A stretch of DNA of 60,317 bases, the filler included, from Hausera hauseri (Eukaryota), in assembly GCA_046269625.1 (NCBI GenBank). It is 10 parts of 10 records of this genome, joined end to end, with 100 filler letters (N's around TTAATTAATTAA, not from the genome) between each part and the next. Parts side by side here need not be neighbours in the genome. Positions count along the whole stretch, not along the records: positions 1 to 9,805 come from JBJURY010286613.1; 9 more parts are not named here. One strand, given 5' to 3'. Both the position numbers and the translations under genes were made by a program. Shown piece after piece: positions 1 through 60,317 of this stretch (positions are counted from its first letter, which is position 1; the number at the start of each line of letters is the position of its first letter). The notes under the pieces are model-generated. The model saw only the letters and a program-made list of their open reading frames with translations. It searched no databases and was not told the origin of the DNA.

Positions 1-22
1 GATTTATATCAGCCGAAGAATT

Positions 23-1358
23 ATGTCAGCTGCTAATATTATTGCACCAAACTTTCGGAAATGGACGTTGTTTCCAAACCAGGCAAATGTTTGTAATGCA
101 ACAAAACTACGGGAACTAAGAGAATCCATAAAGGAAGCAAACTTAGCCCGGCCGTTAGAAACTCCGGAGTATGATTTTGGACTACCCAAAAACGAAAACG
201 AATGGGACGCATATCTAAACGCAATAGTCGCCGAAAACCCGAAAACTCCCGTGCGCTTGTACGAAACGTATATTCAGTGTGGAGATGCTTCTGGATTCGG
301 CACAAACTAAAAAGGATCTAATTAAGTCGATCAGTGTAAACCTTACTGAAAATCAACTAAGGCGGTTAGTTCCCACATTAACTAAATTAGCCAGCGAATG
401 TACTGCACCAAAACTTTTAATTAAAGAATATGCTAAATTCTTAAAGACAAGGCCCGAAGAGACGATTAAAATAAGAATAACGTCTGACTAAATGGACGAA
501 AAGGAGCATGAATTTACTACGCGCTCTCTTATGAGCGATGTATTATTATGGATAAAGAGCAATGGATGCACCTATGAGCTGAACTATAGACTTTATCTTA
601 GAGGAAGAATATTAGACGAACTGGAACTACTAATAGAAGTTGGAATTATTCCAGGTGAAGTAAACCGGATAGTAGTAACAATTCCCACCGACGAAACAAA
701 AGAAGAGGCCACAAGGAAGTCAAAGACTGAACAATGGGTAGGACGAATTGTAGGAGCTCAAGACACAATAATGTACTTCGAATACTTGCAGACAGACGAG
801 GACAAAAAACAATATGATAAGAATTTAGTGCTACCCAGTAATATCGCTCCGACTGTAACCAAACAGAAGCGCCCTGTCGGCAGGCCACGGAAGATACGAG
901 AAGAAATTGACTATAACGAAAACATAATCAGAAAATTGAGACAAATGTCCATACCGACCTTCAGTGCAGATGACGAAAAACTGAATGAACTCATAAAAAT
1001 TGATACGTATAGTAAACCACTCTAGTCTCGACGGCGATATACTAGACGAGAAAGAGAAGGCTATATTTATTGCAGCCAAAACCATGAAAATTTTTGATGT
1101 AAATTATCCAGAAGCTCCTCAAGCAATGAAACGATAATCGAGAAAATTATGGTAGAGAACACTGTGGAGAAGTTAAGAAAAGTATTGCGGTATTTGGCCG
1201 CTAAATCCAATCCAGTCCGAGATAATGAATTCAATAAGGCCATTAGCTTGGCAAGGAAGGCTGCCAGGAATCTGCCCCGAGAAGTAAACTGGTCCAAATT
1301 ATTTGAAAGAGAAGAGAAACGGCAAAACAAGTCCTTCCTAGGCAATAATAGAATTTAA
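23..1358 (+). pseudogene. N-terminal region of the element polyprotein containing a ubiquitin-like domain (465-683) and an AT-hook (867-893)
   Basis: ORF pieces 279-491, 492-1025 and 1149-1358 share a frame; IKIRI...RLYLRGRILDELELLIEVGIIPGEVNRIVV parallels ubiquitin [38 protein letters not shown] fits the GRP AT-hook core. Confidence 0.55.
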
Positions 1359-1361
1359 GAC

Positions 1362-3757
1362 TTGTTACGAAACGTAACCGGAAATAATAGAGGGAACGAG
1401 TCAAACTGGTTAATTAACTTCTTAACTATGATGATGCTAATAAGGCAAATGGGTGCAGTTACCGTGTACGACTGCGACAAATTTAAACTTGGCCAAAAAT
1501 ACTCATTAATGGATTTGGAAATGTGTGAAGATGCGAGGCCACATAAACTAAAAACAAAAGAAAAAAGTTACGCGCTGTACCAACAACGGGAACTAGTTAC
1601 ATTAGACGGAATAGAATGTATGTTGCGACGATCTCGCAGTATCTTCCAATGTGGACAGGTACACGGGCATTCATCGATAATCAAGCCAACAACCTCACCA
1701 ATTCCGATGAACTTAGAACGCCAGCATTGTAAGCAAGCTAGAGAAACTAAAAGATTAAAATGGGATGGCATGGAATTAAAAATGCATCAAGGAAAGATAA
1801 TCAGAGTATATAAAGTGGCAGCTGGAAGACTATATATGCACACTGGACATTATAGTGGCGCAGAATACAATACTGGGAAATGATTGGAGTCGAACATCGT
1901 AGTGGTAGATTTTTACAAAACCGAGATGCGCCTACAAAAGGTAATGTTTCATAGCGCTACTAAACTTTACACAGAAAAGCAGAAGTGCCACGTTCAGGAT
2001 GGTACTTGTTCCTTTAGAAGTTCCGTGGTAATTTGGGAACCTCAGCCAAGACCGACTGCAATTTTATCAGAAATAAAGAACTTAAGTTTAATGAGACGAC
2101 AGGGAAACGATACATCAGTAGCACAGAAACTAAATCTAAAACGCAAGAAGTTATAGACGAACAGTTCACACCTACTACACTGATTTCTATTACTCATGGA
2201 TTTGGATTTGTGAAAAAAAATGTACTCACAAGGTGCGATGTCATAATGTACGCCACCAATTATAAAGCATTCTTTGTAGCTGAGACGACGATAAACGCCA
2301 GGACATTTAAGCTCGAGACTCAAAATATTCGAATTGAGGGTTATTTGAGAAACAGAGACGATTATTTCTACTATAAAGGACAAGCTGGAATAGCCGAGTT
2401 ATATCACAAAATAATAATAAATGACTGCAAATTAAACTTGGAAGTCATGCTGACTAAATTGGTTTTAATATATGCTAATCCTAAATTAGCATCACCAATA
2501 ATTCCAATGAAAGAAGGCGTTTTCGGACGAGTAACCAAAGAAGTCCTACTGACTTATGAATGTGAAAAGAATGAGGTACCTATTAATGTGGAAGAGAAGA
2601 AGTGTATGTAGAAACTTCCAGTAATATACCAAAACGTACCAAGGTTAGTAACACCAATTACTAGAGTATTGTTGGCAAACTCTACTCAGCCGACAATTCT
2701 GAGAGACTGCAAGATCAGTCAAGGCGAACCCATGTTCAGACACAGCGAAACCGATTGGGTAAGTTAACCAAACGGCGGCATAATTACGCCACCGACCAAG
2801 TTAACCGGAACAAATTTAATAAAGGGAATAACCGACGATAAGTTTCAAGATACCGCCACAAAAGGCATTTACCGACCAAAGGAAGTAGAGGCGCACCTAC
2901 AATTCCTTGCTTTCCCCCGTCAGCGCACACATGAATTAAACAAAGCGATGCATAGAATACTCGAGGATTCGCGTTATCAAGAAAAGTGGAAATCATTGCT
3001 CGGTGTCAACTATTACCGGAAGGTGACCACGGAAATATTGTATAAGATTTGGAGAAGATTCCTGATATTTGGACAAGCCGCGTCGGGATTTCTAGCAATT
3101 TTTTTCCTGATTCAACTGATCAAAGCAATAATTCAAGCGGTTATAAACGGATACAAGATATTCACCTTGACAGGATTCTCGTGTAAGATTCTAACAGCTA
3201 TTATAACACCTCTTGGTAAATTTTTAAAGGCTTATAAAGATAGTAGATGGAAAACGGATGTGAAGCGACATGTTGGCTATTATAATCGAAAACGTAAAAG
3301 ACGCATATTCGATTATAGGCAAAACTTCATAGACGGTAAGACACGAAGAAATAACTCTGACGATGACGAGCCTAAAGGAGGAGATGTTAGCCGCAAGTTG
3401 AATAGGCACAAAAACTACTCTGTTATGAAACTACCATTACCAATACTGCCGCCAACGGGACGTATATATAAAGACTGTGAGAAACAATCTATGAGTTCGT
3501 ATCAGACAGGGATCTACCGGAAGCCGTTTAGTCTAGAGGATCCTTACGAAGGAACCAAACACTACTGGATATTGCGTAAGATCCACGGAACGGAAAGAAC
3601 GTTTGCCCCACATCGTCGCTCAGCAGTCGACAATCACGGTATAATTTATTCACCTAGAATACCTAGACCAAACGAAAAGCAGTCAACATTTATCGGAAGC
3701 CGCGAAACACACCATCTCAGAAACCAAGAAATTCAACCGCCAGTTGGAAAACAGTAA
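1362..3757 (+). pseudogene. env: Chuvirus-like / herpes gB-like (class III fusion) envelope glycoprotein, disrupted
   Basis: Hydrophobic signal (WLINFLTMMMLIRQMGA) then VYDC...SL..LEMC; CGQVHGHSS; LYHKIIINDC; GVFGRV..EV...YEC; LPVIY...TPITRVL; KGIY; TM region FGQAASGFLAIFFLIQLIKAIIQAVINGY. This is the cysteine/motif pattern I recognise from chuviral G and retroelement-captured gB-type env. Confidence 0.85.
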
Positions 3758-5865
3758 ATAGAAAACGCGAAGTATACGAATAACGAACTATACCCAATTG
3801 GAGAATTAAGACAATTATTTGACCAACCAGTCGGAACCACCGAAGTTACCATTAACAACTACAAGGTGTCTACGATACGACGTCCCCAAATAGCACCAAG
3901 TTGTTACGGTACAGTAATCGATGGTAGACCCTTCGCAAAAATCCAACTAGAAGATTGGGAAGTTTACGCACTGATAGATACAGGATCCGAGATATCACTA
4001 ATAAAGTATGATTCAATACCTCAATTCCTACGGAAACAATTATATCCACCTCCCACAACAGACCCGAGAAGTGTTAGAGCTTTCGGACAATCGTCGAAAA
4101 GTAAATTCCTTTGGAAACCGGAAATTCGCATAATGGGATAATCCTTCCATTACGAATTTTTAGTAATTGAGCAATTAACTGATGATGTAGTATTAGGATG
4201 TGATCTATTGAAACAACTACCCAACATAGCGATATATTTTAATGCAGGGAAATTGATAGAACTTGGCCAAATAAAAGGAGTTAAAACTACTAAAGACAGA
4301 AAATTCGGAGAGATGTGGATTCCTGTGGATGAAAACATACCGCCCAGAACAGAAATATTAATATATGCTCAGATACGTCAAGATGACGACCAGCTAATAT
4401 ATTTTGAGCCGAAGGAATCACTTAATCCAAACATCGTGCTCAGTAATATTTTAACAAGAGTATCAACAGGGCGCGTACCAATCAGGATAGCGAATAATAA
4501 ACCCACTCCGATCAAACTGTATGCCAATACCACTTTGGGACACACGTATAGAGTATTATCAGTCACCATCGAAGAGAAACCTTATAAATGTACCAAATTT
4601 CCACCCCACGTTGAGACTAAATTTTCACCGAAATAATATTGCCGATTTTACGAATTACTTTGTAATTATAGCTCAGTCATTGCTAAGGATGATGAAGATA
4701 TTGGCCGAGCGAAAGCCTTAAGACTCACGATTCCACTTAAAAAAGCCTGGGTCCAACGATGAAATAGATTTAGAGGATCAAAAGATGCCGAAATAGTACC
4801 CCCTCCACAGTCATTAAGGCCGGAGATAACTAAGGAGGTTGAGCGAATGTTGAAAACCGACATAATCAGACCAAGTTATAGATCTTGCTATTCACCTACC
4901 CTTATGGTTAAGAAGAAAGGTACCGCTAAGCACCGATTTTTATCGACTATTGAGCGTTAAACACACTTATGATGAAAGACTCCTTCCCATTGCCATCGGT
5001 AAAGGAAGCTTTGGATAGACTTTCCGGCGATAAATAGTTCACCATACTCGATTTACAATCCGGATACTGACAAGTAGAAATAGAGGAAGAAGACCGTTAT
5101 AAAACGGTATTTAAGACACACGACGGTATATACGAATTTAATGTTATGCCATCTGGAATAACTACCGGACCGGCCATCTTCACCCGCATAATGAACAAGA
5201 TACTAATGTGACTGGAGCATGCGTTCGCCTACTTGGACGACGTCATGATTGCGTCGAAAACGGAAGAGGGTCATTTAAAGGATATTGAGGGTACATTCAT
5301 GAAGCTGGAGCAGGCTGGATTGAAAGTGAATTTCAAGAAGTGCAAATGGGCTCAGAATTCTCTGTCGTGCTTTAGACATATAGTTGGAGAAGGAGGGTCG
5401 AAGCCAGATAAATAATTATTAAATAAGAGATGGGACTGCATGGAACCCCAAAATCAAAAGGAGTTAAGACACTGGTTAGGGTTATGTGGGTATTATGCTA
5501 CCTATGTGACAAACAAATCAAAAATAAACGCACCTTTGTACCGCTTGCTTAAAAAGGGGATCAAGTGGAAATGGACTGACGTCGAGCAGAAAGCTTTCGA
5601 CGAAATGAAGAAGATTCTAACTAGTGAACCCGTTTTAAGATATCCCGACTTCAACCTACCATTCATAATCAAATCACACGCCAGTAAGGAAGGCATCGGA
5701 TATGAATTAGCTCAGAAAGGAGAAGACGAAGAGCTAGAGCACCCGATCGCATATGGAGGACGCTCTCTAAAAAAAGGCGAAAAGAACTATTCTGTAACGG
5801 AGTTGGAAATGTTAGCGGTAAAGGAAGCCCTGCGACATTTTAACGTGTACGTCTATGTACGTCTA
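3758..5865 (+). pseudogene. pol: Gypsy-type pol: aspartic protease, RT and N-terminal part of RNase H; truncated, no integrase
   Basis: ALIDTGSEISLI, VLGCDLL; RT FTILDLQSGY, YEFNVMP, AYLDDVMIAS; RNase H ASKEGIGYELAQ, EKNYSVTELEMLAV; sequence switches to unrelated DNA after RHFNVYVY. Confidence 0.92.
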
Positions 5866-5876
5866 ATTGAGCCAAG

Positions 5877-6580
5877 ATGGATGAGTTAATACAAAACATT
5901 ATTATAACATTATTGGAATTTCTAAGGACTTAAAGAACCAATATGTTCGAATTGAGACCAAAGTAGAACTGCCGAGAGGCAGACAAATTTCTGTCCGATT
6001 TATACCACTGAACGCCTTGGTTCCTATTCCGGAGTATTGTTATCTGGCCCGACGACGACCTACTGTGTGCTGTGAACTTCAATTAAGACAAGAGTATCAG
6101 TTACAACTGGATTTGTACAATACGTACTCCGGAGAACGAAGCACTTATTTAAGGGGATACCGTCCAAAAATCGGAATATGGAAGCGTCCATTTCCAACAA
6201 CTACGAGGGAACCATCTACTGTTCCGAGAACCACTCTCACTACTGCGATCGTGACTTCAGACGAACTGCTCAAGAAGGCAAAAAATAACAAAATCCTATT
6301 CTACGCTGAGGAAACGTTAATTTACGACGTCAAAATTGAATATCGCACCATGCACATCAATCAAATCGTAGTCTTAAGAAGGAATAGTCTGGAAACTGAA
6401 TGCAAATCATTACGACCACAACATAACTTTGTAGTCAGAATCACTGCAAAGGGTAAAAACCCTAAACCTTTTACAGTGCGGACTCTTGACAACAAAGTTG
6501 AAGTAATGCAGTATAAAGATTTTAGTACCCAAAATGCGTTCACCACAAAAGTTCTATTGAGAAAAACAATTTACCGATAA
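5877..6580 (+). pseudogene. Unknown element-borne ORF (frameshifted)
   Basis: 187-aa ORF 6017-6580 with short upstream extension, same strand and composition as the element; no motif confidently recognised. Confidence 0.4.
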
Positions 6581-6681
6581 TAGCTATATTTAGTTTGTCA
6601 ATTTTCGTTCTTGTCACGTTAACGGCGATGATTTTCCTAGTTTCCAAAAATTGTAGTAAACACAGTAAAAATCGAAAGGGA

Positions 6682-6840
6682 TATAAAAAGGTAAAAGGGT
6701 GCCGAGACGAACTTTATGATAGCATAACTTGACAATTAGAGATCAGGTTATCCTATCATCAGACAGAGAAAATGTTTTGTTTCAAAAAGATGATCTGTCT
6801 TATGATTGACCTTTGTTTTTATTTTAGCAGAGTAAGTATG
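6682..6840 (+). promoter_or_regulatory. Putative internal promoter (TATAAAA 6682-6688) and 5'-UTR intron (GT 6747 ... TTTTAG 6827/6830) before ATG 6838
   Basis: TATA box, CAG|GT donor, branch-like TTGAC, pyrimidine tract and AG just before the accessory ORF start. Confidence 0.4.
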
Positions 6841-9272
6841 GCCGAAAAGGCAAAGAATTCAGCAACAAGCTCCGAATATGATATTGGCAACTTCCTGCAA
6901 CAACGTGTAACAGTCCTCAAGCCACTATATAAAAGCTTATATCGCCAAATTGGATAAAATCTGAAAAACAAAACTTACGTCGAAATCGATCAGGAAAGCA
7001 AAATACCAAATGGGTTGAAATGGGGATTAGAGGAAAATCAACTGATTCGGCTACACGCAATGCGAAACCCCAGAAACGTGCGAGCATACTTGTTGAGGGA
7101 TATGATTCCGTATGAGCCGACGCATCAGCAATTGTACATATATGTCGCTGATAGAGAAATTTAATACAGGGCCGTAAGACAATCCTGGATCACACAAAAG
7201 GGACAGCAATGGAAATTTAGCACTTATGAATTAAGTTGCTATAGTCTTATGAACTATGCTTTAAAATTCAGAATCGCAGGACTTCCAACCAAACGCATGT
7301 TAAAAATGACCTAGTGAACAGAAGTAATAAAACCGCTACCATCATTACTATGAATATAGAAGCCTTCAGAAGATGAGATAGAACAGAATAAAGAATCTTA
7401 CAGACTAGTTCCAGACGGCCAAAATTCCCGAATTTTAGCCGTGAACTATGGAGAAAAGGATGATGGATGGTATACACAGATTGAAACCTATATTCGAGGT
7501 ACAAACGGGGAAGAACTTATAAACAAAATAATTGCACCCAGAACTAGGGTGAAGGACACCTTTACTGATGTCACCGGAATTACGAAAGCACAACTCGAAA
7601 CAGAGAAAGGTTTCTTAGAAATCCAGGAAGATATAAGCCACTGTTTATATGGATATATTGTAACCGGATTCCGAGTGCAAGAAATTTTAGGAAAACTAGG
7701 AATTAGACCAGAGTACCAGCCGGAATTTGTGAACTGAGTCGAAATCCAGCAGTTGTAAGTCAAGTAGAAAACACATTAATGAGAAAAAATGGGTGCCTCC
7801 TTCCGTCAGCATCAGGTGAATCACAATTCAAAATGATGTTGGAAGCCATGAATGGCGAACGATTAAAATTTCCTAAATTAATATCAGCGAGTCAGAGTAC
7901 GAAGCTTATAAAGGATATTTACGCCTCGCTTAGATGGGAACATTAGTGTAAACCTAGGAACCCCATACATAATTTAATATCCGATTACAACCCAAAGATC
8001 TTGATACAAAAATTTCGGAAAGGGTTTAGTGAATACTCAACTCATAGACAAGTCGAGCCCCAAGGACACAACCGATTCCAAATAACCGTTCATAATAGGT
8101 CAGCGAAAACGTTCAGCAACCGGCAAGAACCCTCGACCAGCCGAGCCCGAGAAGAAATCTTAAAAAGTTCAAGTAACCCCGAAACTTCAAGAGGACAAAA
8201 GACTAAAACTTCCTTCTTAGAATATATTAGCAAAAAAAGGAGAAAAAATAGTAAGAACCAAATGGAAGAAAACAAGTCACCTGCTAACAGCTCTACGCCA
8301 AACGAACAAATGAATGAGCATAACAAGAAACCCAAGAGGGAGAGAGCTGGAAATTCCGACGAAATCAAGGTGAGAACTGCTGATACAAAGCCCCGTAAAA
8401 CAGAAGTGAACGTTCTTCGGAAGAATTGGGAAGAAGATGAACCGATCATAGTCACAGAACGTGGCCAAGTAAAGGAGTATACAAGAATGCTCGTCATGAC
8501 CGAATATTACAGCAAAGGCAAGATCAAGGAAGTCATATTCTACGTATCCACTGTTCCTAGGAGAATCGTAAGTGGAAACGAATACGTTCGAGAAGACACA
8601 ACCATTGGCAAATACTTAGCCCCAATATTCCAGTCGAAAAACGGTACCAATAGATTAACCATTCCGGTAGATACCAAAGTCCGGATACAATTAAAAAGGC
8701 AATATAAGAAAACCGGAAAACCAGACTTAGACCAACAAAAAATCGTCGAATGGACGTTGGTCATCGTGTCACACGACTCCAAGAAAACCTCTATCGATCC
8801 GAAACAAAAACGACTATATGAATACCTATATCAAGATAAGAAGGGATTAGTATTTGAACAAATAGAAGTTGACGAAAATCTCGTGGACATAGATGGAGGT
8901 GAAAAAGAAGAATGCCATGTTTATGACGCCAATCTCTATCAAGGATTCGTGGTGTTGAATAATAAAGACTGTATCCGCAAGTACTGCCGGTACTGTTTAG
9001 AAATGTGGACCCTGAAAAATGGTAAGACGAGCTGCCCTGTATGTAGAGCTGCGGCTACAAGACTGAGGTACTACGCCAATGGAGAAAATAAAAAAATAGT
9101 GGAGATATTGCCCCCAAAACCCACTACATCCTATCACTTTGACTTACACTCACCGCAAGAAGAATCGGATTCGAAATCGGACCTACGTGGACGAATGAAC
9201 CGGTTACGCGGCACCTCTTCTGACGCAATGGGCACATCCGAGAGTGCCGTTCAGGGAGCAGAAATGTTGTGA
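6838..9272 (+). pseudogene. Accessory protein: REXO4/ISG20-like DEDDh exonuclease fold (catalytic residues substituted) plus C-terminal RING finger
   Basis: IIAPRTRVKDTFTDVTGITKAQLETEKGFLEIQEDISHCLYGYIVTGF matches the REX4-type YVKP..VTDYRT.VSGI...L......EVQ..V...L.G.ILVGH pattern; C-terminal CHVY...CIRKYCRYC...W...CPVCR (8913-9047) is a RING pattern. Confidence 0.7.
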
Positions 9273-9805
9273 AATGGTCGTAAACGCGAATTGTACATAT
9301 GCCAATACGAAATTGAAAAATGAAACCGAAAGTGAAACTGAAAATAAGTATTGAAAATGAAAAATTATTATTATCCAGAATTAAGCAGCAAATCTGTAAA
9401 TATGAAATTGTTTATTGGAAAGGAAAATTATTGATTATTCCTTAAATAACGGAAAAATTAAATGAACATTGTAGAAAATTAGTTGTAAATAATAATTGGA
9501 AAATTATTGCTTATGACTGCTAACTATATAAGGCAGTACAAAATCAGTTAACGCGAACATTGAACATTGTGAAGTTGAAGTTGAAGTTGAATTGTATTGA
9601 GGTATTTGGAAAGCTCCGATATCCAGTTATTCTTGAAAATTGAATTTGTTCGAGCTATTGAAGCGTTGTACGAGATTCGGATATTCCTCGAAGGATCCCA
9701 CAGTTGAATTATTGAAAATTTGAAGCAATTATTACTTATTAATCCGACGATTGTATCGTCTGGTATATTTTGTTTATTGTCAATAAATTTGTATTCTAAA
9801 ATTCT
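9265..9805 (+). repeat. Putative 3' LTR of the env-bearing element (truncated by contig end)
   Basis: Purine tract AGGGAGCAGAAA immediately followed by TGTTGTG at 9265; TATATAAGG at 9525; AATAAA at 9782; partner LTR not in window. Confidence 0.55.
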
Positions 9806-9905
9806 NNNNNNNNNNNNNNNNNNNNNNNNNNNNNNNNNNNNNNNNNNNNTTAATTAATTAANNNNNNNNNNNNNNNNNNNNNNNNNNNNNNNNNNNNNNN
9901 NNNNN
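9806..9905. other. Artificial contig linker (N-run + TTAATTAATTAA + N-run); also at ~15459, 23502, 28712, 33126, 40120, 44981, 51176, 55342
   Basis: Identical six-frame-stop linker between N runs, repeated nine times. Confidence 0.98.
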
Positions 9906-10150
9906 AAATTTTAATTCAAAAGTGTAATATTAAAAGTATAATTTAAATTTAGAATTTGAGAAAATTTGGGAAAATTTGTTTCCAAATAAGTATTTTGAGA
10001 GACAATAAAATTTTCAACAACTGGTGTTACTTTTCCATCAATAATTACAAACGGTCAAATTTAGCTTTAGCGAACATACCAGGGGCGGAGATTTTCCAAT
10101 TCTACCCAAGCTGGACGACGATGTGGACGGCGTGGACGCATCCGCGGCCA
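9906..10150 (+). mobile_element. Fragment of Gypsy 5' UTR and gag start, same family as the element at 40220-42160
   Basis: Aligns by eye with the reverse complement of ~41850-42070 (SNLALANIPG vs SNSALADIPG; DVDGVDASAA). Confidence 0.75.
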
Positions 10151-10229
10151 ATAAAAGTTATTCCACGAAAATGTGCTATGTAGGTAGAAAATCAATATTT
10201 CGAATTAATAAAAATGTGCATTTAAAACC

Positions 10230-11300
10230 CAGTGAAGCAGAAATCGATAAATCTAATAGGGAAGCTGGATAGGAAGTCATATATGGCCAATTGGAATATG
10301 ATATCAGATATTCGAAATCGAGCTTCCAAGTCAAATATTTGGCTATCCGAACTGTAAAACTCGATCAGGCATGCATCATTCGAGGAATCTAGTGACGTCA
10401 CTCGAACCCAAGTGGGTGAAAACCTATATAGCAATTAATATTGACGCGGTGCAGTGCACGGCGGACTATTAAAACAAGGGTATTCCAATATGGCAAAAGT
10501 ACATAAAATACTAAGTAATTAAACGGTGTTTATTTTGATTACACAATTGAGTGTGAAATTGGAGATGAATCACACTGAAATCGATAAATTTTTAAACGTA
10601 GATGGATAGGAATCCATGTATGAAGAATCTGAATCTGGTGTCAGATATTTGAATACATTATTCAAAATAGAATAATTATCAATTCGAACTTAAAAACTCG
10701 ATCAAGCATGCATTATTCGAAGAATGTGATCAGTCTAATAGATTCCCCATATGCATCGTTGTCGATTAAAACTGTTTGCCAATATGTTAAAAATTTTGTA
10801 ACAAATATTATGCAATTCAACAGTGTTCATTTGTTTTAATTAATTGGGTAATCTTAAAGTGTGAATTTTAAGGTGAATCAAGCTGAAATCTAAAAATCTA
10901 ATAGCGTTGACAAATAGAAAAGAATATATTGGAGATTCAAATCCGATATCAGATATTCGAATACATTATTCGAAATGGATTAATTATTGATTCAAACTCG
11001 AAAAATTGATAAGGTGTAATTTATTCGAAGAATCTGATGGTTTTAATCGATTTTCCATGTGTCAAAACCTTGTACAAAAATAAAAGTGGCCACGTACCGA
11101 ATAAGATAACATTGAAAATTTCAAAAGTATGTGTGCGTGCTTTAAATAACTTGATTTTAAATGTGAAGGGTGCAATAATCAATAAATCTTTAAGCTTAGG
11201 TAGATAAGAATACATGTACGGGAAATCCGATTATGACGTCAGAATTTCAAATATCAGTTCGCAAGTCGAATATTCGATTAATTTAATACTCAAAATCGAT
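10230..11300 (+). repeat. Degenerate tandem array, about 4 units of ~310-340 bp, upstream of PolB
   Basis: Recurring AATCGATAAAT...GGATAGGAA...ATCAGATATTCGAA...AACTCGATCA.GCATGCAT.ATTCGA motifs near 10240, 10578, 10886 and 11178. Confidence 0.7.
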
Positions 11301-11614
11301 AAATTCAGATGTGCATATGTTGCTTCACTGTGAATTTTAAGGCGATGAAGCAAATTTGTCGGAAAAAAAAACGTTTTTATTCAATTTATGCATTAAAATA
11401 AATGTACAAATGAAGTATGTTGGCAATACAAGTGCAACATGTTGACAGCAATATGCAGTGCCCAATTGTCCTTACAATTAAAATTATTTATTTTTCCTTA
11501 TATGTATGTTTCATTTTACTGCATTAATTATTAAATTAAAATAAAAATCAATAAAAATAGACAGTGCAGTTAATATGACTATATATTTCATTATTTTCAA
11601 ATTCACTTCCAAGA

Positions 11615-14600
11615 ATGGTGGGTTTTGTTTTCTTATGTGTGCTCCTCAAACAATATATTTGTTTAGATTTGCAACTTTTACAAATTTTACATGGTGCAGA
11701 AACATGAGGAGCAGAATTACCACAATGTGATGCAGCAGTATTTTGGATACCAATACAACACGTAGTATGCCGGGCCGGTTACGAAGAATTTTACATCCAG
11801 CATAAACAGCATCTGGATTATTTTACAAAATTGAAGAAAGAAATATTCAACAGTAAAATACCAATGGCAACAAGTGCAGAAAAGCAATTCAGATGTGCGG
11901 TTCCTATGCTTATTGCACATCCACAGCACATAATCTGCAACGGTGCCATGAAACGATGCAGCAGTATTATGGACACAAATTAAAAAGGATCCAGTATTAT
12001 ATATATATCCGGGATGTGAGACTGTATGCGGCGCAGATTGCATAGAGTTCTATTATGATCACAAACATCATTTGAGTTACTTCGCATCAAAGTCAAAGAA
12101 GGCCATCTTTAATGAGCAATATAATCTTGATGCACCTGCTTCGCACCATTCTGCTTCGCATTAGGCTGCTGGATCCGGTGCAGCAGCTGCGAAGCATATT
12201 AGGGAATTGAAACGCTCAGCAGCATCATGCGCAGCTACATCATGCACAGATGCTCCACCGAAAAGCCCAAGGCAGCGGTCAGCTGATGTGGCAGCATTAA
12301 AGAAAAATATCCGCGGATATATTATTGATGCAACTGGTCAAACAACCCTCAAAGAGTTTCTGGAGTATACAAAGGAAGAGACAGAGGGAATTCTCCAGGA
12401 CAACATTGCAGAGCTCAAAGCCCTTAAAGTGAATATGAAACTGGAGGCCACGTACATTAATGTTGATGGCAAAGAATCCAATAGGGCCTTCAAGATCAGA
12501 AATAGGCCAATATTGGAAAGAATCAATATTTTAGAATGGATGTTTGAGGCGCACGCAAAGATAATCCATGAAACCGAGGAGAGCCAGGATAAGAAGAGTG
12601 GCTGGACTCTGGCAACAGTAAAGAAATTGCGTGTTTTTGTGCAGAAGTACTCTTCCATGCGTGACAGCTCCTGTACACAGCTTCCGGAATGGATCGTCAA
12701 TAATAAAGCATGCATCAATGTCCTTGATGACGAAAACAAGTGTTTAGTGTATGCCATTTTATGTAAACTCGTATGGGATCAAAAATATGCAGCATATCGA
12801 GTTTGGCGATATAATGATTTGCAGCACAACTATAACTTACAATGTATTAAGTTCCTTCCATCCACAGATGAAGTTAAAAAATTCGGGCGAATCAACAACA
12901 TGTCCATCAGTATTTTCGGATTGGATGAGGAGGACAAATTTTATCCCTTGTCGATATGTGATACTGGATTGGAAGATCATAGGAATCTGCTCCTACTAGA
13001 CGATGGAGAAAAGAAGCATTATGTTTGGATCAAGAACTTTAAGCGTCTAGTCAGATCCCAAATAACAAAGCATGAGCACAGAATCGAAATATGCAAAAGA
13101 TGCTTGTCCCATTTCATGGCAAGTTAGCTGTAAAAAAGCTAAAGGAGCACAAGACTATTGCAACAACAATTATTGTATCAAGCCAGAATTTCCCAAGGAA
13201 GACTACATTGAATTCAGGGAGTTCAAGAAGAAAATCAAGGTGCCAATAGTTATCTATTGCGACTTTGAAGCTATTCTGTGTTCAGTTCACAGTTGCAGTC
13301 CTAATCCCCAACATAGCAGCAAAACGACATACCAATATAATGTACTTTCATCATATTGCATGTATATCAAAGGACTGGACAGTGAACCATATCTATTCAA
13401 AGATCCGGTCGCAGCAGCACAATTCATGAAGCGACTTGACGATATGGCTCATAGACTTGGGGATATGTTGCAAAAGCATAAGGACGACATGAACATGTCG
13501 AAGAAGCTAAAAGAAGAATGGCACAAGGCAATAGTATGCTACTTGTGCTCCAAATCATTCACTAATGATAATTATAAAGTCAGGGATCATTGACATTTTA
13601 CAGGAACATATCGGGGCGCAGCATGCAAGAACTGAAATCTACGTTGAAAAACATGTACATATGTGTCTGTAGTGTTTCACCATCTCGGTGGCTATGATTC
13701 CCGTTTCATTGTTCGGGAACTGGGTAGCATTGAAGAAAACATTGAGATGATCCATAGTAGTGAGGAGAAGTACATTACTCTTACCAAGCATGTTGAAAAA
13801 ATCAGGTTTCGCTTCGTAGACAGTTTTTGTTTTATGTCGATTTCACTTGACAGTTTAGTGAAGAACCTCCCTGTAGAAGAACTGAAGGAGATGAAGTAAT
13901 TCTTCCTTACTACATTTGACCTTGTTAAGAGGAAATGCGTGTTTCTCTATGACTATATAACATCATGGGAAACACTGGATGAGATCTCATTGCCGGCCAA
14001 GACGGACTTTTACAATATCCTCTCTGATTGCGATATCAGTGATAGGGACTACCAGAATGCTCAGAACGTCTGGCATGCATTTCAATGCCGAACATTAGGA
14101 GAATACAGCGATATATACGTCAAGATGGACGTGCTGTTTATGACGGATGTCTTTGAGAGATTCAGGGATGTTAAGATAAGGGCCATGCATTGAATCCGGT
14201 TCATTCATTTACGGCTCCAGGTATGAGTTGGGCAACCATGCTGAAATAAACCGGTATTAGGCTTCAGATCATAAACGATTACGACAAGATCCTTATGATC
14301 AAGAGAGGCATTAGAGGAGGAATATGCCAGATAATTCACCGATGTAGCGAGGCCAACAACAAGTATATAGCCCAGTATGAACCATCCAAGGAATCCACAA
14401 ATGTATATCATACCTGGATACCAACAACCTATATCGATAGGCAATAAGCGCCCCATTGCCATATAATAACTTCAAGTGGGTCAAAAATCCTGAAAACATC
14501 CCTATACTGGACCTGAATCCCACTGGAGATACGGTCTACATACTGGAGGTGGATATGGAATATCCGGCTTCTATCCACACAAGGCATCAACAGCTGCCTT

Positions 14601-15446
14601 TCCTCCCTGAGAGCAAGCCTCCGCCCCATGGAAAGCATAAAAAACTGCTATGCCATTTGGATAGTAGGGAGAGGTATGTAGTCCACTACATAAACTTCCA
14701 TCAGGCGGTCAGAAATGAACTGCGCATTACGAAGATCCATCGGGTCCTGAAGTTTAGCCAGTCCAACTGGCTGCAGCCCTACATAGATCTCAATGGCAAG
14801 CTGCGGACAAATGCCAAGAAAGATTTTGAGAATGATCAGTTCAAGCTTTACAATAACAGCGTTTTTGGCAAGATCATGGAGAATATCCGCAACAGGATGA
14901 ATATCGAACTTGTTTCTGAGTGGAAGCGGGCAAAGAAGCTCATTTCCAGGCCCAGCTTCCACAGCAGCATCATATATGCGGAGTACAGTCAGCATTCATA
15001 TGCTGAAAACATCGCTTGAGTTTAACAAGCCGATATATGTGTGTATGGAAATACTAGACCTATAAAAGACCATTATGTACAAATTCCACTAAGGCATTAT
15101 GGTCCCAACATTCAAGTCCATACAGCTGATATACATGGATACTGATAGTTTCATCTATCGGATCCATACAGAGGACATTTATAATGACTTTTCTAAGTTC
15201 ACACAGCATATTGATGCTTCTGATTATCCGAAGGAGCATTCCAACTGTTCAATTACCAACAAGAAAATCCTTGGCAAATTCAAAGAGGAGGTGAATGGGG
15301 CAATTATCTTGAGGTTTGTGGCTCTTAGGTCCAAAATGTATGCGATTGATGCATGTTGTCATATCAAAGAGAGAGCTAAGGGCATTCAAAGGGTTATCTT
15401 AGGCAAGATCACTTTTGCGGATTATGTGAGAGTTTTGCATGAATAG
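11615..15446 (+). pseudogene. Polinton-type protein-primed family B DNA polymerase with endonuclease VII-like Zn domain, disrupted
   Basis: SGWTL..., LPEWIVNNKACINV, VIYCDFEA, CYLC...VRDH.HFTGTYRGAAC, FHHLGGYDS, KLYNNSVFGK, YMDTDS, LGKFKEE, LRSKMY. Confidence 0.9.
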
Positions 15447-15558
15447 ACTCTCACAATANNNNNNNNNNNNNNNNNNNNNNNNNNNNNNNNNNNNNNNNNN
15501 NNTTAATTAATTAANNNNNNNNNNNNNNNNNNNNNNNNNNNNNNNNNNNNNNNNNNNN

Positions 15559-18230
15559 GAAACGTTCGAAAAGGCTATCCGATTGGAAATCATAAGGTGT
15601 TGTATAAATATGGCTTATCGGACCTTGGACCGAGATGATGAAACGAGGAGACCCGAACCTACTAATACACGTACGAATGGAAGCATCGGCTATTGTGTTA
15701 GAGTTTGTTCTCAGAAGAGAATTGGCTTTTGACCATCGTAAGGAACGGTGCATCATGGTCAGAATGAATTGGTGGCCGTTGTCCATTGGAAGAGGACCGA
15801 CGATATCGATTTGTGCGGTTGCAAAACGTGATATGCAAGCGAAGTGGTATAGTCGTGGTTTTAAATGTTTCACGGTTTTATATTTCTGACAAGCCACGCA
15901 TTCTCAAACCAATGTTTGCACATCAGAACGCATTGATGGCCAAACTACCTGACGTTGGAAAAAGCGAAAAGTTGCCTTGGCACCAGGGGGTGTAGATAAT
16001 GTACACTATCAAATGCTTGTTTGTGTAAAGATGGAGCAAGAAATATTTTGGATTGTCCTGGTTTGGAAGTATCTAAAGCCACGCCGTCAATGATGTGGTG
16101 AGACTTAAACGACTTGAGAATATCTTAAGATGGCTGATTTTCTTGACGTTTTGTCTGAGTAAAAATTAGTGAAAAATTGATTGAACCGACTGATCTGGAT
16201 AAAAAATCAGCAAATAGATTGTTAAAACCGTCAATGTGTTTAATGTCGAAGTTAAATGTGGACAAATATGAAATTTGTCGTTCTTGTCGAGTTGAAGGAT
16301 GTTTCATTGCCATTATATTAATCCACGATTTGTGATCAGTCTGTGTAACGAAATGACGAGCTGTAAGTAAGTGGGAAAATGTCTTAAAGCAAGAACTATT
16401 GCCAGAAGTTCCCGATCGAAAGTTGAATATCTAGTTTCGGGTGGTGTTAATTTTCGGGAGGCTGATTTTCGCTATTATACAACTGAGGTAATCCGGCGCC
16501 TACTAGGATGTTTGCTGCATCTGTGGTCAAAATTAGCTCAGTGTCAGGCTTAGAAAATGCTAGTATTTCAGCAGTTTTTAATCCTTCTCTTAGCCTATCA
16601 AACCTGTCAACCACTTGTGGCGTCCATTGGATTTTCTGGTGTTTTTTCCTCCGCTTAAGTGGGCAAAAGGTGCCGTGAGATCCGAACAATATGGAACATA
16701 TTTGTGAATGAAATGTAAGGTACCAAGAAAACTGCACATTTCTGTGGTTGTTCTAGGTAGTTGGACGTTTTTAAGAGTCACAACTCGATCAGGTTAAGGT
16801 AAATGGCAGTTTGATAACATAATATGTCCAAGAAAGTTAATGCGTTTTTGGAAGAAGTTACATTTTGCAAAATTGATCTGTAGATTATACAGATTAAGTC
16901 GTTTGAAGATAGATCGCAGGTGTTTCTCGTGTTGTTTGATAGAAGAAGAAGCAGTCAAGATATTGTCCATATATGGATGCGCAAAAGGAAAGTATGAAAG
17001 GATTGAATCGCCGTGTCGCTGAAAAGTCTGCGCAGCATTCCGAAGACCCAAATGCATGAACAAGTATTCATAAAGACCTAAAGGTGTAGTAATTGTAGTT
17101 TTCTCGATGTCTTCCGGTACGACAGGAATTTAGTGGTATGCTTTGGCTAAACCAATTGTTGAATAGACTAACAAAATTAAGCAGATGTAGTATGTCATTA
17201 ATCAATGGTAGTGGGTATGCATCCATTACGGTTAAAGTATTAAGCTGGCGGTAATTGTCGCATGGTCGGAAAGATCCAACTTTTTGGACAACGTGGAGAG
17301 GCGAAGACCATGGGGATTTAGATATACGAACAATACCTGATTGTTCGAGTTCAAAGAATTCCGCCTCTACTGCCTGCCTCCGTCAGGGTGATAATGGACG
17401 AACCTTTTGACGAATGGGTCTTTGGTGTTATGTAATGATATGATGACAGATGTCAGTTTCAGGAATGAATTTTCGATCTTTCTGAAGTATATGAGGACAA
17501 GAAGTATTGATGAATTGTTGAAAACTTACGGGTAGTTGCCAGAATATTAAAGGTGACAGTGAACCGATGTTATTAGAAGTACTTGATGAATGTAGGTTAA
17601 CTGCTGGTGCAAAATAGGGTAGAATCTGACGTAAAGTGGTCGTGTTAAAGACGGTGTTTGAGAAAGTGGTTTCATTTAGTGATTTTACCGAAGAGACAAG
17701 ATTGTGGCTATCAACATTGAGCTTCGACTGATTGTCGACTTTATCCTTTAAAAACTTACAAAATAAAATATGATAGTTAAGATAACAAGAATGAGGCATT
17801 TACTTTTAGGACTGATTGCCTCAATAGTGCTGGCTGTGCTGTCGTCGTCATGTTGTCTATTCGAGAGTTACATTTTCCAGTTGTATTTTGTTTCAGACAT
17901 TGTTGTTTGCAATCAACAAGCAAGTTATAGTGCTACAGGATATCGGAGTTAGGTATTGCCATCTGATTGTTAGCGACTGTAAATATCCAGTGAAATGTTG
18001 AGGAAAATTGTGGAAGAATGAAAGATAATTTTTATGTTTGGGAGATATAAGGGGGTTGACCGAAAGCCGTTTATAAAGATTTTGTTTTAAATGAAGGATT
18101 CTGGACCAGAAAAGAAAGTGGTAATAATGAAATCGCTGCACCGGTATCGATGAGAAAATCTATAGATTGAATGTCAGGAGTAGAGATTCCAGTTTTCAGT
18201 GTAAAAACTGCAAAAGAAGTGTGTCGGCAA
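15559..18230 (-). mobile_element. pol: Decayed CsRn1/Kabuki-like Gypsy pol (protease-RT-RNase H-integrase)
   Basis: FLIDTGAAISLLP, GLRNAAQTFQR, YMDNIL, LTTDAA, CQKYK, IDIVGPLP. Confidence 0.88.
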
Positions 18231-18243
18231 AAATGGTTAGGTA

Positions 18244-18345
18244 TGTGGTGCCCACGGCGGCCGGTGCCCTTTGGATTATTTGATCGGACGCGGCTGGGCG
18301 TCCTTTGCCGCAACATCCGGCCCATAGGCGGGCTACATCTTCCGC
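18244..18345 (+). repeat. LTR 5' fragment of the CsRn1-like family, opposite orientation to the adjacent pol
   Basis: TGTGGTGCCCACG is identical to the LTR start at 53285(-); downstream GGGCGTCC...GGCCCATAGG matches 27175-27207. Confidence 0.65.
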
Positions 18346-19019
18346 CTCGAAAATTTTTGATTTTTTCTGATAATACCTTTTCTATTACCAACAATTACTA
18401 AAAATGTTTTCAAGACGATTTTACCTCATACCAAAAACTGATTCGTCCTTAATTAGTCGTTTTGGTACAATTCCAGCATTGATAGAAAAGGAAGATTACG
18501 TATATCAGACAAATCATCCAAATCAACTGCCCAGCAAATGGCAGAATACGCGTGACAATTGATTGATTTCTGCAAGAGAACTGTGATATTTCTTGATATT
18601 GCAGATGTAACATTTACCCCATTGCCCGAAATTGACGACTCAGTCTCCAATCGTGATCAGAATATTTCTCTTTATTTAATTCTTCCATCCAAAGGATTCT
18701 GCAATCATCAAATTATCGATGGTNNNNNNNNNNGGTCGATTTCCGTTTAAATTGTTTCTGATTTTCCTTGACGATGGAAAAACGAAAGGCATTTTCAATT
18801 CTAGTCCGGTGATAATGATGAATTTCGTCAAATTCTACAATAACAATGCGATTAATAAGTTTTCGTCAAAAATCACATAGAAGTCATATATTTGCCTATT
18901 TTCACCGATTGGCTAGCCTTGTATATTTTGTTTTAGATTGTTTCAAAATAATAATACAACTTTTTTTGACGATTTTTATTTTAAAATTTTATTACTCCAT
19001 TTTTTGATTTTGTCTCATG

Positions 19020-20050
19020 TTGCAATTTTTGTGATATCCTTTACTGTGGTTCGATGGATATTGTGCAATTCTTAACAAACATCGAACGTTTAAAGGCGGA
19101 TGTAAGTTTTAAAATTTTAACATTGAAAATCCAAAATACAGGTTGGTTTTTTCTTGATAACATTAATATCCATTCACTTCATGAACTGATTGATCGATTT
19201 TCCTAATTACTGTTTCTTTTTATTGAATAAAATTTTAACGCTGAAGGTTGCCGAAGTTTTAATAAAAAATGAGAAGAAACTGATTTTTCGAAACGAAATG
19301 TATTTTTATGTTTTATTTGCAAAGTTCATAGTCTGAATCCTGATTTCAAGCACCCATTACTGACAGAAATATGAAATATGCATCCAATATTTATTCTAGT
19401 GAAGCAATATCGTGCCTTGCATTGAGGATATTACAAATCTGGTTAAGCCATTTCGGTAGGAAAACGTTTCAAATTTGAATAAAAAATTCATTTTTGATTC
19501 TCAGGATAATACTCGTGAACATATCATGGTTTATATTACCGACATCGATGCGTTTTTGGTTCAGAAAAATTTGAAAAAGGACTACACCAATTACGGAACA
19601 CCGAACAAGCAATTAGCAGATTTATTCTATTCGATAATGAATGGTACGTCTTTTGTTTTTTTTCATCACCATAAAGAAATGCTGGATAGGATCGATGTTT
19701 CTCGTTATAGTGCCGAACTCTGGCAATTGACCTTTCTCAATTATTGTTGATTGAAAGCACTCAATCGGTATTGGCATGCTGATCAACTGCCGGATTTATG
19801 TAAGTTGATCAAGAACAAATACATCAGTCTAATTGACCGTATTGTGGACGATGACATGTTGTCTAGCAGAAATAAATGTGAACTTGTTGCGGAAATTCCG
19901 TTTGGGTATTATTTCTTACCAGAATCAATCAAATATCTCAATCAATTGAAAGTTTCATACGAAAGACATAATAATAATGTCGCATTTATTTTACTGCTAA
20001 AGTCATCCGTGTTATTTACAAATATGAAAATAGTAATTTTAATTTTTTAG
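19020..20050 (+). pseudogene. Possible decayed host gene with short introns, product unknown
   Basis: Canonical 40-nt GTAAGT...ACAG intron at 19102-19141; in-frame ORFs 19475-19750 and 19751-20050. Confidence 0.3.
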
Positions 20051-20158
20051 TGTTTTACTTTAAATATATTTATTGTATTACTTTGGTAACAGGTCACAAA
20101 TTTTGCTTGTTTTTTTCTACTGTAAATCATTATATCATGTAACTGTTATATTGTTTAG

Positions 20159-22092
20159 ATGACAAAGACTAAGTTTTTCAAACTTGAAGAAGCACGGGCC
20201 ATGGTACTGGAAGATGAGGAGATCAAGGAAACAGACGTTGTTGTATTGCCACCATCAACAGTCGATCAGCAAAGTGACTGTGGACACTTGGATGAAAATG
20301 AAGTGCTGACAACTGACAGTCTTCTCAAGGATGTTGTTGAGTGGGTGGAAGTATATTTCACTAGAAGGGCTGATCAGGAAGTAGCTTCTTGGAGCCTTAA
20401 ACTAAAGGCCAAGCAGAGAAAAATAAAAGCAAACGCAAATATTGCCAAACCTTCCAGAAAATCTGACTGCTTTCGTAAGCCGACAAAATGGTATGTGCAA
20501 AATATGGAGGAAATGAATGATGTGCAGACATTAGAAGATGGGCCACAAGCAACGGAAACTGTCAGTCTATCAGCAAATAAACAGTTGGAAGAACCTAGAA
20601 CAATGAAGCTGCTAATAATTACCAAACCTAATGTTCTGTGGAAACAGCAGAAGCCACATTACACGTCACAGCCTGTGAACATAGAAAGCAAAAATTATCT
20701 GACTTCACAGCAGTATTGATCAACAAAACTGAGGTACAACTGTTTGAAGAATTCTTTGATAATGAAGTCATTGGCCTTATAACGTCGCAAAGTAATTTAT
20801 ATTTCCAGCAACAGAATCGTCATGAGTTAAGTGTTTCCAGTCTGCAGATCAAGAGATTTATTGGATTTCTTTTGTTTACTGCTTATCATAAACTTTCAAG
20901 AGAGGATATGGACTGGCAGAATGCAGATGATTGTAATGGGAGGATAGTGACAAACGCTACGACCCGACAGACATACAGAGAAATAGAAAAGAATCTACAT
21001 CTGGCTGATAATGGGCAAGCTCAGCAAAACGACAGACTATATAAAATTCGTGACTATATTGGATTACTGAATGCCAAGTTTTCGAAATTTGGTGTCTTCG
21101 CCCACATTCTAAGTATTGATGAGCATCTGATTCTATACTATGGATTACACAGCTGTAAAATGTTTTTAAAAGACAAGCCAATTCGTTTTGGATTTAAATC
21201 CTGGTGTTTGTGTTTGGCTGACGGCTTTCTGTTTCAATTTTTGCTATATATAGGACGAGATGATACTACCGATTGTGAGCTGGGTCTTGGTGCACGTTTG
21301 GTATTGCAGCTTTTGGAAACAGTTTAGGAGCCCGGAGAACATGCAATGTATTTTAACAATTTTTACGTCACATACGTTGCCGATTACATTGCGTGAAGAA
21401 CATTATCTTGCAACTGCAACTGTTCCTGAGCAGTTGCTGATGGAGAGCTGCAAGTCAGTACAGAAGAACAGTAGGTGCAGTTATGTCTGTTGCTGTTGCA
21501 ATGAAAATGAAGTGCTAGCTGTCAAGTGGAATGACAATTCTGTAGTGACTCTGGCCACGATCTTTCAGACTACTGAATCACTTCTTCCAGCAAAACGATT
21601 TTCGCGATCTGAGCAAAAACTTGTTATTGTGTCACAGCCCAATATTATTGCTTCATATAATGCTAACATCGGAGGTGTTGATTTGATAGATAGTTTTGTG
21701 GCAAACTACAGGATTGCATTGAAAAGAAAAGTGATGGTGGCCGCCGTTTGTAAACTATATCGACGTTGCTTTGTGCTATTCTTGGAGATTCACCGTCTTA
21801 TCCACGGCAAGGAACTTGATCTGCTCGACTTTCAAAGGCGAATAGCACCTACCTTGCTGTCTATTTTAGAAGATGAATCAGATGCAACAAGAAATGAACA
21901 TTTATGTGGCAGACCATCACAACTGAATTGTTTAAATGGTCTTCGGCAAGGACTGAGATCACTTCATTATAAAGAACCCGGATGATCGAAGGCTTCTTTG
22001 CAGAGCGTGCAAAAGTACAACATCGTATGTGCAGCAGATGTCTGATTGGTTTGCACGAAAAACGCTTTGCATCCTACCATAACCAACTCTGA
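20159..22092 (+). mobile_element. Decayed piggyBac (PGBD-like) transposase
   Basis: SIDE, KPIRFGFK.W, YFNNF (second Asp mutated), KWNDNSVVTLAT, YNANIGGVDLID, remnant C-terminal Cys-rich domain; frameshifts. Confidence 0.88.
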
Positions 22093-22486
22093 ATAAAAGG
22101 ATTGGTTGACACTGATTATGATGTGAACTGCACTGATGTGTATTTCGTGCTAGTATTACGTAGTCAGCTGAGGCTGCGTTTTCGCAACGTTATGTAACTT
22201 GTATATTAATGTAAATATATATGTAAATACAGTGTTAATGTGTTACATACTATCCACATAATTAGTATTAAATGAAAAATTGGTTAGACAATAGTTACTT
22301 TGCTAGCGGCAGTAAATAGGTTTTTCAAGCTATATTCTGTGGCGTCATAAGTTTCCACTGAACAATTTTATGTTTTAACCAAATTAATTCGGATGTTCAC
22401 TGTGGTACGTATATTTAGTACACTGAAGTGGTCTAGATCTATACACAATTCAATAGAAAATTATTAAAAAATAACTTCATTATAAG

Positions 22487-23474
22487 TAGGGTCACCGATT
22501 TTCCGAGGCAAAATGATAAAAATTCCGTGGCAAGGTTTTCCGATTTCCGCGGAACATATGGTTTCTGTAAGGCTTTTGGTGGCACGAAGTAAATTCACCA
22601 TGGAAGGGGGTTGTATTAAAATAAAAATCAATCATATGCAGAGACTTGTAATTTATAAGTTATAAAAGTACTAGTCGCTGTTGGCACGAGCAGTTGGCAC
22701 GCAAATTGGGCTTAGAGAGAGAACAGCGCGATGGCGTACTGATCCGTATTTTGAGAAAGACCACTCTACGTCAACGGACGTCACAGGTAGGGGAATACAC
22801 AATTTTGCGAGGTCACTCAGTACTGGCAATCTTTCTTTTATTTCAGTCAAAAACTCTGTAATATTCTCGGAAATTTTTTCGCGCGCTGCGACGTCCAAGT
22901 ACATTTTCAATTCTCCTGATGCAGCGGCCATTATTGGAATTGGTTCAGCATGAATGCTAAATTCCTTGGAGAGAAGGGGTAGCTGATGTAGATCGAATAC
23001 ACGTACAGCCCTAAAAAGAGCGATTGCAGGCTGTCTGTCTCAGTCAACGTATGCAGCTCCCCTTTTGCCAAATTTTGTAACACTGCACTGGTGTGATATT
23101 TGCAGACGTTTTATTTCGCTTGTTTTCACTACACATCACTACACTTCAATGAGTAAAACCTTCCAGAAATTCAAGGATAGAAAAGTTATAGATCTAAAAA
23201 TATGGGTTTTACGAATAAGCTGGTAAACTGTATAGAACAAAAGAAATAAAAACATGTCTGATGCACAAATTAAAATTGAAAGTCAGTTTTTTTAAACCGT
23301 GACAAAATGTAAACAATATTGAATTTTTGTGTTGTACATATAAATTTCTGATAAGGTCGGATAAATCCGGCTCTTGTACATCAAATATCCGGCAATTTAC
23401 AAAATGAAATTCTCCTTTTTCAAAAATCAGCGGCTTTACGCGGCATTAGAGGGCCGCGGAAAACTGTGGCTCTA
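22487..23474 (-). mobile_element. Internally deleted hAT-type element retaining the C-terminal dimerisation domain
   Basis: Imperfect TIRs TAGGGTCACCGATTTTCCGAGGC / TAGAGCCACAGTTTTCCGCGGC; minus ORF LPVLSDLAKLCIPLPVTSVDVEWSFSKY. Confidence 0.75.
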
Positions 23475-23601
23475 CTCATCATATATCTAAAAATATATTT
23501 TNNNNNNNNNNNNNNNNNNNNNNNNNNNNNNNNNNNNNNNNNNNNTTAATTAATTAANNNNNNNNNNNNNNNNNNNNNNNNNNNNNNNNNNNNNNNNNNN
23601 N

Positions 23602-26600
23602 GACGTTCACAGTCGCTAACGTCCAGACGGCAATTCTAGGATCCGACTTTCTATCACACTATAATTTATTGGTTGACTGAAGTCAGCGATGTTTGAGGAA
23701 CGGCACCACTGACGACATTTTTGGACATGTCAATAGCATTTCGACTACCGCGCGGTCGACCGGAACGCGGAGGCCAATCTTAAAAAATCAATGAATAATT
23801 CGAATTTCCATAATAATAACTAAATTCGTAAATTTTTAAATAATAATACTGATATTCGATTGAGTTTCGATGTCGATAATTGTGGTACTACCACCAACGT
23901 TAATTCATTCGACGAAATCACTTCATCCAACACCATTTTCAATTCGACTATCTTACACCAAATACCACTTTATTGCACATCACCAAACAACTCACAAATC
24001 GCATCCGATACTATTCAAGCCATTTCACCACTTCCACCAAATCTCTCACAGTTACCTACAACTTTACAGCAATTCGTCAACACATCATTTCCACGCGTAC
24101 TTAAAAAAGATCGTACGTTTACTCCCGCCAACAGTACTTTACACCATATAGTTACACAGCATCAACGACCAATATGCCAAAAGGTAATACCTCTGTCACC
24201 TCGTCGAAGACAGGCCGTAGAAGCCGAATTTCTCGAACTAGAACGTTCCGTCATAGTGCGCCGTTCCAAATTTCCTTGGTCATCACCGTTACACGTTGTA
24301 CAAAAAGGACGGTACTTTTAGACCATGCCGTGACTACCGACAGCTGAACAACTTGACTATCATGGATGTGTACCCTTTACCACTCATCAAGGATATCCTG
24401 CATCGTCTTAATTCAACCACCATCTATTCGCCCATTGATTTAGCTAAAGCATACCATCAAATACCGGTGGCACCCGAAGACATAAAAAACTGCTGTCACT
24501 ACTCCTTTTGGTCTCTACAAATACCCGTTTATGCCATTCGGTTTGCGGAATGCCGCACAAACTTTTCAGCGGCACATTGATTCAATTCTTTCAGATTTCC
24601 CATTTGCACACCTTTGTATCGATGATATTCTAGTCGTCGGCCAAACAACACGAAAAACACCTTTGCGCAATATTCCAATGTCTTAACCACCATAATCTCC
24701 AAGTCAATTTCGACAAATGCCATTACTTCAAAAAGCGCATTAACTTTTTAGGCCACGTTATTTCACCAGACGGTCATTCTCCCCAACCAGATCGAGTCGA
24801 AGCTCTTAAAAATATCCATTTGCCACGCACAAGCACTGAAATGCGCAGCTTCCTTGGTATACTATACTTTGTACATAAATATGTACCATATTGGTTCGAA
24901 TTGACAGCACTATTCGCACAACTAAGCGGCAGCAAAAACATCAGCCAATCCAGTGGACACCTGAATTGGTTGACGAATTTGATAAGCTACGCGAAGGAAT
25001 TAAGACTGTCGATATTCTGGCTTTCCCTAAGCTTGATGCAGAACTCATTCTTACTACAGACGCGTCAACCACTGCAGTAGGCGCCGTACTCCACCAAATC
25101 TACAAGGGAGAAAATCAACCAATAGAATTTGTCTCTCACAAGCTAACATGCCCTGAAACCAGATTTTCAACGTTCGATCGAGAACTATTGGCCATCGTTC
25201 TCGCTTTAAAGCATTTCTCCCACCTATTTGTCGCTTGTCATTTCACTATACACACCGATCACAAACCCTTACTTAACATCATTGCTATGAAATACCCTTC
25301 CACGCGCCAAAAACGACAAATATCATACTTATCGACATTTAACTTGTACATTGAACACATTAACGGGGTTAACAATTTGGTTGACGATTTTTTATCTATG
25401 TCGGTTAGTTCGATTAATTTTTCGTCGGTCTTTACGCAAGATCAACTTCAACAGAACCAGCCACCTCAGGACATGCCTCATTCTTTAAAATCTTGCACAA
25501 TCGTTGACGGCGTGGCTTTATACACTTCCAAACCAGGCCATTCCGTAGTAATTTTAGCACAATCATTGTAAAGGCAAGCATTTCACAGCGTGCATTCACT
25601 ACACTATCCTGGTGCTAAAGCTACATTTCGTTTACTTCATCGACAAGTAATATGGCCGTCAATGCGTTCTGATGTGCAGCCATGGGTGAAGGAGTGTGTG
25701 GCTTGCCAAAAATACAAAACAGCTAAGCATTTAAAGCCACCAATATTCCACTTTCCCTGCAAATCGCGTTTCGAATCCGTGAATATCGACATCGTTGACC
25801 CTCTTCCTCCAGACAACGGACATCAATTCATTCTCATCATGATGGACCGTTTTTCGCCATGGCCAGAAGCCATCCCTCTGCGAAGTACAAACACCGACAC
25901 CATAGCTGACGTTTTCATTCGCACATGGATTAGCAGGCTTGGATCACCTCGTTTCATCATCACGGACCAGGGTCCACAGTTTGAACTCAACCTGTTCAAA
26001 TCCCTTGTTAACCGATTGGGGATCTATCACACATACTACGCCTTATCACCCCCAATCGAATGGCCTTCTAGAACGTTTCCACCGAACATTGAAAACGTCA
26101 CTAAGAATTCTAGCAGAGACCAACACTAGTTGGACGAATCTTCTTCCGTTTGTTCTTCTCGGCTGGCGGAACACTCCGTCCACTTTTACAGGATGCTCAC
26201 CTACTGAAGCCTTATTCGGAGCTTCTGTCCGATCATTATTTGAACTGACCGCCCCGGACGACGTTCCCACAGATGAAGCAATACGGGCAGCCCAAAATCA
26301 CTTTGTTACGGTCATCAAAGACTCATTCTGCAGGATACTTCACAAAGATAAAACATACTTACCCGAAGATTTGTATTTGGCAAAATTCGTATGGCTAAAG
26401 AATCAGGCGCTTTGGGGTTTCCAGCCACGGTATTTGGGACCCTATGAACTGATACAGCTGCACTCACACAACGCCATTATCTCTAAAGATGGCAAAGAAC
26501 TTACAGTGCATATTACCAACTTAAAGCCCGCCCTTTTCGTCGACGACACTTTACCAACCGACACGTCAACCTCTTTTCTCACTCCCATACTCCCTGTTAT

Positions 26601-27300
26601 TCCCATATCTATTGCTACACCTGTTCCACCTTCCCTTCTGCTCCTAGTCCTGCTTCAATTTCTACACATTCTACTTCTATTCCTATCACTCTTCCTATCT
26701 CTACTACTCCCTCTGTTTCATATTCTTCTTTCACTCTTACGTCCAACTCAATTTCAATTTCTACTCCAACCCTTTTCTCTCTTCCTTTATCCACCACTAC
26801 ACATTTTATCACTCCTTCGTCTTTTAACATTCTTTTCAATGCCTTTAACCATTCGCCTTCAACAGTTTCTCTTCCGTCTTTGCCGTCTTCTTCTCTTTAT
26901 TCCGACTTATCTTCGCACGGCACAACACCTACACCACAATCTAACATTTTTCGCCAACCTCAATCTCTGCAAACAAATACACCGCATAAGGACACAACAC
27001 TCAGGGAAAATTCAGTTGAATGTACCCAACGTCTTATTCACACTAAACTCAGCTGGCACAGACACTTTTTCGTTTTGCGATTATTTATCTGTCTTTTATT
27101 CTTCATAGTTTTCACTTTGCCACGGGGGGAAGGGGTGATGCGTTGCCCTCTGAACCATTTGGTTGGGCACGGCCGGGCGTCCACTGCTGACGCGTCGGGC
27201 CCATAGGTGGGCCACGATATTCCTACTCTTCGCTGTAAAAACTCAATAGTATCAATACGCAGTTCTGCCTTTCGTTTACTAATGCTAATTTAATCTGTAC
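23602..27300 (+). mobile_element. pol: Decayed CsRn1/Kabuki-like Gypsy element: pol, Ser/Thr/Pro-rich tail, PPT (27124-27135) and 3' LTR start (27136)
   Basis: KKDGTFRPCRDYRQLN, LTTDAS, STFDRELLA, TDHKPL, HSLHYPG...CVACQ, TDQGPQF, YHPQSNGLLERFHR, YLGPY; GGGGGGAAGGGG followed by TG. Confidence 0.9.
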
Positions 27301-27867
27301 TTGAACCATAATGTACTAGTAAGTTACCTTGTTTTTTCTTCTTGCAATGTTCTGTTGGCGAATATGACAGCAATTTCAACAAAGTTTAATGATTTGTTTT
27401 GCATAAGGTCGGATTATAACAAATCTGCGCAATTCTACTTGACTTCAGCAAATTCAAACGCAACGAATATCACGATTCTCGAATCTGACTCATTGATGAA
27501 CAACTCTCGTGATGTCGATCCGGATATATTGCAGTCATCTCAAGGTTCACAATCACTCATTAAATTACAAATTACTCAAGTTAGTCTTGAGAATGGTGTG
27601 GATAAATTGTCGTTTCAATCTAATGTATCCCTAAAGCCAAATAATCTTCATTGTGAAGATAATTGTACAGAAACTGCTCGTCAACATTCTCTTCCAGCTT
27701 TAGCGTTAGATAAAATGAAATCGTTGTTGACACCAAAGGCTAGTGAATCCGATGCTATTACACCAGGAACGTTGGAAACTATTATGACTCGACGGAAAAA
27801 ATCAATAATCGGTCTATTTAATAATATCGGAACAAATCTGGGACATAATGAGTTTGAGCCAGATTGA
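27301..27867 (+). CDS. Uncharacterised Ser/Asn-rich ORF, possible host exon
   Basis: 188-codon open frame in AT-rich DNA; no motif recognised. Confidence 0.25.
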   Translation: MNHNVLVSYLVFSSCNVLLANMTAISTKFNDLFCIRSDYNKSAQFYLTSANSNATNITILESDSLMNNSRDVDPDILQSSQGSQSLIKLQITQVSLENGVDKLSFQSNVSLKPNNLHCEDNCTETARQHSLPALALDKMKSLLTPKASESDAITPGTLETIMTRRKKSIIGLFNNIGTNLGHNEFEPD

Positions 27868-28195
27868 ATAGGAAAATGACTTTGTTGTTTAAATGAGCAA
27901 GAAAATTTGTGTTAAAAGGGATATAGTTTTGAATTAAAAAAATGTAAATATGTGGACATGGTTTTTAATGGATCAGTTTCTGTTTCATGTTAGCCATTTT
28001 CTTTGACTTGAATTTAACATTTAATTTGGAAATTACATCTTAGTTCGAAATTTTGAATTTTTGAGATTTTGTTATTGTTGATTCGATTGGATTTAAATTT
28101 TGAATTTTGAATTCTAAATTTGTCCTGGACATATTGGTGTTGTTGTTGAATTCTTTAGATAATTCGAAGCAATTTTTAATTATATTGATTTGCAG

Positions 28196-28590
28196 AAATT
28201 TTGAGTGCATTCAATCCGTTCCATATTATGTGCGAAATTTATTCGAAGTCAAATTGCTCTGTAATAAAAGATTCGGATCGTTTATTCTGGTCTAAGATCC
28301 CGACTAATCAAATATGTTTATTAACGGGGTATGAAACCATGGGAGAATTTATGCTCCGGACAAGTTCATATACATGGAACCGGCACACTCAGCTATTCAC
28401 GAGATATCTTGTTGTTATTATGATGATTCAACGTATTGTTTGGATCCAGCGAACTTTTCGAATTGGCTTTATGGTCACAATTTGATGAAAGATATACTTT
28501 AGACTTAAGCTTCACAGATCCATCACCATTTGTTATCGTGAGTAAATGCACTGAGAAGTTGTTCGAATAATCGTCGATTTTTTTCATTTT
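28196..28590 (+). pseudogene. Possible degenerate SH2 (SOCS-like) exon
   Basis: TTGCAG acceptor, then FWSKI....LLTG...GEFMLRTSS resembling the SH2 W...I...A..LL.....G.FLVR.S start. Confidence 0.3.
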
Positions 28591-28884
28591 AGTAGGGGAA
28601 AAAGGGGGTTTCTGGACCAAAGGGGGGGAGAAACACAGGAAATAGAACCATTGCTGCCAAGCAATTAACGGTTTCCTGTCAAATCGACAACGCCGAGTTG
28701 AATGGTGCGGTNNNNNNNNNNNNNNNNNNNNNNNNNNNNNNNNNNNNNNNNNNNNTTAATTAATTAANNNNNNNNNNNNNNNNNNNNNNNNNNNNNNNNN
28801 NNNNNNNNNNNATCTGGCCAATTCGTAAACGAGTGAGCAGAACATCTCTATGACGACAGGTCATAGATGCCCAGATACCAATAA

Positions 28885-31800
28885 CAGGGTTCACAGTGAC
28901 CGAACAAAATTTGTAGCAGGAAATATCCAATTTTGTAGCAGGTAAAATTGACTTTTGTAGCAGATAATTTTAGTTTTGTAGCAGGTAAAACTGATTTTGT
29001 AGCAGATAATTTTAGTTTTGTAGCAGGTAAAATTATTTTTTGTAGCAAAATGTTTTATTTTCATTGAAAATAAAATAAAACATTTTGCTACAAAAAATAA
29101 TTTTGAAAATAATTGAAAATAAAATAACTTTTGTAGTAGAAAACTTTTTTTTCGAATGAAAGTACTGTATTATGAGAATTTGTAGAAATACAAATTCTCA
29201 AAAGTCACAACAAAAGTCAATTAAAAAATAAATGAAATTTTGAAATGAGTTAAAGAAAAACAAACGATTTTTTTTATTATTTCACTCAATCATTTAAATA
29301 CACAAAAATAAAGATAAACCAGTTCTGGGACCATTTATCAAATTTTAAAATGTTTCAAAAGTAAAATTATTTTAAGCAGTACATAACTTTGATAATTTCT
29401 GTCGGTTATCATTTTGGGCTTTTAAAATGTCACTAACACGAGATGTTGCTTCAGTAAGCAATATCTGCCCATTTTCTACTGTGGACATGTCTTTAGTTTT
29501 AATGCCGCAGGATATGGTTTGCTGAGCAGTGAAAAACATTTTTTGGGCTGCTTTTAATTTTTCATCCAATTCTCTTCCTTCTTTTCTTAACACTTCTTCT
29601 AAATCTATCTTACCATCATCATCTTCAATCTTCCTTTTTTTTCTTTGTTCTATTGCATTTATTCTGTCACATTTTCTCTTATAGGCATTTCGAACACATT
29701 TTAAAACATCTGCATTTATAACAAACTTTTCAACTTTGTTCGAATAGTCAAATTTTAGGTGAGATTTAATGGTACGAAGCGCATTAATACTTTCCAGACT
29801 TAAATTGCTTCTGTTACGCAAAGCATGCTTATTAATGCTGAAGCCTCACTCTAAATCAGCGTTGCCATGAGGCAGAGAAAGTAGAGCTTTTATAAGCTTT
29901 CCCAATTTGTTGTATTTCAAATTTTCTTTAGCATCTTAATTTTGATAACTTTAGCCCAATATTTATCAAGTGATGCAATGGTTATATGTGGCTGTGACTG
30001 AGTTTCTACCTCTTCATCAGACAACAAATCACAGTAATCAATCTTATTAATTTCTGCACTTGTAATATTTACAACAGAGTTTTCTTCTCCTTGCAAACAG
30101 ATGAATTCATCACAAACTGTTGATACCTCTTCAATGGCAATAATATTAGGAAGCTGGGATGCTAGGAATTTAAATGAATTCAAAGACTCTTCTTTTAAAC
30201 GGTTAGATAGATTTAGGCATTTTAAGTTTCTCAAGATCTTGTTTTCCAGAGGTAAAACTTTCAATAAGTATTTTACAGATGAAATATAAAAGGAACGTGC
30301 TCCCATGCGAACAAATTTTTTATCCTTTTCAATTAATGAATTGGTAGCATTTTCAGTATCAAACCCAATATCTACTTTGCTCCAATATTCACATTTTTCT
30401 ATGTCTAAAGACTTAAGCTGCTCTGCATTTTTGCTTCTGAAGCATTCTTCTTTAAGAAATCTCCCCATCAGTGTTTTAACCAGATTGATCATTTCGTCAT
30501 ACAGCACATGTATCATAGGTGTTTCAGCTTGGAATACTGTCAAGAAATTTGTAAAAAGCTTTGATACATTTTGTAGAAACAAAAGCTTGGCAAACAGCTT
30601 TTTATCATTAAATGCAAAGCTTATTTTACTTGAACACTGGCTATCACAATTTTAATTTGGTGTTCTTTTTAAAAAATTCTTGCAAAACAGAAACTGCTCC
30701 ACAACTCTAGCAACAGATGCTTGAGGCGTTAGCCAACGACTGTTAACATGTCTTAAAAGATCAACTCTGGTAAGCTTAATTTAACTTACATATCTTTTAA
30801 TTTTTCACTATGAGCAGAGGATCATTTGAAAAAAAAAAAAAAAATCAATCACTAGGTTCTCTATATCACTTCCGAAGGAATTCAACCCATCTGCAAAACT
30901 GTTATAGACTTTGTGTAATACACATTCTCCAATATCAATTAAGTCAGGATGTAAATACATAATTTTTCTTTTAAAAGCTTTCATTAACATTTGGACCACC
31001 CGAATATATATTTATAAGTTTATTTTCTGGTAAACATTGAATAGAGTCAGTGACACAACTTACTAGACAGTCATAAAATGACATCTTTGCATAATAATGC
31101 ATAAAAATTGTTAGATTTAAACTTATGAAACATACTACACTATCTATGGGAAATCAGCACAATTCTAAATCTAGAATTGTCTGCCTAGAAATGCAAATAT
31201 CAAAAGAAGAAATTTTTTACAGATAAGCCATTGGTTTTCAAAAACAATTTCTATGAAATAATTTTTATCATAGGAAAAATATGAGACTTTGTATTAACTC
31301 ATTACAAATACTATTCCATGAAAGTGAGTAGGAAATTCTTTACAATAGAAAACAGACAAATAATAATAAAAAAAATTAGTAGCCATAACACACATTGCAA
31401 AATTTGTCCTATCCCAAGATGTTGCTGATGTCCTGGTTTTCGGATTAGCGAAACATCACTCAAGTTTTATCTTCTGATGGGAAAAATGCTCTCCAAGTTC
31501 AATTTTACGTTTGGTGTAATATCCCTATAAATGCAACTTTCATATTAACAAAACCAGTCAACATTCGATATTCCGATAATATAATGTTGCCGAAGTCCGA
31601 TTTTTCTGATCGCATGCGCCAGTATATTCTCTGTCTAGCGGCTCTCCGATCTCCCGTCTTCTTTAACATCTTTAAAATTTTCTCAATAGCAAAATCCTTC
31701 AATATCCTATGTTCTTACTGCATCGGACCTTGACGAAATCCAACTTTCGAATATTCCCGAAGTAAAATTTTCATATCGGCAAAGCCCTGCTAAAGTTCCC

Positions 31801-32421
31801 CATTTGGTTTAACATTCCCAACTTAAAAATTTTCGCTTAATTTTCGAACAAAAACACCCCAATCACAGATTGGTATTTGTTGCGAATATCAAATTTTGTA
31901 ATTGTACTCTTTCTTGAAGTCAGATTTCTGCATCTCCAAAACGGAGTCGAAATTCGCTTTCGCAATTTGTACAGCTTTCAAAAAGGATAACTCTTGGGTC
32001 GGTAGAACGCTATTAGAGTTCTTAATGTTCTGAAATTAACCTTGAAATAGGTATTTCTTAAATATTTATTAAACGCGAAACGGGGATCGTCGAAATAAGT
32101 GTACAGAAAATGGATTCTTCGTCTATGCACGGCACTAAAAAATGCAATTGGCGATAAATCTCAATGCATTATAGATTTCTTCAAAAATCTTTAAAATGTG
32201 GCAGAAAATTATGAATAAACGGGAAAACGGAAGACTCCCGTTAAAGCGTATCTGCAGTGTTGCGAAGAAATCGGAAAAACGCAAATTCGCAACAAAATGG
32301 CGCAAAAATTTTGACTCGGCGCAGTTACGATTTCGGCAATTTGGCGCAGTGTACTCGAAATTGGCGCAGATTGGCGCAATTGTAGCAGCCTTTCCGAAAT
32401 GGCGCAGGTCTGTGAACCCTG
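28885..32421 (-). mobile_element. Decayed hAT-superfamily DNA transposon
   Basis: 12-bp TIR CAGGGTTCACAG at both ends; subterminal TTTGTAGCAG and GGCGCA repeats; transposase motifs CVLHKVYN (CxxH), LRHVNSRWL, LSLPHGNADLE.GFS. Confidence 0.85.
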
Positions 32422-34511
32422 CTTATGTAAAAGATTAAGAAAATTGAAATGAAAGGTTTTTATAAGTATGTTTTTGGTTGTAAATGTTCGAATTTCGTTT
32501 GAGTATATGGCGACATGCTGAATCATTTTCTAGGGCTGCAGGGGAAGATGTTAACAAAACATCTATATTTTTCCAGTCACATCAAAGACAAATTCCCCTG
32601 AAATGAAGAAATGGTCACAGTGATTGCTGGGTGGTTTTTCCACTGAGGAATATATAGCATCGCTATAAAAATGAAAAGGGATCATTTCTGTTTTTCCTAA
32701 TAGTTACCATACATCATTAGGCTTGCCACATGACGACAGATTAAATTAAGTTTATTTTAGATTAACAGTGCATAGGGCTAAACTAGTGTCAACTGAGTTT
32801 AGGTTTCTTTTATGTACCTGTGAGATCAGTGGTGCCTGCAGCTGTACAGATTTTCCTTTGAGATAAAAAATGTTAAAAAAATTACAAAAATGGTGGCCAA
32901 AAAAATAAATTGTCCTTTTGTCATAACATCCTGTACTTTCAACTGTGGGTGGGCGCATGCGTCTGAAACTACAGTGGATTAGTTTATTTTGTCGGCTGTA
33001 CTGGCACTTTTTTCTTAATGTGACTGTGTGCAGTGAGGCTGACTAAACATGAGTGAGCAGACTTCGATCTTGACGTAACGTTTACGAAAGAGTAGAAAAT
33101 AAAATGCCGTTGCTTTGCCTCATCCNNNNNNNNNNNNNNNNNNNNNNNNNNNNNNNNNNNNNNNNNNNNTTAATTAATTAANNNNNNNNNNNNNNNNNNN
33201 NNNNNNNNNNNNNNNNNNNNNNNNNCCGTTGAAAGCATGTATCTGTTCAGAGCCATTAAAGGCACAGAAAGCTGGACTTTGGATCCATCTGTGAAAATTT
33301 TGAGGCCTTGATTCACCCATATAGCACAGATCGTCACAAAGAGATCGTTGTGACGTGACAAACAGTCACTACGGTCACCCTTGAGCCGCAAACTAGTCAT
33401 CTGAATGACTAGAATGTAACGTCACCACACAAAGCCGTCCAAATGACTCTTCGATAATGACCAGTCGTTAGTGAGTCCGCAAATGACATCGTTTTTGGGT
33501 CAAACTTTCGACTATTATGTAACTTTCTTTTAAACCGTCACATTGACCGTCTTAGTGACTCTTTCTAGGTTTGGCTTGGTGGTTTTAAGGAACTTAGATT
33601 TTTTTTGGTAGTTTCGGAATTGGACTTTGAAATTATATGATTGACATTTTTTGGAACTTAGATTTTTTCTGGTGACGAGGTTGAATTTAGAGTTTTTAAT
33701 GGTTTGGAGTGCACTTTTTAGCAAAATTTGAATATTTTTCGATGTTGAGCATTTTTTATAACGTGGTTGCCGTGTTAATACGTTTATACATGAATGGTGA
33801 TTATTAAACAAGACAATTGATTTACTTTTTCATGCGTAGATGATTAGGGAATTGTAATGAAGACTTACGATTAATTTGTGTTTAATATTTTCATAATTTC
33901 CAATTGCATATTATTTTTCGAGTAATATTAACCTAACCATGAAACATTATTTAATGTTTATAATTATTTTAATCTTAATTCCCTAATTTTTAAACGCCCT
34001 TTTTTTTTTGCTTGATTTTAATATTATATAGAGAAATCCTACGACTTCTGACTTAATACGTAAGCTGACATAGAATTTCTGGCATTTCTTATGATTATTT
34101 AATAACCAGGAGCAGCTAAAATCAAAATTATTGAATTACTAAATTGCATCCTCTTAAAGCAGGACAGGATAAAATTTAAATCTAGCAGGGTTATTAGATA
34201 ACCCAGATTTTCCTGAGAGAGAAAAGACAAAAGTTACATGAATCGTCTGCATTGTAGGTCAAAAAATTCCTTAAAGAATTATTTACCTAAATTTATGATA
34301 TCATAAACTTTTCAAAACAACAAATGAATTTCTCTACATGACAAAGTTTAACAGTCAGATTTATTTTACGCATAAAAGAAGATGAGGGCATAAAATTTAA
34401 AAAGTAATCTGAAAGTCCCTGAAAGAAAAAAATTCTAATTAAAAAACTAACTAATTTGCAAAAGAAAAAAAAAAAGAATGAGAACAGAGAAAAAAAAAAA
34501 TCCTCGCTATT

Positions 34512-34585
34512 AACCCTCACGGGATTTGAACCTACGTTCTTCCGATCAGGAATCAAACACGCTCGCTGCAAACTTCCTTCTATAA
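34512..34585 (-). other. tRNA-derived (SINE-head/pseudo-tRNA) sequence
   Basis: GGTTCAAATCCC B-box/T-loop, anticodon-like arm TTTGA-TTCCTGA-TCGGA, followed by an oligo-T run; D-arm and acceptor stem degenerate. Confidence 0.4.
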
Positions 34586-37500
34586 ACTGCAAACTTACTA
34601 TAGAAAATATTTTTGTTGAATGACTAACAAACGGACATCGATGGATTTTTATATTGTACATAAAATTCATTATATAAGTGTGATGAGTTTTAGCCGTGAA
34701 AAGTAAATACAACATATTATTTTAAGTAAAATTTTTAAATGCGTTCTTCTGAAAAACCAATTTGTCAGTCTCCAGTTATTTTTGTGTCATTAACCAAACT
34801 AATTACCATAAAATAAATAAAATATGGGCCCTTTATCTCCACGGGGGCCTGGGCTGCAGCCCCAAAGTCTATAAATAGATCCAGACCTGTTTGTGGGTCA
34901 TTGTCTTGTTTCCGCGGAGCGGTACGAACGATATTAAACGATACGAACGATTATAGCCTAGTAGCTTTTCGGTTGGGGCGATAACTTCTCCTTTTTTGTA
35001 ACCCTGCTTTGAGCAGTGACGTTTGTATGACGTCACAGCATTCCGCCTCGCCAACTAAAGGCGATAATTCATGTTACATGGTAAAACGCAGCCAAACAAG
35101 GACTTAGCACAAAAAAGCCCTTGGATTCATTTAATTTGGCAGATGATTTTTCTTTTTTATTTAGTAAAGCACATATTTAAATATGATAAAAGTATATAAA
35201 GAGAAAAAAAGCGAAATGCAGTGTGACATTTTATTTTTCATTTTATACTTGAACCCTACAAACAGGAATTTTAGAATAAGTTTCAAGTTTCAAAAAGAAA
35301 ATTAATATTTTGAGTTATTTCTGACACAATTTCAGTCAACCTAAATATATTGACGGCACGTCATATTTCATATCGCTTTTTGGAACTGACATACATTTAT
35401 TTCTTAACAGTTATTTTCGTATTTAAATATACCGATATATAGAGGGGGAAAAAAAAACGAAATTCAGATTCAGTTCTCATATTAATCTAAAATTATCTCG
35501 AATTTTCTTAGGATATAATGACGATTCTTCTCGAAGCTCCATATATAAATACAGTCATGCGAACAAGAATTTTAGAAAAGAAAATTAATATTATTTGCGA
35601 CATCATTTGGCACTGGCATACATTTTAAAGGTTTAGTTTTTAAATATGATCATTTTCAGACAACATTAATGCATTGACGACACGTCATATTTCATATCGC
35701 ATTTTGAAATTGACATAGATTTATTTCTGCATAATTATTTTCAAGGTTAAAGCTAGTTAGTTTTAATTGAAAGCAGGACCTTATGTTTTAGTTCTGTGTC
35801 GGTTTTGAAGCACTGGAAGTAACAGTAGTCTGTTTTGCCTCCAAATACGTAGGATGTTGTAAAATCTTACGCTTCGGAATAATAAACTCGATAATTTATG
35901 AGGATTCTCCAGTGTTTGCCCGCTGGTCAGTCTCTCTCGGGAGAGCCTTCTGCACCTCCAAACTGCTGATTGCAGATCATCTACTTCTATCTCGAAATAA
36001 TAAACAAGCAGCTCATCTACTTCTATTTCGAAATAATAAACAAACAAACCTAAGTTTTGCTTGTTTCTTAGTTTGGTAAGAGATTATTTTATCAAACCTC
36101 AAATGGAGGTATTTCTAATGGACTCTGGATAATATTAACATATCACAATATGTATGCACGGTAAAATTCCTGTTTTTCGCCTAAAAAAATATTCACCAAT
36201 GGGAAAACTCATAAAATGGGAAATTTCTGAAAGCATTTGCATATTTTACTGACCTCTAAAAAAGTAAAAGGTGCATGGAAAAAAGCTTTCAAGTTTCGCA
36301 GTAATCCAAAATTCTGAACATTTGTATTCTATATTTGTTATGTGTTTACACGTGTTCGTTTGGATTATTTTCATTGACTAAATAGGCCACTTTTCTACAT
36401 GGTCACACTGGGCGTGGGTCCAAGAGCGGTGGAATTTGGGGAGGCGGAGTGCAAATTAAGTAAAAATATTTATGCAAAGATAAAAATTTAGTGGGGGCGC
36501 CTAATTACTCTGAATACAGGACAGCAGAAACTCTAAAAAGCGGCCCTATAAATAATTGATACAATTTTTCTAGTGTACAATAATACAACATTTTAAAATT
36601 ATTCATTCTTGCATTAAGAATATGTAAGTTTTATCCCTATAGTTCAGAATTTATTTGAAGGACTGCTTTTAGGCGTTTTACATCCTGAACCCAGAGTTAG
36701 TTGAATTTTTAAAAGAAGGCCTGTTTATTAGTATGAAATACCTCTTTCATTTACGGTTTGTACAAGAAAGTAAACACCTTTGCTTTTCTTCAAAAGCCGA
36801 ATAATTACTATTCTTAAGTGATTTTACGAAAACTAGTGAATTCATTTATTTTATTCATTTAATTTGTCTACTCATTTTATATTGATGTTTTTCAAATGGT
36901 ATTGGCTCTTAATCTTTAAAATTAAAAATTACTTTCGCCACTTTTGATGTTACGCTAAGTTTTAAATATTGTATATTTTTTTGTCCCGTTGCATATTTTG
37001 AAGTTTTAAATCCTTTAAGGATAGTCGATATATGTTTAACATGCATAAAATTTTCGTACAAAGATAAAATTTTGTATGCATGTTAATACTCTTAAAGAAT
37101 TTTAGGGTTGCACTGATCTCACAGGCACCAGGTTGTCTCTGATTAAGTACTAATTTTCGTGCAGAGACGACCCGATGACACTGACATCGGTGCAACTGCA
37201 CAAGGCCACGCGCTAATCGAACTTTGTCGCAGCAAAAGATGTTTCATAATTATGATAGTTACATAACAGACTTTTCAGAGTTCCTATTGTCTGATTGACT
37301 ATAAACCTGTTTTAAAAACTGGTATGTTGAATTGTAATCCTAAAATTTTCTATACATAAAAACAAACAAGTTGACTACAGTAGATGTTTTGGTGTATATC
37401 TCTATTCCTTTACACGCTGCAACGACATCTCGACACACCGTTGATTTTGAAAGACAAACTCATCGACTTTCGTAACTTAAGAAATCAACTGGTTTCATCC

Positions 37501-37869
37501 GAGCTCTAGAAAATTAGCTCTCCGTGCCAATAACGTGAGAAAAGAACACATCAAACTAACATGTTTCAAAGAAAAAAGTCCGAAACATGAGTTTATAGTC
37601 ATTGCCGCTGAACTGCTCCTTTCTAGTAAACAAATAAAGAAACGTAAGTTTATCATTTAAATTCATTGCTTAAAGGATTATTAATATCAACTTGAGAATA
37701 AATTCTGAAAATAAAAGTCCATTTTTTTTTTCCTTAATAAAGCAAGCATATAGATAAAAAGTAAAAAATATATGATGCTTAACATAGTAAAGACAGCAAA
37801 AAGCATGAAAGTATGTAAGCTTAAATATGAGAAAAAGTTATATATATAAGGTGTATATATATATATATA

Positions 37870-39202
37870 CGAGGCGTATCCGTAAAGTAAGTACCGTTTC
37901 GTTCTAATGCCGCTGCAGCGCTGCTGTCGGCGCTCAGTGCATGCGTACTTGTTTCCTCTGTTCATCGGCTACAAACTCGCGCCATTACGGTTGATTTGTC
38001 TTGCGTTGTGCGTTTACGGTGGCCGTTTATAATGTTTAAAAAAATCGATGCTCCCGCCGACTGTGAAATTCGTTCTGTGATCCGGTTTTTGAATGCGAGG
38101 AACGTGAAGCCATCCGAAATCCATCGTCAGATTACGGAGATTTACGGTGAAAGTGCAATGACGGATGGAATGGTTCGGAAGTGGGTAAGACAATTCAAGG
38201 AAGGACGGACAAATGTCCACGACGCAACACGAAGTGGGCGGCCCTCGCTTGTGACGAATGATTTGGTCAACAGAGTGGATGAGAAAATTAAAGCGAACAG
38301 ACGAGTGACAATGACAATGCTTGCAGAGGACTTTTCACAACTTTCGAGAACTGTGTTGCATGAGATCGTAACCAAACGTTTAGGGTATCACAAGCTGTGT
38401 TCCCGCTGGGTACCGAAAATGCTGACGGATGAGCACAAAACAAAGCGACTGGGCAGTGCTCTGACATTCCTTACCCGGTACCATGATGAAGGTGAGGACT
38501 TTTTAAACCACATCGTTACCGGTGATGAAACGTGGATTCGCCATCTTACTCCAGAATCCAAACAACAATCGATGGAGTGGAGACACACAAGTTCCCCCAC
38601 AAGGCACAAATTCAAAACAACGTTTTCGGCGCAAAAAATCATGTGCTCTGTATTCTGGGACACGAAAGGTGTTTTGCTTGTGGAATATTGTCCCAGAGGT
38701 CAAACCATCAATGCGGAACGTTACCGTGTGACTTTGCGGAATCTTAGGCGAGCTATTCAAAACAAACGTAGAGGAATGCTCAGTGACGGAATTGTGTTGC
38801 TGCATGACAATGCTCGGCCCCATACTGCTCGTGACACTGAACGGCTAATTGAACAGTTCGGTTGGGAACAGTTCAATCACCCGCCGTACAGCCCAGACTT
38901 GGCACCGTCTGATTTCCACTTGTTCCAGCACATGAAACGAGAACTTGGAGGTAGGCGCTTTGCTTGTGATGACGACGCAAAAAACGCTGTAAATGTATGG
39001 CTCTCTTCATTGGCGGCAAGTTTCTTTGAGGCAGGTATCAATAAGCTGGTGAGCCGCTACGACAAGTGCCTCAACAATGGTGGAAACTATGTTGAAAAAT
39101 AATGTAAGGTATGATCTTTCATGTAAACAATAAATAATGTTTAAAAATATTTCTTTTATAGGTTTTTTTTCAAAACGGTACTTAGTTTCCGGATACGCCT
39201 CG
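37870..39202 (+). mobile_element. Full-length mariner transposon
   Basis: 30-bp TIRs (CGAGGCGTATCCGTAAAGTAAGTACCGTTT, 2 mismatches) flanked by TA on both sides. Confidence 0.97.
38032..39102 (+). CDS. Intact mariner DD34D transposase (356 aa)
   Basis: HTH region, WVPKML, TGDETW, HDNARPH, YSPDLAPSD with exactly 34 residues between the second and third Asp; no stops. Confidence 0.96.
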   Translation: MFKKIDAPADCEIRSVIRFLNARNVKPSEIHRQITEIYGESAMTDGMVRKWVRQFKEGRTNVHDATRSGRPSLVTNDLVNRVDEKIKANRRVTMTMLAEDFSQLSRTVLHEIVTKRLGYHKLCSRWVPKMLTDEHKTKRLGSALTFLTRYHDEGEDFLNHIVTGDETWIRHLTPESKQQSMEWRHTSSPTRHKFKTTFSAQKIMCSVFWDTKGVLLVEYCPRGQTINAERYRVTLRNLRRAIQNKRRGMLSDGIVLLHDNARPHTARDTERLIEQFGWEQFNHPPYSPDLAPSDFHLFQHMKRELGGRRFACDDDAKNAVNVWLSSLAASFFEAGINKLVSRYDKCLNNGGNYVEK

Positions 39203-39229
39203 TACATGAAAATACCATGAAAAAAAAAA

Positions 39230-39350
39230 TCTATACATATAATAAAAATGGAATCTTGTGTGTGTGTTTGTGGGTGTATATGATCTACCGTCGCGGTCGA
39301 ACTCCTGGGATTATCGAGATGAAATTTTGTAGGCACTTAGTTCATTATTT
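39230..39350 (+). repeat. Possible non-autonomous Helitron 5' end
   Basis: A|TCTATACATATAATAAAA start followed by a GT microsatellite and GAAATTTTG motif typical of arthropod Helitron-derived repeats. Confidence 0.35.
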
Positions 39351-40219
39351 TGCAGCTTTATTTTCATGCACAACCTGCAGTAACATCAATGACACCTTAA
39401 GATAATTCATCTTGGTACAGTTCTATAAATCTACATGCTTAAGCACTTGAGCATTACAGTGTTTTTATCAACATGCAAAATAACTAAAAGCCCTGTCATT
39501 GACTCTACCTTTCGTGTGACAGAAAGACGCTGACACTCGGCGATTTCTCGCAGCAGCTCCTGGCTCTCACTCTCTTTCTCCTCCTGCTTCATTTCTCGCT
39601 CCAGTTTCTGAAACTCCAGGTTGTGATAAAGTTTCTGCTCAGGTTGAGAAAACTGTTACTTTTGTTCTGGTTTAAACAAAAACAGCCTTTTATTGTGTTG
39701 AGAAAATTAGAATATTCTTAGTGTTTAATACAGCTAATCTTAATTTAGGTAAGTTTGTGTTAAAATGTAATCTAAAATAACTATGGGTAGGTATTTTCTG
39801 AACTTATATAAACACTACAGACAAGAGTTGGACCTGCAGGAGAGACTGTTATCAGGGAGGAACCATGCCATAAATTAACTCTGTCCCCAGCAGTGTCTCA
39901 AGCGAGCAGGCAGCAGAGACATGTCAAGTTATCTCCCACAGGGAGAGGAAAAACACTAAAACTTAAGGAAAAACAAACTGACAAAACATAATACTTTTAA
40001 TAATTGCAATTTAATTAGTAGAACACCATTTAGTTAAAATTAACATGATTTGAACTATTCTAGCTTGTAGTCTTATATCAACAGATTGAACTCATGTTAA
40101 ACTGTAACATTAGTTAATCNNNNNNNNNNNNNNNNNNNNNNNNNNNNNNNNNNNNNNNNNNNNTTAATTAATTAANNNNNNNNNNNNNNNNNNNNNNNNN
40201 NNNNNNNNNNNNNNNNNNN

Positions 40220-42160
40220 TATTCCGAATGCCTTTTGCAGGTCCACACCACCTATTATTTCTGGGCGTAATTCCGACACTACCAGAAATTTTACACGTCT
40301 CCTTAGACTCTTGGTTTCTACGTCTGTTGTCAGTGTGCCCAAGCAATTTAAGGCGCTATTGTTCGCTCATAGTAGTGTGGTATCTGATTTCTCTGTGTGT
40401 GTTTGCAAGTTTATCCACGGTCTTCTTGCTTATGACGTTTATTCTAGCTCCTGTGTCTCATAAGCAATCTTCCCATCTGTCTTGTATCTTTAATTTGATT
40501 CATGGTCGTCCATTAAACTTCCTGTATGATTTCTCTTCGACATACAATTCGTCTAGCGTGAAGATCTGCGTATCGTTCCCACTTTTCTCCATTCCGTTGA
40601 AGGATACTTCTTGGAAATTTTCCGTTTTCGTAAATTTGCGTACTTTTCTTGTGTCCTTTTATCCATGCCTATATCTCCGTGTTCCCTTTTTCTTGATCCG
40701 TCTATATTGTTTTATATACTACTACTATTATACGTAACGATATTTTGTGAGATTGAATCTATTGTAGTGCCCCGATTTGCTCCACTTCTATCGAGGCTCT
40801 GCCTTTTGGGGCAACTGACTCATGTTCCGATTTGGTTTTTTCTTCCTCTACGTTTGCGACTTCCTCCCGTCTTCTGTTCAGATTATCCCCATACCTTGTT
40901 TTCACTTTGTGTGTATCCAATCCTGCTTCTCTATTGTAGTGCCTGAATCTATTCTGTTCAGATTATCCCTGTAACTTTTTTTGACGTTATATATATTCCA
41001 TCCTGGTTTTTTCCCCTTCAGTTTGGTGTAGCACTCCTTTTCTGTATGTCCCCTATGGTGACATCTTGCACAGCTAAGATTTATACAATTTCGTCTGATG
41101 TACCCTAGCTGACCACATCCGTAGCATCTTATTGGCTTTCTTTCGAGATAGTGTCTGCTTATGTGTCCTTCTTTTCCGCATCCAAAGCATTTAGTCGGTC
41201 CCTGGTGCAATTTCGGCTCGTATGTCCCTCCTTTTGGTATTTTCAACACTTTAATTTACTATTTTAATTTACTATTTAATATTTTGTGCTGCCACTTCCT
41301 GGTAGCTTCTTATACCGGTCCCCGGATACTCCTTGACCGTGTTGACTTCTGTCTTAATCTTTAATTCGTGTATCTTCCGTATTTTCTCCTTTATGGTTTC
41401 CGCGTCTCATTTGTCACTGAGACATTTCTTTTCTCATCTCTCTATTGTTCCAACATTGGAACAATAATTCCTCTTTAGAGGCTCGCGTGAAAGATCATGT
41501 TTCATGATTTTATCCAGAAGTTTCTCGATTGCCTCGAAGTAAGCCTCTGGTTCCGCTCCATTCATTCTGTACTCGAGCGACTATTTCAGATCTTCGCCCA
41601 GCGTTGAGGATCGGGCGAAAGCCTTCCGTAAGCGGTTTTGTTATCCAGTTATCTTCGCATCTACTGATCGTACCTTTCTTGTTCTTCTTCCTCCAAGAGG
41701 CATTTCCCTCTTCGCCACCGGAGTGTTCATTTATTTAAACAATATTTCACATCCTCTAATGAACTTCTCCACATCATCGTATTTCCTAAATTTGTTGGGC
41801 AACAATTGGTTCGCGAAAATGTCCACTGTGGCGTAAGTCGCCATGTAGGCTGCGGATGCGTCCACACCGTCTACCTCGTCTTCCCGTTTGGGTAGGGTTG
41901 GAAAATCCCCGCCCCCTGGTATGTCCGCTAAAGCAGAATTTGATTGTTTGTTATTATTCATTGCAAAGTAAGACTAGTTGTGAAAATTGTATTGTCTCAA
42001 AATACTCATTTAGAAACAAATTTTCCGACAATTCCAAAATTAAATTATACTTTTAATATTACATTTTTAATTTAAATTCATAGTCGAATTTTAACATTTA
42101 AAAATGTTTTTAATTTAATTTTAGAATTTCAGTTCTCGATTATATCCTCACAGTGCGAAA
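40220..42160 (-). mobile_element. gag: Decayed Gypsy gag-protease with three CCHC zinc knuckles and degenerate PBS
   Basis: CFGCGKEGHISRHY, CYGCGQLGYIRRNC, CARCHHRGHTEKEC; protease DTGARINVI; ATG at 41961; PBS-like TTCGCACTGTGAGGAT after CA. Confidence 0.8.
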
Positions 42161-42907
42161 TGACGTAACATTAGAGGCCAATACTGAATAATCTTAGCTT
42201 TATTTGCAAAAAAATGTTTCATGTTATTAATCAATACAAACGTTTGTACTTGTAGAACCCGTAGAACTTGTAAAACTTCGGCTAACGGTAAGGTGATGTT
42301 CCTTGTGAGTTTGTATTCCAGTGTGTCGTTAATATTATATCAAAGTACGATGAATTCGTCTAATTAACAGTCATGTAGCTAATATAAATTTTAGATTTCC
42401 ACATGAACGACCTTAAACTGATAACCGAATATAAAACAGATATCTTTCAGTTCGATGGAACATCATATAGCACAAAAATTCACATCTTTATGATCAAAAA
42501 AAGGAAGTTTCCTAAATCTCAAAATTCGTTCTCATGTTAGAGAGAAATTGAAGATCAAAATGACGTAATTCTTAGAAACCCATATTACATAATCTTAACT
42601 TTGTTAGCACAAGCTTTTCCATATTAATAAGCAGCATAAAATTTTGTACTTGTACAACCCGTAAAAGTTTGACTAGCTATAAGATAATGAGTTTTGTGAG
42701 TTACTTATGTAAGGGAATCCAATATTGCAAAAATTAATATTACAATCAAGAAATATCTGGTTAAGGGAAAATATTGAAGTATTTAAATTGTGATTTAATA
42801 GTAATGTTATGTGTCCAAACAGCTGCAAAAATTAAAATTAGATAAAACACCGGAAAAAAACATTTATTTAAGCAAAATTCTTTTATATTTCATTTATATT
42901 TTCCACA
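42161..42907 (-). repeat. Putative LTR (TG...CA) containing an internal ~400-bp-period duplication
   Basis: Preceded by purine tract GAAGAGGAATA and followed by a PBS-like motif; AAATGACGTAA...TTGTACTTGTA blocks repeated at ~42158 and ~42558. Confidence 0.5.
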
Positions 42908-44980
42908 TATTCCTCTTCAGAAAGCCTGTCTCCGTATCTGTTTGGTGGTTTTCGTATTTGTGATGTTTTCCTTGCACGTTACCCTCTCCACCGACTTCTC
43001 CTGATTGAGTTAGCTGATTTATGTTAGCTAGCGCCATCGGAAACCGTTTGTTGTCACTGTCCATAATCTAGGATGTGTTCCTTCCATTTGACATTATAAA
43101 TGTCGCTTCGCTGACATCTTTGTCCTTTGAGGGATGGTACAGAACCGTTTCACCTTGCGAAAATTTTAAAACCGCTGGTGTCCTTATCGCTCTACCGAAT
43201 ACCATCTCTGCGAGAGAGGCTCCTCTAGTCGTCGTGGATATTCTGTGATAAAACAGAATTTTTTGCAGAAATTCTTCAAAACTAATTTTCATTGTACTAA
43301 AGCTCTATGCCTTCGCTGCCTGTTTCACAGTCTGTACAGGCAGTTCGCTGCTCCATTAGATCTGGGGTTATATGGGTGGTTTCCATCTTTGACGCTCCTT
43401 GGTTCTGTAGCCATGCGTTGAGTCTTGCAATCACAGATTCCAGACCGTTGTCCGATACCACAATTTGGGGAACTCCAAATCTTGTGAAAACTCCAAGTCT
43501 CATAGACATTTTATAATGATGTCTGTAGAGCTCTCGTTACAGCGAAATGCTTCAATCCAACCTGTTCCTGCGTCCATGATGATTAGCACGTTCCCAGTAT
43601 CTCTTATATATGCCCAATCCATGTGTATTCTTTCGGCCGTGTGTCCGTCTCCTTGTCACACTGAGGTCTGATTTTTTGGCACTTCTTGCAATCTTCTATT
43701 TGCCTGTACACAAATTCCATCATATTTGTCCATTACGCCGCCATTTATAATCTTTGTAACGTTGACTGCATTCCGGAAGGATTATCTCTATGAATCAGAT
43801 TAAATATTTTACTCTCCAGTCTGGCCGGTATCACTAACTTTGTACCATTATACAACAAGCAATTTTCGATGGTTAACTTTCATGCGATCCTCTTGTAGGG
43901 TAATTCCGCCCCAGAACACTTATCCCATTTTCATTGACGAGTTGATTATGCTTTTTAGAATTTTGTCTCTTTGCAATTCCTCTTTCACTTCCTTCTCATC
44001 TAAGACGGAACGTTCAAAGTGGACCGGATCCGCGTAAAATAATGTCATTGTTCTCTCCTCTTTTGAATCCTCATTTACTTTGTTTCGATATTTAAATCGT
44101 GACAATGCATCCATGTGAGATATGGATTTTCCTTGTACGTAATGTATGTCAAAGTCATATGCCATCAATTTGAGACGCCACTTATTAATCTTGATGATAT
44201 ATCCGTAGTAGTTTCTGATACACTTGAAAATAAATGTTCTAGCGGCTTATGATCAGTTGGGACTACGGATTCTTTTCCCAATAAGAATTGTTTAAGGCGT
44301 AAGAGTGACAAAGTAACGGCTAGTGCTTCGCGCTCTATATTCGAATAGTTCCTTTCTGCCTTCGATAATACCTTCGATACGAATATGACTGGATGGTTGT
44401 TTTGTGACATTACTGTCGCAATACAGTCCGCGGATGCATCTGTTGTGATTGTAATCATTTTCTGACGATGGTTTTGTTTCACTAACGGTCTGTTTGATAT
44501 TACCTTTTTTATATTGCTAAATTCCTCGTCGCATTCTTTGGTCCATTTAAAAACTTCCTTGGAATTCCTTAGTTTGTTGATATTTAGCATTTTTGTGAGA
44601 AATTTGGAATCATCCTCCAGAAGTAGTTGACTAAATCCAAGATGCTTTCCCACTTCCTTTCTATTGGCTGGTTCTTTAATATCTGTGACTTTGGATATCA
44701 GGGAATCGTCTGGTTCAATTCATCGATGGAATACTTTAAATCCCAAAATTCTGATTTCTTCCAAATATTCAAAGCATTTCTTTTCATTTATGGTTATGTG
44801 CCTTTCTTTCATTCGCGTTCTAACTGCCGTCAGTCGCTTCTTTAATGACTCATCGTTCTCTGCGAATACTAAGACATCATCTTGGCATATAATTAAACCT
44901 TTCACATCAGCCATTATCGTTTTCATTGTACGTTGGAATATTGCTGCAGCATTTTTCATTCCCATTTGGAGATGATTAAT
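42908..44980 (-). mobile_element. pol: Decayed Gypsy pol (RT-RNase H-integrase)
   Basis: MGMKNAAAIFQR, CQDDVLV, TTDAS, NYSNIEREALA, TDHKPL, FGVPQIVVSDNG, RKPPNRY. Confidence 0.88.
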
Positions 44981-45080
44981 NNNNNNNNNNNNNNNNNNNN
45001 NNNNNNNNNNNNNNNNNNNNNNNNTTAATTAATTAANNNNNNNNNNNNNNNNNNNNNNNNNNNNNNNNNNNNNNNNNNNN

Positions 45081-46340
45081 TGTCCGAAAGCTGCAAATAA
45101 AGGTTTAATTTTGGATGAAGTGAGTTGAGTTGGAAAGGTGAGCGGTAGTAAAGAAATCGCTGCACCTAAGTCGATAAGGAAATCTATATGTTGAGATGTC
45201 GGTGTGATGGTGGAGGCTTTTAATGTGAACACAGCGAAAGAAATTTTTCGGCTATTATAAAGTGAAGAGTGGCCTTCGCCAGTGCTTGCAGAAAATTCTG
45301 GCGGCGAAGTTAGTTTTTTGAAAACGGGGAACCTTAGCGACTGTTAGAAACGAAAGTTGTGTGTTCGTCATCTGCATGGTAGGATTTGTTTTTTAACATG
45401 CAACCTGGAATGCATTTGCGTGCATTATGTCTAAATTTTGCATGATATATGCAAATTATGTTATCAGAGTGTAGATTCGGTGAATAATAGCTACACCCTA
45501 AACAGCATTTATTTTCTTTGTTTTTAAATTTGTTATGGTAATAACATATGAATGACCGCGTTGGTGACGGTGTCCGATTTCTGGAAGGAGAACGTGGTCG
45601 ATGAGGCGCAGAAGCATTTCGTCGGTGTAAGGAAAGGTCATTCAGTTTATCGTTGATGGTGTTGATTGTGTGTTGTAGTGCCTAATTTTCGGCATGTAAT
45701 TGATTTAATTGATGCTCAAGAGAAGTATGTTGTTGACTGTCATCGGTCCTAATAGCGGCTGATATGATGGCTTGTGACTGGATTTGTAAGACTTAGCGTG
45801 CTTTATTTGCCAATTAAGCCAGTGTATCTAAGGCTGTGTATCTAAGGCATTAAGGAAATATCGTCGAAGTAGATCTGGATTATGTTCCTTGGTGACGCCT
45901 AAAGTACGTAAGTGAGCCAACGAGGTACGTAGGAAATCACTAGGTTTTTGTGTCCCCATTGCGTTTTCATTAAAGAAGCGCTGCATTATTGAATCAATTG
46001 ATGGTTCTGTCTGTTTTAACACAGCATCGAACAATTGGGTATAAGGGTCAGAGTGTTGAAAGATGTCCAGTAAGTTGTGGATTGAGGACTTTATGGAATT
46101 TGGTAGAAGGTAAAGTAGATTATGGGCTTTGGATAACGAGTCTGTAATACCGTTGGACTGTAACCAGAGTTGATGGAAGTAGAGCCAGGTTTTGCTAGAC
46201 TTCTCATTTTCTATAAAATATTCAGAGCAATGTGGTGAAGTACTGATAAGAATTTTGTGAGAAGAATTTGTATAGGTTGAAGTAGGTGGATGGCTTGATT
46301 TGGGATAGTAGAGAATGGACTTGGGTTTTGTGGTCACCTT
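45081..46340 (-). mobile_element. gag: Decayed CsRn1/Kabuki-like gag and protease start
   Basis: DPYTQL, MGTQKPSDFLR, CHCC-type knuckle CIYHAKF...ARKCIPGC, FLIDLGAAISLLP. Confidence 0.8.
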
Positions 46341-46546
46341 ATAGGTGGTGTCACTGGTTGGTTGAGAAATCATACCGCCGCGGATTCTAAAATTGATATG
46401 TATATATACATAATTATGTGAGGCCATGATGTATGGGAAGTCAGTTAAAATGTAACCGTTGTGAATCAGATAAAAATCACTGAAGGCGGAGGTATTATGA
46501 ATGATAGCGTATAGTTGTGATGTCTCGATACGTTGTCTGATATGTA

Positions 46547-47450
46547 CTATTTGTTTAGATTATTATTAACATAAAGGTAGAAGGGAAATGACGATGATGT
46601 ACTGTAAACCGAGTAGTGAGCTATATCGATGTGGTCATGCGAAGTTAAGAGTGTTGCTGTTTCTTTTGAAAAATATGTCCGGTCTGTGGACTCACTATGG
46701 TTAATGGACCTATTGTGCTTATAAACAATGCGTACTAAAAATATCCACAATAACTAGAAGGGGACGGATTCTTTCCATAGTCAGAAGCTCTAGTCAGGTA
46801 CTCTCTGTGATCGGAAGAATAAATCGGGCCGACATTGCGATAACGTGCCTTACTTCTACCTCTTCTCATTACTGATTCATCAAATTTCATATATGCTTCG
46901 TTGACGAGTTTTGTAGCTTTGGCAAGACAAGGTACGGGTGATGTGCGATTAACAATCCCACAAAATGACTGGATCATTTCATTAATTTCTATGTGGCCAT
47001 CATCGAATTCAAGAATTCCTACGAGTGTAAAATACTTCAGAACGTAAAAGCGTAGTTTACCAATTTTACCCAATGAAGACAATTTAAATTTCGATGTAGA
47101 CTGAGTAACTTTATTAACAGTTACAAGATATCACGAAAGACTATGTTGTGAACAAGGGCTAAAGTGAAACCGCTGTGGAAAAGAATAGAGGAAATTTATG
47201 ATCTGAGAAACAAAGGAAAGAAGAAGTGTTTGCTGAAATGATCTAGAATTCTAAGGGCGGCAGAAGTCATGCCAGAATAATAGCAAGATGTGTCACCAAA
47301 AAACGCCTTCGCTAGATAACAGTTGTATTTCACAAATCCAAGACGACCGAAAACGGATGGAATCATAAAAACAAACAGAAAAGGTAATACTGCCAAAACG
47401 GCCCGGTAATAAATTCAGTAAAATTGAAGCAGCGAATAGAAACTACAATA
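46547..47450 (-). pseudogene. Unknown decayed ORF(s) downstream of the TUTase, with a hydrophobic N-terminal segment
   Basis: Closely packed co-oriented ORFs 47196-47396, 46735-47082 and 46547-46750. Confidence 0.3.
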
Positions 47451-47452
47451 CC

Positions 47453-50437
47453 CTAACTTTGGCCAGCCTCAATTCTCTTTACCCCGGCGTAAATATTGGT
47501 GACCGGTGTCGAATTCTGTTTCTGCCGTCGATTATTATTCGGTATCACCATTGGCGACTCGTACGCCTGAATGAAATTCACAACCATTTGGTCCGCGGGA
47601 AATCCGTAAAGATAATCCGTCGGACCGTTCTTGAACAAGTGATCGAGTTTCGCGGCAATTTTGTCGCCCTTGGTAACGCACATGGGAATAATGACCGTCT
47701 AGTCACCGAATGCCATACAAATGGGCATGATAAACAAGTCGTTGACGTTGGCATTGAACGACTTCATGTTGAGATATCCGTCATTGACTTTCAATGACAG
47801 ATCGACATTCGGTTCAGGATGAAGATAGACGGTGTTCGGTATTACGGATGGTTTGTAATGGAGTGGCCGAGATAACGATGCGAGACACTGTGACAGTTGT
47901 CTGGCGTTAATCGGTGTGCGTTTTTCTCCACAGTCCCGCGCAACATGGCCGGGTTTGTTACATTGGTAACATGTGAGATTGGAATTTATGTTGACGGATA
48001 GACGTAATGTGATTGATTCCAGCAACAGGTAGTGTGCGTTATCAGGTCGTTGTAAATTATCAGAATTACTATGTAACCGCAAAATGTGAGCGAAACAATG
48101 GAGAATATATTGACATCTGTCTGAATGGAGACTACCACCTAGATTATGTGACAAATCAAGGGATCCTCAATGGCCATGTATGCCGACTGCCGGCCTTTGT
48201 TTATTTTGTACAGAGGTTCAGTTTGTCGTATAGTGATGACCTGCTTATCAAACGGGAACTCAGTGGTGTAGTAGTGAAAGAAATTCATCCACAAATAACC
48301 AAGTGTGGGCAAATTAATCGGATTGGATTTCCAGAATTCATAAATCAAATTCACTTTTGATTGATATCAAGCATCCCATCCGTCGACCTGATTTGACGGA
48401 CGTTCTTTTCCATGAAATAATTCTTGGAGAACTGGGAGAATGCCGAGATTTTGTAAGAATTGGATCAGTATCAAAACGTATGCGTAAGACGACAACGTGA
48501 CATGTGATGCATCGCCGATATCGCAACACTTTAAAATGTACATGATCAGATTGCCAAGGGGTCTCGTACATGACCTCAGATCGGCGTATAACTTGAGCAT
48601 CTTCGTATTTTGCAGTGCCAAACTATTGTTAATACTGATATCCCCTTGGATAATATCCTTCAGATAGAACTTAATAATCGGCACTTTTGCAGGGACAATG
48701 TACACCAGATCAATGCCGTTTAATTTCTCCCGCAACTCTAGACAAATGTTCTGCAGTCGTGTCGTTATTTCCTTGGTCGACGTTTTTTCTAGACGTTTGC
48801 CATCGCCGTAAAATTCCAGACAGATGTCCAGATCACTATCACGATTCATAAACCCATTGTTGGCTGATCTGGACAGTTTCGGTTCGGCATTGCTGTACAG
48901 TTCACAGATGGTCTTATAGATGGTCATAAAGGTGTTATCGTTGATATTTTGACTGTTTTCGTCGGGTAAAATGCTCTCATATTTTCCGATCAATAACAAC
49001 ATAAGTTTGTCCAACCAGACGCCATTAACATTTTTTAGAACGTCCCGTAAGTCATCAAACCGTGGAATGGCATTATTGCATTTTTCTCTCCTATGTACTT
49101 CCGTATTATAGATGGCATATGTAACGTCCAATATATACTTGTAAATGTGCATCTCATTGAAATCCTAAATCATGTCTTCTTTCTGGATACCGTTTACTAT
49201 TTGTTCATTACATGCATTGGGCCCTGCTCGATTTTATAACCCCTTTAACATGAACTCTGTCTTTAAACACAATGGGTAATTTTCATGCATCGCGGTCCAC
49301 ATCACCGGATTTCATCTCAATCAGGCCGTTAGTAACATTGATTGAATCGACTTCACAACCAAGCGATTCGGCCATTTCTATATTCCTGTCACTGACAGTC
49401 GTTTTATTCAAATCTACGTCGTCAATATCAAACAAATATAATGGTATTTCTTCTTCATTGTGTATTTCCGGTTCAGACTCGTTACTTTCTTCGATAAAAT
49501 CATCATCGAATGATTTGTTTATAAACGACTGAACCGACCTTTTGATCAAGTCAAAAGCATCTTTCGTATTGATTTCCGATTGAGTCTAGAGTGAATTTGA
49601 TTCGAGATATTCGGAAAAATCTTCAAAGATAATTTTGGCAATTTCCAACGCATGAACACAAAACACGACAAAGTTGGTAATGAAAAAAACGCCAAATTCT
49701 TTATCTTCAAATTCAACAACCAGAAAAAACTATTGATGCCCCGTTTGTCGTTGAAAATCGTGATGAGAATTTTTGACAAACACTATTGGACAAACATGGC
49801 AACCGGCCACTTGCGAACGTCGTAAAACGATTTCTCCTCTGTGTAGAGTTTTTTCAATTCCCATTCCACCAATCTCATACAATCGGTTTCAGAAAACAAA
49901 TTGCTATCGTTAAAAATTGCCTGTGCTTCTTGTTGCGACTGCTTAAAATTAGAAGAATATTGGCGAAAATATGCGTATGCTTATTTAGCAAACTTTTCCG
50001 AACATCACTTATAGATTTCAAATCAGCAAACAAATCGCGACGCAAAAAACAACCGCATGATGTTTCGAAGAAAAAAACGGACTCACCAGTGAAAGTCTAT
50101 ATTTCGATGTGCGACGAATCCAATTGTTTGTTTCAAACTGACGCCAATTGTTGTTAGTCCCTAGTATATCAGCATTCGTTACTATCTCCTTTAAGTAAAT
50201 AACAAGGATAAAATGATCAAAATTTATAACCGCCCTTTGCTGGTGCATGGAAATACTGTCTGCTAAATTCCGATGCACCAACAACGTCCCGAAATTATTT
50301 TGTAAAATTAATTTTGTCCAATTTGTTACAACCGGTAACGTATGATTCTTTTCTTTCCTTCCCGAGAAATTTGTAAAAGTAAAACTCTCTTCAAACAGCA
50401 AAATTTTATTTTTAACTTTCAAAAAAACTTTTTTCAT
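47453..50437 (-). pseudogene. Long intronless decayed ORF containing a TUT4/7 (Cid1-family)-like terminal uridylyltransferase module and a CCHC knuckle
   Basis: S.NNGF...SDLDICL, AKVPIIKF, GDISINN.LALQNT.ML..YA, DIGDAS...LSSYAY....IQFLQ, LW..FF.YYT.EF, AIEDP..LSHNLG, CYQCNKPGHVARDC (47930-47971); fragments join through stops and frameshifts with no introns. Confidence 0.85.
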
Positions 50438-50599
50438 TTCATTTAGTTATCGCGTGTTTTAAACAAAAAACAACTATATCACATTTTAACTATATCACAT
50501 TATGAATATTGTAATATCTAAAAGGTATTTAATCCAATTCTTCTCCACGAAAATAGGCACTACAATAGTGAAAACCTTAGTTTTTCCTTTTTACGAAAA

Positions 50600-51175
50600 C
50601 ACGAAAAAACCAATGATCCCCTTAAATTTTGCTGAATGGTACAGGTTTAAAAATGCCACTGTTTGTTATCTTTGCCATGAGACCAGTTCACAATTTGTTA
50701 GAGATCACTCCCATGTTACAGGGAAATTCTTAGGCCCTGTTTGCAACAAATGTAACTTGGCTAGACAGATTAGATATAATTTACCAGTCTTGTTTCACAA
50801 TTTGCGTGGATATGACATGCATCATATCTTGAAACATGCATGAAGTAAATTCGGAAGTTGGGAATTAAATATTATCTCGCAAACTACAGAGAAGTTCCTA
50901 ACAATGAATGCAATAATCCGCTGTTCGGTTAAAAAGACAGTACATACTCGGTTTCTCGACTCGTTGCAGTTTCTACGGGCTTCACTGAAGACTATGACTT
51001 TTAACTTAGATAGTTATCTATTTACTTAGTCGGCTTTTCCATTTGAAATTATTAAGAAAAAAGGTATTTTTCCATATACTGCAGCCAAATCTTTCACGGA
51101 CTTGCAGTCTATTAAGGAGTTGCCACCGAGATGGGATGGAGTTAATGATACGGATTATGTGGAAGCACCATTGGT
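50600..51175 (+). pseudogene. Fragment of a second family of Polinton-type PolB (endonuclease VII-like domain and start of exonuclease domain)
   Basis: CYLC...VRDHSHVTGKFLGPVCNKCNL...LPVLFHNLRGYDMH, RFLDSLQFL.ASL, RKK(G)IFPY. Confidence 0.85.
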
Positions 51176-51589
51176 NNNNNNNNNNNNNNNNNNNNNNNNN
51201 NNNNNNNNNNNNNNNNNNNTTAATTAATTAANNNNNNNNNNNNNNNNNNNNNNNNNNNNNNNNNNNNNNNNNNNNTAAGTATAGTTTGGGATTTGCATTC
51301 GGATAAGCTATAATATTAATAGTCTGCGGCTTGTCTATCAAGTTGTTAAACTCTGTAATTAATGAATCCGTCCACTTAAGAGTCACGCTTTTTTGACAAG
51401 AACTGAAGAAAGCTAGTCGAGCAGTAAAATCTGAGCAATTCGGGACATAACAATGGAGCGCGCCAAGAAATCGGCGCAGGTCCGTGGTTGTCCTTGGTAG
51501 AGAAATATTCTTTATTTGATTTAGAATTTTGCCAGAAATAAGGTGAACAAGAAATTGTACAGACGGTTTGATGAAAGAGCATTTTTCCC

Positions 51590-52200
51590 AGTTTAGCTAA
51601 AGATTATTGACGTGCAAACGTTTTAAAACTATTTGGAGTTGATCAAGATGTAAGCTTTATCTTGATGAAACTATTAAAATATCATCGATATAAGGGCACA
51701 CAAAATGTAGTACAGCTACTACCATGTTTATGTGCCGTTGAAATGTTTGGGCAGAATTCCTGAAACTGAACGGCATGTAGCGATATTCGAAAAGTTCAAC
51801 GGGCGTGATTAACGCGGTTTTCGGAATATCTTTGGTTGTTATTGGAACTTGATGATAAGCTTTCTTAAGATCCAAGGTCGAGAATATTTTACATCGTGAA
51901 AGGTGATTAAATATATCTGTAAGTTCTGGGACAGGATAAGAATTGTGCTGCGTTATTAAGCTTAGCAAACGGTAATCTCCGCAGGAACGTATTGTGCCAT
52001 TCTTCTTTTGTACAATATGTATTGGCGAAGCCTATGGGGAAGTGGAACGTTGGATGATTCCGGAGCTTTCTAGTTCAAGAAATTCCTCTTCGGAGGCATT
52101 ACGTATTGTAAGTGAAATATCTCTTCTTCTGAGTTGAATTAGTCTGTTGTGAAAAGGAACTATATGATGTTCATTGACATGTTTTGGAATCACAGAACAG
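51590..52200 (-). mobile_element. pol: Gypsy RT fragment (CsRn1-like)
   Basis: FSTLDLKKAYHQVP, YMPFSFRNSAQTFQR, YIDDILI. Confidence 0.85.
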
Positions 52201-53169
52201 TTTTCTTCACAGTATTCACAGTTTCTTAGAATGAACTTTAGAGTTTATCTGGAATATTTGACGTTTCAGCTGCTATATATTATGATTGATCATTCTTTGA
52301 CTTACTGGTGCACTGATGTTATCTTGTTAATTCAATTGGTCTATTGTTCGGTCAGATTTCCTTAAGATTCCGTTTACTTATTATAGGCGGATTTGTTCTG
52401 AATGGTTGTTTCCTTCAATGAGACTGACGGGTCTTTTGAACACTTGATTTTTTAATTATATCGCTAATAAATTTCTCCTTAAGCAATTGAGTAGTGAATG
52501 AAAGTAAATTCCGACCTGGGATTTTGTAGTGCTTAAACCTACCCCCATTGAATACGGTTTGGTGCACTAAACATATGATTGATTCACATAAAGGAGGATT
52601 TTTGCATTATGGTTGGTCCAACTGTTTATTTCAACATAGATCGTCAAAATTGAGATGACCAAAACATTGAAAAACTTTCTATTTTTTAAAGATGGCAGTA
52701 AATATAGATCAAAAAAATTTTTACAATTAATGCAATGTTTTTACTCCGTTAAAACAAACAATGTCACACGAATGCCGGGCAAACCTGACAATTGTATGAT
52801 ATCCCCGATTTTTGCAGCTCCACTTATTTTGCAATTTCTGTTAAATTATAGGCCTGTTAAACGGTTCATTCCAGTAAATGTTGACAAAAAGAAAACGTGT
52901 CAAAAATGATTAGGAAACCCAACGGCAACAAAATTATTTTAGCACAAGATTGAATTAATTAAAATCCACTGTCTAGGTAATTCATAGCCACTGTTAACAA
53001 ATAGCTCCGAAAATCGGCTTGGTTAGATTGTTTATATTCGTCGAATTTTTATTGATACCAAAATTTTTATTTTTTTATTTTATTTTTTGACCCTATTCGA
53101 CCCTGTCAATATTTCCAAACCGAACTGCGTGATTGGAATGGAGCAGTGGGGTAATAGCGATCACGGCTA

Positions 53170-55341
53170 AAACCTTTGATGGAGGAATCAAAAACCCTGC
53201 CAGCAGCACCACCGATGCGATGCAACGCACCCGGCCGTGTCCGGTCAAAATGGGCCGCGCAGTAGCACAGCACGTGGGCACCACATCACCTTTGTGGCAA
53301 GGTTAAAACTATGAAAGAGCAAAATAGACAGAAACAAAATCGCCAAACGGAAAAATATCTGTATCAATTGGTCTTAGTGTGAACAAGACGTTGGGTGCCC
53401 TCTACTGATTTTTCCCTGCTATATGTGCTAAATGTGACTCAGCGTGTTTTGTCTGTATACGACGTGTTTGCTTGCAGAGTTTGAAGCTGGGAAAAATGTC
53501 GGATTTTTTTGTGGGTATTGATTTAGTTGAGGAAAGTGAAGGTTACAAAGGGTAGTTAGTAAAAGGTGAAGGTGAAAGAAAAGTGGAGATTTGAAAGATT
53601 GAGGATTTAGGGGAGATCCAGAAGTTGAGGAGGATTGAGGAAAGTTATGACGTGAAGCAGAATTAGAAGAATGCATGTTTGAAGAAGGTTGAAGATGTAA
53701 AGGAAACTGAGAATTTGGAAAAGGTTGAAGAGCAGAATCGAAAGAAGATTTGTCTTCAAGTGAAAGTGGTGTGTGGTTAGTTAAATTGGATAGTGGTGAA
53801 GTGGTGGCAAAGGAATCAAGAAAAGTACCACTAGAGTTGGCGTTGGTTTGTGTGTCTTCGGGAGAATCATCAGCGAAGAAGGTTGGTTTTAGATTTGTGA
53901 TGTGCACAGTTTGTTCATTACCACTTTTAAGAATGGTAGCTGTATGAGAGGATAAAGTAAAAGTTTGAATGGTCCCACGTATTGTAGTTGGAAGGATTGC
54001 GAAGCCAGACACACTTAGCGGTATACAAATCATTTGGTATATTTGATTTGTTATGAATTACTATTTTGCAAAATGAGTCTTTGTTTAGTGTAACAAAGTG
54101 ATTTGGAGCATTCCGAATGAGCTAGTCTGTTGGTGTATCATCCAGATCAGTTAACTTATAAAGTGCTCGAATCGGTGTTCCAAATAGTGCTTCGGCTGGT
54201 GCACAACCCGTGGTGGTGGATGGTGTGTTTCGCCAGCCACGTAGGACAAGTAGGAGAGCTGACCAGTTGCTGTGTGATTCAGTAAGGATTTTAAGTGAGG
54301 TCTTCATTGTGCGGTGAAATCTTTCTAGTAAACCGTTCGCTTGGAGATGATATGGAGAAGTGTGTATATGTTTGATCCCCAATCGATTGACTAAGGACTT
54401 AAAGAGATTTGACTCGAATTTTGGACCTTGGTCCGTGATTATGAAACGAGGGGAGCCAAATCTGCTGATCCACGTTTTGATGAAGACCTCATCGATAGTG
54501 TCTGTGTTAGTGGAACGTAGTGGGATGGCTTCTGGCTATGAAGAAGAACGGTCCATCATAGTGAGTATGAATTGATGACCGTTGTCTGGACGAAGAGGGC
54601 CGACTAGGTCTATATGAACGGATTCAAAACGTGACATACTGGGGAAGTGATATAATGGTGGCTTCAGATGCTTGAGAGTTTTGAATTTTTGGCATGCCAC
54701 GCATTCCTTAACCCACGCCTGTACGTCTGATCTCATGGACGGCCATATAACGCTACGTCGGAGAAGAAGAAAGGTTGATTTGGCACCCGGATGATGAAGA
54801 GAATGTATGTTTGAAAATGTAGTTTTCTGCAAAGATGAAGACAAAATTGGTTTTTGATTACCGGGTTTAGAAGTGTCATAGGCTAATCCGTCGATGATTT
54901 GGTGGCAAAGACTTAAGAATTTCCTGAGCTGGTACGTTTTGCAGAAGCACTGCCTGTGAGAATATGGGAGTGAGTCCAATGATGTTAACCGATCTCGACA
55001 AAAATCGTCAACCAAATTGTCAGTGCTTGAAATGTGTACCATTTTAAAATTGAATGTCGACAAGTACGATATGTGACGTTCTTGTCGAGGTGAAGGAATT
55101 TTCATATGCATGATGTGAATAAGAGGTTTGTGGTCAGTTTGGATCGTAAAAGACCTGGCAATTAACAAATGCGAGAAATGTTTCACGGATAATACTATAG
55201 CTAGGAGCTCTCTGTCGAACGTTGAGTAACGACTTTCTGGTTGTGTAAGTTTCCGAGTATATAATTCCAGAGGCTCGTTGACGCCATAAGAAATTTGGTG
55301 CAGTATTGCGCCGATTGCTGTGGTAGAGGCATCTGTGGTTA
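53170..55341 (-). mobile_element. pol: Decayed CsRn1-like Gypsy RNase H-integrase, 3' tail and LTR start (53285)
   Basis: TTDAS, STFDRELLA, TDHKPL, HSLHHPG...CVACQ, HIDLVGPL, YHLQANGLLERFHR; 3' UTR homologous to 27000-27130. Confidence 0.88.
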
Positions 55342-55531
55342 NNNNNNNNNNNNNNNNNNNNNNNNNNNNNNNNNNNNNNNNNNNNTTAATTAATTAANNN
55401 NNNNNNNNNNNNNNNNNNNNNNNNNNNNNNNNNNNNNNNNNCTTGGCCTTATCCTATATCCCACATTACTTGATCAAGAAGACAACACGATATTTCTATA
55501 CAACATTTATTAAACAAAAGAATAACAATAT

Positions 55532-58500
55532 CTACAATGCCACATATCCATGAGGTAGTGTGTGGATTCCATCGCTCAGGATCTGCCTCTTGTCGTCCAT
55601 CCAATCTAGGCTTTTCTTCTGTAAGGTAACAGTTTGGATGTTATGATCCCTAGATTGGATCCTTTTCATTTCCGATATAATGTAAGTCTGCTCCTGCAGA
55701 ACTGTCACATAGTCTTGAAAACTGATCTTTTGGCCAATGTAGCCCTTTGAACCCCTTTTGCTTGCTTTTTTATTTGACCACATACGTCTAGGGCATACAT
55801 TTTAGATCTGAGAGCCACAAATCTATATAGTATTGCCCCACTTACCTCGTCTTTGAATTTCCCAAGGACCTTTTTGTTGGCAACTGAATAGTTCGGATGA
55901 TCGTTCGGATAGTCCGAGGTATCCATATGCTCTGCCAACTGGGCAAAGTCCTCATAAATGTCGTCTGTATGGATCTGATAGATGAAACTATCAGTATCCA
56001 TATATATCAGCTGTATGGACTTGAACTTGGGGACCATGATATCGTAGTGGAAATGATACATCAGGGTCTTTGACAGGTCGAGGATTGCCATACCCACATA
56101 TATGGGCTTGTTGAACACCAAGGATGTTTTCAGCATATGGATGCTGACCAAGTTCTCAGCATATATGATGCTGCTGTGGAAGTTAGGCTCGGCAATATTC
56201 TTCTTTGCTCGCTTCCAGTCACATATCATTTCGATGTTGATCCTGTTGCGGATATTCTCCATCGTCTTTCCAAAGACCTAGTTGTTGTAAAGCTAGAACT
56301 GGTCCTTCTCATAATCGTTCTTGGCATTTGTCCGCAGCTTCGTATTGAGATCCATGTAGGGCTGCAGCCATATGGACTGGCTGAAATGCAGAGCTCTATG
56401 AATCTTTGTGATGTGGAGTCCATGTCTAACGGCCTGCTGGAGATTGATGTAGTAAACTACATACCTCTCCCTATTACCCAGATGGCAGAGCAGCTTTCTA
56501 TGCTTTCCATGAAGCCGAGGCCTGCTCTCAGGAAGGAAAGACAACTGTTGATGCCTTGCGTGGATGTAAGCAGGATATTCCACATCCACCTCCAGTATGT
56601 AGCCCGTATCTCCAGTGGGATCAAAGTCCAATATAGGGATGTCTTCAGGATTCTCGACCCATTTGAAGTTATCATACGGCAATGGGGCGCTCATTGCATA
56701 TCCATACAAGTTGTTGGAATCCAGGTATGAAATATATGAGAATTCCTTGGATGGATCATACTGGGCCACATACTTGTAATTTGCCTCACTATACCTGTGA
56801 ATGGCCTGGCATATTCCGCCTCTTATGCCTCTCTCGATCATAAGGATCATATAATAATCCTTAATGATCTGCAGTCTAATACCAGTATAACGCAGCATTG
56901 CTGCCCAACTCATCCTTGGAACCGTAAAGAAATGAGCCGTATCCAAGGCATGACTCTTTATTGTGACATGCCTGAAACCCTCAAAGACATCTGTCAGCAG
57001 CAGCACGTCGGTCTTGAGGTATATGTAGCTGTATTCCCTAATGTTCAGCATTGGAGTGCATGCCAGACATTCTAGTCATGCTGGTAGTCAGAATCACTTA
57101 TATCACAATCATTGAGGATAGTGTAAAAGCCTTCTTGTCCGGCAATGGGGTCTCATCCAGTGTTTCCCATGAGGTTATGTAGTCATAAGGAAACACGCCT
57201 TTCCTCTTGACGAGGTCAAATTCAGTGGGGAAGAACCGCTTCATCTCCTTAACTTCTTCTGCAGGGAGGTTCTTCGCTAAACTATCCAGTGACGGGCCCA
57301 TGAAGCGGAAGCTCTCTATGAATCGAAGTCTAATGCGGCCCACATGCTTGGTGAAAGTAATGTATTTTTTTCTTACTATTAAAAATGACATCAATATTCC
57401 CATCAATGTTGCCCAGTTCCCGAACAATGAAGTGGGAATCATAGCCACTGAGATTGTGGAACACTACAGGCACATATGTTCATGTTTTGCAACGTAGATT
57501 GCAGTTGTTGCATGCTGCTCCTCGATATGTGCCTGTAAAATGGCAATTATCCTTGACTTTATGATTCTGCTTGGTGAATGAATTTGAGCAAAAGTAACAT
57601 GTTGTTGCCCTACTCCATTCTTCAGCTTGTTTCCACGACATGCTCCGATTATCCTTATGCTTCTGAAGGATGTTTTCAAGCTTATGAGCCATATCTTCAA
57701 GTCGTTTCATGAACTGTGCTGCTGCTCCTGGACCCCTGAATAGAAATGGTTCACTGTCCAGTCCTTTGGCATACATGCAATACGATGGGAGTTCATGATA
57801 TTGGTATGCCGTTGTGCTGCTATGTTGAGGACTGGGAGTGCAGCTGTGAACTGGACGCAGGATCGCTTCAAAGTCGCAATAGATAACTGTTGAGACCTTG
57901 ATCTTCTCGAACTCCTTGAATTCAGTATAATCTTCCTTTGGAAATTCTGGCCTTACACAGTAATTGTTGCTGCATTACACCTTGTGCTCTGCAAGCTTGT
58001 CCACTGCTGAATCACCACTGAAATGAGATAGGCATCGCTTACATATTTCTATTTGTCCATGATGATTCGTAATTTGGGATCTGACAAGACGTTCAAAGTT
58101 CTTGATCCAAACATAATGTTTCTTTTCTCCATCGTCTAGTAGGAGCAGATCCCTATGATCTTCCAATTCAGAATCATATATCTGAAAGGGATAGAATTTA
58201 TCCTCCTCATCCAATCCAATGGTGTTGGTTGATATGTTGTTCATTCGACTGAACTTAATTTCCTCTAAGGATGGAAGGAATGTGATGCATTGGAAGTTAT
58301 AGTCGTGCTGCACATCCTTATATTTCCAAATTCGTGAAGCATTATGTTGATCAGGCACGAGTTTCGATAGAATGGCATACACGAAACACATGTTGTCATT
58401 ATTATGGACATTGACACATGCTTTTTTATTAGTGATCCAATCAGGGACTTGAATATATGAACTACCCCGCATGGAGGAGAATCTGTGCACATACACAAGC

Positions 58501-59511
58501 AATCTTTTGATGGTTGCCAGAGTCCATACGCTCTTCTTACTCTGGTTCTTATCAGCTTCACGGATCAGCTTCGCATGCTCTTCATGCAGCCATTCTACTA
58601 TATTGGTGGCTTCAAAAATGGGTCTATTTCTGGTCATGAAGGCCCTTTTGGACTCTTCGCCATCAACATTGACGTATGTGGCCTTAAGTTTCATATTAGA
58701 CTTAATGGTCTTGAGCTCAGCTATGTTGTCTTGAAGAATCCCCTCTGTTTCTTCCACTGTGTACTCCAGTAACTCCTTGATGATTGTTTGACCAGTTGCA
58801 TCAATGACATATTTGCGGCATTTCCTCTTTAATGCTGCAGCATCAACTGGCCTCTGTCTTTGACCCTTTGATGCAGCCGGTACGCCTGATGCGCGTTTTA
58901 GTCCTGCATCTGGCTGTACTGCAGGCTGTGATACTACAGGCTGTAGTACTACATGTCGTGGTACTGCAGGCTGTGCAACTGGCTATGTTTATTAAAAATG
59001 ATCTTCTTTGACTTTGATGCGAAGTCAGTCAAATGATGTTTGTGATCATCATAAAACGGTATGTATTCTCCATCACATACAGCCTCACATCCTGAGCAAA
59101 TATAATAAATTGTCCTGTTGACTTTGTGTCTATAATAGCTCCTCATGGTATTGTGACAATTCTGAGGGTTGAGTATTACACATGTGCAATACACATGAAT
59201 TGCATCTTTGATTTTCCTTTGGCACGAAAGTCGTTATTGGCATATTGGTACTGAATATTTGTTTTTTTGACTTGGTGAAAGAAATCAAGTGCTGTTTATG
59301 GACATTGTAAGTCTTAATAATTGGTTTGGCATACTACCTCACATGTAGGGCATATATAATACTGAACCATGTTGTAAATATAGCTAAAGTATTTCATCAC
59401 AATACTGTGGCAATTTTCAGGCTCATGAATTTGAACCAAGCATTCTCTGTAAGGTTTGCACATCTAAAAATCAACCAATTATTTGAGCAGCACAATTAAA
59501 AAATTCACCAT
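55532..59511 (-). pseudogene. Near-complete Polinton-type protein-primed PolB with endonuclease VII-like domain, paralogue of 11615-15446, disrupted
   Basis: GSSYIQVPDWITNKKACVNV, CYFC...VKDNCHFTGTYRGAACNNCNL, KGVFPYDY, RGIRGGI, YLDSNNLYGYAM, YMDTDS, DDKR...GIHTLPHG; AATAAA at 55506-55511(-). Confidence 0.92.
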
Positions 59512-59639
59512 TCGTTGAAGCGAATTAGGAAATAATGAAAAATATAGCTATATCACCATGTACTGCCCCTCTTATTGATCGGTTTTAATGCACTTTTGTT
59601 TTAATGAACCAATTAAATTAAATACATTGCGGCGCCAAA

Positions 59640-60200
59640 TTTAAGGTTTTCATATAAGGGGATTCGAATGGAGTGACTAGAGTCTTCGAATAATGCATGT
59701 TTGACCGAGTTTTCGAGTTCAAATAGCTAAATATTCGACTTGTAACCTCGAATTCGAATATTTGATGCCATATTCCAGTTCAACATACATGACTTCCTAT
59801 CCCGCTCCGCTATTAGATTTATTGATTTCCGTTTTACTGCGCTTTAAATGCAGATTTTGCTTAATTCGAAATATTGACTTTATATCTATATAGTACATTT
59901 TCATGGAATAATTTCTATGTATAAGGGGGTTTTCATATATGATGAATCGATTTCCTTTGTTAGATTTTTCGAACAGTTCAAACTTCGATATTCGAGCTCG
60001 AAAATATTCGAATTTCGATTATCTGAATTGAGATTGGTGATCGTCATAGTCGATTACCTATCTCTGCCCGCTAATTATAATATCGAATTTTGAGTGCTAG
60101 GGGCAAATAAAACCTACGGGAAGTCTGCCTCAGTTGCACTTTGGATCGATATTATTCGAAAACTAATCGATAAATTTAAATTCTGACTGCACATTCATAT
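59640..60200 (-). repeat. Degenerate repeat array homologous to 10230-11300, again upstream of PolB
   Basis: Reverse complement shares AATCAATAAATCTAATAG...GGATAGGAAGTCATGTATG...ATCAAATATTCGAA...AACTCGGTCAAACATGCATTATTCGAAG. Confidence 0.7.
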
Positions 60201-60317
60201 ACTGCACTATGATTGTGTTCGAATGCACCCGGTCACATGTCCTAGTCACCAATATTGGAAATATCGGAAATCCGATAATATTGATTTTTGCACACTTGCA
60301 CGTGTTTTTGCACTGCA

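Follow-up and report, generated by a model that had tools for sequence, protein, structure and literature searches.

The first 9,805 nucleotides of the Hausera hauseri DNA analysed here very probably hold a Burro-like Ty3/gypsy element that has decayed and lacks integrase. In this copy a gB/chuvirus-type envelope protein (Env), an aspartyl protease and the beginning of reverse transcriptase (RT) lie in one reading frame, which is likely to have belonged to a single, membrane-threaded Gag-Env-Pro-Pol polyprotein; the stop codon at 3755, between Env and protease, is probably a product of decay. The copy is dead and unable to make any such product. The core of the original prediction, an Env-Pro-Pol polyprotein whose enzymes would face the cytoplasm behind the fusogen anchor, is supported by intact relatives that encode these parts in a single ORF.

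Setting and organization of the element

The DNA was taken from assembly GCA_046269625.1. The window, i.e. the whole stretch analysed (60,317 nucleotides, filler included), consists of short contigs strung together via N44-TTAATTAATTAA-N44 spacers. The element is in the first piece (1-9805, JBJURY010286613.1), which is free of gaps and spacers. There are no repeats of at least 40 nt in 1-9790, and no stretches related to the element were found elsewhere in the window. The remaining contigs contain fragments of mariner, piggyBac-like, PolB-like and gypsy elements, identified by eye in their translations; such a content points to an animal. Features of the first piece are listed in Table 1.

Table 1. 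Features of the first piece of the window (PR, protease; RT, reverse transcriptase)
Feature	Position	Strand	Evidence
Open frame 2, cut by window start	2-310	+	No Pfam match
Pre-env spacer, frame 3; 4 stops (489, 1023, 1095, 1356); AT-hook-like motif near 867-899	228-1409	+	
Ubiquitin-like domain core	597-677	+	Common to pre-env spacers of intact P0043 and P0195
Internal signal-like hydrophobic stretch before fusogen start VTVYDC	1410-1457	+	Kyte-Doolittle 1.46, weak
Chuvirus/gB-type fusion protein, N-terminal part, frame 3, one stop (1881)	1458-2054	+	PF24664, E 1.4e-14
Fusion protein, C-terminal part, frame 2, stops 2609 and 2765	2050-3241	+	PF24664, E 1.3e-38; hydropathy
Cytoplasmic linker, 228 codons, frame 2, one stop (3755)	3242-3925	+	
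Retroviral-type aspartyl protease (DTGS), frame 2, stop 4139	3926-4231	+	RVP, E 2.9e-5
Conserved PR-RT spacer	4232-4633	+	Matches P0042, P0043, P0046, P0192 and P0195 (best iE 1.6e-7)
Ty3/gypsy-type RT and RNase H, several stops	4637-5860	+	RVT_1, E 1.1e-26; RT_RNaseH_2, E 4e-31
Second membrane protein remnant: FN3-like beta-sandwich ectodomain (6242-6520, frame 2), transmembrane stretch in frame 1 (~6571-6640)	5885-6640	+	
Decayed accessory ORF, unknown	6838-7311	+	Weak matches only across 6838-9272
Decayed exonuclease-like accessory ORF	7318-7946	+	RNase_T, E 0.14, below curated cut-off
Decayed RING-like finger protein ORF	7947-9272	+	zf-RING_2, E 0.005, below curated cut-off

Frame 2 is common to the C-terminal half of the fusion protein, the linker, the protease and the start of RT (2018-4950). 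Its ORFs (2018/2033-2611, 2768/2948-3757, 3758/3866-4141 and 4142/4208-4636) are separated by single stops at 2609, 2765, 3755 and 4139, which confirms the original observation. The frame and stops originally assigned to these ORFs hold, but their starts do not: 2033 (TTG), 3866 (GTG) and 4208 (TTG) are artefacts of a bacterial code. The frame is shared across 2033-4636 and extends beyond, crossing stops at 4634 and 4760 and reaching the N-terminal part of RT (to about 4950). Of the four stops, three do fall within conserved domains, since PF24664 (the Monjiviricetes chuvirus-type fusion glycoprotein) and RVP cover residues 62-408 and 637-734, respectively, of the read-through protein (X at stops).

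The open frame at the very start of the window is probably part of this polyprotein as well, separated from the rest by a frameshift. Gag itself would be positioned further 5', beyond the window start.

The linker and the stop at 3755

Between the transmembrane anchor and the protease, frame 2 contains 1 stop in 226-228 codons; 13.5 would be expected, and the two other frames have 20 and 11. Such openness in any frame was matched by 1 of 20,000 shuffles. The 56 codons from stop 3755 to the protease are all open, as happens by chance in 516 of 20,000 cases, and by codon-position score frame 2 is favoured downstream of this stop, but not in 3242-3754. The known domains have accumulated 8 stops in 962 codons. 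At this rate of decay, 1.9 stops are predicted in the linker, where 1 is observed, and 3.3 in the pre-env spacer, where 4 are seen, so that the stops at 3755 and 1356 need no special cause. The stop count alone favours decay over a true stop by only ~1.9 to 1 (0.285 vs 0.150).

It had been claimed that no LTR, gap or new gag intervenes between the anchor and the DTGS motif. In line with this, the interval has no repeat of at least 40 nt, no spacer and no Gag match in the linker. A decayed first protease within the linker was rejected as well (-2.6 bits, 215/1000 shuffles). No alignment of the linker with the relatives extends across the stop (in the best case, 19 of 500 shuffles did equally well). 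The distance from anchor to protease is 303 aa, compared with 126-386 in the relatives.

The original prediction allowed stop 3755 to be either decay or a read-through stop. Gammaretroviruses make Gag and Gag-Pol by occasional read-through, and a real but leaky stop at 3755 would yield excess Env with some Env-Pro-Pol, thereby solving the Env:Pol ratio. The zero gap, the common frame, the location of 3755 outside conserved domains and a compatible stop count (P 0.15) all fit such a stop. However, the codon is TAA followed by A, which is generally the tightest stop context. A read-through structure behind it was rejected, as nothing stable is predicted there (z -0.48; 60/200 shuffles fold equally well), and 13 of 15 relatives in the same Env clade (see below) carry no stop between env and protease. 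A leaky stop is thus improbable.

A slightly less probable proposal still is that Env ends at 3757 and that pol had its own message, made by splicing or internal initiation, with the shared frame left over from an ancestral fusion. In-frame ATGs are indeed present at 3425 and 3491, along with four weak acceptor-like sites at 3318-3657, and three ORFs are described by Chary and Hayashi, whose search for ENV and POL allowed gaps between them (PMC13524379). Yet all of these ATGs and sites precede the stop. Between 3757 and DTGS no ATG is in frame, the splice-site scan shows no acceptor-like site after 3757, and the relatives are single ORFs. Judged from these relatives, and not from copies of the element's own family, the stop at 3755 probably arose by decay, which is the part of the original alternative that stands.

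Intact relatives

With phmmer, 495 proteins among 1.84 billion representatives were found at E 0.001, and 150 of these were taken together with two cluster members. At least 290 of the 370 env residues are covered in 114 of these 152 proteins, and the best 45 of the 114 were included in a FastTree phylogeny. The best matches are long ORFs in which env is followed by a protease (P0042, 2855 aa; P0043, 2627 aa; and others). In six of them (P0042, P0043, P0055, P0058, P0192 and P0195) env, protease, RT, RNase H and integrase follow in this order, and P0046 ends in RNase H.

Among the best 45 of the 114, the Env of the element is sister to that of P0043 (0.85) within a clade of 15 relatives (0.94). 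A protease is found downstream in the same ORF, with no stop between, in 13 of the 15, and seven of the 15 reach RT (YxDD). The ORFs of P0049 and P0057 end at the anchor region. Two pairs of cluster mates reduce the clade to 13 clusters at 90%, 11 of which have the protease. The intact single-protein homologues that the original prediction proposed to look for therefore exist. Among the 99 other near-full env matches, there is one protease motif match (unconfirmed) and the median tail is ~62 aa.

In an IQ-TREE phylogeny of 26 RT rows, the element groups with all seven env-pol RTs and P0029 at 95/95, a placement that is unsure because its RT branch is long (1.42). The env and RT trees agree, and the fusion of Env to the enzymes is therefore the state of the clade. 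Other searches returned no such proteins. Word-seeded homologue searches with the env-protease segment found nothing, an RT search among proteins longer than 2000 aa gave 39 matches, none of them matching env, the viral contig search gave 0 loci, and a PDB sequence search with env-protease gave 0 matches.

The trees also bear on whether a glycoprotein EVE of chuvirus origin could simply adjoin a gypsy pol here, by chance or through assembly of repeats. It is common for chuvirus G EVEs to sit next to gypsy fragments that have not captured them (PMC10084718), and the window is made of short contigs. Against this, the env branches within the env-protease ORFs and separately from the stand-alone G proteins with their short tails unjoined to enzymes, while the RT groups with the same env-pol elements. 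Moreover, the linker is coding and the piece is uninterrupted. Fortuitous adjacency is thus largely refuted and very improbable.

Env and the region upstream

Homology to env passes from frame 3 to frame 2 at ~2045-2075, the N-terminal third and the signal being in frame 3. Thus, the upstream region is in a different frame because a frameshift near 2050 splits env. Hydropathy places the transmembrane anchor at ~3056-3154, with a second hydrophobic patch at 3158-3214. The PF24664 match points to an HSV/gB-type (chuvirus-like) Env placed before pol. An env of Mononegavirus type is likewise present in frame upstream of the protease, if the one linker stop is read as decay.

The original prediction had a basic region upstream run through one stop into the signal peptide, and did not note the break within env. 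The upstream region lies in frame 3, like the signal, and has four stops. The only ATGs after stop 1356 are inside or just behind the signal-like stretch (1428-1449). The ubiquitin-like core scores 9.5 bits against the spacers of P0043 and P0195 (0/2000 shuffles), for segments picked by eye after the likeness had been seen. A three-row profile of this core finds the Ubl domains of IQUB and ISG15 (E 0.003-0.007); the element's row alone has no Pfam match. No Gag was matched by Pfam in 2-1457. A single-sequence fold of 228-1457 reached pLDDT 34, and a comparison of 492-1022 with the Atlas gave no useful match (score 0.79). For a Bcl-2-like domain, a profile of three relatives scores below zero on the window, a weak test with three rows against a decayed copy; the relative P0049 has a Bcl-2 match (E 0.001).

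A CCHC zinc knuckle occurs upstream in the same ORF in five of the 15 clade relatives (again from the best 45 of 114 near-full matches). The proposed likeness of this region to the capsid-signal-envelope polyproteins of RNA viruses is not supported by these comparisons. An RNA-virus capsid was rejected in view of the ubiquitin-like domain, which the Gag-to-Env spacer of relatives has too, and of the retroelement knuckles that five of the relatives carry upstream.

The enzymes and a second membrane protein

The protease scores 44.5 bits against a profile of the relatives' proteases (0/500 shuffles). There is one protease motif in the element, and 2 to 8 in six of the 15 clade relatives. The PR-RT spacer has no dUTPase match in Pfam or PDB, though it is conserved with relatives. 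RT-RNase H runs in frame 2 to ~4950 and in frame 1 from ~4954, and RNase H breaks off at ~5860, at a 10-nt tandem duplication (5846-5865). No integrase was found after this break in the piece. The protease, RT and RNase H are thus of Ty3/gypsy type by RVP, RVT_1 and RT_RNaseH_2, and RT-RNase H is 41-46% identical to that of relatives whose ORFs continue into integrase (H2C2 and rve). This copy, with its many stops and frameshifts, has no intact ORFs with complete RT and integrase.

All five relatives that extend past integrase have a second signal-like stretch followed by an ectodomain, and in four of the five a clear C-terminal hydrophobic anchor is present; this second protein is probably membrane-anchored. 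An FN3-like C..L.P motif is found in four of the five and in 5885-6577, behind which frame 1 has a hydrophobic stretch. A motif profile of the four relatives was equalled on 5885-6577 by 3 of 1000 shuffles. This profile is the only link between the two, since phmmer did not detect 5885-6577 as similar over its whole length to the second ectodomains of the relatives. A five-row profile finds FN3 repeats of Tie2 and EphA2 (best E 3.5e-4). The FN3-like domain is predicted to be a beta-sandwich (pLDDT 61), and the fold match of this model is middling (best Z 7.3; FN3 domains Z 6.9, rmsd 2.5, 75-77 residues aligned). Foldseek gave no match for it at E 0.001. Because the remnant of the second protein follows the break at 5860, the break has probably removed the end of RNase H, the integrase and the second signal.

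In the literature searched, a post-integrase FN3-like membrane protein and repeated proteases seem undescribed. The figures of the papers on related elements, their sequence repository and most rows of their supplements may show the second membrane protein or the fusion.

Proposed route of the polyprotein across the membrane

Judging by hydropathy and by the known behaviour of type I membrane proteins, the internal signal (1410-1457) would send the fusogen into the ER lumen, where signal peptidase may separate it from the upstream Gag/ubiquitin-like part. The anchor would then bring the chain back to the cytosol, leaving protease, RT, RNase H and integrase hanging on the fusogen tail. Pol would accordingly enter the budding particle through Env, rather than via a Gag-Pol fusion, and the element's own protease would cut the enzymes free. 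A second internal signal after integrase may export the FN3-like, C-terminally anchored protein.

A more general model is possible, but is put forward tentatively. It assumes that Burro-like elements are a widespread enveloped lineage whose one polyprotein crosses the membrane four times, the enzymes being preceded by a gB-type fusogen and integrase being followed by an FN3-like protein for attachment or receptor mimicry, with Pol packaged via the fusogen tail and, in some members, several proteases for different cuts. If true, a retrotransposon would possess a fusion-plus-attachment pair as well as a mode of Pol packaging that no retrovirus is known to use. The intact natural relatives permit the study of how one polyprotein delivers Gag, fusogen and enzymes to a particle with a membrane lying between them.

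Comparison with known elements

Among the closest known systems are the intact polyproteins P0043, P0042, P0195 (3003 aa), P0192 (4844 aa) and P0055 (3243 aa) from public assemblies. They have env, protease, RT and RNase H in one ORF, and a second hydrophobic signal and ectodomain after integrase. Their Env is 25-33% identical to that of the element, versus 41-46% for RT-RNase H. Unlike the copy described here, they are undecayed and have an integrase, and some bear 3 to 8 protease motifs instead of one.

In work by Sacco et al. dating from 2022, in J Gen Virol, nematode elements are said to form one continuous gag-env-pro-pol ORF. These nematode endogenous retroviruses are also described as having env before pol in a metavirus, following capture of an RNA-virus glycoprotein (PMC13524379). 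In the same paper, Chary and Hayashi report GAG-ENV-POL errantiviruses with an HSV/gB-type ENV in Nematoda, Bryozoa and Platyhelminthes. The element shares with these a Ty3/gypsy pol, a gB/chuvirus-type env before pol and an ectodomain between two hydrophobic segments. They are intact and have an integrase (PMC13524379), whereas the present copy is a decayed relic of that kind. The main text of that paper does not contain the terms 'polyprotein', 'fused', 'in-frame' or 'single ORF', and therefore gives gene order, not fusion.

Burro/GYPSM1 elements are giant gypsy-like LTR retrotransposons of planarians, more than 25 kb long, for which an in-frame gag-env-pol was published in 2019 (Arkhipova and Yushenova, PMC6431247). 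According to the sections of that article used here, Burro has an N-terminal Gag with CCHC knuckles, an env of Mononegavirus type that precedes the protease in frame, a ubiquitin/SUMO-like domain upstream of env, a Bcl-2-like domain just before env and a dUTPase-like domain between PR and RT. A ubiquitin-like domain upstream of env is present in our element as in Burro, and the PR-RT spacer occupies the place of the dUTPase-like domain. Gag, MATH, BIR, ankyrin and LTRs, all features of Burro, are not seen in this 9.8 kb contig piece, and integrase is missing. Conversely, the same sections are silent on any second, FN3-like membrane protein behind integrase (PMC6431247). The element, likened to Burro through the published description of its domains, is hence Burro-like rather than Burro. 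The layout is already published, and what is added to this known class is a divergent, decayed member whose RT shares no more than 46% identity with the relatives found.

The region 3' of RNase H

In five intact env-pol polyproteins recovered by the env search (P0042, P0043, P0055, P0192 and P0195), integrase is followed, at the end of the chain, by a further FN3-like protein that is probably anchored in the membrane; four of the five share the FN3-like motif. A remnant of such a protein lies 3' of the RNase H break in the decayed Hausera copy. At the site where RNase H ends abruptly and integrase is absent, there is a 10-base tandem duplication (window 5846-5865).

Two to eight aspartyl protease motifs occur per polyprotein in the relatives P0192, P0048, P0042, P0044, P0045 and P0051, some of the extra motifs being placed 3' of integrase or 5' of env. 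NCBI assigns P0043 to a Flavobacteriaceae MAG; its contig, 9 kb long, is probably animal DNA within a bacterial bin.

Features of the element's 3' region and of other elements in the window
Feature	Window positions	Strand	Remarks
Remnant of second, FN3-like membrane protein	5885-6640		3' of RNase H break
Exonuclease-like stretch, then RING-like finger protein	7318-9272		Frameshift and stop between them
AT-rich non-coding end	9273-9805		TATA-like motif at 9525, TCAGTT motif at 9544 (by eye)
PolB-like gene, two decayed copies	12165-15450; 55705-58982	Opposite	Separate contigs
Mariner-type transposase ORF	37891-39102	+	Apparently intact; named by eye
Terminal uridylyl transferase-like fragment	48367-49164	-	Intronless; named by eye

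Other elements and the end of the contig

The two PolB-like copies are 75-83% alike and, judged by eye, of the Polinton/adintovirus type. A gag-like zinc knuckle, also recognized by eye, lies near the terminal uridylyl transferase-like fragment.

Returning to the element contig, its AT-rich end possibly belongs to a 3' LTR. The exonuclease-like and RING-like parts that precede it are possibly a single decayed fused gene. DEDDy ORFs are known from LTR elements of rotifers (PMC5408684).

Follow-up and report, generated by a model that had tools for sequence, protein, structure and literature searches.

A broken gene in the genome of Hausera hauseri (GCA_046269625.1) bears on the open question of whether animal LTR elements encode active counter-measures to innate sensing or to silencing by small RNAs. 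We asked what protein this gene encoded, whether it belonged to the retroelement beside it and what such a protein could do. The window, that is the whole stretch of 60,317 nucleotides that was analysed, consists of several records joined by N44-TTAATTAATTAA-N44 spacers, at positions 9806-9905 and at 8 more places. The gene, referred to here as the accessory gene, sits in the record covering positions 1-9805, which ends at the spacer (9806) and starts inside an element; the parts past 9805 are not its true neighbours. The original prediction described it as a fusion of a catalytically dead REXO4/ISG20-like exonuclease with a RING finger.

The accessory gene was found on the plus strand at 6838..9272, with an ATG at 6838 and a stop at 9270, and the motifs lay where the original prediction had placed them: Exo I (ILAVNYGE, 7432-7455), Exo II (TGFRVQEIL, 7663-7689), Exo III (LISASQST, 7878-7901) and the RING finger further downstream. 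The window copy is heavily damaged. Seven internal stops interrupt it (6955, 7162, 7312, 7315, 7351, 7357 and 7944), and a single shift of frame, at about 7690-7737, leaves two pieces of 299 and 511 codons. Its order is an N-terminal domain, a pseudo-DEDDh exonuclease, a variable linker, a pre-RING domain, a C3HC4 RING and a tail.

A full HMMER scan of 1,835,955,588 representative proteins with the C-terminal piece as query returned exactly one match, an 870-residue protein (P0001; E 2.9e-94) that is encoded on a 16,242-bp contig and forms a singleton cluster with no named relatives. P0001 was collinear with the entire accessory gene, from its N-terminal domain onwards, with 115 of 276 positions (42%) identical in the N piece and 210 of 547 columns (38%) in the C piece, where the alignment reached the last residues. 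Since P0001 runs collinearly through both frames of the window, these belong to a single gene and the fusion occurs in nature, as the idea of a single frameshifted gene had held. Word-indexed protein searches gave no further relatives of the window pieces and, with P0001 as query, returned P0001 alone; locus scans of viral contigs and metagenome contigs gave no relatives either. As judged from these alignments, the family is two sequences, a four-domain protein in which a dead DEDDh fold and a canonical RING have been kept across about 60% divergence.

Two further conserved domains, which the original prediction had not covered, emerged from this comparison. The N-terminal domain (6877..7377, about residues 56-225 of P0001) could be placed in no named family, had no Pfam match and was identical at 69 of 159 aligned positions (43%). 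The pre-RING domain (8484..8903), directly before the RING, could likewise be placed in none; it was identical at 71 of 140 positions (51%), an ESM Atlas search gave no named lead for it at a score of at least 0.9, and it is a candidate substrate or partner binding module. Identity reached 76 of 182 positions in the exonuclease-like domain (7420..7943) and 31 of 52 in the RING (8913..9047), and fell to 34 of 109 in the poorly conserved, Lys/Arg-rich linker (8097..8483), in which a basic cluster (8232-8249) is a possible nuclear signal. The exonuclease-like domain is as conserved as the N-terminal domain and more conserved than the linker, a pattern that appears to point to selection on its fold.

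The true start of the gene is uncertain, and homology to P0001 begins at 6877. Just before the ATG, positions 6806-6837 hold a pyrimidine tract that closes with AG and runs straight into GTAAGT (6832), an acceptor-like signal adjoining a donor-like one, and the P0001 N-terminus at the matching spot reads FLFLA-KVS, which such splice signals could spell. The accessory gene may have been made from a spliced message, with a true start that differs from the ATG at 6838.

We then considered the exonuclease fold. From the window alone the signal was weak: Pfam RNase_T gave an E value of 0.14, and the exonuclease piece matched SDN1 in the PDB at E ~1. Rows for FliL and dihydrolipoamide dehydrogenase ranked above SDN1 and were rejected, P0001 having no match to either; three rows from a tblastn search of the same piece against phages (E 7-8) were taken as chance. 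In the ESM Atlas, 25 of the 30 matches of the window piece fell in the RNase_T set (score 0.90), with 150 of 256 features in common, which is below the 170 typical of same-family matches. Through P0001 the match was firm. Residues 241-420 matched DnaQ (8h18; E 1.4e-4) and PolC (2p1j; E 4.5e-4) in the PDB, the third and last row being a porin at E 1.6; the NCBIfam PolC and DnaQ models gave E 0.004, the PHROG exonuclease phrog_192 gave E 1e-4, and the sole row against plasmids was a 3'-5' exonuclease at E 0.06. A DEDDh profile of our own was made from 10 bacterial and phage exonucleases, with the plasmid match left out to avoid circularity. With this profile P0001 scored 22.8 bits and the N piece of the window 9.0, while 1000 shuffles of either sequence reached 4.8 at most; the C piece gave no score. 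By hhalign, the probability was 58% (E 1e-4) over 60 columns. P0001 is not listed under Pfam RNase_T, the DEDDh matches falling below curated cut-offs, and AlphaFold2 models were of low confidence (pLDDT 43 and 28). The DEDDh (DnaQ/RNase T) fold, described as recognisable in the original prediction, is thereby supported, at the level of sequence, through P0001 and the profile of ten exonucleases.

The REXO4/ISG20 label, on the other hand, was not supported by these comparisons. With the P0001 domain as query, two of the three rows at E up to 10 were exonuclease chains, DnaQ and PolC; REXO4 and ISG20 chains, which are presumably present in the PDB set searched, were absent from the matches at that threshold, where DnaQ and PolC were best and SDN1 weak. 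The data single out no DEDDh subfamily as the donor.

The three motifs are kept in 10 of 10 reference exonucleases, whereas none of the five D-E-D-H-D catalytic positions is kept in the window or in P0001. In the HMMER alignment to DnaQ, the Asp and Glu of Exo I fall on Ala and Asn in both sequences, and not on Asn and Gly as first proposed; another register does give Asn and Gly in both. The Exo I replacements are therefore identical in the window and in P0001, with no acid in either register. In P0001 and the window respectively, the Asp of Exo II is replaced by Met and Ile, and the His and Asp of Exo III by Leu and Ile and by Cys and Ser. Exo I lies inside the DnaQ match, and the significant match ends at Exo II; the register of Exo III comes from global alignment only, outside every significant local match, and the global mode of hhalign placed it differently.

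The lost residues might reflect mere decay of the window copy, in a family whose exonuclease is active. The seven stops and the frame change would suit this, and 8 of the 9 copy differences listed inside the coding part (among the 40 of 2,237 differences that were listed, none of them at a catalytic codon) are non-synonymous, so that decay is not excludable from the window alone. The original argument that the motifs had changed more than neutral decay would allow was for this reason insufficient when drawn from the window, given its heavy decay and Exo I codons that lie few base changes from those of the motif. The pseudo-nuclease itself stood, because intact P0001, at about 40% identity, also lacks D-E-D-H-D at all five positions and carries identical Exo I replacements: both sequences share an old loss of the catalytic residues, which are not restored in the intact relative, and simple decay is largely refuted and now barely credible. 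A non-canonical nuclease that is active through shifted acidic residues is also very improbable. Acids just after Exo I are common to both sequences (E253, E255 and E263 of P0001) and may leave a residual metal site, but the position of the Exo II Asp, where the significant match ends, holds Met or Ile, no H-x4-D is common to both, and four or five ligands would need replacing.

The other half of the fusion could be read more directly. Two of the eight ligand positions in the RING of the window copy, codons 8922 and 8976, are filled by residues that are not ligands, and on its own this RING matched Pfam zf-RING_2 at E 0.005 and the RNF4 RING in the PDB at E 2e-5. In P0001 all eight C3HC4 ligands are present, against six of eight in the window; PF00097 scored 30.8 bits against a Pfam cut-off of 21, and the best PDB rows for the P0001 RING were RING E3 ligases. 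The proposal that the RING deviates at two ligands only was thus borne out, and profile matches to both fold and RING, weak in the window, were obtained through the relative. RING ligases engage E2 through Trp, Pro and Arg residues, and these are present in the RINGs of the window and of P0001. From these hallmarks, the accessory RING is a predicted E3 ubiquitin ligase.

Copies of the gene were found in the one sequencing run that carries the stretch, which may be the window's own source and so is not independent. From 15.5 million contigs read, 15,938 were placed at ≥80% likeness to the stretch; all 30 bins had depth, and most contigs were less than 95% alike. The places listed inside the accessory gene were covered by 6 to 66 contigs, and therefore the gene is part of a multi-copy repeat family in that one run. 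At the second odd RING ligand codon, 27 of 27 contigs of depth differed from the window, and this deviation is therefore private decay of the window copy.

Next to be settled was the element to which the gene belongs. On the plus strand of the same record, a broken fusion glycoprotein gene (env; Pfam Monjiviricetes_fusion, E 6e-13, 2e-8 and 2e-20) occupies 1410..3245 and precedes pol, its final piece sharing a reading frame with a retroviral-type aspartic protease (3926..4219; RVP, E 5e-6). A broken reverse transcriptase core (4996..5355; RVT_1, E 3e-27) and a Gypsy-type RNase H (5572..5859) follow on the same strand. With Gypsy-type protease, reverse transcriptase and RNase H and with env upstream of pol, the record agrees in these parts with Ty3/Gypsy (Metaviridae) GAG-ENV-POL elements. 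Upstream of env, the plus strand holds orphan frames (1-1358), one of which (492-1025) has an AT-hook-like motif (Pfam E 0.35); Pfam gave no gag match there or anywhere in 1-9805. In the spacer between protease and reverse transcriptase (4300-4560) there was no Pfam match; in Burro and rotifer elements, a dUTPase-like domain lies between protease and reverse transcriptase. Two named element types were set aside: Pliego virus was rejected, and so was Troyka, which is described in the accessible text of PMC12440569 as a single gag-pol with integrase and no env, whereas env is present here.

The RNase H breaks off at a direct repeat of 10 bp (5846-5865), and no integrase match was found after it or elsewhere in 1-9805. 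Because this junction is a break, and because it was bridged by none of the 8 contig pieces listed (of 16,115), linkage of the accessory gene to pol is unproven. The accessory gene could then be foreign to the env-pol element of 1-5860 and have been joined to it at 5846-5865, being either the 3' portion of a different repeat or a host gene that was captured; P0001, known as a protein alone, leaves room for this. Several observations nevertheless speak against a junction of unrelated pieces. Strand and composition are uniform through 1-9272, the env-pol part and the accessory gene having a common strand and A-rich bias (AT skew 0.17-0.29, compared with 0.05 in a Gypsy pol elsewhere in the window). 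Diverged copies cover 30 of 30 bins in the one run, a singleton cluster without named relatives is unlike a conserved host gene, and LTR-like signals lie downstream. These signals are in an AT-rich tail on the plus strand (9273..9805), with TATATAA at 9525, TCAGT at 9544 and AATAAA at 9782 as TATA, initiator-like and poly(A) signals; the tail is a possible 3' LTR, as judged from these signals, and no 5' LTR is in the record. We therefore consider a foreign origin improbable, and the accessory gene likely belongs to an envelope-carrying Ty3/Gypsy element. Between pol and the accessory gene lies an orphan open frame of 231 amino acids (5885..6580, plus strand), with no meaningful family match in Pfam, NCBIfam or PHROG.

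The above findings led us to a model of function, to which we give slightly less than an even chance: the product would be a nucleic-acid-guided E3 ubiquitin ligase acting against host defence. Like PML's PXL, Exuperantia, Maelstrom and EXD1, the dead nuclease fold would grip RNA or DNA but leave it uncut, and this grip would dock the protein on the element's own RNA or cDNA. The RING would recruit a host E2 and ubiquitinate host silencing or restriction proteins arriving there, and the pre-RING domain would choose or position the host targets. Viral RING E3 ligases such as HSV-1 ICP0 are a usual tool for degrading host defence proteins. ICP0 is comparable in having a C3HC4 RING encoded by a selfish element, but it has no nuclease-derived domain and no homology to the accessory protein outside the RING.

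With the same gene and the same E3 activity, the dead nuclease could instead be a protein-binding adaptor, or a decoy, that traps a host nuclease, a partner of that nuclease or a silencing factor through mimicry, and would not bind nucleic acid. The fold is kept though every catalytic residue is gone, and the P0001 domain shows no basic excess (27 K/R against 27 D/E), its neutral net charge suiting such a role. Against this, the best-kept stretch of the domain runs from after Exo I up to Exo II, which in DEDDh enzymes generally lines the substrate cleft. Published pseudo-DEDDh domains, moreover, retain nucleic-acid binding in the accounts accessible to us (PMC13659232, PMC5408684), Maelstrom and EXD1 being stated to do so (PMC5408684). 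On balance we regard the adaptor or decoy as rather unlikely.

A ligase serving the element's own cycle, through turnover of Gag/Env particles, trafficking, budding or timed RNA release and not through counter-defence, is a further alternative that we hold to be distinctly unlikely. The element has an envelope gene, and ubiquitin assists the budding of enveloped retroviruses; budding elements, however, usually borrow host ligases via short motifs. Moreover, three ORFs are all that is described for most Gypsy elements with env, as far as the accessible text of PMC13524379 goes.

The favoured model, a guided ligase against host defence, was then compared with known systems. PML isoform 1, as described in part of PMC13659232, joins an RBCC to the PXL pseudo-exonuclease, which binds nucleic acid and has a positive patch. 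Like the accessory protein, it carries a RING and a catalytically dead DEDDh fold in one chain and is placed in retroelement-host conflict (PMC13659232, PMC10123124, both in part). Unlike it, PML-1 is encoded by the vertebrate host, restricts retroelements and has the RING first, B-boxes, a coiled coil and a SAM-like subdomain (same sources). The accessory gene has the opposite order, with no B-box match in P0001 (Pfam), and its dead domain is without the basic excess that would correspond to the positive patch reported for PXL (PMC13659232, in part). No PML or TREX1 chain was among the PDB exonuclease matches of the P0001 domain, and the resemblance to PML-1 is likely convergent, judging from order and matches. 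The architecture mirrors that host restriction factor, which suggests that both sides of the conflict reached one solution. More specifically, an animal endogenous retrovirus lineage may have built a RING with a pseudo-DEDDh fold independently of vertebrate PML, giving a ligase on element RNA or cDNA that destroys piRNA or innate-sensing proteins; this narrower version we hold to be possible but doubtful.

Among retroelements, the nearest parallels each cover part of the architecture. ORF3 of the bdelloid LTR retrotransposons Juno and Vesta, and of Terminons, is a DEDDy exonuclease (PMC5408684, in part), and is alike in being a DEDD-superfamily exonuclease carried as an extra ORF downstream of pol. 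It is RNase D-like, with catalytic residues intact (DEED), and the accessible text of that paper mentions no RING, whereas the accessory gene encodes a dead, DnaQ-like DEDDh domain fused to a RING and two unnamed domains. The giant planarian Gypsy elements Burro/GYPSM1 have env before pol along with ubiquitination and apoptosis modules, their cargo comprising AIR1/RING, MATH, BIR, Ubl, BCL2 and ankyrin (PMC6431247, in part). GAG-ENV-POL errantiviruses are known in nematodes, bryozoans and flatworms (PMC13524379, in part). Both resemble the present element in a mononegavirus-like fusion protein before protease, reverse transcriptase and RNase H, in frame with pol (PMC6431247, PMC13524379, as accessible), and Burro also in accessory modules tied to ubiquitination (PMC6431247, in part); the accessible text of neither paper describes an exonuclease-RING ORF. 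MATH, BIR, BCL2 and ankyrin modules of the Burro type were not found by Pfam in the 9.8-kb record, Burro being compared by description only. We found no description of an exonuclease-RING fusion in a retroelement in the papers searched; Repbase, the supplements of the errantivirus survey and the Burro genome paper lie outside that scope and may list one. The architecture is real and apparently undescribed so far. If the model is true, the gene would represent a retroelement-encoded counter-defence ligase of a kind not found described, and P0001 is a naturally intact test protein, one half of which reads as a ligase and the other as a dead enzyme.

Other mobile sequences were seen in the remaining parts of the window. 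Fragments of piggyBac-type transposases and at least 3 other Gypsy pol/integrase pieces lie at 20632-21985, 24634-26129, 15619-17165 and 54362-55393; the other Gypsy pieces are only about 28% identical to the reverse transcriptase and RNase H of the env-pol element in record 1-9805. A protein-primed DNA polymerase B region of the Polinton/adintovirus type, with an endonuclease VII-like motif, occurs in two related copies (75-83%), at 12000-15406 and 55730-59104. A Mariner/Tc1 element at 37858-39214 is bounded by inverted ends of 42 bp, and its transposase frame is open over 403 aa. On the minus strand at 47702-49164, an MTPAP-like nucleotidyltransferase (PF22600, E 2e-20) adjoins a zinc-knuckle frame (PF00098) and may represent either mobile cargo or a host gene of TUTase-like type.
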